Positions 1 to 64,000 of a stretch of 64,000 nt of DNA are shown piece after piece. The notes under the pieces are model-generated. The model was given only the letters and a program-made list of their open reading frames with translations, did not search any database and had not been told where the DNA came from. The stretch spans positions 68,262,001 through 68,326,000 of the forward strand of contig NC_043006.1 of the NCBI RefSeq assembly GCF_006345805.1, in the 5' to 3' direction. Both the position numbers and the translations under genes were made by a program. Each line of letters begins with the position of its first letter. The first letter of the stretch is position 1. The stretch is from Octopus sinensis (lineage: Eukaryota).

Positions 1-420
1 TATAAATACCTTTCAAATGGCATAGATTACGATTATAAAGAAATTTGTGGGAAAAATTATTTCTGGAGGGTGGGGAGAAGAGTTTCGGATCAGGAAGACC
101 ACATAAGTTCATTTTTTTTTTACTCCCTTCCATCTCCCCTCCAGACCAATTTTGGCCAATTTTTTGCACTTAAAAACTATGGGAGGAGCTTTTATGATAA
201 AAAAAGAAAGAAAATTGTAAATATTTTCAGAGGGAAAAGTGTAATTTAATGGAGATTTGGCGGTCATCTCTAGCACATCCCAAGACAACCCACCTTGTTT
301 CTGCCTCACTGGTGCATGATTTGATGTTTTGCCATATTTTTCTCCATATAAACACATTTATGCTATTAAAAAGTATTTGAAAATTTGATTTTCAATCCTA
401 CTCCCTACTCCTGATTGTCT
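1..420 (+). repeat. Arm of a foldback/MITE-like inverted repeat family
   Basis: 1-90 (aaatacctttcaaatggcatagattacgattataaag...) recurs inverted at ~3770-3860 and ~4775-4870 and direct at ~3970-4075. 370-420 matches the reverse complement of ~3630-3690. Confidence 0.6.
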
Positions 421-876
421 CTGATTATAATCTATAATAATAAATGCCAAAACAAATTTCTGTGTGTCAGTGTGTCACACTTTGATCCCCCCTCTCTCAC
501 TATTCAATAACATTTCTTCTACTCCTCTTGCTGGGATGAGAGTAATAGTAGGCATAGAGACAGTGAGGACAGTAGTACATTGACAGTTGAGATGGTAATG
601 GGGTGATAATAGCATGAACTGTAGTTGTGATAGAGGCAGAGGCAACGGTGATGGTAGCTGGGGTGTCAAGGGACGTGAAAGACAGAGGTGATGGTGGTGG
701 AGGGTAAGGTGGCAAAGTCAAATGTGTTGGTGTTGGTGGTGTCAGAAGTCTGAATGGTGTGTAGGGCAGTTGTGGTGGCGATGGTGGTGATACTGCTGAT
801 GGTGATGGTTGAAAACAATCAACAGAAAGAGAGAGAGACAGGTTAGACAGAAAAAAAAATGTACCTAAGTTGGAGG

Positions 877-3546
877 TAGGCCTTGAAACCGGTTTTATAT
901 TATGATCAGTAAAACCAAAACAGATTCGCCAAAATCGATTTTAATGCTTGCTGTTTCTATTTATTTTTTTTCGCAAAACATTTCTCCATTTTTTTCTTTT
1001 CATGAAATATCATTGAAACTGAACTAACTGAACTGTTGTCGGTTGCCTTTAGTTGAGAGTGCTGGCTGTTTCATTGAAACATATCGCAACATATCAATTC
1101 TCACCTTCTCTCCCCTTGAACCTTAGATCAGCACCTTGTCATTTCCTTCGCTGACTCTTTGAATTTGGAGGTAACAGAGTTTATTCATAGAAAGTCAAGG
1201 GGATGCTGTTAATCTTCAGTCAGTTGATCTTTCTTGTTGAGCATATGTAATAACCAGTTCTAGATCCATTTCAAGGAAGTAATACTAACTAAATTTTTTC
1301 TTAATTACTTTCATTAGCCCTAGCATGATAAAAAGAAAATCAACTGTTTGGAATTTTTTTGATAGGAAAAACAAAGATGAAGCTCAATGCAATAAGTGTG
1401 ATAAGATCACGAAGTCTTCTGGAGGATCTACTACATCTCTGATCTTGCACTTGAAGAAAATTCATCAAATTGACATATATCAAGATGCAAACCAGCCTCC
1501 AGTGAAAATGACAAGAACAATGGAACACTTTTTAACAAAGAAATCAATGGAAGAAGAAATTTCAAAGTTAGCTGCTATGGATGGATTCTCTTTCAATTCA
1601 ATCGCGAAAAGCGATTTTGTACAGAGAAATATCTTCATAGTCAGAGAGGCAAATATGATAAATTATAACCAACATCTGCAAACGGAGTCAGGAATATGGT
1701 AATGAATTATTACATAACCAAGAAAGAAGAACTTATTCATTATTTCGAAAGAGAAGTAGTGCTAGGGATTCGTTACTCATTGACATTAAATGAATACACA
1801 TCAATTCAAAATAAACGATATATGAACATAAATGTTCATGGGAAAGACAATCATTGATCATTGGGTCTTATTGAGATCCATGGCTCCCTTAATAGCAGGA
1901 GAACAGAGCAATTTGTGAGAGGACATCTTCATGAATTTGGATTGGATTTGGATATACACATTGTTGGCTGTACGACGGATGATGCTTCTATGATGATGAA
2001 ATTCAGAAAAGAAATAAGACCTGATCACCAACAATGTCTCACACATTGCATACATCTGTCTGTGATTGACATTCTCTATCAAAAAAATATTGAAAATATT
2101 GCCTCAACTGATGAGACTGATAAAAAAAGTGAAGAGATTGCTATAACAGACGATAGTGATGATGAAGCTGACATAAGCCAACAAGACATACTTTTTCAAA
2201 CAGATTTGGCTCACGAAAATGCTTGTTTTCCCCAGCTAAAACCTGAATTTAACAAAGTTTTAAATAAGGTAAGAAAAATTTCAAAACTTTTCTGTAAATC
2301 TCCTACAAAAAATGAAATTTTGCAAGATTTTGTACGAGCGAACTTTGATAACAGAGAATATAAACTTATACTGGATTGCAGAACTAGTTGGAACAACACA
2401 TTCCATATGATTGAGAGATTTTTGAAATTGAAAAGCTGCATTCCAAATGCTCTACGAGCAGTACTTTCCACAGATGCCGTAACTGACAAAGAATGGAAAT
2501 CTCTTGATTTACTATATGAAATTCTGCATCCAGTAGAAATTATTTTGAAGGCTATTTGCGCTGATGATATGGATTTACTGAAAGCGGAATATTCTATAGA
2601 ATTTTTATTGAATAAACTTAATATCGTCGGCAACCCTTTGGCTCTAAATCTTCGTGAAAGAATTATGCATAGATATAATAAGAGAAGAAATGTCAAAACC
2701 TTGACTCTCTTGAGGTATTTACATAACCCAAGGAAGTTTAAAGGTGAATCAATTTCTGGACCTTTTCTTTTTTTAACGAAAAAACATTTAAGGAAGAATG
2801 CTGAACAAACATATAGGAGATTATTTCCTGAACATGATGCTGAGCACACAACAGAATTATACAAAGAAAATGAAATAGGAGGGAACCTAAAAACAAGTGT
2901 TACTGTTGTCCCATCTACTTACAGAGGTAATGAACTCATGCATGAATACACAAGCGCAATGAAGAAAATGAATGAAGAGCCCAAGATAGTAACAGATGGA
3001 TTTGAAATCTCTAAAGAATTTGAATATTTTGAAGCAACTTTGAACAGAAGTGAAAAGCTCGAGAAACTTTATATAGCATTGCTTACAACTAAAGCAACTA
3101 GTGTCCAGTCAGAAAGAGCTTTTTCAATTACTGGACTTTTCAACACAAAAATTAGGACTGGTTTGTCAGGTAAAACACTGAATGCATTGTGTTTTTTAAA
3201 AGATTATTTTGGAAGGAAAGTGAATCATCAAGCAAGTCAAGAAACTTGATTGATTCTCAAATGTACAATGACTTGGAAAAACGTTGCATTCCTGATTAAA
3301 TAAATATAATACCATTATTTTTTGTTATTGTTTGTACATAGATACAGATACAGGCACCATCAACATATTTGTGGATATCAGTCAACCTGTTACTTTTTCT
3401 CTTTCTGTGTATTTATATAAACAAATTGCAATATACGACAAACTTCTTCATTACAGGGACACCACTCTAAATCCATGAAAACCGGTTTTGAGAATTACTT
3501 ATACTTAAACTCAGTTTTGGGAATTATCGGTTTTTTGCAAGCCCTC
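877..3546 (+). mobile_element. hAT-superfamily DNA transposon (defective)
   Basis: Imperfect terminal inverted repeats (taggccttgaaaccgg at 877; reverse complement gagggcttgcaaaaaaccg ending 3546) with subterminal aaaccggtttt repeats enclose a hAT transposase. The 8-bp flanks match only 5/8. Confidence 0.7.
1325..3249 (+). pseudogene. hAT transposase pseudogene (BED zinc finger + DDE + hATC dimerisation domain)
   Basis: BED finger VWNFF..C..C..STTSLILHLKKIH, then SLTLNEYTS, TTDDASMM, LILDCRTSWNNTFHMIERFL and SVQSERAFS. One frameshift near 1630-1700, a TGA just before 1861, and the first catalytic Asp reads Asn. Confidence 0.9.
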
Positions 3547-3619
3547 ATTGGGAGTAAAAATTTTAATTACCATTTTTTTGTTGATGCAACCAATGGAGCA
3601 TGCATGTGGTCCATTGGTA

Positions 3620-4130
3620 TCATCATTAAGCAGGGAGGGGAGTAAAAAAAATCAAATTTCCAAACCATTTTCTAAAGATGCTCCCCATCATTTTGAAGGC
3701 TGTGGTGAAAGCAATTGGAAAAATCCCTATCAAAACGGAGAAATTCCAACTTATGTGTTCTTGATCCAAAACTCTTCTCCCCACACCCTCAGAAAAAGAT
3801 TTCCCCCTACAAATGTCTTTATAATTGTAATCTATACCGTTTGAAAAGTATTTGTATAAACTTTCATTAAGAGATACCCATTTTCCTGAAAGTTATGACG
3901 GGAAAAAATCCCCAAATCCACTCCCCACCCATTCGGAATTAGGAAAATGGGGTTTTTTCAATGAAATTTTATAGAAATACCTTTCAAACGGCATACATTA
4001 CGATTATAAAGCAATTTGTGGGTAAAATCTTTTCCATGGGGCTGGGGAGAGGACTTCTAAAAATTCACAAGATCAGAGTTTTTCCCTAACTTTTAAGAAA
4101 ATGGGGGTTTTTCAATGAAATTTTATATGT
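3620..4130. repeat. Imperfect palindrome of foldback repeat arms centred near 3915
   Basis: tttgaaaagtatttgtataaactttcatt...cccattttcct is mirrored by aggaaaatgggg...aatgaaattttatagaaatacctttcaaa. Confidence 0.6.
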
Positions 4131-4294
4131 ATCCTGGGATCGATATATCCAGTTATTTTAGCAGGTATGTAAAAGATATTTTGTTTTAAAACACTGACTT
4201 GCTTCACACAAACATGTTTTTTTTTGTGTCCAGACATCGTTACCACTAATTTTTATAACTTCAGCAAAGTGCACCTGTAAAAATTTAATGTGTC

Positions 4295-4330
4295 TGTGTA
4301 TATATATATATATATATATAAATAATATTA

Positions 4331-4376
<46 letters not shown>

Positions 4377-4412
4377 TGTGTGTGTGTGTTTATATATATA
4401 TATATATAATAT

Positions 4413-4475
<63 letters not shown>

Positions 4476-4506
4476 ATAGATGTATATAATATATTCATAT
4501 ATGTAT

Positions 4507-4544
<38 letters not shown>

Positions 4545-4577
4545 GTAGTTAGATAGATAGAGAGAGAGAGAGAGAGT
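4295..4577. repeat. Compound microsatellite (TA)n/(TG)n/(TC)n/(GA)n
   Basis: Read directly from the sequence. Confidence 0.95.
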
Positions 4578-6267
4578 AATAACGAGTGGATGAGAATAAC
4601 GCCTGAATGGTTAAAAAAGTGTAAAAAAAACTGAAGCCAAAGCATTAAAAATTATCGAAAGTGGGTAGAAATAAACACTACGTAGTGTAGTAGAACTACG
4701 CTAGGGTATCTGTAGAAAGTTGAATGTGATTTCGGAATATAACGAGGAAAAATTCGGATGTTGAGAATTTTCCGAAAGTCCTCTCCCCTCCTCAAGATTT
4801 TCCCCACAAATTACTTTATAATCGTAATGTATGCCGTTTGAAAGGTATTTATAGAGAATTTCATTGAAAAAAAAAACAAAACAAACAAGATTTTCCTAAA
4901 AGTTACAAGAGAAAAACACCCAAAGAAGTTCATACAGCTGTATAGTCCGTGGGGTAGTAAAAGTATACAATACGTAATAATTGGTTATATTCCAAACTGT
5001 ATAAAATATTGGGTGCATATAACTTGACTCCGGTTTTCATCATGAATCGATACATTTTCTTAGAGTCAAACGACTTAGTATATATTAAAAAAAACAAAAA
5101 AACCTTTTATAATCACATTTGGGCGGAGTTCCGGAATAGGCACTGTCGCTACTTTATTATTTTTAGGAAAATTTCCTTAGCTTTCCATACCTAAAAAAAC
5201 TAAATAGTATTGGCATTGATATAATCGAGGATATCTCGGGAGATATGAACAAACGGCAACAAATGGGAGCATAGAGTGTATGACCGAGAGTCTCTTTCAT
5301 TGGGATAATTAACAGAGAATGAATGGTATTGATTTCAGATAAATTAACGTAGTGAATTCAACCCATGATAACCTATATTGTAATAGGATTACATTGTCCG
5401 GTGATTTAAGGAAAATCTGACTGCCATTTCAATTAAGTCGAGCAATCTCGTTGGGTCACGAATGGTGTCAGGCCATTTGTGTAGACCTAGTTAAGGGTAT
5501 TCGAGAGATGATCAGCAAATCTTTTTTAGAGGCATGTAGGACTAATTACACACAGTTTTTTTGTTTTGTTTTTTTGTAGATGATAGAATGATTTGAGAGA
5601 TTTGGTTGCTATTTCTAGCAAGACGGCGACTATATATAGAGGCCGTCGCACATAAGGAATGTGTTGGGATGCGGCGAAATCAGTAGACAGGAAAGGCGGT
5701 GACCGTGATACAGACAGTGACACAAACAGTAACAGTGACACAAACGTACAGAAAGGAAATAAATAGGCAAGAATAAAAAGCAGTCAATAGGACAATGGGG
5801 GAGCATTTGATCATGTCAAATCGCACAATGTGAATGATTTAATGTTTGACTGCAGACAGTAGTAATTAAACAAACGAACAGATAAATGTATAGCTACAGA
5901 CATGCACAAAAATACAAAGTATGAAAACAGATAGATATAGAGTTGCATGTTACAAACCTAGGAGGTAACTGTGTCCAATATTTGAGGTGTCGGTCTAGAT
6001 ATTGACCTATTCACGGGAGATAACGCCCATTGTTAAGTTGAATTGTTGAATTACCGTTCTTGATGGATGGTTCCCGACCGAACTTTTAAATATGCCTCTG
6101 CTTCGCTTCGGATCAGAGGTACTACAACAATAAAATAACTTTTAAAACGCAGAACAGGTTTGATGACGTTTTAATGTATCATTGGTTTAGATAAGCTTCA
6201 TTAACTGCTCTCTCTATCTTTCTCTCTTACGCGCGCGCACGTACGTATGTTGCTTGAAGCTTAGGGA

Positions 6268-6390
6268 TAAATAATAATAATAATGAAATTATTGTATACA
6301 GTGCTCAGGTGCACCACAACTTGTCAAAGGTGCGTATAAAGCACATGCAGTAATGTACAAATGTCTGGAAAGTGAACAGTCTATGAGTCG
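6268..6390 (-). mobile_element. 3' tail fragment of the CR1-like LINE family seen at 19900-22583
   Basis: Reverse complement of 22490-22583 (gtggtgcacctgagcactgtatacaataatttcattattattat). Confidence 0.85.
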
Positions 6391-8163
6391 TAGAGTTGAA
6401 GCGAAGCAATTTTATCCAACGCTTTAACGTTTGATAAAATTACTTCGCTCTATTTCTTTTTTAGTTTGTGATGTCTTTCCATCGTCAATAAAACTTTACT
6501 TTCAACTTTTGGTAGTCAAGTATTATCTTTTCCACCTTGTTTTGCCCTTTTGTGTTCACATGTGTTGTGTTGCGCGCGCGTGTGTGTGTGTGTGTTTGAA
6601 TCAATCTATAGGCGATCCATATGCTGTCAACACCCGCTAAATGGAGGGCTAGACATGCCGTGGTTGATGATGTGCAGACATGCGCTGAGACTGCGACATC
6701 TCCGACGCTTCATAGACCATAGACGACGGTGAACAGGTGTGGTCGCCGTTTGTGCAGCGCGCTTTCCCGCAGCTCGTCTCCTTGACCGAACTGCAGTCGT
6801 GGATCAAATAGAGGCCAAGGCTAGGCGAATGGCACAGCGAGTGTCGCGTTGCTCTCAAGTAACTGCCGTCCGGGATCAAATATTTGCGTTCATACCAAAA
6901 TATTTACCAATTTTTGTCCTTCCATTTATTTTTTTCAGTTTATGGAAGTCAATATTTTCTCTGTTGATATCCACCTCAACGAGGTCATGGATCAAGTGGA
7001 AACACATCAATCAATGTTCCCTCTTAACAGGACAAAGACATTTTCTGCTGTCTTTGCAAACAACAGGCTGGTGGATTTTGTTTCAAATCCAGGCTGGGCC
7101 AAACGAGGTCCTACATGTTATTTATAATAATATGGGACGTTATATCGGGGTTGAAAGTATGGCGCGTACAATATTAAATATGCTAAGACAATCTGAAAAC
7201 AATAGAAACTTTTAAACATTTATCGGTTTTTATGAAATTTTTGTGTTAAGGGGCTTGAGTTAACAGAAGCTAAATGTGACGGAAATTAATTAGTCTGGTA
7301 ATGATTTTCAAAGTTGGCTTAAAATTTAAATCGTTAATGAAAATGTTAATTAACGAACTTACGCCCCTCTGTCTGTCTGTATGGGGTGATCCAAAAGTTC
7401 TGTTACATTTTTTAAAGTTCTTAGTTTAACATAAAAATCGTAGCAGTTTTGTTATTATTTTATATCGTTTTAAAGAATTTTTTTGTCTTCTTTCAGGTTC
7501 TGAACTCATCTTTAAGCTAAGAGATATAGTTTTGTCTAAAATTAGAATGGAACGTGAAGATCTGCGGTAGTTGAGCTATATCAAGCTGGCAAGTCGCCAT
7601 CAGAAATTTTGAATCTTCTCAATTGGTCGAAAACGAAACGAACATTCATTTATCGAACCATCAATCGATTAAGGGACACTGGTGAAGTTTAAGATCGAGT
7701 GAAAATAGGACGTCCCAAGTCAATCAGGACTTCCAGGCTAAAAAAAAAAAATTCTAATTTCTCAGAAATCCAAAGTGCTCCATGAAAAGGATGGCGGTTG
7801 AACTGGACGTTTCAAGAGAATCTTTGAAGCAAGCTGCCAAAAGCAACATGGGACTTGCTTCATTTAATTACCGTAAAGTTCACAGCCTAACAACTGCTTC
7901 AAAGGGGAAAATGACTCACAAGAAGTCATGTACTACTTAAGCGGCTCGATACTCATGGCTTGGGCAATGTGCTCTTCACAGAAAAGAGTAGTTGCTCACT
8001 GTTGAAGGAGCTCACAACAGCCAAAATGATAGGATCCTTGCGGAAAAAGCTCAGTCATTGCCATATCCTAAAAATATTGAATTATTATAACGCCCACTTC
8101 GGTATACAGTATACTTATTAAACAAGTAAATACACAAGTATCTCAGACCGGCTACTACGTATT

Positions 8164-9886
8164 CTGATTCTTTATTATCTATAAAGGACGAAACATAGAG
8201 GGGAACGATACAATCGGGGGAACATAAAATAACAAAAGAGGATGAATAAAGACGACGAAATTAATAAAAAAAAGGAATTATGATAAGATGTTATAATGAT
8301 GCGCAATGCCCACTCGATTCCTGAAATGGAGTGGTTACATTTGGTCAGTCTTTTCCCTTAACTGATTTTCTCATAGATTATCAATTTCACAATTACAACT
8401 ACAGTTCGCAAAATTTACAAAAAAATAAATTTCACAAACAAAGTTTTTTTTTCCCCGACAGTTTTTCTCTTTTCTTTAATTTCAGATATAGTCTATCTTT
8501 TCAACTCGTCATAATCCATTACGAGAGACGGCCGATCCATCAACCGACACCTCTTGTCTTCTAGTATATTCTTTTTGGCGACCTCGATGAAATTGGCGTA
8601 ACAGTCTGCATGGACTAAAACACCAATCTCATCTTCATCATACTTAGTTCCCATCCTAACCCTTGTTACTCCCTTCATTCTCGATAATTTTTTCTCTATT
8701 TCATAGGAGCTTTTGTAAATTACAAATGCTCCAGAAAATTCAACTGTATCATTACCTTTGTTTTCCGCTGAGTCTTCCATCGTCTTCGATCTTTTTCTAC
8801 TTTTGGGACTGGTAGCTCCTTTGCTGTCTTCTTTTGATTTTTCTATTTCTCTCTTATTGTTGTCTTTTTTGTTTTCTTTCTCTTTCAGTGTACTGTTTTT
8901 TCCTAACTTTTTTCCTTCTGTTTGAACTTTCTCTTGTTGCTGTTGTTTCTTTTCTTCCTTTTCTGTTGTCTCTTTACCTTGTAAATTCATATAATGGACA
9001 CTCAGTCCTTATATGTCCTCTAGTTCCGCACAGACAACAGTTGGGTCTCCTTCCTTCGACAATATTTATCGTTGGTCCATTTTCCACTTCTATCTGGAAG
9101 GGGATTCTCTCTATGTCTTCTGTTGTGGCCATAAGCCACATCTCGACACTGAATCCCCTCCAGTTCACTATATTAGTTTCGGTAACTATACCCAGTTCGG
9201 GTTCGTCTTTTGTAGAACCTAGAATCGCTATCACCAGCCATTCTGTTTTTATTTCCGGCGGTATTGTTCGGAATCTTAATCCTTATGCTTCTTTTTCCCT
9301 TATAAAAGGGTAACATTGTAAACCTTTCAGTTCTGAATATCGTGGTGGATAGCGAGGCCGCCCCATTCACTTGTGGCAAACCTCACCTCCACCGTACTGA
9401 ACGTTTTCCCTCTGCTGGCGTATGTTGCTCTTTCCATTACGTCTCCAAGACACTTTTCTATTTCTTCTTCTGATATCCATGTTATTTTCTTTGTGTTGGT
9501 ATATTGAATTTTATATATAATGGTCTTAATGTTTTTATCCTCTGTTGTTTCTGCTGGAGGGATCAACTTGGTGCTTTCTCCCTCCCTTCTCACGTGCTGT
9601 TCGCTTTTTTGTATTTCTTCTTTATCAATTGTAATAGTCTTTTTAAAACCCAGTGACGCGACACTTCTTGTTGCAGCAACCCTCGCATAGGTATCCATGA
9701 CAGAGGGACGACGTCTTTTCTTTCACCTAAAATGAGAAAACAATAGAACGGTATGCAGCAGCAAGCGCCTGGCGCGATTCGTTCTCGTTACGACGTTTTT
9801 ACAATTTTTTCACACACAAAAGACGCAACGTCTTCAACGCACGAGCTCAGGAGCTTATAAAAATACACGCCTTCTCCAGTCAACGC
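8164..9886 (-). mobile_element. ORF1-only Tx1/L1-like non-autonomous retroelement E1 (decayed, about 3 frameshifts), 1723 bp
   Basis: ORF pieces 9327-9698, 9173-9379, 8974-9234 and 8493-8990 join into an ORF1 with the knuckle CCLCGTRGHIRTEC. The element ends AATAAAGAATCAG and is flanked by the 12-bp direct repeat ctactacgtatt (8152-8163, 9887-9898). No ORF2. Confidence 0.8.
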
Positions 9887-9898
9887 CTACTACGTATT

Positions 9899-10744
9899 GA
9901 TTCTTTATTTTGGCACTCAGGCCACTTAACACAGAGGGGACACAACAAGGACAGACACAACACCACAGTGGGGACAATAAACATATAACGAATGAATATG
10001 AATTATATAATAATGAAAGCTGAATGGCCGCATGGGCCCCACTCCTCATACAGTACCATTAGAACGTTTGTACACACACTGTCTGTTGATCATTTTTTTC
10101 CCTTTGATTATCGTTTTTTTTCCTATTTCTTCAAACTTTTTCCTTTCTTTTTTCCTCTTTTTTTTTGTTCCTTTTAACGCCTCATATACGGCTCTAACTC
10201 CACCAGATCGATTGCCGGTAGCATCTCATTAAACTCTACCAACGCTCCGGCTGGGTCAGTCCTATTTCCACACATGTCCTTAAGCTTCCTGCATGTTTCT
10301 CTATCGACCACAATGGCCTTTACACTCTCTGGGTACACGTCAAGTTGGTAGCTTTACCCTTATGATGTGCTTGAATTTAACTATTTTCTTCTCCACCTCC
10401 TTATTCTTCAAATAGGTTACAAAATTCCATTGGTTCTTACATCCTCTCGGTCTTCCCCTTTCTTCCTTTACTACCTTTCCTAAGAACAGCTCCTCTATAC
10501 TCTTCTCTGAGTCTGGTACCTTCTCTTTCTCCGTCTCCACCGTAAACAGCTTCTCCATCTCATCCTCCTGTAGTTGCGTTCCTAAGACCTCAGTCAAATC
10601 ACCTGTACACGCTTCCTCCTTCTCTGACTCCTTGTCACACACCTTAATTATTTGATCACTTTCCTTTTCCGTATCCTCTTTCTTTCTCGTCGCTTCTTTC
10701 TTTTCCACCTCTTCTTTCTTTTTTTTTTTTTGGTTAGTCAGATT
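9899..10744 (-). mobile_element. 5'-truncated related ORF1-only element E2, in tandem with E1
   Basis: ORF 10340-10708 ends NFVTYLKNKEVEKKIVKFKHIIRVKL, similar to the E1 C-terminus AFVIYKSSYEIEKKLSRMKGVTRVRM. Its 3' end is ...AATAAAGAATC. A 6-bp cgtatt occurs at both junctions (9893-9898, 10745-10750). Confidence 0.7.
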
Positions 10745-11617
10745 CGTATTTGAACTCTGTTATGGAGTTCGCAACATAGTCTGTCGAGAACACTTTTTCT
10801 GACTTTCCTGACGACTTCAGTAGTTGCTGTATTTATTGCTAATGTACTATGCACAACTTCTAAATAACACGTAGGAGATCGCTTGTAGCACATTACCTAT
10901 TTAAGCAGCATTCCTGCTTAAATCAGGCTCTCTTCTCTAACTGCTTCTTCGAGATACGACAAGATCCACCACGACCTAGAGAGAGCCAGGGACATGAATT
11001 CGATATCTGATTACCTACCAATAGTTCATGGTATTGTGCCCATGGAAAGTTAATCTCGTAGCTTGATTTATTTCTATTTACTGAAAGTCATCATGGAGCA
11101 TGGCAAGTTGTTCAAAACTTTTCTTCTTCCCAAAAAGCTTTATTGAACATTGTATACTCACTATACATGTTCATTTACACATGTTGGAATAAAACCTTGA
11201 ACGTGAAGTTATTTGCACAGAATGAGCGTTGTCGTTATTCCACTGCACATAGGTATTTCATGGTTATTGGATTAATGATTCAGTCCACTTATTAAAGTGT
11301 TGACATTTTTATTAACAACTTTCCATGCTAAATTCTAAATCTCATTGTTCAGTAGCGGCTTTGAAGGGGTCTCTGCAGCGTGAATGGGATAAAATACCAC
11401 TAGAGGTCTTGTGAGCCACTGTTGAACCTGGGCCTGGTAAACTTAAGGCTGTAATAAAGAAACAAGGCGGATTTACTGAATAATATTTAGCTGTAACATT
11501 GCTGAAAATGTTAAAAACTAGTGTGTAAGTAAATTGATTCAGATTTGGCTGAAATACATCGTTTAACCCTTGTAACCGAACTTTTGGGTCACCATGTATA
11601 CATATTCTTTTATACTT

Positions 11618-11765
11618 TTATTTGTTTCAGTCATTTGACTGCGACCATGCTGGGGCACCACCTTTTAGTCGAAGAAATCGACCCCAGCACTTATTCTTTG
11701 TAAGCTTGGTAAACACACCCTCATCGGTTGTCAAGAGGTGAAAGGGGGGCAAACACAGACACACA
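11618..11765 (-). mobile_element. Cephalopod tRNA-derived SINE, 3' part
   Basis: ttgtttcagtcatttgactgcgaccatgctgg...aaatcgacccc; same family as 58183-58576. Confidence 0.75.
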
Positions 11766-12365
11766 AATATATATATATATAATATAAATAATATATAAAT
11801 ATATGCATATATACATACATATATGTACATACCTACATATATATATATACATGCATATATGGGCATAGGACATAAAAAAAACGTTGAACACAATGAGAAC
11901 TGAAAACATAAAAATATAGAAACGAACTTTTTTTTCAAACAACGAAAAAAACCCGAAGAAACGAGACATACAACATAAAGAATATTCCCCTTTTTCAGTT
12001 GTCCCTGTTTCATCTACTCCGCGTTTCGAAGGTAAGGATAAGACGTGACTTCATTGAAACAGTCCTTCCTGCAAAGCAAATTAAATAAAATTTGGGATTT
12101 TTTTTGGACGGTGAACGTGGTAACAAGAACAGGACAGTGAAAACAAAACAGTAAAAGCAATAAAAAAGTAAAAACAGTAAAAGACAGAACAATGAGAACA
12201 AAACAGTAAAAAAAAAAACGATGAGGGCTGTTAGGCAAAGACGATGGAAAAATTATTATGAATGCTTAAGGAGACGAGCTTATGAAGAGACGGGATAAGC
12301 CCGTTTAGTCTTTGTGAAGGTAGTGGTTGGAAAGATAGCTTCCTTCTCATCACGTATATATGTAC

Positions 12366-12530
12366 AGGAGTGGGTGTGTTAAGCAAGCTACTTACCAACT
12401 ACATGGTTCTCGGTTCAGTCCGACTGTGTGGCACCTTGGTCAAGTATCTTTTACTATAGCCTTGGGCCGACCAAAGCCTTGTGAGTGGATTTGGTAGACG
12501 GAAACTGAAAGAAGCCTGTCGTATATATAT
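12366..12530 (+). mobile_element. tRNA-derived SINE head/body
   Basis: aggagtggg..ggttcagtcc..ccttggtcaagtatctt..gaaactgaaagaagcc followed by (TA)n; repeated at ~14080, ~36100 and 58183-58576. Confidence 0.8.
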
Positions 12531-13454
12531 ATATATATGTATGTATAATGGGGAGGCACAATGAGTAAGATTTACTGCATTTTTTACTTTGAGAAAAAAT
12601 ATTTTATACAAATGTTCACTACCTTTGGAGAAGCAAATGATCTCCAAATGCATTAAAAACACTATAACATATTCTGAACGCTATTTCAGAAAATTATCTG
12701 TTTTCATTGAGTATATAAAAGACAAATTTGGGTGAGGCAAAATGAGTGAGACAAGATAAACTAAATTTGTTTCTTTAATTCTCCAGAATTACATTGGAGA
12801 AAAGACTCAACCACATCAATATTGATCCTTAGACAACTGGAAGGTCAGAAATTCAATGAAAATTTTAAATAACATGGTCAAATTGAAAGAGGATCGTGGA
12901 AAAATGACACATGGTATGAAGTTAATGAAACCTGACTAAATCTAAAAGCTCAACATAGAATATTCTCTATGATTTGTCAGAGTGACTCTCTTTATGTGAT
13001 ATGCAGTTAAGAAAAGTGACTGAAATTAGCTATTACTCATTTTGCAATGCTACAGCTAAATATTATTCAGTAAATTCGCCTTGTTTCTTTATTACAGCCT
13101 TAAGTTTACCAGGCCTTTGTTCAACAGTGGTTCAGTTTAGACATTTTGTTTTTACATCAGTGTGGGAAAATTGGCTTCCAACAGAGAAAAGAATATTGAT
13201 TGTTAAACACCAAAAACTATCCAGATTTTTATCAATAGTTTCGCTTACAATTGGGTCAAGATTGAGGAAAAATTTCTTTAAAAAAATGTACATGTAACCT
13301 GTTTCAAACTCTCTCAACTTCAACAACTACAATTACGTTGACCAACTTTTGCTCCCTAAGATGATGATAACAGTACAAAATGATAGTGCAATATTTGCAA
13401 TGTAATATCTGTGGGACTTCCTTCTTTTCCTCCTTTTCTATTAAAGACACAAAG

Positions 13455-13625
13455 TCTGAAATTTTGGGGGAAGGGACTAGTTGATTACATCAACCCCAGT
13501 GTTTCACTAGTACTTAATTTACCAGCCCCGAAAGGATGAAAAGCAAAGCTGACCTCGGCAGAGTTTGAACTCAGAATGTAGCGACTTCACCTGGCATGCT
13601 AACAATTCTGCCGGCTTGCTGCCTT
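13455..13625 (-). mobile_element. Cephalopod SINE (same head/central domain as 52024-52253, different tail)
   Basis: The reverse complement contains the B-box-like gagttcaaa and the central gaggtcagctttgcttttcatcctttcgggg. Further copies at ~39935-40135, ~43560-43930, ~47710-47900 and ~49230-49450. Confidence 0.7.
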
Positions 13626-15571
13626 TATGCTTGTGAGTAATAATAGCATTAAGAGTTCAAAAATGAATTGAACATTGAATTTTCAAAAGTATTCACACAA
13701 AGGAGTTCTCTTAAAGAGAAATACTTGAACTGTATCAGGTAGCTTGATAAGACGACTAGTTTTTCTGCTTATCACATCTTTGTAATAATACTACCTTTTT
13801 TTCTTTGAAGTCTTTCCATAAAACTTACTAATGATTGAATATACGGATATCTGATTGGTTGGGTCATTTTATGAAAAGATTTTACTCCAGCATAAACAGT
13901 TGAGACCACTCTGATTTATTTTTAGAGACACAGCTATTGACACAACAAATAAAAAAACATTAACCTCAGTAAACGTTTTTATATATTATATCAATCCAAG
14001 TTTGATTGCACAATTCTGTAGCCTTGAGTTGACAAACACTTAGACTGAATAACTTGGTTGATAGAAACCTGTTATACAGGAGTAGGTGTGGCTGTATAGT
14101 TAAGTAGCTTGCTCCTGAACCACATGTCTTGGGTTTAGTCCCACTGCATGGTAGCTTGGCCAAGTATCTTCTACTATGGCCTTAGGTGACCCAAGCCTTT
14201 TGAATAGATGGAAACTGAAAGAAGTATGTATATATATTTATATATATACATATAATGAAGATTCAGTTGAATTAGGTACTTAAGTTGAAGCACCAAGTCA
14301 GTCTGGTATTATCCGTACAACCCAAAGTAAGGTGAATAAAATAAAATAAGCAACAGGATATCATGAAGTGATGCAGTACAACCGTTTCAAGCAGCTCCGT
14401 TTAATTGAACAACGCAATCATTACATCAATTTAAACGCAGAGCTATCCTTTGCTGCACAAATAAATAAATTAAATTTTAATCAGTCGGACACATTAATAT
14501 AATTTTACTCAAATACTCTAACAGAGCAAGAAGATAGAAAAAAATCATGTTGCCACTAATGTAGCTAAGAATATACTACATTTTCAAGAAGTTTGTTGGG
14601 GTCATAGCTTGTAAAAGATTTTGGTTCATTTTAATTTATTAATCTTTTTTTATCAACTACTAAATTTAAGACTGTGTCTGTTTAGAATGGAAGGCAGGAA
14701 TGAGTTGACAGCTCATAGCTAGGTATGGTCATAAATATTGTCAAGAATTTAGGAGTAGTATAAAGTAACTGTCTATAAAGGAGGCTGGGTAGGGGAAGAC
14801 TCCCAATCAAGATGTTAATTACCAATTAAGGAGGCATGATGCTAATAAAACCTATGATGTTAATACAGAGTAAAAATTTTATCATGGGGTACTATGGGTG
14901 ATTGTTTATAAACAATTCTGATATGTTGTATAAAGATAAAATTTAAGATTATCAAAAATTATATCATAACCAAAATATATAAAATGTGTATATATATACC
15001 AGAAATGGCGGTGCCCCAGCATGGCCACAGCTCATTAGCTGAAACTGGAAAAATCAAAAAATCAAAAAATCAAAATCATACCAAATTTTCAACATTACAT
15101 AGAAGATTACATAGAATCAGTTTAATATTCATGTACAAAAATATTTACTTATTAGGTGGTTTCTATAAAGACTGCTCTGGGTATTTACTTACGGAATACT
15201 GGAGAGATAAAACATGCTATCTATATAATAATTATAAGTTAAGAATCAGATAAAAAAATGTTGTGTACAGATACATACACATATTCATTTATGTGCACAC
15301 ATGCAAATATACACAAATATTTATACGTTATTATGGATATGTCAATCAACTCAGACTTAAATAACTAGAAAGTATGTATCTCTAAGAACAGTAACAACTT
15401 AAAAGGGATAAGAGCATATAAGATAAGATATAGGTAAGGATATCAAAAATAAGAAAAAAACGAAGAATTTATAGAGAATAGTATAAAATATATCTAACTT
15501 ACATTTAAAGAGACAAAGTATCAAAATTTGAGGAAGAGATAAAGAAAACTCCAAAGAGGAATAAAATAGGT

Positions 15572-15654
<83 letters not shown>

Positions 15655-16844
15655 TTGGGTTGTCCGCAAAGTGCATGCCAGTGTTTAAAGGAAAGAAAAA
15701 GGTCAATAAATACTTGCCATTACATTTTTAATCAGCCAAATACGAACCATTCTTTTTACGTCATCCAAGGAATTGAAATTTTTACCATTAAAACTATTTT
15801 GCAGAGACCTGAATAAGTGGAAATCCGAAGGAGCAATATCTGGTGAATATGGAGGGTGGGGTAACACATAACAGCCGAGCTGCATCAATTTTTGTCTGGT
15901 TCCCAAAGAAACGTGCGGTCTTGCAATTATCATGTTGGAAAACAACACCCTTCCTGTTGGCCAATTCTGGACGTTTCTCTTGAATTACTGCTTTTAACTC
16001 ATCCAGTTGTGTGCAGTATTTCTCAGAATTAATTGTCTGGTTACTTGGGTGAAGCTCATAGTACAGAATTCCTTTCCAATCCCACCAGACACAAAGCAAG
16101 ACTATTTTAGGGTGAAGACCCGCTTTTGGAGTGGCTAAGGGTGGCTCATATCGCTTACTCCAGAATCGCTTTCTCTGAACATTTTGGTAGATAATCCATT
16201 TCTCATCACCAGTCACAATTTACTTTAAAAAAGGCGCATTTTCCTTCTGTTATTAAGCGAATCACAGATGGAAATGTGATCCAAAAGGTTCTTCTCACTC
16301 AACTCATGTGGTACTCAAACATTGCAGCGATTTGTGTACCCAAGCTTTACCAGGTGGTCATGAATGATGGATTTTGATAGGTTGAGGCTTTCTGCCAATT
16401 CTTGGGTTGTGCAATGTGGGTTATTCTCAATTAATGACTTGATTTGGTCATCATCTGTAGTGGATGGTCTGCCTGATTGCTCTTTATCAATAAGTCTACA
16501 ATCTTCAGATCAAAACCATGCGAACCACTTCCATATAGTTCTTTCGGATAAAGAAACATCACCGTAAACTGCACATATTTCTTTGGTTGCTCATGAGGTA
16601 TTTTTCCCTTTACATAAAAAGAAAAGCATCAAGTGCCGAAAATGAACTTTCTTATCTTCCATTTTAAAGGGTTACAGAATTAACACTGGTTATAGGAACA
16701 TAGACCTTCTTCCGCAAAAAGATAGCTTAAACTGTGGTCTAAATGGAAGTGTAGTCAAATCCTATTTTATGGACTCAACTATGTTCTAAAATAAGTTGAA
16801 AGGTAAGCTACTATAAATCGGCACGAACTTTCCGGACAACCCAA
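15655..16844 (-). mobile_element. mariner (DD34D, Mos1/Hsmar-type) transposon, degenerate
   Basis: TIRs ttgggttgtccgcaaagtgcatgcc / ggcacgaactttccggacaacccaa with TA flanks. Transposase motifs VTGDEKWIIY, FQHDN and HPPYSPDIAPSDFHLF occur across frameshifts. Confidence 0.92.
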
Positions 16845-16869
16845 TATATATATATATATATATCAATAT

Positions 16870-17068
16870 GTGGCAGTGTGTGTATCATTGGCGATTTTCT
16901 TTTTCCATCTTCCCTTCTTTGGAGTTTTTCTATATTTCTGACGAAGAGCTCCACTCAAAACATGAAATACTTTTTCTTTTCTTTCCTTTCCTGAGCGTCC
17001 AATGACACTGTACTTGTTCCATGTCCTTGCATTGTTGCTTTTTCTTGCTTGTTCATGTTTGGATTAAC

Positions 17069-17070
<2 letters not shown>
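16870..17070 (+). mobile_element. Penelope-like terminal repeat fragment with degenerate hammerhead-like core
   Basis: CTGACGA at 16938 followed by gagc-tcc-actc and aaaac. A homologous fragment lies on the minus strand at ~34095-34198. Confidence 0.4.
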
Positions 17071-17120
<50 letters not shown>

Positions 17121-17129
17121 CAGTAGTTT

Positions 17130-18030
17130 CAGATTAGAGCTGTGGCATGCTGGAGCATTGCCATTTTACTACACTGTTTTTACTGAGAGTCTCCTCTAAT
17201 ATGTGGCACTTGGTGAAGAATGGAGTTTGATGTAGCTAGCCTTATTTGCACCTCTTGCTGTGATGTAGGTTCATCTGGAACTCTTGACAGGAAGAGGTCC
17301 AGCCTTGATTTGAAAACGCCTATATCCACTTTGTGTAGGTTCTTCAGGCTCTTTGGGAGAATATTAAAAAGCTGTGGGCCCTGAAACCCAGGCTGTTGCA
17401 GTAACTGGTCCTGAAGCACGATGGTATTGCTGGGATCTTTGGTACTATGCAGTGTCAACCTGTTCTAGCATTAGTGTAGCTTTCAATGCCAAAATTTGGC
17501 ACAGTTCCTTCCAGGATCTTCCAGATATATATTACTGCATACCTCTCCTGCCCTCTCCCCAGGGAGTAGAGCCTTAGCTGTTTCAACCTTTCTCAGTAGA
17601 TGAGCTGTTGCAAAGAGATGATCTTCTTTGTGAAGCTTCAAGGTCCACTGTTAATTTTACACTGTTGGGTGCCCATAGCTGGAAGCAGTAATCCAGGTGG
17701 CTGAGGATGAATGTCCTCCAGAGGACTATCATGGTTTCCTTTTCTCTGGTTATGAATGTTCTCAGGATTCATCAAGCCATCAAGCCAGTCATCTGCACTT
17801 TATCACCATCCTGGTAATGTGCACTTGGAAAGCGGTATCGTCACTCATGTTGATACCCAGGTCCATCAGTGATTTAGTCTCTGGGATTGTAATCCCCTGT
17901 GAACCAGTGTACCCTGTAAGTTTCAATTTCAGTTTAGGATGCTGGTAACACAGGGCTTTGAATTTTTCAGCATTAACCTGCATGTTATTATCCTCAACCC
18001 ATCTGTAAATTGAATCCAACTGCTACTGCA
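17130..18030 (-). mobile_element. CR1/L2-group LINE 3' fragment (RT C-terminus + tail)
   Basis: NNMQVNAEKFK, DLGINMSDD, FQGPQLFNILPKSLKNL and FKSRLDLFLSRVPDEP occur in broken frames. Confidence 0.8.
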
Positions 18031-19657
18031 GGTGCGCAACATTGCTGGAGTTCTGTAATTACAAAGGTATCAAATTGTTGGATCAGGTGATGAAAGTTAC
18101 AGAGAGGGTCATAGCTCAACTAATTAGAGAGAGAGTTAATCTAGATGAAATGCAGCTTGGCTTTGTGCCAGGGAGAAGCACCACTGATGCTATATTTCTG
18201 GTAAGGAGGCTGCAGAAGAAATACTTAACCAAAGATAAACCTCTGTATTTGGTTTTTGTCGACTTGAAGAAAGCCTTTGACAGGGTCCCCCGATCTGTTA
18301 TCTGGTGGTAAATGCAGAAACTAGGGATAGACGAGTGGTTGGTGCAAGTTGTATAAGCCATGTACAGGAAAACTACCAGTAAGGTGAGGTTTGGCAATAA
18401 GTAAAGCAAAGAATTCAGGGTACAAGTAGGGGTTCACCAACAAGTAGGGGTCCTCAGCTCCCTATTGTTCCTCATAGTCCTCGAGGTAATAACAGAGGAA
18501 TTTAAGACAGGTTGCCACTGGGAGCTTCTTTATGCTGATGAGCTTGTTCTTATTGCTGAATCACTACCAGAACTAGAGAAGAGGTTTCAGGTATGGAAGC
18601 AAGATCTAGAATCAAAGGGCCTTAGAGTTAACCTTGCAAAAACCAAAGTCTTAGTAAGTAGGAAGGCAGACAAATCACAAATCCCTTTAGGAAGATGGCC
18701 CTGCTTGATCTGTAGAAAAAGCATAGGTAGAAACTCCATAAGATGTATGGATACATAAGAGATGCAGTAATATAAGAGGAAGGTTAACAGGGAAAATAGC
18801 TTTTGTGGGTAAGCCAGAAGAAGTAGATAGCTTCCATTATCTATGTGACCAAGTTAGTAGTGGAGGTTGATGCTTTGAGAATGTAGCAGTCAGTGACAAT
18901 AAGAGCAAAGTTCAGAGAGCTCCTACCTCTGCTGGCAATAAAGGGCCTCTCCTTCAGAGTGAAAGGAAGATTGTATGATACCTGTGTGCAAATAGCTATG
19001 CTATATGGCAGTGAAACAGGAGCTGTGACAGCTGAGGATACGTGTAGGTTTGAAAGAAATGAAGCTAATATGCTTCGCTGGACTTACAATGTCAGCGTGC
19101 ATGTTCGACAGAGTGTAAGCATATTGAGAGAAAAGTTGGGCATAAGAGGCATCAGATGTGATGTACAAGAGAAACAACTGTACTGGTATGGTCATGTGAT
19201 GCGTATGACTGAGGACAGCCGTATAAAGAAGTGCTTATTTCTAACTGTGGAGGGCATCTGTAGTAGAGGTAGACCCAGGAAGACATGGGACAAGGTGGTG
19301 AAGCATGATCTTCAAACTTTGGGCCTGGCAGAGGCAATGACTGGTGACCAAGACTGTTGATGACATGTTGTGCTTGAGAAAACCTGTCAAGTCAAGTGAA
19401 ATCATAGTTGTGGCTGATGTTGGTATCACATAACTGGCACCTGTGCTGGTGGCATGTAAAAAACACCTTTCGAGTGTTGAGCTTCACAGAGGCAAAGTGG
19501 CTGGTGCTGGTATCACGTGAAAACTCCTTTTGAATGTTGGACCTTACAGAGACAATGACTGAGACCTTTGGCATTATGTCCTCTAGCTTGCCAGCCCTAG
19601 TCAAATCTTCCAACCCATGCCAGCATGGACAATGGATATTAAATGATGATGATGATA
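18030..19657 (+). mobile_element. RTE-clade LINE, 5'-truncated and degenerate, with (GAT)n tail
   Basis: NYKGIKLLDQVMKV, GFVPGRSTTDAIF, FVDLKKAFDRVP, LLYADELVL, LYGSET, WYGHVMRM and RGRPRKTW. The 3' UTR ends atgatgatgatgat. Confidence 0.9.
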
Positions 19658-19899
19658 CACAAACATACATAATATGGGTGATATTTTCAGCCAAGTCATT
19701 ATAATCATATCTTATTTTTCAAGTGTTCCAATTCTGTGTATGTACATAGATTTGCTAGATTGCTGACAATTATTAATAGCTTTCCCCATTGTGTTGATGT
19801 GCCATTTTTTATCATTAATAAAACTGTTGGCATTTTTGCTAACATGGGGATGCTAGTGTACGTGTGTGTGTATATATATATATATATATATGTACATAT

Positions 19900-22583
19900 A
19901 GAGGGAAAGCAAGAAAAATAAATGAAAATGCACATTGTGATGATTTGAACCAATCTCAGCAGGAAGTATTTTTCTGCAATATACACATGACCATGTCAAC
20001 ACTTCTGCTCGGAGTCGTTTACCGTCCCCCAAATTATCGCCAAGACGCACAGCTTTTTGATATCCTCAGAGCTGCTGCCATGAAAACAGCCACATATGTG
20101 TATATTGCGAGCGACTTCAATTTCCCTGAGATTGACTGGGAGGCCTTCCGTTGGCCGCAAAGTGCAGACGATTTCCTTGAACTGGTGCTGAATTCAAATT
20201 GGTCCCAAGTTGTTACCTCCCCCACAAGGGGTAACAGCACTTTGGATCTGCTACTTACCGCTTCTTCTGAAACAATCATTAGTGTCTCTACCGAAGAACC
20301 TTTAGGTGACTCTGATCATTCCATGATCATGGCCGACTTGTCTCTGATTGGTTGTTACAAAAAACACAACCATCTTCAGACTGCCCGCTTTGACTGGAAT
20401 AAAGCAAACTGGAGCTCTTATTGTACTGAGCTGCAATGCCCAAACTGGCACGAATTTTATGCCTCTGGAGATGTGGACACTATACTCCATAACATTCTGA
20501 ATTCAATATGGGCAGCATGTGCAGCATCAGTACCATGTGCAGCATCAGTACCATGCAAGCACAAAAAACCACCCAGGAAAGAACGCCGTAATGCTGAACA
20601 GGAATACAAATTGCACAAATCAGAGAGCAACAGGAAAAAGTGCAATAGGTCAGCCAACCACCTCAAGCAGGTGACAAAAAAGGCAGTGCTTGAATTTGAA
20701 TAACGCATTGCAGCTAACCCTGACAGCAAAGTGTTCTGGAAGTATGTGCACTCAAAGCAGAGACCCCACTCTCCAGTTGGTCCCCTTCGCAATCCCCACA
20801 CAGGACAGATTACTGGCAATCCCGAAGAATGTGCAGAAATCATTGCTGGATGCTATGCCGGCATCTTTACTGTGGAAGACCAAAATGTTCCATCTTCATC
20901 ACCACTGACATCGGACTCAATATCTACAATGCAATTTACACCAGCAATGCTGCAACGCCACCTTAAGAATAAACGCAATTATGCCTCTCCTGGTCTCGAT
21001 GGTGTTACATACCTACTTCTCAAACGTGGTGGGTACTTTCTTCTAAGCCAACTTTCTCTATTCTTCCAATTCTGTCTTGACAATGGTGTTACTCCAGAAC
21101 AGTGGAAAACTGCCAGTGTCATCCCTCTGTTCAAAAAAGGCGACCGCACATTGCCTGTCAACTATCGCCCCGTCAGTCTTACTAGCTGCATCGCAAAACT
21201 GATGGAATCCTGTATCAGAGAAACACTCTGGAACTTCTGGAAGTCTCACAGCCTCATCCAGCCGTCACAATTCGGATTTATTCCTAACTCCAGCTGCTGT
21301 AATCAACTCATCGAGTTTCTTGAGGACGTTACCTAAATCACTGATCGCGGATCCTGGGTGGATGTTGTTTACCTGGACTTTGCTAAGGCTTTTAACTCTG
21401 TGCCACACAAAAGACTTATGGTGAAGCTTTCTGCGTTGGGTGTAAGAGATGAACTCTATAACTGGTTGAAGTCCTTTATTTTTGGCCGAAAAGAGGTTGT
21501 CACAGTTCTAGGACAGCACTCTTTGCCCTATGAGATGACATCTGGTGTACCACAGGGATCTGTTCTTGGCCCCCTTTTATTTGTTGCATATGTTAATGAC
21601 ATAGATGCCAACTTAAAGAATGCCACAGTGCTGAAATATGCAGATGACATCAAGCTGTACCTCGAAATAAAGAGGTCAAATCCTGTACACTATAGATCTC
21701 TATTGCAAGCAGACCTAGACACAATGCAGCAGTGGATCATGGACTGGCAACTCAAGCTGGCTGTGGACAAATGTACCACCATGCATTTTGGGAGGAGAAA
21801 CCCAGCGTTCACCTACTCCCTCCACAACACTAGTCTCAAAAAGTCTTCATGTGAACGTGACCTGGGTGTTATTGTCGACAGTGATTTGCGTTGGACAAAA
21901 CACATCACTAAAATTGTCAAGAAGGCTGAGGGTGTCTTGGCATCACTCACCAAATCCTTTGTGAGCCACTCTCCGGCTATCTATCTGCGGCTTTATATAG
22001 CTATGGTAAGACCTCACCAGGAATTTGCATCACCGGTCTGGAACCCCTATCTTGCCCAAGATATCAATCGTCTGGAAGCTGTTCAGCGACGTGCAACCAA
22101 AAGAATACCCTCCATCAGGCATTTGCCATATCCTGAACGCCTTACTTCCCTGGGCATGGACACATTGAAACTCCGACGTCTGGCAGCTGACTTGGCAGAC
22201 ACTCATAAAATTATCAACCATCGTACAAACAATAACTCTGAGCACCTTTTCAAACTCCACCCATCTAACACCCGTGGACATATTTACGAAGTCAGAAAAC
22301 AGCACAGCTCCCATGACTTCAGGAAACATTTTTTCATGCTGAGAGTTGCTGAAGCATAGAACAAACTGCCGGCATCAGTTGTTAGTTGTCGGAGCACTGC
22401 ATCCTTCAAAACTTCCATGCTTTCTGAGATTCGCCAACACTACACTTGATTTTCTCCCCTCCATACACACACAAGCATGAATCTGACTCATACATTACAT
22501 TACTGCATGTACTTTATATGCACTATCTGACAAGTTGTGGTGCACCTGAGCACTGTATACAATAATTTCATTATTATTATTAT
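19900..22583 (+). mobile_element. CR1-like LINE, 5'-truncated, ORF2 (APE + RT) nearly intact
   Basis: ORFs 19864-20703, 20731-21336 and 21358-22359 share one frame, broken only by stop codons. APE motifs GVVYRPP, SDFNFP and GDSDH; RT motifs NYRPVSLTS, YLDFAKAF, GVPQGSVLGPLLF and YADD. Tail is (ATT)n. Confidence 0.92.
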
Positions 22584-23022
22584 AAATCAAGAGAAGAAAA
22601 GGCTTTTTATGAAAAGTAACGATAGACATATACAATTAGAGGAATTGAGGAAGTAATAAAAGTCATTATTGTGAATTGTTAAAGAGATTCAAGCATACTG
22701 GTTTTGTATGTTACAAATCATTGCTTTGAATACAACTATTCATTGCTTTGAATGAATAGCAATGAATAGTGTAGAACATTTTGGTTGTTTTGCTAAATTT
22801 TTCTTGAGAACATTTCTTAGTGGTAAGACCATAGCGGATCTATTTCTAGCATAAGGGTGTCCACATAGTGGTCTCCCTCCAATATGTATATAATACAATT
22901 TTACTGAACATTCAATTTTTTTATATGCTAGACCACTGGTGTGAAATCGATGTTAATTAAATTAATATCTAATTTCTCACCGTCATTTTAAATTCATATA
23001 TATATATATATATATATATATA

Positions 23023-23446
23023 AATGAATGTTTTTATATATAATGAACGTGAAATACAGGAAGGGACGAACACGGAACACAGACAAATCATTCGAAGCCT
23101 TCAACCTTCAGTCAGAAACCGAATCATCATAGCAAATTTCGGCTGTTCAATTCTGATATTTGCTCCAACTCGGCCAGCCCCAAGAAAAAAACTAAGCTGT
23201 AAGCATTAGATTTCTTGGTAGAAGACAGGAATGTGAACACACAAGACGGATGTAAATACAAGAGACGAAAACGAAAAAATTGAAAACAAGAGACGAAAAC
23301 GAAAAAATTGAAAACAGTAATGAATAAACAAAATATATATAACGGTGGTTGTCATACGACTTTAGACCAAATGAGACAAAACAACAACAACATAGCAGCT
23401 GGCGTAGAAATAATTACCGTTTCGGTAGCGGGGACACGTGTTGGTC
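23023..23446 (+). repeat. Host repeat segment A (left copy), ending in the target duplication
   Basis: Near-identical to 30524-30916. Carries an internal 28-bp duplication at 23258-23313 and is preceded by (TA)n. Confidence 0.9.
23428..23446 (+). repeat. 19-bp target-site duplication gcggggacac(a/g)tgttggtc, copy 1 of 5
   Basis: Other copies at 24973-24991, 26711-26729, 28448-28466 and 30182-30200; uninterrupted target at 30898-30916. Confidence 0.95.
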
Positions 23447-24972
23447 TATTTCTTTATTACCCACTAGGGGCCACGAAGAGGGAACATTACAAAACATGGG
23501 GGACATAAAACAATGCGATTAAAATTATGATTAAATGAATGTTAAAATGAAAAAATGATAACATGAAAGCGATGCTAACGGCCCCCTCCGCCAGCATCAC
23601 TTACCTTTCCGTTTCCTATCACGATTCCAAGTTTTTCACCTCACCTTTCATTTCTCTCTCATATCTCTCTATCATATCATCCTTCATAAATGCTGATAAA
23701 CAATTTATACGTAGTTCATTGCACTTGCTCATCGAAGAGCCCATGAGTTCAAAATCGAATACCGCATAGCTTCCGTCCTCATACTCCTGCCATACATCGT
23801 CTTCAAAAAGCCTTCTTGCGTTCTCAGTATCCCCCTTCCCCACAACACATAAAAAGTAGGACTGGGGCTTTTGTATGTTCTGTGTGTCTGTTTTCGTTTT
23901 TCTTGTAGGCGGGGAGTGGGTGGGATTGCTGTTTGCAGGGGCAGGATGGGTCTCCAAGGGTGTGGGTGGTATTGGGGTGGGTTGGGGCTTCGCACAGTTT
24001 TTCCTTTTCTTTCCTTTTCTCTTCTTTCTGCCCTCCTCACACTCTTTTTGCATCTCCTCCTACTCTGTCATTTCCCTTTCCGTCTGCTTCTCTTTAATTT
24101 CTTCTTCTTTTGGGGCCTCCTCTTTTGGAGTTTCTTCAACGATTTCCTTTTCTCTTGGTGGGGGAGGGCAGAAGGCTACTTTCTCCTCGTGGCCGCTGAT
24201 CACAGCCGCCACAATCCACTCAGCCTCAACGTTTGGTGGCACTCCCTCCACCCTTACTCGTGTAATCCTTCTATTCAAGTACATTGGTAAAAGTGTTACC
24301 TTTTCTGACTTCACTGTCTTCACCGCCATCTTCCTCGCTGCAGTCTCGCTTTTAAAATGTACCACTACAGTACCGTACTTCGATCCTCGAGTCAGAAAAA
24401 TGATTTCCTCCTCCGATCTTCTCAGGGCCTCCTCTATCCATTCCATGTTTATAATTTCTATTTTCTTTCTTTCGTTCGCGAACACCCTGTAAATTATGGT
24501 CCTTTTATTGTACCATTCCTTTCTCTTTGGTGGTGGTTCCAGTTCCACCTCGCCGCTGTCCTTCCTCATATACCTCTGGAAACCTGGCAATTTTTCTAGG
24601 TTTATTTCTTTTTCCTGTTCCGTCTTCTTTTTTGCAACTCCTGCGTACGTTTTCCTGTTTTTTGTCTCCACATTATTTACATCACCGATTTGCTCGTCTT
24701 CAGAGTTCGATGTCTCCGACAAGCTCTCAAATATCCATTCCTCCTCCGACTCCCCCACTAGGGAGTGGTCATCCATTTCCTCCTGTCTGACGGGCCGAAA
24801 ACGGCCGCCAAAACAGAAAAAGTGTAACGCGCAGAACCAGCGGAACGCGAAACCGCTTCAACGCCGTTCAAAATTTCCACAACAACAACAATTCTTTTTG
24901 ATCTTTTTTACCGAATTTTACGAGCGTAAAAAAACACGACCGAACTCAAACTGACGAACAGACAACTGATCC
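23447..24972 (-). mobile_element. ORF1-only element, array unit 1 (defective)
   Basis: Homologous to units 2-4. Has a 189-bp in-frame deletion removing the CCHC knuckle, a TAG at ~24060 and a 1-bp deletion near the ORF end. Confidence 0.9.
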
Positions 24973-24991
24973 GCGGGGACACATGTTGGTC

Positions 24992-26710
24992 TATTTCTTT
25001 ATTACCCACTAGGGGCCACGAAGAGGGAACATTACAAAACATGGGGGACACAAAACAATGCGATTAAAATTACGATTAAATGAATGTTAAAATGAAAAAA
25101 TGATAACATGAAAGCGATGCTAACGGCCCCCTCCGCCAGCATCACTTACCTTTCCGTTTCCTATCACGATTCCAAAGTTTTTCACCTCACCTTTCATTTC
25201 TCTCTCATATCTCTCTATCATATCATCCTTCATAAATGCTGATAAACAATTTATACGTAGTTCATTGCACTTGCTCATCAAAGAGGCCATGAGTTCAAAA
25301 TCGAATACCGCATAGCTTCCATCCTCATACTCCTGCCATACATCGTCTTCAAAAAGCCTTCTTGCGTTCTCAGTATCCCCCTTCCCCACAACACATAAAA
25401 AGTAGGACTGGGTCTTTTGTATGTTCTGTGTGTCTGTTTTCGTTTTTCTTGTAGGCGGGGAGTGGGTGGGATTGATGTTTGCGGGGACAGGATGGGTCTC
25501 CAAGGGTGTGGGTGGTATTGGGGTGGGTTGGGGCTTCGCACAGTTTTTCCTTTTCTTTCCTTTTCTCTTCTTTCTGCCCTCCTCACACTCTTCTTGCATC
25601 TCCTCCTCCTCTGTCATTTCCCTTTCCGTCTGCTTCTCTTTAATTTCTTCTTCTTTTGGGGCCTCCTCTTTTGGAGTTTCCTCAACGATTTCCTTTTCTC
25701 TTGGTGGGGGAGGGCAGAAGGCTCTTATGTGGCCCCTCAGGCCACACTTGTAACAACGTGGAGCTCTGCCCTCCACCCACACTCTCATAATCACGTCTCC
25801 TAATTTAATGCTCTCCGCCAGGTCCACCTGTACCTCGCTCTCCGCCTGCACGTTTAGCTCCACTATTACGCCTCTCCAGCCCTGGGTCTTGACCGAGGCA
25901 TGGAGAATATCTACTTTCTCCTCGTGGCCGCTGATCACAGCCGCCACAATCCACTCAGCCTCCACGTTTGGTGGCACTCCCTCCACCCTTACTCGTGTGA
26001 TCCTTCTATTCAAGTACATAGGTAAAAGTGTTACCTTTTCTGACTTCACCGCCTTCACCGCCATCTTCCTCGCTGCAGTCTCACTTTTAAAATGTACCAC
26101 TACAGTACCGTACTTCGATCCTCGAGTCAGAAAAATGATTTCCTCCTCCGATCTTCTCAGGGCCTCCTCTATCCATTCTATGTTTACGATCTCTATTTTC
26201 TTTCTTTCGTTCACGAACACCCTGTAAATTATGGTCCTCTTATTGTACCATTCCTTTCTCTTTGGTGGTGGTTCCAGTTCCACCTCGCCGCTGTCCTTCC
26301 TCATATACCTCTGGAAACCTGGCAATTTTTCTAGGTTTATTTCTTTTTCCTGTTCCGTCTTCTTTTTTGCAACTCCTGCGTACGTTTTCCTGTTTTTTGT
26401 CTCCACATTATTTACATCACCGATTTGCTCGTCTTCAGAGTTCGATGTCTCCGACAAGCTCTCAAATATCCATTCTTCCTCCGACTCCTCCACTAGGGAG
26501 TGGTCATCCATCTCCTCCCGCCTGACAGGCCAAAACGGCCGTCAAAACAGAAAAAGTGTAACGCGCAGAACCAGTGGAACGCGAAACCGCTTTAACGCCG
26601 TTCAAAATTTCCACAACAACAACAACAATTCTTTTTGATCTTTTTTTACCGAATTTTACGAGCGTAAAAAAACACGACCGAACTCAAACTGACGAACAGA
26701 CAACTGATCC
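24992..26710 (-). mobile_element. ORF1-only element, array unit 2 (intact), 1719 bp
   Basis: 199-bp 5' UTR, single 463-codon ORF and 128-bp 3' UTR ending AATAAAGAAATA; flanked by the 19-bp TSD. Confidence 0.93.
25120..26511 (-). CDS. Tx1/L1-type ORF1 (gag-like nucleic-acid-binding protein), 463 aa
   Basis: RRM-like segments (GTVVVHF, TRVRVEGVPPNV) and a CX2CX4HX4C knuckle (CYKCGLRGHIRAFC). An acidic/basic/Pro-rich linker is followed by a globular-looking C-terminal ~85 aa. Confidence 0.85.
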   Translation of the reverse strand: MDDHSLVEESEEEWIFESLSETSNSEDEQIGDVNNVETKNRKTYAGVAKKKTEQEKEINLEKLPGFQRYMRKDSGEVELEPPPKRKEWYNKRTIIYRVFVNERKKIEIVNIEWIEEALRRSEEEIIFLTRGSKYGTVVVHFKSETAARKMAVKAVKSEKVTLLPMYLNRRITRVRVEGVPPNVEAEWIVAAVISGHEEKVDILHASVKTQGWRGVIVELNVQAESEVQVDLAESIKLGDVIMRVWVEGRAPRCYKCGLRGHIRAFCPPPPREKEIVEETPKEEAPKEEEIKEKQTEREMTEEEEMQEECEEGRKKRKGKKRKNCAKPQPTPIPPTPLETHPVPANINPTHSPPTRKTKTDTQNIQKTQSYFLCVVGKGDTENARRLFEDDVWQEYEDGSYAVFDFELMASLMSKCNELRINCLSAFMKDDMIERYEREMKGEVKNFGIVIGNGKVSDAGGGGR

Positions 26711-26729
26711 GCGGGGACACATGTTGGTC

Positions 26730-28447
26730 CATTTTTTTATTACCCACTAGGGGCCACGAAGAGGGAACATTACAAAACATGGGGGACACAAAACAATGCG
26801 ATTAAAATTATGATTAAATGAATGTTAAAATGAAAAAATGATAACATGAAAGCGATGCTAACGGCCCCCTCCGCCAGCATCACTTACCTTTCCGTTTCCT
26901 ATCACGATTCCAAAGTTTTTCACCTCACCTTTCATTTCTCTCTCATATCTCTCTATCATATCATCCCTCATAAATGCTGATAAACAATTTATACGTAGTT
27001 CATTGCACTTGCTCATCAAAGAGGCCATGAGTTCAAAATCGAATACCGCATAGCTTCCATCCTCATACTCCTGCCATACATCGTCTTCAAAAAGCCTTCT
27101 TGCGTTCTCAGTATCCCCCTTCCCCACAACACATAAAAAGTAGGACTGGGTCTTTTGTATGTTCTGTGTGTCTGTTTTCGTTTTTCTTGTAGGCGGCGAG
27201 TGGGTGGGATTGCTGTTTGCGGGGGCAGGATGGGTCTCCAAGGGTGTGGGTGGTATTGGGGTGGGTTGGGGCTTCGCACAGTTTTTACTTTTCTTTCCTT
27301 TTCTCTTCTTTCTGCCCTCCTCACACTCTTCTTGCATCTCCTCCTCCTCTGTCATTTCCCTTTCCGTCTGCTTCTCTTTAATTTCTTCTTCTTTTGGGGC
27401 CTCCTCTTTTGGAGTTTCCTCAACGATTTCCTTTTCTCTTGGCGGGGGAGGGCAGAAGGCTCTTATGTGGCCCCTCAGGCCACACTTGTAACAACGTGGA
27501 GCTCTGCCCTCCACCCACACTCTCATAATCACGTCTCCCAATTTAATGCTCTCCGCCAGGTCCACCAGTACCTCGCTCTCCGCCTGCACGTTTAGCTCCA
27601 CTATTACGCCTCTCCAGCCCTCGGTCTTGACCGAGGCATGGAGAATATCTACTTTCTCCTCGTGGCCGCTGATCACAGCCGCCACAATCCACTCAGCCTC
27701 CACGTTTGGTGGCACTCCCTCCACCCTTACTCGTGTGATCCTTCTATTCAAGTACATAGGTAAAAGTGTTACCCTTTCTGACTTCACCGCCTTCACCGCC
27801 ATCCTCCTCGCTGCAGTCTCACTCTTAAAATGCACCACTACAGTACCGTACTTCGATCCTCGAGTCAGGAAAATGATTTCCTCCTCCGATCTTCTCAGGG
27901 CCTCCTCTATCCATTCCATGTTTACGATCTCTATTTTCTTTCTTTCGTTCACGAACACCCTGTAAATTATGGTCCTCTTATTGTACCATTCCTTTCTCTT
28001 TGGTGGTGGTTCCAGTTCCACCTCGCCGCTGTCCTTCCTCATATACCTCTGGAAACCTGGCAATTTTTCTAGGTTTATTTCTTTTTCCTGTTCCGTCTTC
28101 TTTTTTGCAACTCCTGCGTACGTTTTCCTGTTTTTTGTCTCCACATTATTAACATCACCGATTTGCTCGTCTTCAGAGTTCGATGTCTCCGACAAGCTCT
28201 CAAATATCCATTCTTCCTCCGACTCCTCCACTAGGGAGTGGTCATCCATCTCCTCCCGCCTGACAGGCCAAAACGGCCGTCAAAACAGAAAAAGTGTAAC
28301 GCGCAGAACCAGTGGAACGCGAAACCGCTTTAACGCCGTTCAAAATTTCCACAACAACAACAACAATTCTTTTTGATCTTTTTTACCGAATTTTACGAGC
28401 GTAAAAAAACACGACCGAACTCAAACTGACGAACAGACAACTGATCC
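26730..28447 (-). mobile_element. ORF1-only element, array unit 3 (intact), 1718 bp
   Basis: Same organisation as unit 2; flanked by the 19-bp TSD. Confidence 0.93.
26858..28249 (-). CDS. Tx1/L1-type ORF1, 463 aa
   Basis: Near-identical to 25120-26511, with an uninterrupted frame and the CCHC knuckle. Confidence 0.85.
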   Translation of the reverse strand: MDDHSLVEESEEEWIFESLSETSNSEDEQIGDVNNVETKNRKTYAGVAKKKTEQEKEINLEKLPGFQRYMRKDSGEVELEPPPKRKEWYNKRTIIYRVFVNERKKIEIVNMEWIEEALRRSEEEIIFLTRGSKYGTVVVHFKSETAARRMAVKAVKSERVTLLPMYLNRRITRVRVEGVPPNVEAEWIVAAVISGHEEKVDILHASVKTEGWRGVIVELNVQAESEVLVDLAESIKLGDVIMRVWVEGRAPRCYKCGLRGHIRAFCPPPPREKEIVEETPKEEAPKEEEIKEKQTEREMTEEEEMQEECEEGRKKRKGKKSKNCAKPQPTPIPPTPLETHPAPANSNPTHSPPTRKTKTDTQNIQKTQSYFLCVVGKGDTENARRLFEDDVWQEYEDGSYAVFDFELMASLMSKCNELRINCLSAFMRDDMIERYEREMKGEVKNFGIVIGNGKVSDAGGGGR

Positions 28448-28466
28448 GCGGGGACACATGTTGGTC

Positions 28467-30181
28467 TATTTCTTTATTACCCACTAGGGGCCACGAAGAG
28501 GGAACATTACAAAACATGGGGGACATAAAACAATGCGATTAAAATTATGATTAAATGAATGTTAAAATGAAAAAATGATAACATGAAAGCGATGCTAACG
28601 GCCCCCTCCGCCAGCATCACTTACCTTTCCGTTTCCTATCACGATTCCAAAGTTTTTCACCTCACCTTTCATTTCTCTCTCATATCTCTCTATCATATCA
28701 TCCTTCATAAATGCTGATAAACAATTTATACGTAGTTCATTGCACTTGCTCATCGAAGAGCCCATGAGTTCAAAATCGAATACCGCATAGCTTCCGTCCT
28801 CATACTCCTGCCATACATCGTCTTCAAAAAGCCTTCTTGCGTTCTCAGTATCCCCCTTCCCCACAACACATAAAAAGTAGGACTGGGGCTTTTGTATGTT
28901 CTGTGTGTCTGTTTTCGTTTTTCTTGTAGGCGGGGAGTGGGTGGGATTGCTGTTTGCGGGGGCAGGATGGGTCTCCAAGGGTGTGGGTGGTATTGGGGTG
29001 GGTTGGGGCTTCGCACAGTTTTTCCTTTTCTTTCCTTTTCTCTTCTTTCTGCCCTCCTCACACTCTTTTTGCATCTCCTCCTACTCTGTCATTTCCCTTT
29101 CCGTCTGCTTCTCTTTAATTTCTTCTTCTTTTGGGGCCTCCTCTTTTGGAGTTTCTTCAACGATTTCCTTTTCTCTTGGCGGGGGAGGGCAGAAGGCTCT
29201 TATGTGGCCCCTCAGGCCACACTTGTAACAACGTGGAGCTCTGCCCTCCACCCACACTCTCATAATCACGTCTCCCAATTTAATGCTCTCCGCCAGGTCC
29301 ACCAGTACCTCGCTCTCCGCCTGCACGTTTAGCTCCACTATTACGCCTCTCCAGCCCTCGGTCTTGACCGAGGCATGGAGAATATCCACTTTCTCCTCGT
29401 GGCCGCTGATCACAGCCGCCACAATCCACTCAGCCTCAACGTTTGGTGGCACTCCCTCCACCCTTACTCGTGTAATCCTTCTATTCAAGTACATTGGTAA
29501 AAGTGTTACCTTTTCTGACTTCACTGTCTTCACCGCCATCTTCCTCGCTGCAGTCTCGCTTTTAAAATGTACCACTACAGTACCGTACTTCGATCCTCGA
29601 GTCAGAAAAATGATTTCCTCCTCCGATCTTCTCAGGGCCTCCTCTATCCATTCCATGTTTACGATCTCTATTTTCTTTCTTTCGTTCGCGAACACCCTGT
29701 AAATTATGGTCCTCTTATTGTACCATTCCTTTCTCTTTGGTTGTGGTTCCAGTTCCACCTCGCCGCTGTCCTTCCTCATATACCTCTGGAAACCTGGCAA
29801 TTTTTCTAGGTTTATTTCTTTTTCCTGTTCCGTCTTCTTTTTTGCAACTCCTGCGTACGTTTTCCTGTTTTTTGTCTCCACATTATTTACATCACCGATT
29901 TGCTCGTCTTCAGAGTTCGATGTCTCCGACAAGCTCTCAAATATCCATTCTTCCTCCCACTCCTCCACTAGGGAGTGGTCATCCATCTCCTCCCGCCTGA
30001 CAGGCCAAAACGGCCGTCAAAACAGAAAAAGTGTAACGCGCAGAACCAGTGGAACGCGAAACCGCTTTAACGCCGTTCAAAATTTCCACAACAACAACAA
30101 TTCTTTTTGATCTTTTTTACCGAATTTTACGAGCGTAAAAAAACACGACCGAACTCAAACTGACGAACAGACAACTGATCC
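28467..30181 (-). mobile_element. ORF1-only element, array unit 4 (premature stop), 1715 bp
   Basis: The ORF is split by GAG>TAG into 29081-29986 (301 aa, keeps the knuckle) and 28595-29074. Confidence 0.92.
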
Positions 30182-30200
30182 GCGGGGACACATGTTGGTC

Positions 30201-30523
30201 AAGATACGATGGCCAACAGAATGGTTAAGAATCAGCAGGTTGCAGGAGAAAGAGAGACAGAGAGAGAGGGAATCAAAGAGGGTGGAAGGCAGGGGACAGA
30301 ATCAGTGACCAAGAGAAAAGGAGAAAGAAGGGATTAAGGAGGATGGGAGGAAGAGGGGAGGAGGATGGGAGGAAGAGGGGGGAAGAATCGTAGGGCGCCA
30401 AAATAGTTTGGTGAAGAAGCAATGGCGGGTAGGAAAGACAGTGTGTATAGAAGTCGTGCAGGGTTTAAAATTGGACAAACAAACGGGGGGGGGGGGGTGC
30501 ACGTAACGCCGCAATAATATAAG
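30201..30523 (+). repeat. Host repeat segment B (purine-rich), continuation of the interrupted target
   Basis: Begins aagatacgatgg, exactly the sequence that follows the empty target at 30917-30928. Confidence 0.8.
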
Positions 30524-30928
30524 AATGAATGTTTTTATATATAATGAACGTGAAATACAGGAAGGGACGAACACGGAACACAGACAAATCATTCGAAGCC
30601 TTCAATCTTCAGTCAGACACCGAATCATCATAGCAAATTTCGGCTGTTCAATTCTGATATTTGCTCCAACTCGGCCAACCCCAAGAAAAAAACTAAGCTG
30701 TAAGCATTAGATTTCTTGGTAGAAGACAGGAATGTGAACGCACAAGACGGATGTAAATACAAGAGACGAAAACGAAATTGAAAACAGTAATGAATAAACA
30801 AAATATATATAACGGTGGTTGTCATACGACTTTAGACCAAATGAGACAAAACAACAACAACATAGCAGCTGGCGTAGAAATAATTACCGTTTTGGTAGCG
30901 GGGACACATGTTGGTCAAGATACGATGG
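30524..30928 (+). repeat. Host repeat segment A (right copy) with empty target site
   Basis: Direct repeat of 23023-23446 that reads through gcggggacacatgttggtc-aagatacgatgg with no insertion. Confidence 0.9.
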
Positions 30929-30934
30929 ATATAT

Positions 30935-31200
30935 ATCTTCTTCTTAATCCTTTTTGCCCCTTGTGGACCATAGGGCCTCAACAGTTGCTTTCCACTTTTT
31001 GTGGTCATTGGCGTGTTTCTTGGCTGCTTCCCATGTCAGGCCAGTGGTACTGAGCTCGTCCAAAATACTTCATACTTCCATGTCTGCTTCGGGCGTCTTT
31101 GCTTCCTTTTCCCCTGCAGGTTCCAGTCGAGTGCTTGTCGTGTCACATTTGAAGGTTCTTTCCACAGTGTGTGTTCGATCCATCTCTATTTCCTTCGTCT
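30935..31200 (-). mobile_element. RTE-clade LINE 3' end fragment with (GAA)n-type tail
   Basis: Minus-strand translation RWIEHTLWKEPSNVTRQALDWNLQGKRKQRRPKQTW...WKATVEAL. Confidence 0.8.
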
Positions 31201-32479
31201 AATCTGAACATGTATGTTCACACCACCTGACAGACATGCAAGACATATATATATGTATGTATATATACATATGTGTGTGTGTGTGTGTACCCCATCCATC
31301 ATTTGAAAACTTAGCGGTTCAGCAAAAGAGACAGAGAGAACAAGTTCTAGGCTTACAAAAAATAAGTCCTGGGGTCGATTTGTTTGATTAAATGACTGAA
31401 ACAGGTAAACGAGTATACACACACACATGATGAACTTCTTTCAGTTTCCATTTACTATATATAATTGAATGTATATGCATATGCATGTATATCTATGTGT
31501 GCATGTATTTTGGGATTGTGTGTTGTTTGTCATCCACCACTGTTTGACAACAGCTTTAAATTAATCATGCATTATCTTGTGGCTTTGAGATTTCAATATG
31601 TTTGTTTATTTTCAGAATAACGTTGTAGGATAGGTGTTAGAGGCTGGATATAGCCATTTTCAACATAAAACAAGTAAAATATTTGGACTGGATATGGTTG
31701 GTTTAAGCACTTAAGGGTTAATAATAATTTCTGTTTCACCACACAACTAATTTCAAGTTGGTCATGAATTAGATAGTGCACAGAAGTCAATACCATTGAA
31801 AGTATAATTCTGTAGCATTCATAAATAGTTGATTATAGGTGCAACCACACCATGACTTAAATTTTATAATCCAACAACTTGATTTTGAGTCTAATAATGT
31901 TTGTTAAGTTTTATTGGACAACCTAAACCAAACCTATTCCACTTTCTGGTAACTACAGTCATAATGTTGAATTTGAAAATTATTTAGACTTAAAATGAGA
32001 TTCCCCAATTACCATTCCAGAAAGGGGACATCACTATGCATAAACGATATATCAGGAGGAGATTATTCTGTAGTTACATCTATTTTAGAATCTTATCTTC
32101 CAGAAACCTTGAGAAGTTTGTCAGTAGAATAGGAGTTATTTTTGGAAGAAGGAATATATATCTAATTATCTTTAATCTCAATGGAGTTCAAAGTCGAATT
32201 CACTTGGTGAATTAGACAACAAAGAGCTTATGAAATACCTCTTCTTTTCTTCTTTAATTATGGCTTTATTTTCATAGGGAGCTTTTGGCCGTTCAATAAA
32301 TAAGTCAATAAAAAAGCCTATATATGAGGTATAGGAAACCTTTTTCAAGAAGAAGGCTGCATGAGACATGGTTCATCATCTGACAGGTCATTTACTAACA
32401 AATTTTAAGGTAATATTTTGCTAGGTGTGATATTTAGAAAATCCTGCAGGCCACATATCATTTGTGGGACTTTCCAAAT

Positions 32480-32646
32480 CAGTGGTTCTCAATATTTTTA
32501 ATACTTGGGCCAGATTCCAAACCTGGATTTTTTTTAGGGGACTGCACCAAAAAAGTAAAACAACTCAAAGAAAAATTTACTATATCTATAGAGGGAAGAC
32601 CATTGAGGACGAATGCAATACTGGGAGCTGAGGTTGAGAACCACTG
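32480..32646. mobile_element. hAT (Charlie-like) MITE
   Basis: TIRs cagtggttctcaa / ttgagaaccactg. A related MITE lies at 51031-51359. Confidence 0.75.
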
Positions 32647-32963
32647 TTCTAACAGCCAAATTTTCTTTGAACTATCAAAAACAGAAAAAAAGGGGGAATC
32701 TGGGATGCAATATTCCTAAAAATAAGATCGGACGATTATAATTAGGAAGCTTTTTGACCAGGACAGATTTAAAGATTGAACAACAACAAACATTAGTTGA
32801 AATACCTTAGGTGTTGATAATGAGATGTGTAGTCACAACTAAAAGTACAAAATGAGTGTTATGGTTGAAAAGTTATAAAAATATGCTTTACACATAGCAA
32901 TTAATCTCAGAAGAAAAGATATTGATTTTCTTGTAAAGATATATTAAAATGTGTTTATATTAA

Positions 32964-33178
32964 CACTTTCGTTACCAACCCAGCTGAATCTGGCTTTGAG
33001 TACAAATGTCTTGTTTTCATAAGTTTTGAATAAAAAATCTTCCACCAAACCTTAGTCACAATTTATGTTCCTAACACTAGCTGAATGATAATTAAGCTAT
33101 TTTACTAAATTCTTTGTGATATTTAAAGTAATTGAAAGAAACACAGAGCATCTCAAAATAAATACAGTAATGAAAGGG
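32964..33178. mobile_element. piggyBac-like MITE
   Basis: TTAA at both flanks; termini cactttc...gaaaggg. Confidence 0.65.
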
Positions 33179-34072
33179 TTAACATTAGGCTCATCAGGAT
33201 GGTGGCAGTGACCTGATATTCTGACCTTATAAACTGTCTCTCTTTAGGGTGAACTGGATTGTTAAGAGTTAGCCATAATAGGATAGAACAGACAAGTTTT
33301 CTCAAAAAGGAGGCTGCATAAGACCTGGGTCATCATCTGGAGAGCCACATTGCTAAAGCATTCAAGGTAACTTTTTGTTAGGTGTACCATTCAAAAGTCC
33401 CAGGTGCCACAAGTTACCTATGACAGGATCATAATGATGACTGGGGAAAAATACTCAGGTAATGAGTGATAATTTTAGACATGATTTTGTCTTATTAGAC
33501 ACCTCAGTGTTTTATTGTTTACACAGATTTTTCGAGAACTACATGACATTACCATTGTACTAACAAAGACTCACTTCCCAATAGATTTTAGATTAATTGC
33601 TGGTGTTTTCTTTCTGAAATACACATTTATTTAATCAAGCAGTACATAACTCAGTATTCTTTTATTCATGTACTTGTTTCGGTGATTTGACTGTGGCCAT
33701 GCTGGAGCACCACCTTCAAGTATAGATTTCTTATATAACCTCTCACTTGTTTGACATCATATGAAATACCAGAACCAGTAACTTGAGACATGTAACTTAT
33801 ACATTCAGCTTGGATTTTATCATACATAAGTATATGCAGTATTGTAGGTCAAATTCAAACAATGAATTGAATTCAGACTTAAGAAGAGTCAAAACATGGA
33901 CACCTCTATTACTCTTTTATTTGTTTCAGTCATTTGAATGCAGCCATGCTGGAGCACCACCTTTAGTCAAACAAATCGATCCCAGGATTTATTCTTTGTT
34001 ACGGGGACCTAACACACCAGCATTGGTTGTCAAGTGATGGCGGGTGGACAAACACAGACACACAAACATAAA

Positions 34073-34108
<36 letters not shown>

Positions 34109-36099
34109 ATCCAAACATGAAAACACAACAACATGAGGACGTGGAAGAAGTATAGTATTATTGGACGCTCAGGAAAGAAGGGAAGGAGGGTTTAACGTCA
34201 GTGGGTCTGAGCCTGGAATCACATAGTTGGTAAGCAAGCTACTTACCACACAGCCACCCCTGTGCCTATGCTATGTTTTATCTATTTTCTTTTCTAATTT
34301 GTCATTAGATTATTTTAATTTGAACTAGAAAATGTATAAATGCATTTCTCTCATGCATACTGAAGCAATTGTCTACAAAAGGTTGGTTACACACACACAT
34401 TCTTATTTCATCCACCATTTTGATGTCCACTTGCATGGACTGGATGGACTTTATTGAAGTGGAATTTCTACAACTGGATGCCCTTCCTGTTGGCAACCAT
34501 CACCTATTTCCAAGTAAGGCAATGTTTCCCCCATAGCCAGACATGACCTCACAGAATATTGGAAATGAGCATGTTTTGTATGAGACAATTATTTTACAAC
34601 TATTATGCAATATCAAGACAAGGAAACACAAACATACATACATACATGCTGGTTGTCTACTCCTTATGCAGAGTTTGACCACCTCTTGTACTTACACCTT
34701 AGAACCATTATAGCATCTAATGTGGCTTTTTAAACCAGGCAATGTTCTGAACAGACACTCACATAGATTGCATATCTGATTTGGACTACCAAGAGCTGCA
34801 GATAAGTTCTGATCTTTGTAGATCTTAAAATGTCTTTTGAGGCCTCCATTAGATTTGCAAACCTTCTGGCATACATTGCATTCATGCATGCATGCATACA
34901 TGCATGCATGCATACATGCATGTATGCATACATACATACTTACATACATACATACATAGTTAAAATTTACAGAAAAACAAAAGATAAAGACAGCTGTATG
35001 AACAACAAACAGGTGTATTAGTTTGACGCTTGGGAAAATGAAAATGTCTTATGTTTCAGGCCTATGCTTTTTAACAGAAAGGAATAAGAGAAAATAAAGA
35101 GGGAGAGAATGAAAAAAAAACTTGTAGATTTAGTAGTCAAGCATGGCGAATGATTAGAAAAAAGTTTGAAAGAAGAGATTTTATCCTGCCTAAAACTTTC
35201 TTCTCTTTGGACTTGTATATCTTAACCACTTCCTGAACTTTTTGCATCTCCCCTCATCTACATACCAGCACACCACCCAGATTACCACTGGATATACTGA
35301 ATCTACTTTCATGGATTTCACTGGATTTTTTTTTGTTGATATACACACACACACATACATATATAATGGGATTCTTTTTTTTTTAGTTTCCATCGACCAA
35401 ATCTGCTTACAAGGTCAACCTGAGGCTATAGTAGAAGACACTTGCTTAAAGTTGCTGGAACCATGTGATTGGGATGCAAACTTCTTGCCACACAAACACA
35501 CCTGTGCCATTGCAGGCAAGCTAATGGACAAAATTTTAAAAAATTCAGGAGAATAACAAAAGGTTCGATCTCAACTATTGAATTTATTCACCTGAATTGC
35601 TGCTTTTATAGTCACTTTCACCAGTTTGCTTGCCTGAATCACTCTATTTGTCCATGTAAGAGTAAACTTGTTGGAATTCTTGCTCACCTTTGGCCAAAGA
35701 ATAAATATCATCAATAATTTCCTCCATTATAAAGAGATCAGGTTTAGTTTGTTTATCAGACAAAGTGCTGGGTTCATCACATACTTGTTTCAATGCAAAA
35801 AAAAAAAAAAAAGTTTTTTCTTTTTTTATTAAAATCATAAATAAACAACTGTTATGGGAAATGCTATTAGCAATGAACACACTTAACTACAAAGCCACAT
35901 AAACACACTTAACTACAAAGCTGCAATGTGATCAGTTGTCTATTTTTAGCATTTTATCATATTTCTTTGTGATGTTAATTACCACTTCAGTTACCAGCAG
36001 AGATTATGTATTCCTGAGTGAGTGGGAACACAACATGACAGGGTTAATAAGACAATTGTTATCTAGCAAAAACCAAATGTGTTTTAATAAAAATTTGTG

Positions 36100-36260
36100 C
36101 AGGAGTGGCTGTGTGGTAAGTAGCTTGTTTACCAACCACATGGTTCCGGGTTCAGTCCCATTGCATGGCACCTTAGGCAAGTGTCTTCTACTATAGCCTC
36201 GAGCTGACCAAAACCATGTGAGTGGATTTGTTAGATGGAAACGGAGAGAAACCTGTCATG
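36100..36260 (+). mobile_element. tRNA-derived SINE head/body
   Basis: aggagtggctgtgtggtaagtagcttg...ggttcagtccc...gcaagtgtcttctactatagcc. Confidence 0.85.
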
Positions 36261-36264
36261 TGTG

Positions 36265-36311
<47 letters not shown>

Positions 36312-37239
36312 TGTAAAAACCCATGTAATTTATGGAATTTTCTTTGCAAGAAACAAAAATAAATTTTCAGGGGCGCGTAAATTACATGAATAGATCATTT
36401 CCAGAATTGTTTTAGAAATTTTTTTGTTGAAAAATGACGTACAAATGTAAACATTCATACTAGAAGTTGGCTCATTTAATGTCAGAATAGGCTTTTACAG
36501 AAAAAATATAATGAAGTTGACTTTTATTTATGCTGGATGGTATAATGTTTACTTTTTCTGTATAAATTTATTAAAGTAGTTAACCATAAAATGGTTAACT
36601 ACTTTTTGAAGTTTGATATCTATACTGGTAATCATGGTCTGGGCCATATTTTATATTGCTTGGAGTTTTTACACAATGGAGCCCTTATATAGATCAATTT
36701 TTCTCCGCTTAAGAAGTCTAGCTTGCGTTTGCCTCCAGGAAGCTATTGCTTGCTTTCTCCACATTAGGACAATGAAATTCATCACTGCCGGCATTGCCAC
36801 TGACATCATCATAATTCATCTTTGCACATGTAAAATCACTAAATGAATATGACTTAGCGTTGCTAAAGAAACCTTCATTTACCTTATACGATGTTTAATA
36901 TCATTTCACATTCATGTTGAATTATGCAACAATCTTATGTTCTCTTCATAGAACACTTGTAATGTATGTATTACCAGTTCTTTTGGTATAGTAGATTTTT
37001 GCTATTCTTGTTTATGTCTCCTCACAGACATATATATTCTAACAAGTCACTTCTTAAATTTCGTGCCTCTCTTGTTCAATAAACACTGAGTTAAACTTGC
37101 AAAGCTGTTTATTTTCTCCTTTCAATTTTTAATGTTTATTTTAGTGGGTTACCAAACTATCAGTTTGGTCTCCTGGCTAAAACGGTAATTACAAATTTTT
37201 AAGTTTGCTTGACATTTTTATAAGTGTGAAAGGGATTAA

Positions 37240-38190
37240 AATTTCGATACTCCATACCAAAGGTTCTGAGGCAGAAAATCAGCGCTTGAGACAAGAAGAC
37301 ACTTTTGACTAATCAGAATTCTGTTTACATAATCAGTTTGATCAGTTAAGATCCTCTGTCGGTTGAGTGAGATTGTTGAATGGTCTCTGTTTTGACAATG
37401 CTCCACAGGACTTAAGTCTGGCATGTTTGCTGCTACATGATAAAGACTGTCTGACATCTATTCTTGGGTTTGTGGGCTTTGTGAAATGCTGGGTCTTGTT
37501 GAAAAATGTACAGCCTTCCACAACTTCAGTCATTGAGAGCTTAACAACTGCCTCTAGCATCTCAATATATCCAGTGGTATTAATTCTAAGAGCCTTTCTA
37601 AAAGCATCACAGTTGCTAAAAACAGAGTGCATCACTCTAAGGACATCAGAAGGATCTGCTCACAATCATCTGTAGTTTCTCCTGTAAGACTTTTGGTCTT
37701 GGTTGAAGTTTTTCTCATCAGAGAAGAACCAAAGCAATCCATGATGGTGAAAGCTTTTTACCTTGTTATGTAATCACTTGACATGGATCAAACAGTTTTC
37801 TTGCATCTTTGCAGTCATTAATTGGCCTCTTATCAGTATGTATGACTTGTATTGAATGCCATCATGCACCACAGTTTCAACAGGCTACTCTGACACTGAA
37901 AGTTCTTTGGCAATGGCCCTCATTGATTTTCCAGGATCAACATCGATAAGTTTTTGAAACCATTGGACGAATTGTGGTGTCCTTATAGTGTCCAACCGTT
38001 TACAATTTTATTTTTCACTTTGAGACAGTTGAAACATTTCTGCCAGGGGCTTCCAATTTAATGTACATAAGATCTTGCAAAATTTAGAAAGTTGGCAATT
38101 TCTGAATGACTGTGCTATTCACATGTGACAACAATGACCGGATGTCTTCTCATTTCTAGTGTTAGCATCTTATCTACCATGGGAGATCTG
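37240..38190 (-). mobile_element. Tc1/mariner (maT-like) transposase remnant
   Basis: Broken frames give DPGKSMRAIAKELSVSE, LWFFSDEKNF, FQQDPAFH and NMPDLSPVEH. Confidence 0.8.
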
Positions 38191-40829
38191 AAAGAAATAA
38201 AACGTTTTGATTAGCTTGAAGAGAGTAATATGCTAACAAGTGCCCTCAAATAGCCCTTACCTCCTTTGTGTGTGTCTTACTGCACTACTTGGAAACAACT
38301 TTAGGTTATACTCAAGTAACTGAATGAGAGTTATTAGCCATATCTAGACCTATAAAGCGCCTATATCAAGGCATCTACACCAAAATATCCATCTGTCTAA
38401 TCACTAAAATAATATAATTATCTCATCTTAAATTCTACTTTCTTTTGCAATCCTCCACTTCATCAGTTTCACATTTTTCTTCACCTCCGTCTATTTTACT
38501 TGATTCTGTACAAAGCTATATTTAATACACACACACAGGAATTTTGTGTAGTTCAGAAGTTTATTTTGCAATCACTTAGTTCAAGATTTGACCCCCTCCC
38601 CCAGTGCACAGGACCTTGATCAAGTATTTTGTACTTTGACTGCATGCTGACAAACGGCTTGTGAATAGAATATTTAGATGGAAACCGTACAAAAGCCTGT
38701 CGCATATCTGTGTGCATGTGTGTGTAATCAATGATCAACAAAAATGAATAAATAAAGCACTTGAAGGTTTTACTCCAGCATGGACATAGTCCAGTAATTG
38801 AAAAGAATAACAAAGAGTACATTTGTGCACCAAGTGGTCCCTTTTAAAGCTGAGGAAGTGGAGTTCTTCACCTCTTCCTTGCATGCAGAATTCTACTTAA
38901 TGTATAAGTCACACAACTCTATACTTGATTTTAATTGCAAAAACTGGGGTTGCAACTTATACATGGGGCAAAGCTAAAAGAATGAAAAGGAAAAAAAACC
39001 TTGTATCAAGATTTAATACTAAATTAGGGGTGTCTTAAGTAAATAGTCACTAAAATTTCAGAGTTGTCTCCCTTACCTGGAAAAAATGTTAATTAACCCT
39101 TTTGCTACGAAATTAAATTTCGTGTTTATTCTGGTAATGATGTTAAATACCTACCAAAAAAAAAATAGAATGGGAATTTTCTTCAAGCCATGTTGTCTCA
39201 ATAAACTTTCACATATCTCAAAAGCAAATAATTTCAAATATGACATTCCACAACAAAAAAATAGATTGATCATCATCATCATCATCGTTTAACGTCCGTT
39301 TTCCGCGCTAGCACGGGTTGGACGGTTTGACCGGGGTCTGGGAAGCCAGGTGCTGCTCCAGGCTCCAGTCTGATCTGGCAGAGTTTCTACGGCTGGATGC
39401 CCTTCCTAACGCCAACCACTCATATATATATAAAACTAGTTTCTGCAGTTAAGGGCAATGAAGTTTTGAGTGGATATATCTGATTTCTGTAGTAAAAGGC
39501 TTAACATTATTTTTGCTCACTACATTAATTACATTATCATTCACTTAATTATTTTATAAATGGATTGACTGAGATTAGCAAATTAATGGCAGAAGCAAGT
39601 TTTGAACTGCTGACATTGTTTTTAGTGGACCACAAGCACTATCTGAATCACAAATCTCCACACTTGCATACATTGTAAACAATGACTGACTCACACAAAC
39701 ACAAACATACACATTCTCATAATTCTTCTAGACATAACTACAAGAGAAAATAGATGTCATTGATGGGTGTGGAGACAACAATTGATAGTGAAGCAGATGA
39801 GCAGTAGATGAAGGCAATGAATGTGGAAATGATAATGATGATGCTTAAGGTGATGGTAGTGGAGGTAGTGGTGGTGATGATGATGAAGGTGGTGATGTTA
39901 GTGATGATGATGATAATAGTGATGATGGTAAGTTTCTGACTTTGGCACAAGGCCAGCAATTTCAAGTGGTTGGAGTTCATTGATTAAACTCTATCACTTG
40001 ACAGGTACCTTATTTCATTGACCCTAAAAGGAAGAAAGCAAACTTGACCATGACAGGATTTGAACTCAGAATGTAAAGAGTCAGAACAAAATCCACAAGG
40101 TATTTTTTCCGACTCTATTCTGCCAGCTTCAAGACAATGAATTACAAATGTGAAAGCAAGAAGACAAATTTTAGAAGCAGAAGTTGTAAGAAAGAAAAAA
40201 AAAAACAACAAAAAAACAAAACAAAAAAAACCCAGACAAATATTATTATTATAATTATTATTATTATATTGCATTTTTTTTTTTGGTTTGCTTTGTTGGC
40301 AGAAATGTTTCAGAAATATACAATATTTTCTTCCCATTCATGCTCTCCTGACAATCTCACAAACTCCCATTGACAGAGACCCATCTGCTTTTTTTCTTTT
40401 TGTTTTTCTTTTTAGTTCTATAAAAAGTCATCAGCCCCAAAATTGGTTTTATACATGCGTAGGTTTTTGGAGTTTTCTCGTGGAAGTGGGGGAGACATGG
40501 AAAGGGCTCTGAAATATTTTTTCAAAGGAACAAATATATATATACCTTTCTCAATTATTTTAGGGCTATTAATGTATATATATGGGAATGGGATGAATCA
40601 GTGCAGGATATATACACTTTTGTAGGTATGTAAAATATGTGTGGATGCTTGTGTATGTATGTATATAATTATTTACTCATTTGAAGAGTAGAAATTTGTA
40701 TTTTTAAATTAAAAAAGGACAACTTGCCCATTAATAGTCATCAATGCACTCTGTATGCATATAAGGGTGGGTGGGGACAGAGTCTTCTGCTGGCTCATAA
40801 TGGTTCACTTTATAATTACAATGCCAGCC

Positions 40830-42904
40830 TTATTTCCTTAAAGTTTGCTCAATAGCTGGTTGAGCAGAGAAAGACGAATCTGATGAACCGGTCTGAAGAC
40901 TGTAGGCCTGTAACCAGGCCAGTGGAGAATAGTCATGAACCTCTTTGATTTTAGGGGTGGGTTGAAATGCTTCTTTTAAAATAGCACGACTGGGGTCATC
41001 CTTGCGCTGTAATAGCAATACCAGTGCGTTATAATGTTCACTACCCCCAACCGTGTGTCGTCGCTTGCCTCGTACTTTCCTCCTCGCTAAAGGGGGTGGG
41101 GAATTGGATCGAGGTTTCGCAGCTGTGTTCACTTTGGCCATTACTGTAGACCGTGGTGTCCACAACTGTTGACCACTAGCGGAATCTCTAAAGTTTTTTC
41201 GTGTATTTTCAGATCTGTAGCCACCATTGAAACAGTTATTTTTGTTACAAGATGACTTTAAGTTTTTTTTTGAATGGCAATCTTTTGGAGGTGAAGAACT
41301 TGCTGAAGGGGACAAAGAATATATTTTACCTAAATTAGAAAGTTTAGAGTCTATATACTCAGTACAAAGTCCACCACCATTGCTACGTCGTTGGACCAGT
41401 TCCGAAGATGATGCTAAATGACTGGCAGCTATTGGTGCAGCACCATGCGTTATTATTGCCCGCTCACCCAAAACATGTGCAGTCGGACTGGAGTTACTGC
41501 GTGTGAAACGAGAAGCAATACCTATTTTTGTCTCTGGTTTCTGAGAACGATGTAAACTGGGGTCACGGAAACTATCAAAGACATCTGTATTCTTTTTTGC
41601 CTGTCTACTATATGCCAAACCAAGGTTCAACATACGTGTACTCTCGGCCTGGGCCAACTCAAGACTCTCACTGGTACAGTCATAAACATTGCTGTTCGAA
41701 GGGACAATTTCATTGTTTTTCATAGCTGAATACGGTGACACACCTATGTTAGATGGAGGCCGTGGTCTGGAACTACCATTTAATTTATATTTAGGATTTA
41801 ATAGGATCTGCAGTTTCTGATCAAACGTTGAGGTTAAGCTTGTTAATAGGTCAGAACCATCTTCAGAATCAGTTGAAGCCCAGGACAAACGATTCTCTTT
41901 CTTATCATAAAAGTCTATCATTGAATCTAGAGAACCTCTCCGTAAGCTATTTCTCCGTGTAAGGCCCAAGTCAGAATCATTTTGTGGACTTAGCTCTCTG
42001 TCTTGTGTCTTACGAGCAACTATTGACAATGGAGATGGCCAAACTTGACCCGTGTCAATAATTGTCTCAAGAGAATTTGACCTCTTTGCATTATCAAATC
42101 CTGTATTGAGGTATGATGTTCTGTCAGAGATCTTGCTGTTTCCAACACTAACAAAATACTTTCCACCACTAACTGGTTCAATTGCTTTAGAAGTTGACCA
42201 GCTCTTGCCCTGTAATTGATAAGAGTCTAATGAATCATAAGGCTTGGCATACACAGCATTGTAAGGGTAGTTAGTAGAGTACCATATCTTTCTTGGATTT
42301 AATAATTCTTCAAGACTATGTTTATCTTCCAACTCCATCTCATGCTTAGTACGCAGATATTCCTGGTCAAATTTCTTTGACTCTTTTTCTCTCACTTCAC
42401 ATTCTCTTTTATGTTGTTCCTGAACTTTCTTGAGAAATTCCTGTTTACTCTGAAGATTTGATTCGAGGCTGTGGCTGAAAGTTTTCTGGAGACCATATGA
42501 GAATTCCAGTTCATCACTTTTCTCCAATAGGGATTCGTCTGAGAACTGACGAGCAAGATGAGGGTTTGAAGACTTGGAGAACACTTCAGAATCAGTGTAA
42601 TCATCGAAGCCTATAGACAAGGAAGACACAGATGCCTTATGTTCACTGGTGAGACGACTACTGTAAGAAATAGTATCCAGTTGGCTTTGAGAACCATCAG
42701 ACTGTAGTTCCATTGAGTTAGCCAGAGCTTTGTTAGAATGAAATTTAGCAATCTCTGCATCAATATTGCGTTCTTCATATTTGGGACCAGGTGGTGTTGA
42801 ATCTGTTTCATCAAGACCTTTGGTTTTCTTGATACGATTCTTATTCTTGGCAGCAGCAATCATATCAGCAACTATTTCCAACGGATTTGTTTCTTCAGAT
42901 TCAT
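40830..42904 (-). CDS. ARHGAP21: ARHGAP21/23-like terminal exon (long low-complexity C-terminus, stop at 40830)
   Basis: Acceptor tttcag at phase 1 (G|AT GAA), about 690 open codons, motifs RRGSLDS and RRHTVGG. Confidence 0.85.
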
Positions 42905-44634
42905 CTGAAATGACAAAAATATATTTTGTAAACATATAAAACGAACATAATTACATAGGCACAAGGTTATACATCTGAAGGGAGGGGCTGCAATCAATTA
43001 TATCTGCTACAGGGAGTGGAAAGATAAAGAAAATAGTGTTACTTTGGCATGTGATCCACAACTTAAAGGGAGATTACTTTAGGTTACTTTTTAGTTTATT
43101 TTTCAATTTCTAAAAACACTTAAGATGTTGGCTCAAGATTTTTTACAATAAATTCTTTTGTACATTCTTAGCATTGTAAATGTATTTTTTCAGAATTCTT
43201 ACTATTTTAATAATCAAACCATATTTCATTTATGTCTTAGTAAATAATTAATAAAAAAACAAAACAAGAAAAACAATATAATAATTAAGATAAGCTTGTA
43301 GCTCACAGTTTGGTAGCTGTGAATTTTACAACGTAAAGAAACAGAAAAATTAACCTAAAGTAATCACCCTTGAAGTTGTAGATTGCACACCAAAGTAGCA
43401 CCAAGAAAATCTTGGCAGAATTCAGACCCAGAATGTAAGGGTATAATTTAATGCTCTACAAGTCAACAATTTACTGTTTCTGCAAGAAATAATCTTCACC
43501 CCATCCTCTCTTACACTTTAACAAAAACAACGATAATAATATAGGCAAAAGGCCTCAAATTTAGAGGGGAAAGAATAAGATTTTAAACAATCAACCCCAG
43601 TACTTCACTTATACTTAATTTTATCACTTTCAGAAGGATGGAAGGAAAAGTTAACTTTGACAGGATTTGAACTCAGAATCTAATAAGGAGCTGGAAGAAG
43701 TATAGCAGAGTGTTTTTCTGATACTCTAACAATTCTGCTGGCAATACTAATAAAAATCCTTTCCATTATAGGCACCAGGTACAGACATTTTTTTTGATAG
43801 TAGGGCTAGTCAATTACATCAACCCTGGTGCAGAACTGGCACTTATTTCAATGACCTCAAAAAGATAAAAGGCAAAGTTGACCTCAGAGGAATTTGAACT
43901 CAGCTGCTAACAATTCTGCCAGCTCACCATCTTGATATGTAATATTAGAATAACAAAGTCTGAGAAAGGGCAAGAATAATTGATTTCATTTGGCCCTAAG
44001 ACATAATAGGTATTTATTGAATGAAGCCCCCTTCCACCGCCCAGAAGGAGTGTGTGGGTAAAAGGCAAAATTTGTTGAAACAAGGTTATTTTAAAAATAA
44101 TTCAGTTTTATCTATTAATATTTAAATGTGAAATTATGAATGCTAATGTTAGATATGTGATGTATCAGTAAAATTGCTAATTTGCTGGTAATGAAAGAAA
44201 GCTGACTGAATATCCAGAAAAAGAGGGTGACCAAACCTGTGAAAAGGGAAATCCAAAATAAGGGAAATATCTATCGCTTGTGTATGTATGTGTTAGTAAA
44301 CCTGTGTATGAGTGTGTGTGATCACTTACCAAGATCATCATCAGGAGTGGATGCTTGTGCCATAGGACTGACCGTTCCTGTAGGAACCTCAGCAGCTCCA
44401 TTCTCATCCACAGGAACATGATTGTCGACATCCCATGAACTGAAGAACCAATCGGGCTGAAAACATCAAATAAAAAAAAAAACTGTACATGTATGTATAT
44501 GTGTGTGTATATATATATAGAACAATATTTAAATTTCTCTCATGAAGGATTAGTGTTCTAAATATCAAAACTCTTTCTCTTTCTTTTAAACATTAAGCTT
44601 ATACAAACATGGTGTTTTCTTTTTTGTTCATTGC

Positions 44635-44706
<72 letters not shown>

Positions 44707-45089
44707 TAGATAGATATATTTGAGCATGTGTGTGTATGCATATGTATGGGTTTGTTTGAGGTATATATGCATACATATTCACATACACATGAATATATGT
44801 CTGTATAGAATGTATGAAAGTAGTCATATGTGGATGAATGGAATTATATACAAAAATTACCTACATGGAATGTGTATGTGTATATATAAATGAGTCGTGT
44901 GTGAGTATGCATATATAAATACACACACATTTACATACATGTGCATGTCAGTATGAGTTATACACACACACTGTATTCATATGTGTGTATGAATAAATAT
45001 ATATATGTATGTATATGTGTGTGGTGTATGTATGTATATATATATAGCTAATATGTAGATATATGTATATATGTGTGTATGCATGTGTG

Positions 45090-45153
<64 letters not shown>

Positions 45154-46974
45154 TGAGTGAGAGAGAATTATAATTTTAACAGCTCATCTTAGGTATTACA
45201 ATGAACAAATAATAAAATATGAGAAAGAGCTAGACTGGCAATGATAGGTTAATAGAACAGACACTATGCTATAACAAGGTTAACATGACAGATATCAACC
45301 CATAAGATAAATAACATGAAAGCCATCAAGTTAAAAGAAGGTTGTCAGATCAGACATTCAATATTCAGAATAGTAAAAAGTTCACACAATAGACATTTTG
45401 AATTCAGGGGCTAAGAATGAAACAGCAGGGTTTGATGTTGGTAGAAGTTATTAAAGAATATATTACTTACATGAAGAATGACACTTTCAATAATACGACA
45501 TTGATGAGACATGTCAATGGCCATTGCTTGTACGTCTTCATCATGGCGGCGCACTAAAGTTGGACCAAGAACTATGGCCAGGTTTCGGGCACACATCTGA
45601 AACAGGAATATATATAGTAGAGATATATGAACATACACACACAGACACACATGCTTACAACACTTATAGTCACATCACCAGGATAATGTCTATACTTACA
45701 GTCACACTAATAGAACAATATAATTAGTTACACCAATAGACGATGTCTATAGTTAGTCATGCCAATAGACAAGGTCTATATTTACAGTCACACCAACAGG
45801 GCAATGTCTATACTTGGAGTCACAACACTTGGAGGCTGTCCTTACCTTGTTGATATAGCTGTGGTCAGCTACTTTGCGTAAATGAAGCGCCAAATGACGA
45901 AATGTTTCAAAGTGGACATCTGGCAACTGATGAATAACCTTCTTCAATGTCAGCATCCTTTTCTGTGGATTTTCTATCTGGTTAGCAGTGATAAAGCTCT
46001 GGTATAACTCTGTAACAAATGATGATATAGTGGTATGCATAAGCTGCAGATAATGGAGTGACATACATTAAGATGATGACATAATAGAAGCGTACATGAT
46101 GTACCCTGTGCTGTGTACAATGTAATTACAGTAGAATGTTATACTGTGAATGGAAGGCACATGGCTTAGTGGTTAGGCGATTCAGCTTACAATCACAAGG
46201 TTGTAAGTTTGATTCCCAGTGGCACTTGTGTCCTTGGGCAAGGCACTTTATTTCTCATTGCTCCAGTTCACTCAGCTGGCAAAAATGAGTTGTATCTGCA
46301 GTTTAAAGGGCCAGCCTTGTCACATTCTGTGTCATGCTGAATCTCCCCAACTACATTAAGGGTACACATGTCTGTGGAGTGCTCAACCACTTGCACATCA
46401 ATTTCATGATCATGTTGTTCCATTGATTGAATTAACTGGAACACCTCATAACCAAAGGAAAGCCAGGACATACTGTGGAGGTGTACAGTGTCTGTGAGGT
46501 CAGCTCATATCAGCCTGAGGTGGATAATATTTCTATACCTGGGGCTTAAACTCCAATGGTGGACACAATAAATATACTCAGTCTGGTAAATTTCAGTTCA
46601 GCAAAGGAGACTTGTAAAGACTCTACCTCTCTTTCTCTGTGTCTTTCTCTCCCCTTCTCATGTTACATTAAATAAATAGTTAGTGGTAGGAATAACATTA
46701 ACTTGTAAAATACCCAGCCATCATCTAAATTAAACACTGTAGTCTAAAAACATCAAAATGCTTCAAAAGATTCTTCAAAGGGTGCACTGATGCTGTGTTT
46801 AGTGGTATTGAGATCAATAAAAGATTGCTGTTCTGTGAACATCTACAACCTTTAACTTGATTATGAAAATGATGTGTGAGGTATTTTACAATGTCTAGAG
46901 ATAGATGCAATATGTGTGTGTATGTGTATTTGCACATACATATATATACAGAGTGATTTGGAAATCATTCAGTA

Positions 46975-47032
<58 letters not shown>

Positions 47033-50000
47033 AATCTAAAGACTCTACAGTTTCCCAAATGTGCAACCAATTTCTAAGACTGAGGTATAAAATAAGGTGA
47101 ATATAATCTACTGGATGTATGATATTAGACTAAAAGAAAAAACTGGGTATAAGTGTTTGATTTGGTTTTCTGAAAAGAGTAATAGTTTAATAAAGAAGTA
47201 GCAAGTGATTTCAGAAGAGGGAACCTACAAAAAAACACACATATATAGCAATGCTTACTCACCATTGGTAACTAATGGTTCTGGAAGTTTCTGGAAGAAA
47301 GACTTTAACAAACTACTGATTACATTCACATCTTGCCATTTTTCGTTTTCTTGGTTGATGTATTCTAGACCCTGTAGTGAAGAAGAGATAACAAATAACA
47401 GTGAGGTGAGGATTTATTGTGGCCCTTTACAGAAGCAGACAGGCTCTGTTGGGTACAAGATGGGGTGTCAACATTTGCAAAATGAATAATGAATTCTGTT
47501 GTTAAGAAAGGGCCACAATGTTGGATTATAGTAGAAGGTTAAAAAAGGTAGATCAAATAAAAAGGACACAAAAATTTACAAAAACAATGATATATCAACA
47601 TGACCTCAGGTTATGGGGAGAAACCATCACCCAGGGTAATTTGTAGTACTCCACACAAAACTCAACATGTCAAAGGCAATAATTATAATAATGGTAATAG
47701 TAATAATAATCTTTTCCACTATAGGCACAAAGTCTGAAATTTTTGGGGTAGGGGGTAAATCACGTCAACTGGTACTTATTTTATTTGAAATGACAAAAGG
47801 CAAAGATGACCTTGCAGGAATTTGAACTCATAATGTAAGGTTGGAAGAAATGCCACAAAGCATTTTGTCAAGCATGCTAACAATTCTCACAGCTCTCTGC
47901 TGTAATAAGGGTTTCGAATTTTAGCACAAGGCTAGCAATTTTGGGGGAGGGAGTAACTCAATTACATCGACTGGTACTTTATTTTATTGACCCTGAGTTC
48001 AAATGCCACCCAGGAATCACTTGAGCTGTTAGAAATAGCAGTCAGCTCTCCCACTATCCTACTCTACCATGTTAAAGATGCTACATTTGAGCAATGTTGT
48101 TTCTTATATATAACAGGATGGATGGTCATAATTAGAATCACTTTCATCACAGGTCTCTAAAATCAGGGCTGATCTGGAATTATGTGACAACAAATGCATG
48201 TGTGTGTGTGTTAGTAAAAAGTACAAACCTTGTTGAATTCCTCTTGCATGTTAGAAATAACCAACTTGTTGCCAGGAATTCTGTAAACACCAATAACCTT
48301 CAGTCCTCGTGTTTCAACAATACTGGTGCAGAGATCAATAACGAAGGGGATAGACTAGGGAGGAGAAAAACAGAAAAAAAGGGGGTCAATACTGAAGTAA
48401 TAGAGGACAGTATAGAAAAGAGAGAAAACAAAAATGGATTTGGTGAAACTAAAACTTTATAATTTGAACATTTCTTAAATGTATTTTGGTAACATTTAAT
48501 AATTTAACCCTTTTGTATTCAGAATAATTACTCAGTCAAATTATAATATAATACTTTTTTATTCACATTATTTTGAATTAATTATGCATTATCTTATAGC
48601 TTTGAGATTTTGATTATGTGATTGCATTTTTTAGAATGACATTGTAGGCTAGATGTGAGAGGCTGGATCTAGCTGGTATAAACATAAAAAAATTGTCCAG
48701 ATATGGCTAGGTTAAATGCTAAAAGGTTAAGTTAGAAATGTGATAGTAGTGGTAGTAGTGATGGTGTATGTAGTGGCGATGGAGGTGGTGATTGTGGTGG
48801 TGATGATGATAGCGATGGTGGCAGTAGTTGTGGTAATATATTATGAAGGTAATATGATGATAGTTTTGTGATGATGGTCTTGCGATATGATTAAAGAAAA
48901 CAAACTCTAAAAACAAGTGTCTACTCACTTCCTTATAGGGAGAAGGGGTACACAGCTCGAGATGGACTCCAAAAGAACCAGTTGCTTCTTCAGGGGCCGG
49001 TGGTTGGCTATTTCCCTTGTTTTTAAAACGAATCTTTTCTTTCCAACTCTTTGACTTTGTACCATCTTCTGAAAAATACAGCACCATGTAGACAGGGGAA
49101 ACAAGAATTTATTGATAACATTAGTGCACACAAAAACTATTTGTAGCTGATCAATACAAGTACTGAGTCTATTCTCCACCAACAATAAATTGAACAACTA
49201 GATATCATATGGGGGGAATGTCCCATAGAATTAATCTCAAATTTTGGCACAAGATCAGCAATTTGGTGGGAGTGAGGGTAAGTTGAATACATTGACACCA
49301 GTGCTCAGCTGGTACTTATTTTATCGACCCCAAAAGAATGAAAGACAAAACTGACTTTGGTGGAATTTGAACTCAGAACATCAAGACAAACAAAAAGTCA
49401 CGAAGCATTTTGCCTGGCACACTAATGATTCCACAAGCTCACCACCTTAATGCCCTGTAACAGTGAAGACCTAGTTAGAAGAGATTTCAAATCATTCTAG
49501 AAATGTTAAAAGTCTGAAGGAAAATAAAGTTTTTAACCTTTAAGCATTCAGATTATTCAATCAAACGTAATGCTTATTTATTCACATTGTTTTGAATTAA
49601 TCATGCATTATCTCATAACTTCAAGATTTTGATCAGATGATGTGATTGTATATATTTTTAGAATGACATTGTAAAACAGGTGTAAAAGGCTGGATCTGGA
49701 TAGTTTAAACAAAACTGGTAGAATATTTGAGCCAGATATGGCTGATTAAAATGTTAAAGGGTCAAAGAGTAAACACCATCTTTTACAATATTTGGTTTGA
49801 TTCATTTTGTGTTTGATTGTTGGATACCAGGTTGGTTATGTTTATCAGTGAAGGACAGAATTGAACTAATTAACCTTTGTTTCATGGAGGATTCATTGTA
49901 AAGATAAAGCTGTCCTTCAACTGCTGCTGATTACAACTCAACTCAAATGTAGGTAAATAACAACAATTTAGTTATTGTTTAGACTCAGACCAATCCTAAT

Positions 50001-53000
50001 TTAACAGATCAATGTGATTCCAATCATGTCCATCTCACCTATGACAACATTTTCTTTTAAAGTGGTGGGATGTGGTGAGTTAAGGTAGAATTGGCTGCTA
50101 TTTCTAACAGATTGAACTATCATGTAGATGTCCCTTCCTTGGCTTATCAAGTGTTAAATAATACATATATCCAACTAATTTAGGCAATTTATTTATCTCT
50201 GGACTTGTGCACCCTTAATATTTTTAAAACAGCCCCAAATGTCTGTTTAGCATTCTGTAACTTAAATTTCAATTAGGCAATTTTTTTTTTAATATTCTGG
50301 AAACTGAAGAATGCAGTAATGAAGAAGTTGATTTAAGATATTATATGGACCAACACGGACAGACAAACAGTTACACACTCATATACATTCAACATTTTAT
50401 ATATGTGTGTGCATGTGTGTTACTATAAGATCTTTGCCAATAAAAACAGATTAAGTAAATTCCATAACTCTAGTTACCAATCTTTTTTCTACAGAATTTA
50501 TTACGAAGTATGTCTAACTGTAATACACACGTTCTAAATGCCAGCAATACTACGATAGTCTATGTTAATATAAAGCGATAACAGTTGTACATCTGGCAAC
50601 AATATACATGTAATTATTTACAATGTTACCCCTCACTGTGTCAATAGTTGTAGATTATCAAGGTTGCCTCAACCATTCAGCAGTACAGCAACTACCTCTG
50701 CCCCCCCCTTCCCCACCACTACCATCACAGCAACAATTGATGAAGGTCAAATTGTTCAGATTACTTTTTGTTTTGGGTTTGTTCTTTAATATAAACAAAC
50801 TGTTAAGTGAAAGAAGCAAGGACAAGTGCAACATTCAAAAGAAGGTATTTCTTTTTTAATCAGAATATAGCCTGTATGTCAAACAAAAGCTACCTCCATG
50901 TTAAATAGTGTCCCTGTCCTTATGTCAACCACAAGGTGCCCCTGTATCAACCACAAGGTAACCCTGTGTCAACCACAAAGTGCCTTCTGCCAAATATTGT
51001 GTTTTATGCCAACATAAAGATGCTCTAAATCAGTGGTTCTCAACCTGGGTCTATTGGCCTGTGAGGGTCCTCAATGAAATAGTAAATTAGGGATCCAAAA
51101 TGATATTTTTAAGGACCCCTGAAAAAAATTTGCTTTAGATTATGTAATGGTATGCATTGCAAGAAACAGTTAGGCTTTTCTTTTACTCTCACAGTTTACA
51201 TAATTTAATCTACACAAATTAATGTGTGAAAAACAAAATGGGAATTTTGAAAGTAGTTTCTATAAAGCTAGTTTTTAAACATTGAATGGCTATGGGGTTC
51301 AACCAGAATAAAGTAGTAGTTAAAGGGGTCCATAAATAAAACATGGTTGAGAACCCCTGCCCTATCAACCTTATATAGACCATTAGGTGTACCTGTATAA
51401 AACACAAAGTAACTACATATCAACCCCCAAGGTACTCCTATATCAAAATCAAAGACCCCTGTGTCAGTCACCATGTCAATTCCAAGCTGAATGTGTCAAT
51501 ACAAAAATGGTCTTATGTCAAAAACAAACTCACCCTCAAGGTTCACCTCCCACCAGTAGAATTAACTCGATACTTGAAAGGACTTACCATTAGTTTTTCG
51601 TCGGCGAGTACTTGGGGAATGTGTCATTTTATGTCGAAAAGACAGCACTTGCAATTTCTTTGAACTTTTCACTGGCATCTGTGGGGAGCTTTTTACGTTA
51701 GGTACAGAGGTGGGTGTTGTTTCCTGTCAAAAACAAAATATTCAATAATTAATTGTAAAAGATTGTTAAGTCATTATAAATGATTTTATACTGATTAAAG
51801 TTTCTGTACGAAGCAGACTAGTCTCCTTCAAGAGTTCCAAAGATGTCCCCCCACCCAATCCATATCACATAGAAATAAAATATCAAATTAACGGTATGTA
51901 CACTCACTCACCCTCAATATATACTCTCACACACCATTAACATTGTATCAGGACAATTCCCCCCAATGACAACTAACCACCTTGGTTAATTACCTCATCT
52001 CTAATATATTAAGAAGTCTTAAAGGTGGCAAGCTGGCAGAAATGTTAGCACGCAGGGCAAAATGCTTAGCAGTATTTCGTCTGCCGCTATGTTCTGAGTT
52101 CAAATTCTGCTGAGGTTGACTTTGCCTTTCATCGTTTTGGGGTCGATAAATTAAGTACCAGTTATGCACTGGGATTGATGTAATCAATTTAATCCCTTTG
52201 TCTGTCCTTGTTTGTCCCCTCTATGTTTAGCCCCTTGTGTGCAGTAAAGAAATAAGAAGTCTTAAATCATCATCTGTTGTCCTCAGGGTAATTGTTTTTG
52301 GTGGGTGGGTGTTATTCATCGTGGGGGGGTAAATGTCCTAGACTCCTCCAACACAGACAACACACTGCAAATGCTAGAAACTGAAAATATTTACAGTATT
52401 TTCTGGCATACAAGTTGTGATTTTCAGACCAAAATTTACAGTTAAAAAAGGTAGGTTGACTTATACACCAAAACGATGTTGGAGGATGAGAAATTCCATG
52501 TGAAATGCAGCAAGATTCAAAAACATAGTGATGATGTTTCAATGTTTATATTATATACTATGTTGATTTGTATGTTGGACAATACAGTAATAAACATTTC
52601 CACCAGCCGACACATTCTTCATATTGTTAAGTGTTTATCGCAAGAACTGGGCTTCAGTCTATACACCACTATAACATACTTCAATATTCAACAACTCTTG
52701 ATTCCTTCGTATAATACCCTGACATAGTACATCTAGCAGCTATATGCACATACCACAAGGGTGTATCTGTTTCACCAATCTGGGACATCAAAACAACTTC
52801 AGATTTATCATTAAAATCATTAGGAAATGTATTAATGTCACAATATTCCTAAAAAGTTAATTACTAAAAGATAGACAATTCTGAAAAGTAAAATAATATA
52901 TACGGAAATAGAATGAAAGTGGTGATGTTATATTCCCTATATGTCTCTATACAATCTCTCAGGCTTCTCACTTCTAGGTTCTGATTCCAGCTTGGGAGCT

Positions 53001-53734
53001 TTCCCTCTAATTTTCCAACTGATTCAGCAATGATTAATGAGAAGTAGATCACTGTTATACAAAAGCTTTCACTGGCAGTCTTGTAATATTCACTATACAT
53101 ACATGCTACAAATTATATAGACATATATGCTTTGGCGGACTGGCCAGATTGCCAGCTTGCCTGATGGCAAGTGGGCCCCTGCACCATTAGAATCTATATT
53201 ATGGGGCCCAATATCTAAGAGGCCCATCTCCTCAAATTTGAGAATTTTTATTCACTCCTGGAAGAATGCATTCATTATTTCAGCTTGGCTGTGTTTGTAG
53301 ATAATTGAAAGGAATACTTTTAACAAAAAAAAATAAATAAAATAAATGATAGCATTGTAGTTGCAGGTGGGCCCCTTTAGTCTCCTTGGAACCAATATTT
53401 TTAGACCCAGTTTGCCACTGCATCATCATCATCATCGTTTAGCATGGGTTGGACGGTTCTACTGGGGTCTGTGAAGCCAGAAGGCTTCATCAGGTCCAGT
53501 CAAATCTGGCAGTGTTTCTACGGCTGGATGCCCTTCCTAATGCCAACCACTCCATGAGTGTAGTGGGTGCTTTTTACGTGCCACCCGCACAGGTGCCAGA
53601 CAGAGCTGGCAAACGGCCACGAACGGATGGTGCTTTTTATGTGCCACCGGCACGAGGGCCAGGCGAGGCTGGCAACGGACACGAACGAATGGTGCTTTTT
53701 ATGCTGCATATATGTATATATTATAGATATGTAA

Positions 53735-53775
<41 letters not shown>

Positions 53776-56700
53776 GGGACAAAGAAAGAGATATTTAGTT
53801 ATTCTTTTATTCTTTTAATTGTTTCAGTCATATGACTTGTGGCCATGCTGGAGCACCGCCTTTAGTCGAGCAAATTGATCCTAGAACTTATTCTTTGTAA
53901 GCCTAGTACTTATTCTATCGGTCTTTTGCCGAACTGCTAAGTTACGGGGACGTAAACACACCAGCATTGGTTGTCAAGCGATGTTGGGGGGACAAGCAGA
54001 CACACAAACACCCACATACATATATATACATATATATGACAGGCTTCTTTCAGTTTCCGTCTACCAAATCCACTCACAAGGCTTTAGTCGGCCCAAATAT
54101 ATATAATCATCATTTAATGCCCATTGTCCATGCTGGCATGGGTTGGATGGTTCGACTTGTACACTGGAAGGTTGCATCAAGCTCCAAACTGATTTTGCAT
54201 GGTTTTCTACAGCTGGATGCAATGCCAACCACTCCAAGAATGTAATGGGCGCTTTTATGTGCCACCGGCATGGGTGCCATTTATGTGGCACTGGTATCTG
54301 CTATGACTGCAATTTTGCTCAATTTGATGGATCTTCTTCTCAAGCATGACATAATGCCAAAAGTTTTGGTCATTGCCTCCATGAGGCCCAACACTCAGAA
54401 GGAACTCAGCTACCTCACCTCCATAAGGCCCAACATTCAAAAGGGATTTAGCTACTTTGCCTCCATGAGGCCCAATGCTCAGAAAGAACTCACCCACTTT
54501 GTCTCCTTCAGGCCATATATATATGGACTTCTTTCAGTTTCTGTTAACCAAATCAACCCACAAGGCTTTGGTTGGCTGGAGGCTAAAGCTGAAGACGTTT
54601 GCCCACGGTGCCATGCAGTGGGATTGAACCCAGAACCAAATGGTTGAGAAGCAAGCTTCTTACCACACACCCATGCCTGCACCAATCAACTGTATTTTTA
54701 TTTCATGGTGAATTAATGGGAAGTAATAGAATTATTTTTGGGGTTATATATTATGTGTAACACAATGAAATCTGCATACCCTTTGATACAAAGCAATGAT
54801 TAACTTGAAAAGCTGTGTACTTACATAATCTATTTCACTATCACTAGAGGATCTGAGGGCCTGAATCCAGGACCACATTGTTTCATAGTCCTCAGCCTGA
54901 AAGAGAAACTCTGACGTATGATTGTTGGTGGTCAGACGAAATACATTCTTCTTCTTGGTATAATCTGTGGCCACATCCACTGAAGAAGACTTTATAGACA
55001 CAGGCTGATCAAACTCAGAGTTCTGCAGAAAAATAAAAAAGACACAGGATGATCAATATTTGAAAGTTTCAGCAGAAAATTAAATAGAAAAATCACTTAA
55101 TATTTAAAGAAATATTTTGATTGTCTTTGGGAGATTGGGTTCTACAAGAATTTCAGTGTTTCAAAGGATTACCAATAGATCAGCACAGATAAAAGCTATT
55201 TAGAGTCCTCAAGAGATTAATCTTCAGTTGTTATCTCATATAATCTGGGACTATGGACTGGTCCCTTACTATGAGTGAACATAATTGAGAAACAACTACG
55301 CAAAATTATGTAAACAACATTACATTTTCAAAGAGACAATATTTCTATGAATTAATGGCTAAAAATTGGTGTTAATAGAGGCAATATCTTTCTGAATTTT
55401 TCCCCATTCTGTCCTTATTCTAACTACGATGTTTTTGTAACCCCCATTTTCAATTGCCAATCAGGTTTCCTTAGTACAGAAATCTTTAACTACTTTATGC
55501 AAGTTTTTTTTTTTTTTTTTGTGCAATGAGCACATTCCTTTCTTGGGTACTAAGTGCCAACTTCTGTGCATCTATTATATATGAAATGTTTCTCTGTTAG
55601 CCAAACCAGCAAATTTCAGAGTCACTGGAGTCATTGGAACATAGGATAGAATGCCTTATGGTACTTGCTCAAGTTTTGAGTTCAAATCCTACATGAGTTA
55701 ACTTTGCCTTTCATCCATTCAAGGCTGATAGACAATAAAACAGGACAATAGACTAGAAGAATTTTAGGAACATTGAGCAATATAACTCATGGTACCTAGT
55801 CCAGTTCTTTGTGTCATGTTCATAGACCAGTCTATATATGATTTCATGAGAAATCCTTTAGAAAGTTCCCAATTATATTTTTCTGGCTTATCACTACTCT
55901 CAATGTTGGCACACTAGGGAAGAAAGGGGGTCCAAAGAGAACTAAACATTAACGAAAGAATATACAGATTTTAATGTATCATCTATCATTTGCTTGTTTC
56001 AGCCATTGAACTGTGTCCATGCTGGGGTACCACCTTGAAAAATTTTAGTTGAATGAATCGACCTTGGTACTTCAGTGCTTTACTTTCTTTTATTTTAAAG
56101 CCTGTTATTTATCATACTGATCTCCTTTGCTGAACTGCTAAGTTAGGAGGTCACAAACAAACCAACATCAGTTGTCAAGTGGTGGTGACACACACAAACA
56201 CAGATACAATGTGCATCTTTCAGTTTCCATCTATCAAATCCACTCACAGGCTTTGGTTGGATGGCACTATAGTACAAGACACTTGGCTAAGGTACCATGC
56301 AGTGGGACAGACCCCAAAACTATGTGGTTGGGAAGCAAATTGGTTACCACACAGCCATAATAAGCACCAACTTGAGACAGGAAAGAATTGAAAGATTTCA
56401 ACCTTAATATTGATGATACTGCTCAGTGCTTGCTATTAGGGCAACTTTCACCTTGCTGAATGTTTCATTAGGAGGACAGCAGCTCTCTGTCCACTAAGAT
56501 GGTTCAGCATGTAGCTGGGCTGCCTCCTTATGTAAGTTGCAAATAAACTTCGAAATTTCGTTGATGTCATAAGAATTTCTATAAACTTCAAGAGAACATA
56601 AAATAATTCTCTTCTGGAATGTTAGATCTTGAAGCAGTTAAGCTATAAATAATAGCATGTAAATGATGGGTTAAAAATCCCTATACATGCTATAATTTAT

Positions 56701-57389
56701 TGCTTATCTCCTTCAAAATCCAACATTCCAAAAAAGAACCTTTGAAACAAAATAACACACTCTGTCTTGAGATGTGTGGGGCAGTTTTTGATTTGCAGAC
56801 ACCTTAGCTGTAAGACTAGGAATATCTGTATGTATGCATGTACAAATCATCATCATCATTTAACGTCCGCTTTCCATGCTAGCATGGGTTGGACGGTTCA
56901 ACTGGGGTCTGGGGAGCCCGAAAGCTGCACCAGTCCAGTCAGATCTGGCAGTGTTTCTACAGCTGGATGCCCTTCCTAACGCCAACCACTCCGAGAGTGT
57001 AGTGGGTGATTTTATGTGCCACCGACACAGGTGCCAGACGAGGCTGACAAACGGCCACGCTCGGATGGTGTTTTTTATGTGCTACCGACACAGGTGCCAG
57101 ACGAGGGCCACGCTCGGATGGTGTTTTTTATGTGCCACCGACACAGGTGCCAGACGAGGCTGGCAGACGGCCACGCTCGGATGGTGTTTTTATGTGCCAC
57201 CGACACAGGTGCCAGACGAGGCTGGCAGACGGCCACGCTCGGATGGTGTTTTTATGTGCCACCGACACAGTGCCAGAAATAAAGCTATTATGAATGTGTG
57301 TGTGTGTGTGTGTATGTATATATCTATATATATATATTATATATATATATATACACACACCCACACACATATCTACATATGGTGTGGGG

Positions 57390-57431
<42 letters not shown>

Positions 57432-60400
57432 TATATATATATACATACACACACACACACACACATTCATAATAGCTTTATTTAAGCTTTAACCAATGAG
57501 AGGTTAGTTGATGTTTTACATAATGTCTACTTTGAATAATCTCTTTATTTTCTTATAAACAAAATTATTACACCCAAACATATCTCTGGCTACATAGGGT
57601 GGGAGACTCTAGAATGCTACCAGGTTTTCTTGACTCCACACACCAAACAGAAACCAAGATGTAAAAGTCAATCGTAAGAGAATCATTCTTCGTCAAATAT
57701 TCTTTTGAATAAGAAACCATTATCTTTGATATGTAAGGAAAAAGCTTTAGCTTTAGAGACCAAACAGCTGAATGGCCTGGTGTGTCACAAATATTGTATT
57801 ATAGAAATGAAGGACTTTGGTGGTGTTGTGTGAAATTAGTGATATGAGAGGTCAGAGATGAAAGAGAAAAACTCACAACTGAATTATTGTCCTTGCGTTT
57901 GTCACTGAGATAGAGTTCTTGGCCTTTCAGCAGCACCAAACATGGTTTCCAGGAGCGATCACTAGACCTCTGTAGAGAGACAGAGAGAGATAAGTAGGTA
58001 GAGATAGATGTAGTTAAATAGAGAAGCAGATATAGATAGGTAGAAACATATAGATATATAGAAACATATAGATAGATAAATAGTCAGACAGACAAATAAA
58101 TAGATAGATATACATAAAAAGAGATAAATAGACACATATAAACAAAGAGACAGAGATAGAAAGATAGACAGATTACATCCAGTACTCTTTTACTCTTTTA
58201 CTTGTTTCAGTCATTTGACTGCGACCATGCTGGAGCACCGCCTTTAGTTGAGCAAATCGACCCCAGGACTTATATTTTTTGTAAGCCCAGTACTTATTCT
58301 ATCTGTCTCTTTTGCCGAACCGCTAAGTTACAGGGACATAAACACACAACCATCGGTTGTCCAGTGATATTGTGGGGACAAACACAGACACACAAACATA
58401 TACATATGTACATATATACAACAGGCTTCTTTCAGTTTCTGTCTACCAAATCCACTCACAAGGCTTTGGTCAGACCGAGGCTATAGTAGAAGACACTTGC
58501 CCAAGGTGCCACACATTGGGACTGAACCCAGAACCATGTGGTTGGTAAGCAAGCTACTTGCCACACAGCCACTCCTGTGTCTATTTATGTTTTCTTAGTT
58601 ATATATCATTATTGCACATGTAAGTATAAATACATAGACCCATATGTTGATTTAGAGGTAAAGATACATACATCCACACACAGAGTCTCCTCCACATATA
58701 TAAACACACATGTAACTAATCCTTTTTAACAGTTGGGTGCACACCCACATACATAAATACAAACAACAACACAAATATATGTGCACACGCAGCTAAGATA
58801 ATAGCTTTATTTAGCAAGAAAGAATACAGACAGCTACTGCCATCTGGGAACTACTCATTCTTGATATGCATAAAAAGACTAAGCAGGAACTCTACACAGT
58901 GTCCTCAGTGTGGGCAGAAAAGCTATAGTAGAATCACGGGCAGACTGACAGAGAAGAGGGACTTTCTATGTAGCAGCTACTGCATAGGGGTGGTTAACAG
59001 TTAAAATAACATGGAATAAATTACTTTAACTACCCTGGGAGTCTGGATGGTAGATAATTTTTTTTTTTTACTTTGATGACTATCAACAATGAAAGTAAGC
59101 ATTCCAAAATCATTGTGAGAACATCCTCATCATCATTGTTTAACATTGGTTTTTCCATGCTGGTATGGGTTGGATGACTTGACAGGAGCTGGCCAACTCA
59201 GGAGCTGTCCAGACTCCAGTTGTATGTTTTGGCATGGTTTCTACAGCTGGATACCCTTCCTAACAACAACCACTTTGCAGAGAGTGCTGGGTGTTTTTAA
59301 TGTAGGACTGGCATGGGTGCAATGACACAGTACTGGCATGAATGCATCACATGTGGCACTGGCACGAGTGCATTTTATGTGTGGACAAATTTCATGCAGC
59401 TGCTAACAAAAGGGGTTCTTTCTATAACTGAAGAAAAATTGAAGGAGGTTTCTGTATGACATGTGGTACTGCACTGCAACAAAATATGCTATTGGATGTG
59501 GTGGATAATGTGCATGAATGGAAAAGGGCAGGTAGTCTAAAAACACTGCAACAATTATGTGCAGGTAAAGATGACTGACCCTGAGTCTTTTGTACAAACT
59601 TGTCTGCTTTTTAGGATTAACTGACCCATGTTTGACTACCACTGGTATAGAATCCTGCTCTATTTTGTATTTGTGTATTTTGTCCAGATCTACTCAATCA
59701 GAACTGAGTAGGATATACACAACAATAAATCAACACCAGTTAAGTCAATATTTCTTGATTTGTTCAATGCAATAGCCAAATACTCTTCAACACACTGCAT
59801 TATAGCCAGAAATACTGATCAATATTTCACTGGCACCACTGAATCAGTTGGGTTGATCCAAAAGTGTTTTAGCAAGATATGGAGGCAAGAAAAGATTTTA
59901 TGCTTAGAATTCTTTAACACCACCCTCATTACTGTTGATGTTGGTTGGGATATCTATAGATGTCTGGTTAATGTTACATTTGTTGTGTTTCCGTCCTGTG
60001 CGTCCCTATCAGACAGTCATAACCTGCCTTCCAACATTTTATGCAAGTACTCTCAAATGTTGACCTACTACTAATAACTTCACAAACTCAGAGCATCAGC
60101 TTATAATACTTCAACATATAACAGTCACTCACATCACATGACAACATGTCACTACATCAATTGGCTATAATGCACACATCACATGACCACACAACAACAC
60201 CAGTCATCTCTCTTGTATTAAAAAAAAAAGTGACAAAGTCTCAACTGACCTTTCCATCAATGATGGCATTCTTGCAGGATAAACATCCTTCTTTCTTTGC
60301 TTCTTTCGGTGGACTAGACGATTGCGATGGGGTGAAGTCACTTCTGCTTGGTTCTTCTGCTATTGAGGAATTAGTCTAAAACAAAAAAGGGGAAAAAACC

Positions 60401-61901
60401 CATTCAGATTACTTTTGATTTAGCCACAGAATAGTTTTAATGATATCACATTAACTCCTCTTTTAATGAGGGTTAAAAGGGAAAGTGAAGGAGACAGAGG
60501 CAAGGAGAGAGGAGATGAAGGAGAGAACCAAAACAATTGCTGCAGTTATATCTTTAATGAGCAGAGTTTAAGTGAAGGGTACTCAGTAAAAACAAAATCT
60601 GAGAATAGCTTAAAAGTCACCAGTATATCTTATTAATAGATAATCACACAGAAGGTTCTCAAGTCACCAGTCATCAGTTACTAAGAGCATGAATAAAGGA
60701 AGTTTTCTAACAAAGAGATAGATGAGTGAAGCCTGAGTGAAGGCTATCTCTTAAGAAGACAGATTATTAGAGACTTAGTGTAGTCTGACAATAGTTTGAA
60801 TGAAGTTTGCTTTTTGAGTGCAGGCATGACTATGTGACTATGGTTTTGGGTCTGATTGTGTAGCCTCACATAAACCAAGATCTAGTGAGTGAAATTTGTG
60901 AGGCAAAAACTGTGAAGTCTATCATAAGGGCCATTCCCACTTGGGGGTCTTAAATTGAATCCCTTGCGTAGTTTAATACCACTAAACTGGCTTCTGACTG
61001 CCTTCAGTGGAGTCCAGTCTACTGCAAACACTTGTGTCAGCCTGAGGGTAATGCCCTTTCTTTTCTTACTCCTACCATTCATGGAAGCACTGAAAAGGGT
61101 CGTGGGTGCACTCCTTCCTCCTCTGATTAAACCACAAAAATGATTTCAATCCTGGATAGCAATTCACATTTCTCTCTATATTAGATAGGAGTGGGGAAAA
61201 CAGATATTTCTGCTTAAATTACTTTACCTAAAATTAATGAGTAATTAATTAGTACGATCACATCTTTGTTTACAATGAAGAGGGCATAAACAAAACTTAC
61301 TTTTTCCTCAATTAGAATGGAAGACTTTAATTTCTTGGACTGAACTGTTTGTGAGGAACTGTCATAAATAGGTAAGGATCTGCAAAAGACAAAGGTAAAA
61401 ACTTTATACAAGGAATATAGTAACTTTCATGATGAATATTAATATCATTGAGGCATAGCTTTGTGATTAAGAAATTCGTTTTGTAACCATGTGGTCCTGG
61501 GTTTCATCTAATTGTGTGGTACCTGAGGTGTCTTCTACCATGGCCTTCAGGAAAATCTAAAACTGGAAATCTGTTTTCATATATATATATGAGAAGAAAA
61601 TGGATGTAATAATAAGGGGAAACTCATGGTTTTCGCTCGTATGCCTTTAATTTAATTAGATAATTGTTATCTAATTAAATTAAAGGCATATTAGTGAAAA
61701 CCACAAGTTTCCCATTGTTATTACATCCATTTTCTTCTCCTATATAACCTAAACTACAGTCTGCCAACCAAACCACCTGCTACCGTACAACTTTACAAAA
61801 GACTGTACCTAACCAGGTAATAACCAGGAGCGACTTTGGATTTAATTATCCCTTAGAGGTATTAAACCCCTCTAACTGATACCTACACTGCACTGTGTAT
61901 G

Positions 61902-61941
<40 letters not shown>

Positions 61942-63945
61942 CACGTAAAAGCACCCACTACACTCTCAGAGTAGTTGGCGTTAGGAAGGGCATCCAGCTG
62001 TAGAAACTCTGCCAGATCAGATTGGAGCAGCCATCTGGTTCACCAGTCCTCAGTCAAATCGTCCAACCCATGCTAGCATGGAAAACAGACATTAAATGAT
62101 GATGATGATGATGATATAAACAGGTTTACTGAGTCATATCTTTTATATCAAACATATTTGCTACAATAAATGCCAGACTGAAAAATGTAATCAAAGAATA
62201 CACACATAAGGCTATCTAGATAAGATATATGGAAGTATATCAGTGTATAAATGTGTTGTAAGGTGCTGCACTATTGTGCAGTACAGTGTGTCATAGTATA
62301 TATATATATAGTGTTAATGTGCCATTGTATACATAGTGCGCCATAGTATGTATGATGTGTCAATGTGACATAAGGCACACTGCTGTGTAATAAAGGGTAT
62401 CAATGACATGATACTGGGCAGCAGATAGAAATACTTACAGTTTATCTGGAGTGATGGAATTGAATTTGTTGATGGACTGCAACGGTGTGTTGAGATCTGA
62501 ACGTTCTTTAGCGGTGGCCATAAGATAGGAGGTACGTCTCTGTAACTTGACAGCATCTTGTTCCGGGGACAAATCTGCAGAATCATAAAACAGTTTATTG
62601 ACATTTTTGGAGGGGGTAAAAGTTAATGATTGATTGCTAGGGGTAAAGATTGAACGAGTGATTAGTTAATGGTTAATGATTGGTGGAACAAAGGTTATTA
62701 ATTTCTAGTTAAATAGCATAAGTAATTATCTGATACTTGTGTCCAAAACAGACATTAGTTATGAGGGGACAGTGCTCTTCACCTCCGCTGGCTGGTGAGA
62801 CTAATGTCAAGTGACATTTACCACGAAAGGCATCAAGCAAATTTTGGATATACAGAACTAGGATTTTGGTTCTGAATTCTACATTTATGTTAAGAAACAT
62901 GTCATCATTGAACTCCAAGTAATGTACCATGTTATAGGTGTTAAACTCCTGGTCAAGTACTATATTATTAACAGTGCAGTATGGATTAAGTACAATGCTA
63001 CCATGTCAGAGTACTAGGTTAGAGATGGTGAGTATTAGGTATGAATACCACAACTTCTACTTCACAGAGTCAATGGATACTTCCAATTATAGTAGAACAG
63101 GTATGAAATATGATACTTTTACGAATTAGAAAACATTTAGCAGATCAACATTAATGTAGAGTATTGTTTAGTCACAAGACATCTCTAATAAAAGAGGCCT
63201 ATGATCATGACATATGAAGGATGAAAGGCAAAGTTGGCCTCAGCAGGATTTGAACCAGGGACATGCCGTCTAGGTGAGCAAGGTAGGCAGTGCCTATCTT
63301 GGATAAAATAGATTGATAGCAACATTTTCCTCTCATGGCAAAATATGTACCTAATTCAATAAAATTATGAAGGTTACTCTGATTACTATGCAGAAAATGC
63401 AAAGTATTTTATTTTTTTGTAGATTAGGTAGGCATAATTCGCTTCTGCTTTTCAATCTCAGTATTTAAGCCACACAAGCTGCGTACACTCCTCCAACACA
63501 GTTTTCTTTACATGCTATAAATCTGCCTTCAACTCAGTCGCATGCCTATGTTTTGCTTATTTATTTTTGTGTTTTACTACACATAGCTCACCAACTGCCT
63601 ACCCTGAATAATTACTGATGGCACGCACCTAATTTGAACTCAGAATTTAGATACCAATACAGCCACTTTCTTCAGAGTTCTGATTCTGCTAATCTACCAC
63701 CATTGCAGCAACAATAATAATAATAAATCCTTACTTGCTTTAGGCTTGAAATTATGTGGGTGGGAGTTAGTTGATTACATTGACCCTAATGCTTAAGGAA
63801 GAGGGGAGAGAGAGAGAGAGATAAAGAGGACTCTCACCTTCAGTCTTCTTACGTAGAGTGACTTGGTCTGACTCAAAGGTGCTATGTGAGAAGAAACTCT
63901 CTTTGTTTTCTGCACAACTGGACATGTTGAGCAAAGTGCTGTCAG
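40830..63945 (-). CDS. ARHGAP21: Rho GTPase-activating protein 21/23-like (PH + RhoGAP), 3' part of a 14-exon model; 5' end outside the window
   Basis: 14 GT-AG exons join with consistent phases. PH domain ([40 protein letters not shown]) and RhoGAP domain ([13 protein letters not shown] arginine finger, [27 protein letters not shown]). An invertebrate gene would be co-orthologous to ARHGAP21 and ARHGAP23. Confidence 0.88.
44330..44456 (-). CDS. ARHGAP21: ARHGAP21/23-like exon (PDWFFSSWD...)
   Basis: ttttcag / gtaagt, 127 bp, phase 0 to 1. Confidence 0.85.
45471..45596 (-). CDS. ARHGAP21: RhoGAP exon ([14 protein letters not shown]...)
   Basis: tttcag / gtaagt, 126 bp. Confidence 0.9.
45846..46009 (-). 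CDS. ARHGAP21: RhoGAP exon ([10 protein letters not shown]...[13 protein letters not shown])
   Basis: ttacag / gtaagg, 164 bp, phase 1 to 0. Confidence 0.9.
46152..46460 (+). mobile_element. tRNA-derived SINE with conserved central domain (third family)
   Basis: ggaaggcacatggcttagtggttagg (A-box-like), gtttgattccc (B-box-like), gtgtccttgggcaaggcacttt. Confidence 0.7.
47263..47371 (-). CDS. ARHGAP21: RhoGAP exon ([26 protein letters not shown]...)
   Basis: ctacag / gtgagt, 109 bp. Confidence 0.9.
48229..48354 (-). CDS. ARHGAP21: RhoGAP exon with arginine finger (SIPFVIDLC...GVYRIPGN)
   Basis: ccctag / gtttgt, 126 bp. Confidence 0.9.
48508..48726. mobile_element. piggyBac-like MITE (further copies at 49537-49761 and partial ~31555-31717)
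   Basis: TTAA flanks, ccctt...aaagg termini and a shared internal sequence. Confidence 0.7.
48929..49068 (-). CDS. ARHGAP21: ARHGAP21/23-like exon (...[10 protein letters not shown]...SFGVHLELC)
   Basis: tttcag / gtgagt, 140 bp, phase 1 to 0. Confidence 0.88.
51588..51723 (-). CDS. ARHGAP21: ARHGAP21/23-like linker exon (ETTPTSVP...)
   Basis: tgacag / gtaagt, 136 bp, phase 0 to 1. Confidence 0.8.
52024..52253 (+). mobile_element. Full-length cephalopod tRNA-derived SINE with 13-bp TSD
   Basis: aagaagtcttaaa at 52011-52023 and 52254-52266; B-box-like gagttcaaatt; tail tgtctgtccttgtttgtcccctctatgtttagccccttgtgtgcagtaaagaaat. Confidence 0.88.
53425..53700 (-). mobile_element. RTE 3'-UTR-derived short repeat with (CAT)n tail
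   Basis: gcatgggttggacgg...ggatgcccttcctaa matches the reverse complement of the RTE tail at ~19600-19657. Further copies at ~39280, ~54110, ~56850, ~59130 and ~61940 (opposite strand). Confidence 0.75.
54825..55022 (-). CDS. ARHGAP21: PH-domain exon ([13 protein letters not shown]...MWSWIQAL)
   Basis: ctgcag / gtaagt, 198 bp. Confidence 0.9.
57016..57275 (+). repeat. ~62-bp minisatellite (about 4 copies) inside an RTE-tail repeat
   Basis: Unit gtgccaccgacacaggtgccagacgaggctggcagacggccacgctcggatggtgtttttat. Confidence 0.9.
57877..57969 (-). CDS. ARHGAP21: PH-domain exon ([21 protein letters not shown]...)
   Basis: ctacag / gtgagt, 93 bp. Confidence 0.88.
58183..58576 (-). mobile_element. 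Full-length cephalopod tRNA-derived SINE with internal (TA/CA)n and (AGAGTAAA)n tail
   Basis: Head, central domain and tail are all present. Related copies at ~53810-54095 and ~55985-56355. Confidence 0.85.
60250..60375 (-). CDS. ARHGAP21: Exon with PH-domain start (...[19 protein letters not shown])
   Basis: ttttag / gtcagt, 126 bp. Confidence 0.85.
61301..61379 (-). CDS. ARHGAP21: ARHGAP21/23-like exon (SLPIYDSS...[12 protein letters not shown])
   Basis: ttgcag / gtaagt, 79 bp; its phase 2 to 0 exactly bridges the neighbouring exons. Confidence 0.78.
61591..61739. repeat. Near-perfect ~150-bp palindrome (foldback MITE-like)
   Basis: gagaagaaaatggatgtaataa...gcctttaatttaattagataa is mirrored by ttatctaattaaattaaaggc...ttattacatccattttcttctc; TA-rich flanks. 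Confidence 0.9.
62439..62574 (-). CDS. ARHGAP21: ARHGAP21/23-like exon ([22 protein letters not shown]...)
   Basis: ctgcag / gtaagt, 136 bp, phase 1 to 2. Confidence 0.82.
63838..63945 (-). CDS. ARHGAP21: ARHGAP21/23-like exon ([10 protein letters not shown]...TLRKKTE)
   Basis: ttgcag / gtgaga, 108 bp, phase 1 to 1. Confidence 0.75.
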
Positions 63946-64000
63946 CTGCAATATAAATAACATTAATAATGATAACAATAACAACAATTACGCCAGTAAT

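Follow-up and report, generated by a model that had tools for sequence, protein, structure and literature searches.

How do four closely similar units without a reverse transcriptase come to stand head to tail in an octopus genome, and what kind of element are they? The locus lies in a stretch of 64,000 nucleotides of Octopus sinensis contig NC_043006.1, referred to here as the window. An initial annotation of the window had described four minus-strand units of about 1.72 kb, each bounded by the same 19-bp sequence, and had read them as a young, ORF1-only, sequence-specific retroelement that borrows its reverse transcriptase (RT) and endonuclease (EN) in trans.

Layout of the array and its target site

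The four head-to-tail units, U1 to U4, are present on the minus strand with the 19-bp boundaries and starts previously given (Table 1), and the proposed size fits U2, U3 and U4, while U1 is about 190 bp shorter. Pairwise identity among the units is 97.3–98.9%, with 17–41 substitutions between pairs and separate indels besides. The described organization of a ~200-bp 5′ UTR, 463 codons and a 128-bp 3′ UTR with no poly(A) agrees with U2, where the 5′ UTR is 199 bp and the terminus is AATAAAGAAATA. Two of the four units, U2 and U3, hold fully intact 463-codon ORFs, as had been noted, and these ORFs, along with a divergence of 1–3%, support the view that the element is young. U1 and U4 have in common a nonsense change, GAG>TAG, at codon 302 (24060-24062 in U1). 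U1 has also suffered a 189-bp in-frame internal deletion (junction about 24176/24177), with loss of the CCHC zinc knuckle region, and an additional 1-bp deletion near the C-terminus; it is considered a mosaic because nine private transitions fall within 119 nt. The 3′ terminus of U3 reads AATAAAAAAATG; it differs at two of its final 6 nt, the region from which reverse transcription begins. The 463-codon ORF is the sole ORF of the 1.72-kb unit, and neither the ORF list nor Pfam gave an RT or EN match within it, so the unit lacks an RT of its own and is non-autonomous; there is no room for ORF2, as previously stated.

Table 1. Coordinates of the array, its target copies and the host element within the window
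Feature	Position	Strand	Remarks
Host element copy A, left part	23016-23427	.	runs on into TSD copy 0
TSD copy 0	23428-23446	-	adjoins U1 3′ end; + strand GCGGGGACACGTGTTGGTC
U1	23447-24972	-	1526 bp; 5′ part mosaic
TSD copy 1	24973-24991	-	between U1 and U2
U2	24992-26710	-	1719 bp, intact
U2 3′ UTR	24992-25119	-	
Shared 3′ tail	24999-25037	-	…CCCTCT…GGCCCCTAGTGGGTAATAAAGAAAT; common to autonomous LINEs and SINE
U2 ORF	25120-26511	-	
ORF1-stop/ORF2-start junction relic	25140-25152	-	AAGGTAAGTGATG, including ORF2 ATG; ORF2 deleted directly after
CCHC zinc knuckle	25714-25755	-	CYKCGLRGHIRAFC; aa 253-266, CX2CX4HX4C read from sequence
Two tandem RRM-like domains, U2 ORF	25774-26235	-	about aa 93-166 and 169-246
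U2 5′ UTR	26512-26710	-	
TSD copy 2	26711-26729	-	between U2 and U3
U3	26730-28447	-	1718 bp; intact ORF 26858-28249
TSD copy 3	28448-28466	-	between U3 and U4
U4	28467-30181	-	1715 bp, full length; stop at codon 302 (29081-29083)
TSD copy 4	30182-30200	-	adjoins U4 5′ end
Host element copy A, right part	30201-30212	.	AAGATACGATGG
Host element copy B, uninterrupted, empty site	30517-30928	.	19-mer once, 30898-30916

The 19-mer reads GCGGGGACAC[G/A]TGTTGGTC, with G at position 11 in copy 0 only. All five copies listed in the initial annotation are present and a sixth, at 30898, had been overlooked; these six matches compare with none expected (100 shuffles). The sixth copy lies 700 bp away within host copy B, a 412-bp sequence that matches the flanks of copy A, once joined, at 98.5% identity; the left part of copy A contains a 28-bp tandem duplication at 23258-23316. 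Because the uninterrupted copy B carries the 19-mer once and so gives the empty site, the 19-mer is a true target-site duplication (TSD), as had been proposed. It is not a part of the element, whether as the element's own 5′ end or as a 5′ transduction: the empty site has one copy of it, and a sister element at a second O. sinensis locus (L006) begins at the corresponding place in the 5′ UTR with no 19-mer. Scans of the window against Rfam and for tRNAs returned nothing, and the host element is thus not a recognisable small-RNA gene. An adjacent RT (18893-22359, plus strand) was also considered as the missing ORF2 and rejected, as it is on the opposite strand, of the Exo_endo_phos_2 type and outside the TSDs.

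Relation of the unit to two-ORF LINEs

From its acidic N-terminus, the protein encoded by the unit runs through two RRM-like domains and a single CCHC knuckle to a C-terminal domain. The AlphaFold2 model of the U2 ORF, computed with an alignment, has a pLDDT >90 for about aa 60-270, whereas the single-sequence AlphaFold prediction is uninformative (pLDDT 44.6). The best Foldseek matches are tandem-RRM proteins, namely IMP3 RRM12 (8e-6), raver1, HuC and hnRNP A1 UP1. All Pfam matches of the ORF are sub-threshold, including zf-CCHC (E = 0.061), while the family profile matches ZCCHC8 and retroviral nucleocapsid knuckles in the PDB (E 7e-7 to 1e-5). The predicted fold, the motif and the profile matches together bear out the RRM-like plus CX2CX4HX4C architecture named in the initial annotation and place the ORF with Type I ORF1s, defined in PMC5203782 (after Khazina & Weichenrieder 2009) by one or more RRMs with a CCHC knuckle behind them. 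This architecture is reported to be consistent with Tx1-clade elements (PMC5203782).

An exhaustive HMMER search gives 324 ORF1 relatives, of which the closest are all in Octopus or Argonauta. A homologue search with a single ORF as query gave nothing, a 47-sequence profile gave only 3 distant matches, low-complexity words having filled the candidate list, and a trimmed core profile gave 2; exact-protein look-ups gave no record for the U2 and U3 ORFs or for a 701-aa ORF of the window. A homologous ORF1 followed by Exo_endo_phos and/or RVT_1 is found at loci from Argonauta (L008), O. sinensis (L007) and O. vulgaris (L009) and at L001/L002, with zf-RVT in L007 and L008. The ORF2 of L008 aligns end to end with human L1 ORF2p (4e-42), its closest solved relative, and matches R2 over the RT only (1e-19). 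The homologues of the unit ORF are thus ORF1s of L1/Tx1-like two-ORF LINEs, in line with the clade first suggested, and L008, L007 and L009 are relatives of the kind that the initial annotation had proposed to look for, with an APE-RT ORF2 and the same 3′ tail. The autonomous relatives examined are only 22–34% identical to the unit in ORF1, and none of these loci yielded an autonomous partner whose ORF1 or 5′ UTR matches closely. For O. vulgaris, 13 L1-Tx1 families with recent activity are reported, with 421 insertions that make up 2.29 Mb and have a mean length of about 5.4 kb (PMC13282606), in agreement with the 5.3–5.4-kb LINEs of L008 and L009.

A closer look at the 3′ part of the unit shows what is left of such a LINE. 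The 13-mer of the junction relic recurs in the O. vulgaris LINE of L009, at the point where ORF1 and ORF2 meet, and a variant, AGGTAAGCGATG, is found in L006; in the unit, the relic is joined directly to the 3′ UTR. The unit tail is 87.5% identical over 40 nt to the tail of the L009 LINE (E = 1e-7), and the tail motif terminates the elements in L008, L007 and L006 and 20 sites in a further O. vulgaris locus, L005. A ~235-bp octopus SINE, apparently abundant, ends in the same ~40-nt tail as the LINEs and the unit. The tail contains a small conserved hairpin, GCCC-CTTGT-GGGY, with weak support, and the unit's tail had 0 matches in a metagenome scan. The unit could also have arisen as a spliced (SpIRE-like) product through the GTAAGT at the ORF1/ORF2 boundary; this origin is rejected because the splice donor is still present in the unit.

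The family itself was examined at two loci, the window array and L005, where a 5′-truncated copy (9588-10299) comprises the last ~720 bp at 91% identity, with the terminus AATAAAGAAATA. This copy has its own 17-bp TSD, GAAAGGTAGGAGAGTCC, and a paralogous empty site at L005 43175; because it is truncated inside ORF1, it does not reveal the 5′ end. The sister element in L006 is ~1.6 kb long and 65% identical to the unit in nucleotides (49% in amino acids), has no room for ORF2, ends in the same tail and sits inside a SINE with a 19-bp TSD. The short ORF1-only form is represented by the array and also by the sister family at L006. A TSD read against an empty site and a 5′-truncated copy with an intact 3′ end are the marks of a non-LTR (TPRT-type) element, and the empty site in the window and the L005 copy with its own TSD support the first reading of the unit as an ORF1-only retroelement of this type.

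Based on the ORF1 homology, the junction motif and the 3′ tail of two-ORF LINEs, the unit is a HAL1-like non-autonomous derivative, with an intact ORF1, a missing ORF2 and an end that is the LINE's own 3′ terminus. We are confident that each unit is such a derivative of an L1/Tx1-type LINE of octopods, ORF1-only and complete as a copy. On this reading ORF2 (APE, RT and zf-RVT; about 3.4 kb) was deleted from the parental LINE, and the 5′ UTR, the whole of ORF1, the ORF1/ORF2 junction with the ORF2 ATG and a final stretch of ~120 nt from the 3′ UTR were kept. An intact copy is predicted to yield RNA that is translated into its own ORF1 protein and copied into DNA at a staggered nick in the genome, with the endonuclease and RT supplied by a related autonomous LINE. 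The borrowed enzyme may recognise the shared poly(A)-less tail, with its small hairpin and AATAAAGAAAT, which the SINE would use too. Insertions formed in this way would have TSDs of 16–19 bp, would sometimes be 5′-truncated and would have no sequence-specific target. Judged from the tails, the element is probably mobilised in trans by a related LINE, and the borrowing of RT and endonuclease first suggested is reasonable because the 3′ tail is shared with the two-ORF LINEs and the main octopus SINE.

Target choice and the origin of the tandem

Fixed targets occur in the Tx1 clade, with Tx1L/Tx1D as an example, and the initial annotation had proposed a strictly sequence-specific element of the Tx1 type, in which the borrowed endonuclease recognises the 19-bp site, so that every insertion restores a target and the units stack. 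The five identical TSD copies and precise junctions agree with this model, and Tx1-clade families with fixed targets are known (PMC5753468). However, the L005 family copy and the L006 sister lie in unrelated sequences with different 17–19-bp TSDs, and the autonomous relative in L008, for which both flanks were examined, is bordered by TCTTCAACTTATGTTT, a TSD of unrelated sequence. Four elements of the clade, a small sample, thus occupy four unrelated targets with unrelated TSDs, and the four nick sites have no common motif. The identical target in host copy B, 700 bp away, is also empty, a weak point given that chance alone would leave it so with P about 0.4 (hand arithmetic). Sequence specificity is not supported by the copies examined, the element is not sequence-specific, and the strict model is very unlikely.

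In the unit tree, ((U1,U4),(U2,U3)), about 17 sites divide lineage A (U1 and U4) from lineage B (U2 and U3); along the DNA the lineages follow each other as A-B-B-A. Of the 40 variable ORF sites, 19 are synonymous, against a neutral expectation of 11.6 corrected for transitions, transversions and CpG (P = 0.008). Pairwise dN/dS among the units, a comparison that had been proposed for these copies, is 0.16–0.33. Such a synonymous excess is expected from purifying selection on a source lineage and not from neutral decay in place. Variability in the UTRs (11/327) is not significantly above non-synonymous variability. All four 5′ junctions and the five TSD copies are base-identical except for the one G/A, and one copy of the target duplication is preserved in every tandem junction.

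It has been proposed for other transposable-element tandems, with R1 as precedent, that a double insertion is followed by unequal exchange (PMC5932611). For the octopus array, lineages A and B would have inserted into the same site of the 412-bp host repeat, each insertion re-creating the 19-bp target, and unequal exchange and/or conversion would have led to four units. We give about an even chance to this origin, at least two element lineages inserted at one site and then unequal exchange and/or conversion, and the stacking first suggested, with new copies entering the restored target, is possible and has some support. The two lineages in A-B-B-A order, the synonymous excess and the variant 3′ end of U3 favour units from separate insertions; the mosaic U1 and a tandem of a full-length relative in O. 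vulgaris (L009) also count for more than one insertion, whereas the identical junctions and the shared stop speak against it. The account as a whole, which joins the identity of the unit, its mobility in trans and an array formed by repeated insertion and then exchange, we consider the best explanation and moderately probable.

A single retrotransposition is the less likely but serious competitor. Slippage or unequal exchange between the two 19-bp TSDs would have made the first tandem, and homologous exchange and conversion the rest. The identical 19-mers at the junctions, the exactly equal 5′ and 3′ ends of the four units and the codon-302 stop common to U1 and U4 all speak for it; the shared stop and the identical junctions make duplication of DNA in place simpler than repeated insertion. 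The units are also 97–99% alike, compared with 91% to the only other copy seen (L005), and in an element with no site specificity, four separate insertions at one and the same nucleotide position are unlikely a priori. This route does not predict the excess of synonymous differences (P = 0.008) or the separation of the sisters U1 and U4 in the A-B-B-A order, and it sits poorly with very unequal private branches (14 changes in U1 compared with 2 in U4) and with changes clustered at the 3′ terminus of U3. The first exchange over 19 bp should also be rare, yet a second TSD-like tandem was seen among about 7 loci.

That second tandem, in L009, consists of a full-length relative in a head-to-tail array of at least 2.8 units, with junctions of about 9–10 nt that resemble the left flank and with hypervariable 3′ termini. 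It raises a broader variant of repeated insertion, which we regard as speculative and improbable: an octopod LINE clade with autonomous and ORF1-only members would tend to re-insert beside an existing copy and regularly seed TSD-separated arrays, and the ORF1-only array would be a selected multi-copy source of ORF1 protein and RNA that supplies the family. Adjacent re-insertion could possibly be caused by read-through transcripts that include the downstream flank (TSD) and pair with the nicked, identical target. If true, this would amount to homing-like behaviour with no sequence-specific endonuclease involved, and could lead straight from a LINE to a satellite or a tandem gene array.

A 100-N gap terminates the L009 array, and the assembly of such arrays is fragile. 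Arrays of related LINEs thus break the O. vulgaris assembly, and the window array could likewise be an artefact in which one unit, or some other number, was expanded by the assembler; however, the units differ by 17–41 substitutions, one 189-bp deletion and separate indels, and both ends of the array join matching halves of the host element, which leaves this reading with next to no weight. The low dN/dS and the two long intact ORFs could also be taken for a domesticated, host-selected tandem cluster of an ORF1-derived RNA-binding gene under purifying selection in place. We consider this highly improbable, as U1 and U4 have broken ORFs, TE termini, a TSD and the 3′ tail are all preserved in the units, copies related to them are found dispersed in truncated and decayed form, and among the ORF1 relatives examined no conserved orthologue was seen outside octopods.

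Comparison with known elements

The mammalian HAL1 (“half-L1”) is described in PMC5753468, with reference to Smit 1999 and Bao & Jurka 2010, as a non-autonomous L1 derivative that encodes ORF1p only. The octopus element resembles it in that ORF1 is retained and under selection, ORF2 is deleted, termini and TSDs are its own, and mobilisation presumably depends on the ORF2 protein of related autonomous LINEs. An apparent multiple origin, or diversification, is a further likeness, the window family and the L006 sister being 65% identical. Unlike HAL1, the octopus ORF1 is of Type I (two RRMs and CCHC) and not a Transposase_22 protein with a coiled coil, its 3′ end has a specific tail shared with a SINE (the “stringent” type) in place of poly(A), its host is a cephalopod, and it is found as a TSD-separated tandem. 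As an octopod element with a Type I ORF1 and no mammalian L1, it is an analogue of HAL1 and not a member.

HeT-A, the gag-only telomeric element of Drosophila from the Jockey clade, is similar in having only gag/ORF1, in receiving RT in trans and in forming head-to-tail arrays. HeT-A arrays are, however, found at chromosome ends, with no TSD between units and with variable 5′ truncations, whereas the octopus array is internal, has a TSD at each junction and consists of units that are all full length at the 5′ end. An array of the HeT-A-like telomeric type is rejected by this internal site between the halves of one host element and by the TSDs in the junctions. The R1 tandem array of Drosophila melanogaster, the precedent for TE tandems under the double-insertion model (McGurk & Barbash 2018; PMC5932611), also contains full-length non-LTR elements head to tail with an identical short target copy per junction, and in both cases unequal exchange could enlarge a small array. 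R1, an autonomous element, is strictly specific for 28S rDNA, with 33-nt junctions, while the octopus element is non-autonomous and not site-specific, with 19-nt junctions in a 412-bp host repeat.

Sequence-specific LINEs of the Tx1 clade include Tx1L in Tx1D, Keno and Mutsu. Such elements were treated by Kojima & Fujiwara 2004, as referred to in PMC5203782. The octopus element shares with them a Type I-like ORF1, an APE-RT ORF2 in its partners, long TSDs, the lack of poly(A) and insertion into another repeat; it differs in the defining trait, target specificity, since octopus copies occur at unrelated sites. LINE/SINE pairs that share a 3′ tail are known as stringent-type recognition, for example UnaL2/UnaSINE of eel (concept: PMC5786205). 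Here, a ~40-nt tail and a short hairpin are likewise common to LINEs, the ~235-bp SINE and the octopus unit, but the octopus passenger, unlike a SINE, still encodes a protein (ORF1).

The octopus array brings together, in a cephalopod, two phenomena already known: the “half-LINE” and the tandem separated by target duplications. Half-LINE parasites, in which ORF1 is kept and ORF2 lost, are thus not confined to mammalian L1; an L1/Tx1-type lineage of cephalopods, tail-specific and lacking poly(A), has given rise to them as well. In this lineage an autonomous LINE, an ORF1-only element and an apparently abundant SINE all make use of one 3′ tail. The arrays of the window and of L009 offer natural material on how a tandem starts, by repeated insertion or by unequal exchange, and so bear on the origin of satellites and tandem gene families, with precedents for both phenomena. 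For octopus annotation, a set of “uncharacterized CCHC-type” gene models is explained. In at least one predicted gene model, a TE exon bearing a splice donor is fused into the model.

Array anatomy and the target site

The array is a real feature of the window, and its anatomy was accurately described in the initial annotation, which had placed five copies of a 19-mer at the boundaries of four minus-strand units (U1–U4). Six copies of the 19-mer, GCGGGGACAC[G/A]TGTTGGTC, are present in the window, compared to zero expected by chance, and five of these delimit the units as claimed. The lengths between 19-mers are 1526, 1719, 1718 and 1715 bp for U1 to U4 (minus strand), so that the proposed unit size of ~1.72 kb holds for U2–U4 (1715–1719 bp) and not for the shorter U1. 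Identity among the four units is 97.3–98.9%. The units have no space for an ORF2, and two 463-codon ORFs, those of U2 and U3, are intact, both as initially annotated. U1 and U4 have in common a stop at codon 302 (GAG to TAG), and U1 additionally carries two deletions, one of 189 bp that takes out the zinc knuckle and one of 1 bp.

The 19-mer had been interpreted as a target duplication, and an empty site within the window confirms this. The sixth 19-mer, at 30898, was overlooked initially and lies within copy B, an uninterrupted duplicate of the host element (copy A) into which the array is inserted. When joined, the flanks of the array differ from copy B by six substitutions and one 31-bp indel and contain the 19-mer once. 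Because the joined flanks reproduce the uninterrupted copy, the window holds both a filled and an empty site, and the 19-mer is a true target-site duplication (TSD). That the 19-mer could be part of the element was ruled out, as a sister element in O. sinensis (L006) lacks it and yet starts at the homologous point of the 5′ UTR.

The two host copies are in direct orientation and 98.5% identical, and together with their spacer they look like the LTR-internal-LTR arrangement of a miniature LTR element, or like two adjacent copies of an unknown repeat. A broken LINE of another type (18893–22359, plus strand), unrelated to the array and opposite to it in strand, lies immediately upstream of the host element and has Exo_endo_phos_2 and RVT_1 matches in four frame-shifted ORFs.

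Features of the array, its host element and related loci (window positions unless a locus is named)
Feature	Position	Length	Strand	Remarks
Array U1–U4	23447–30181		minus	each unit bounded by the 19-mer
U2 5′ UTR		199 nt	minus	
U2 ORF	25120–26511	463 codons	minus	
U2 3′ UTR		128 nt	minus	ends AATAAAGAAATA, abuts next 19-mer, no poly(A)
Host copy A, halves flanking array	23016–23446 and 30201–30212			
Spacer between host copies	30213–30516	304 bp		strongly purine-rich, ends in a run of 13 G
Host copy B	30517–30928	412 bp		
AT repeats bounding whole host structure	22996–23022 and 30929–30936			
Octopus SINE copy	52022–52254	~235 bp		flanking TSD AAGAAGTCTTAA; last ~40 nt are the unit's tail
Head-to-tail array of two-ORF LINEs of the same clade	L009 4448–19184 (O. 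vulgaris OX597840.1:31862384–31883409)	at least 2.8 units of 5.28 kb		

The ORF1 protein and its two-ORF relatives

Pfam matched only a zinc knuckle in the ORF, below threshold, and word-indexed protein searches recovered no relatives; an exhaustive HMMER search found 324, the closest being unnamed or “CCHC-type” proteins of Octopus sinensis, O. vulgaris, O. bimaculoides and Argonauta hians. An AlphaFold2 model built with the alignment of these relatives has pLDDT >90 for residues ~60–270, and Foldseek matches to this core are tandem-RRM proteins (IMP3 RRM12, raver1, HuC and hnRNP A1 UP1). The knuckle, CYKCGLRGHIRAFC, is C-terminal to the RRM-like domains. The model, the Foldseek matches and the knuckle bear out the RRM-like plus CCHC architecture first suggested for this protein, and the ORF has a Type I ORF1 architecture, here with tandem RRM-like domains followed by a CCHC knuckle. 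This architecture has been reported to fit Tx1-clade elements (PMC5203782).

The relatives of the ORF, judged from the ORFs that follow them, are ORF1s of two-ORF L1/Tx1-type LINEs. In Argonauta hians (L008), a 5.4-kb element with a TSD of 16 bp is headed by the ORF1 homologue P0019, and its ORF2 contains Exo_endo_phos, RVT_1 and zf-RVT domains. The alignment of this ORF2 with human L1 ORF2p spans its full length (4e-42), compared to alignment over the RT part only with R2 proteins (1e-19). At an O. sinensis locus (L007), the ORF2 downstream of the homologous ORF1 is in fragments, which match Exo_endo_phos and zf-RVT, with no RT match among the pieces scanned, and in O. vulgaris (L009) the homologous ORF1 is followed by long ORFs assigned to ORF2 by position. 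More distant ORF1 relatives likewise have Exo_endo_phos and RVT_1 downstream. A 2026 repeat annotation of O. vulgaris lists 13 recently active L1-Tx1 families, with 421 L1-Tx1 insertions covering 2.29 Mb at a mean of ~5.4 kb (PMC13282606), a mean size that agrees with the LINEs observed here.

A distant ORF1 homologue with 30% identity, LOC115225585, stands alone in O. sinensis (L003 10001–10846, CM016886.1), within a C2H2 zinc-finger repeat cluster and with no ORF of at least 120 aa downstream that matches an ORF2. This homologue could be either a fragment or a further ORF1-only element.

The 3′ end of the unit and its mode of movement

In the L009 LINE, ORF1 ends and ORF2 starts at …TAAGGTAAGTGATGAAC…, and the unit has the 13-mer AAGGTAAGTGATG, as in L009, at a distance of 34 nt ahead of its stop codon. 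A variant of this 13-mer, AGGTAAGCGATG, is present in the O. sinensis sister element. Past the ORF2 ATG, the unit passes directly into a T-rich 3′ UTR, and by this comparison it reads as a two-ORF LINE minus its ORF2. The last ~40 nt of the unit match the tail of the L009 LINE at 87.5% (E = 1e-7), and the tail motif GCCC(C)TTGTGG..AATAAAGAAAT also terminates the L008 and L007 LINEs, the sister element and the abundant ~235-bp octopus SINE; it occurs at 20 sites in the 82-kb O. vulgaris locus L005. Weak evidence, with slight covariation, points to conservation of a 4-bp hairpin just before the AATAAA.

Because this tail is common to the unit and to autonomous LINEs, we infer that an autonomous LINE would provide endonuclease and RT in trans to the ORF1-only unit and so would mobilise it. 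Stringent LINE/SINE pairs and HAL1 are known precedents for such an arrangement. The unit is the analogue of HAL1 in a cephalopod: it derives from an L1/Tx1-type LINE, its ORF1 is of Type I, and its tail is shared with a SINE.

Other insertions bear on the choice of target. The L005 copy (OX597815.1) is reduced to the final ~720 bp, at 91% identity to the unit, with GAAAGGTAGGAGAGTCC on either side, and 33 kb off a further copy of its host repeat has the same site empty. The sister element (L006 9458–11055, CM016880.1; ~1.6 kb, 65% nucleotide identity, no ORF2, decayed ORF) is inserted within a SINE and has the 19-bp TSD CAGAAAYGTTAGCACGCCG, and the TSD of the Argonauta LINE is TCTTCAACTTATGTTT. 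These TSDs differ, and no common motif was seen at the nick sites of the few loci compared, two of which belong to the family itself. The sequence specificity initially claimed is therefore unsupported; the unit appears to move as a LINE does rather than site-specifically, and it is very improbable that strict site specificity produced the array.

The remnant at L006 is annotated by NCBI as uncharacterized protein LOC118767527. The conserved motif at the ORF1 stop and ORF2 start, AGGTAAGTGATG (25140–25152, at the same position in U1, U3 and U4, at ~10140 in L005 and at ~11330 in L009), is a perfect 5′ splice-site consensus. An O. vulgaris gene model, CAI9716891 (P0021), seems to use the AGGTAAGTGATG GT of the truncated L005 copy as its donor, with exons over a ~62-kb gene range. 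The model could reflect a chimeric transcript initiated in the TE, or it could be an artefact of annotation.

Origin of the array

TSD-separated tandems of this kind occur in R1 and other TEs. The R1 array of D. melanogaster has 33 nt of target between units, and TE dimers from double insertion are common and expandable by unequal exchange (PMC5932611). The ORF1-only tandem is a further case of known phenomena, a HAL1-like element in a TSD-separated tandem. The element would insert more than once and unequal exchange would then extend the array, a course to which we give about an even chance.

A single insertion followed by purely DNA-level amplification would account for junctions and ends that are identical across units, for the stop codon of U1 and U4, and for units nearer to one another than to the L005 copy, yet we consider it less likely. 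The units fall into lineage A (U1/U4) and lineage B (U2/U3), ~17 sites apart and in the order A-B-B-A. The private branches of sister units are also very unequal (14 vs 2 changes), and U3 differs at two of the six 3′-terminal nucleotides, where reverse transcription starts. Synonymous changes account for 19 of the 40 variable ORF sites, compared to 11.6 under neutrality corrected for transitions, transversions and CpG (P = 0.008), and pairwise dN/dS among units is 0.16–0.33; a source lineage under purifying selection would yield such an excess, whereas neutral in-place decay would not. A full-length relative also has its own head-to-tail array (L009), which argues against amplification at the DNA level alone. 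The units of that array are 99.1–99.6% identical, with far more divergent 3′ termini and with junctions of ~9–10 nt resembling the left flank; it stops at a 100-N assembly gap, and its unit count is a lower bound.

The makeup of U1 also counts for more than one insertion. Because nine private changes, all transitions, cluster in 119 nt of the 5′ UTR and ORF start (24735–24855, sense columns 118–236), U1 is a mosaic, and a diverged third copy may have been the source of conversion or a partner in recombination. Four further private transitions lie in ~50 nt (~24450–24500), and elsewhere U1 is near-identical to U4.

Elsewhere in the window, an ATG-initiated ORF of 701 aa (40830–42935, minus strand) has no Pfam match and no called gene on record, and a 462-aa ORF (1861–3249, plus strand) with a hAT C-terminal dimerisation domain is a DNA transposon remnant.
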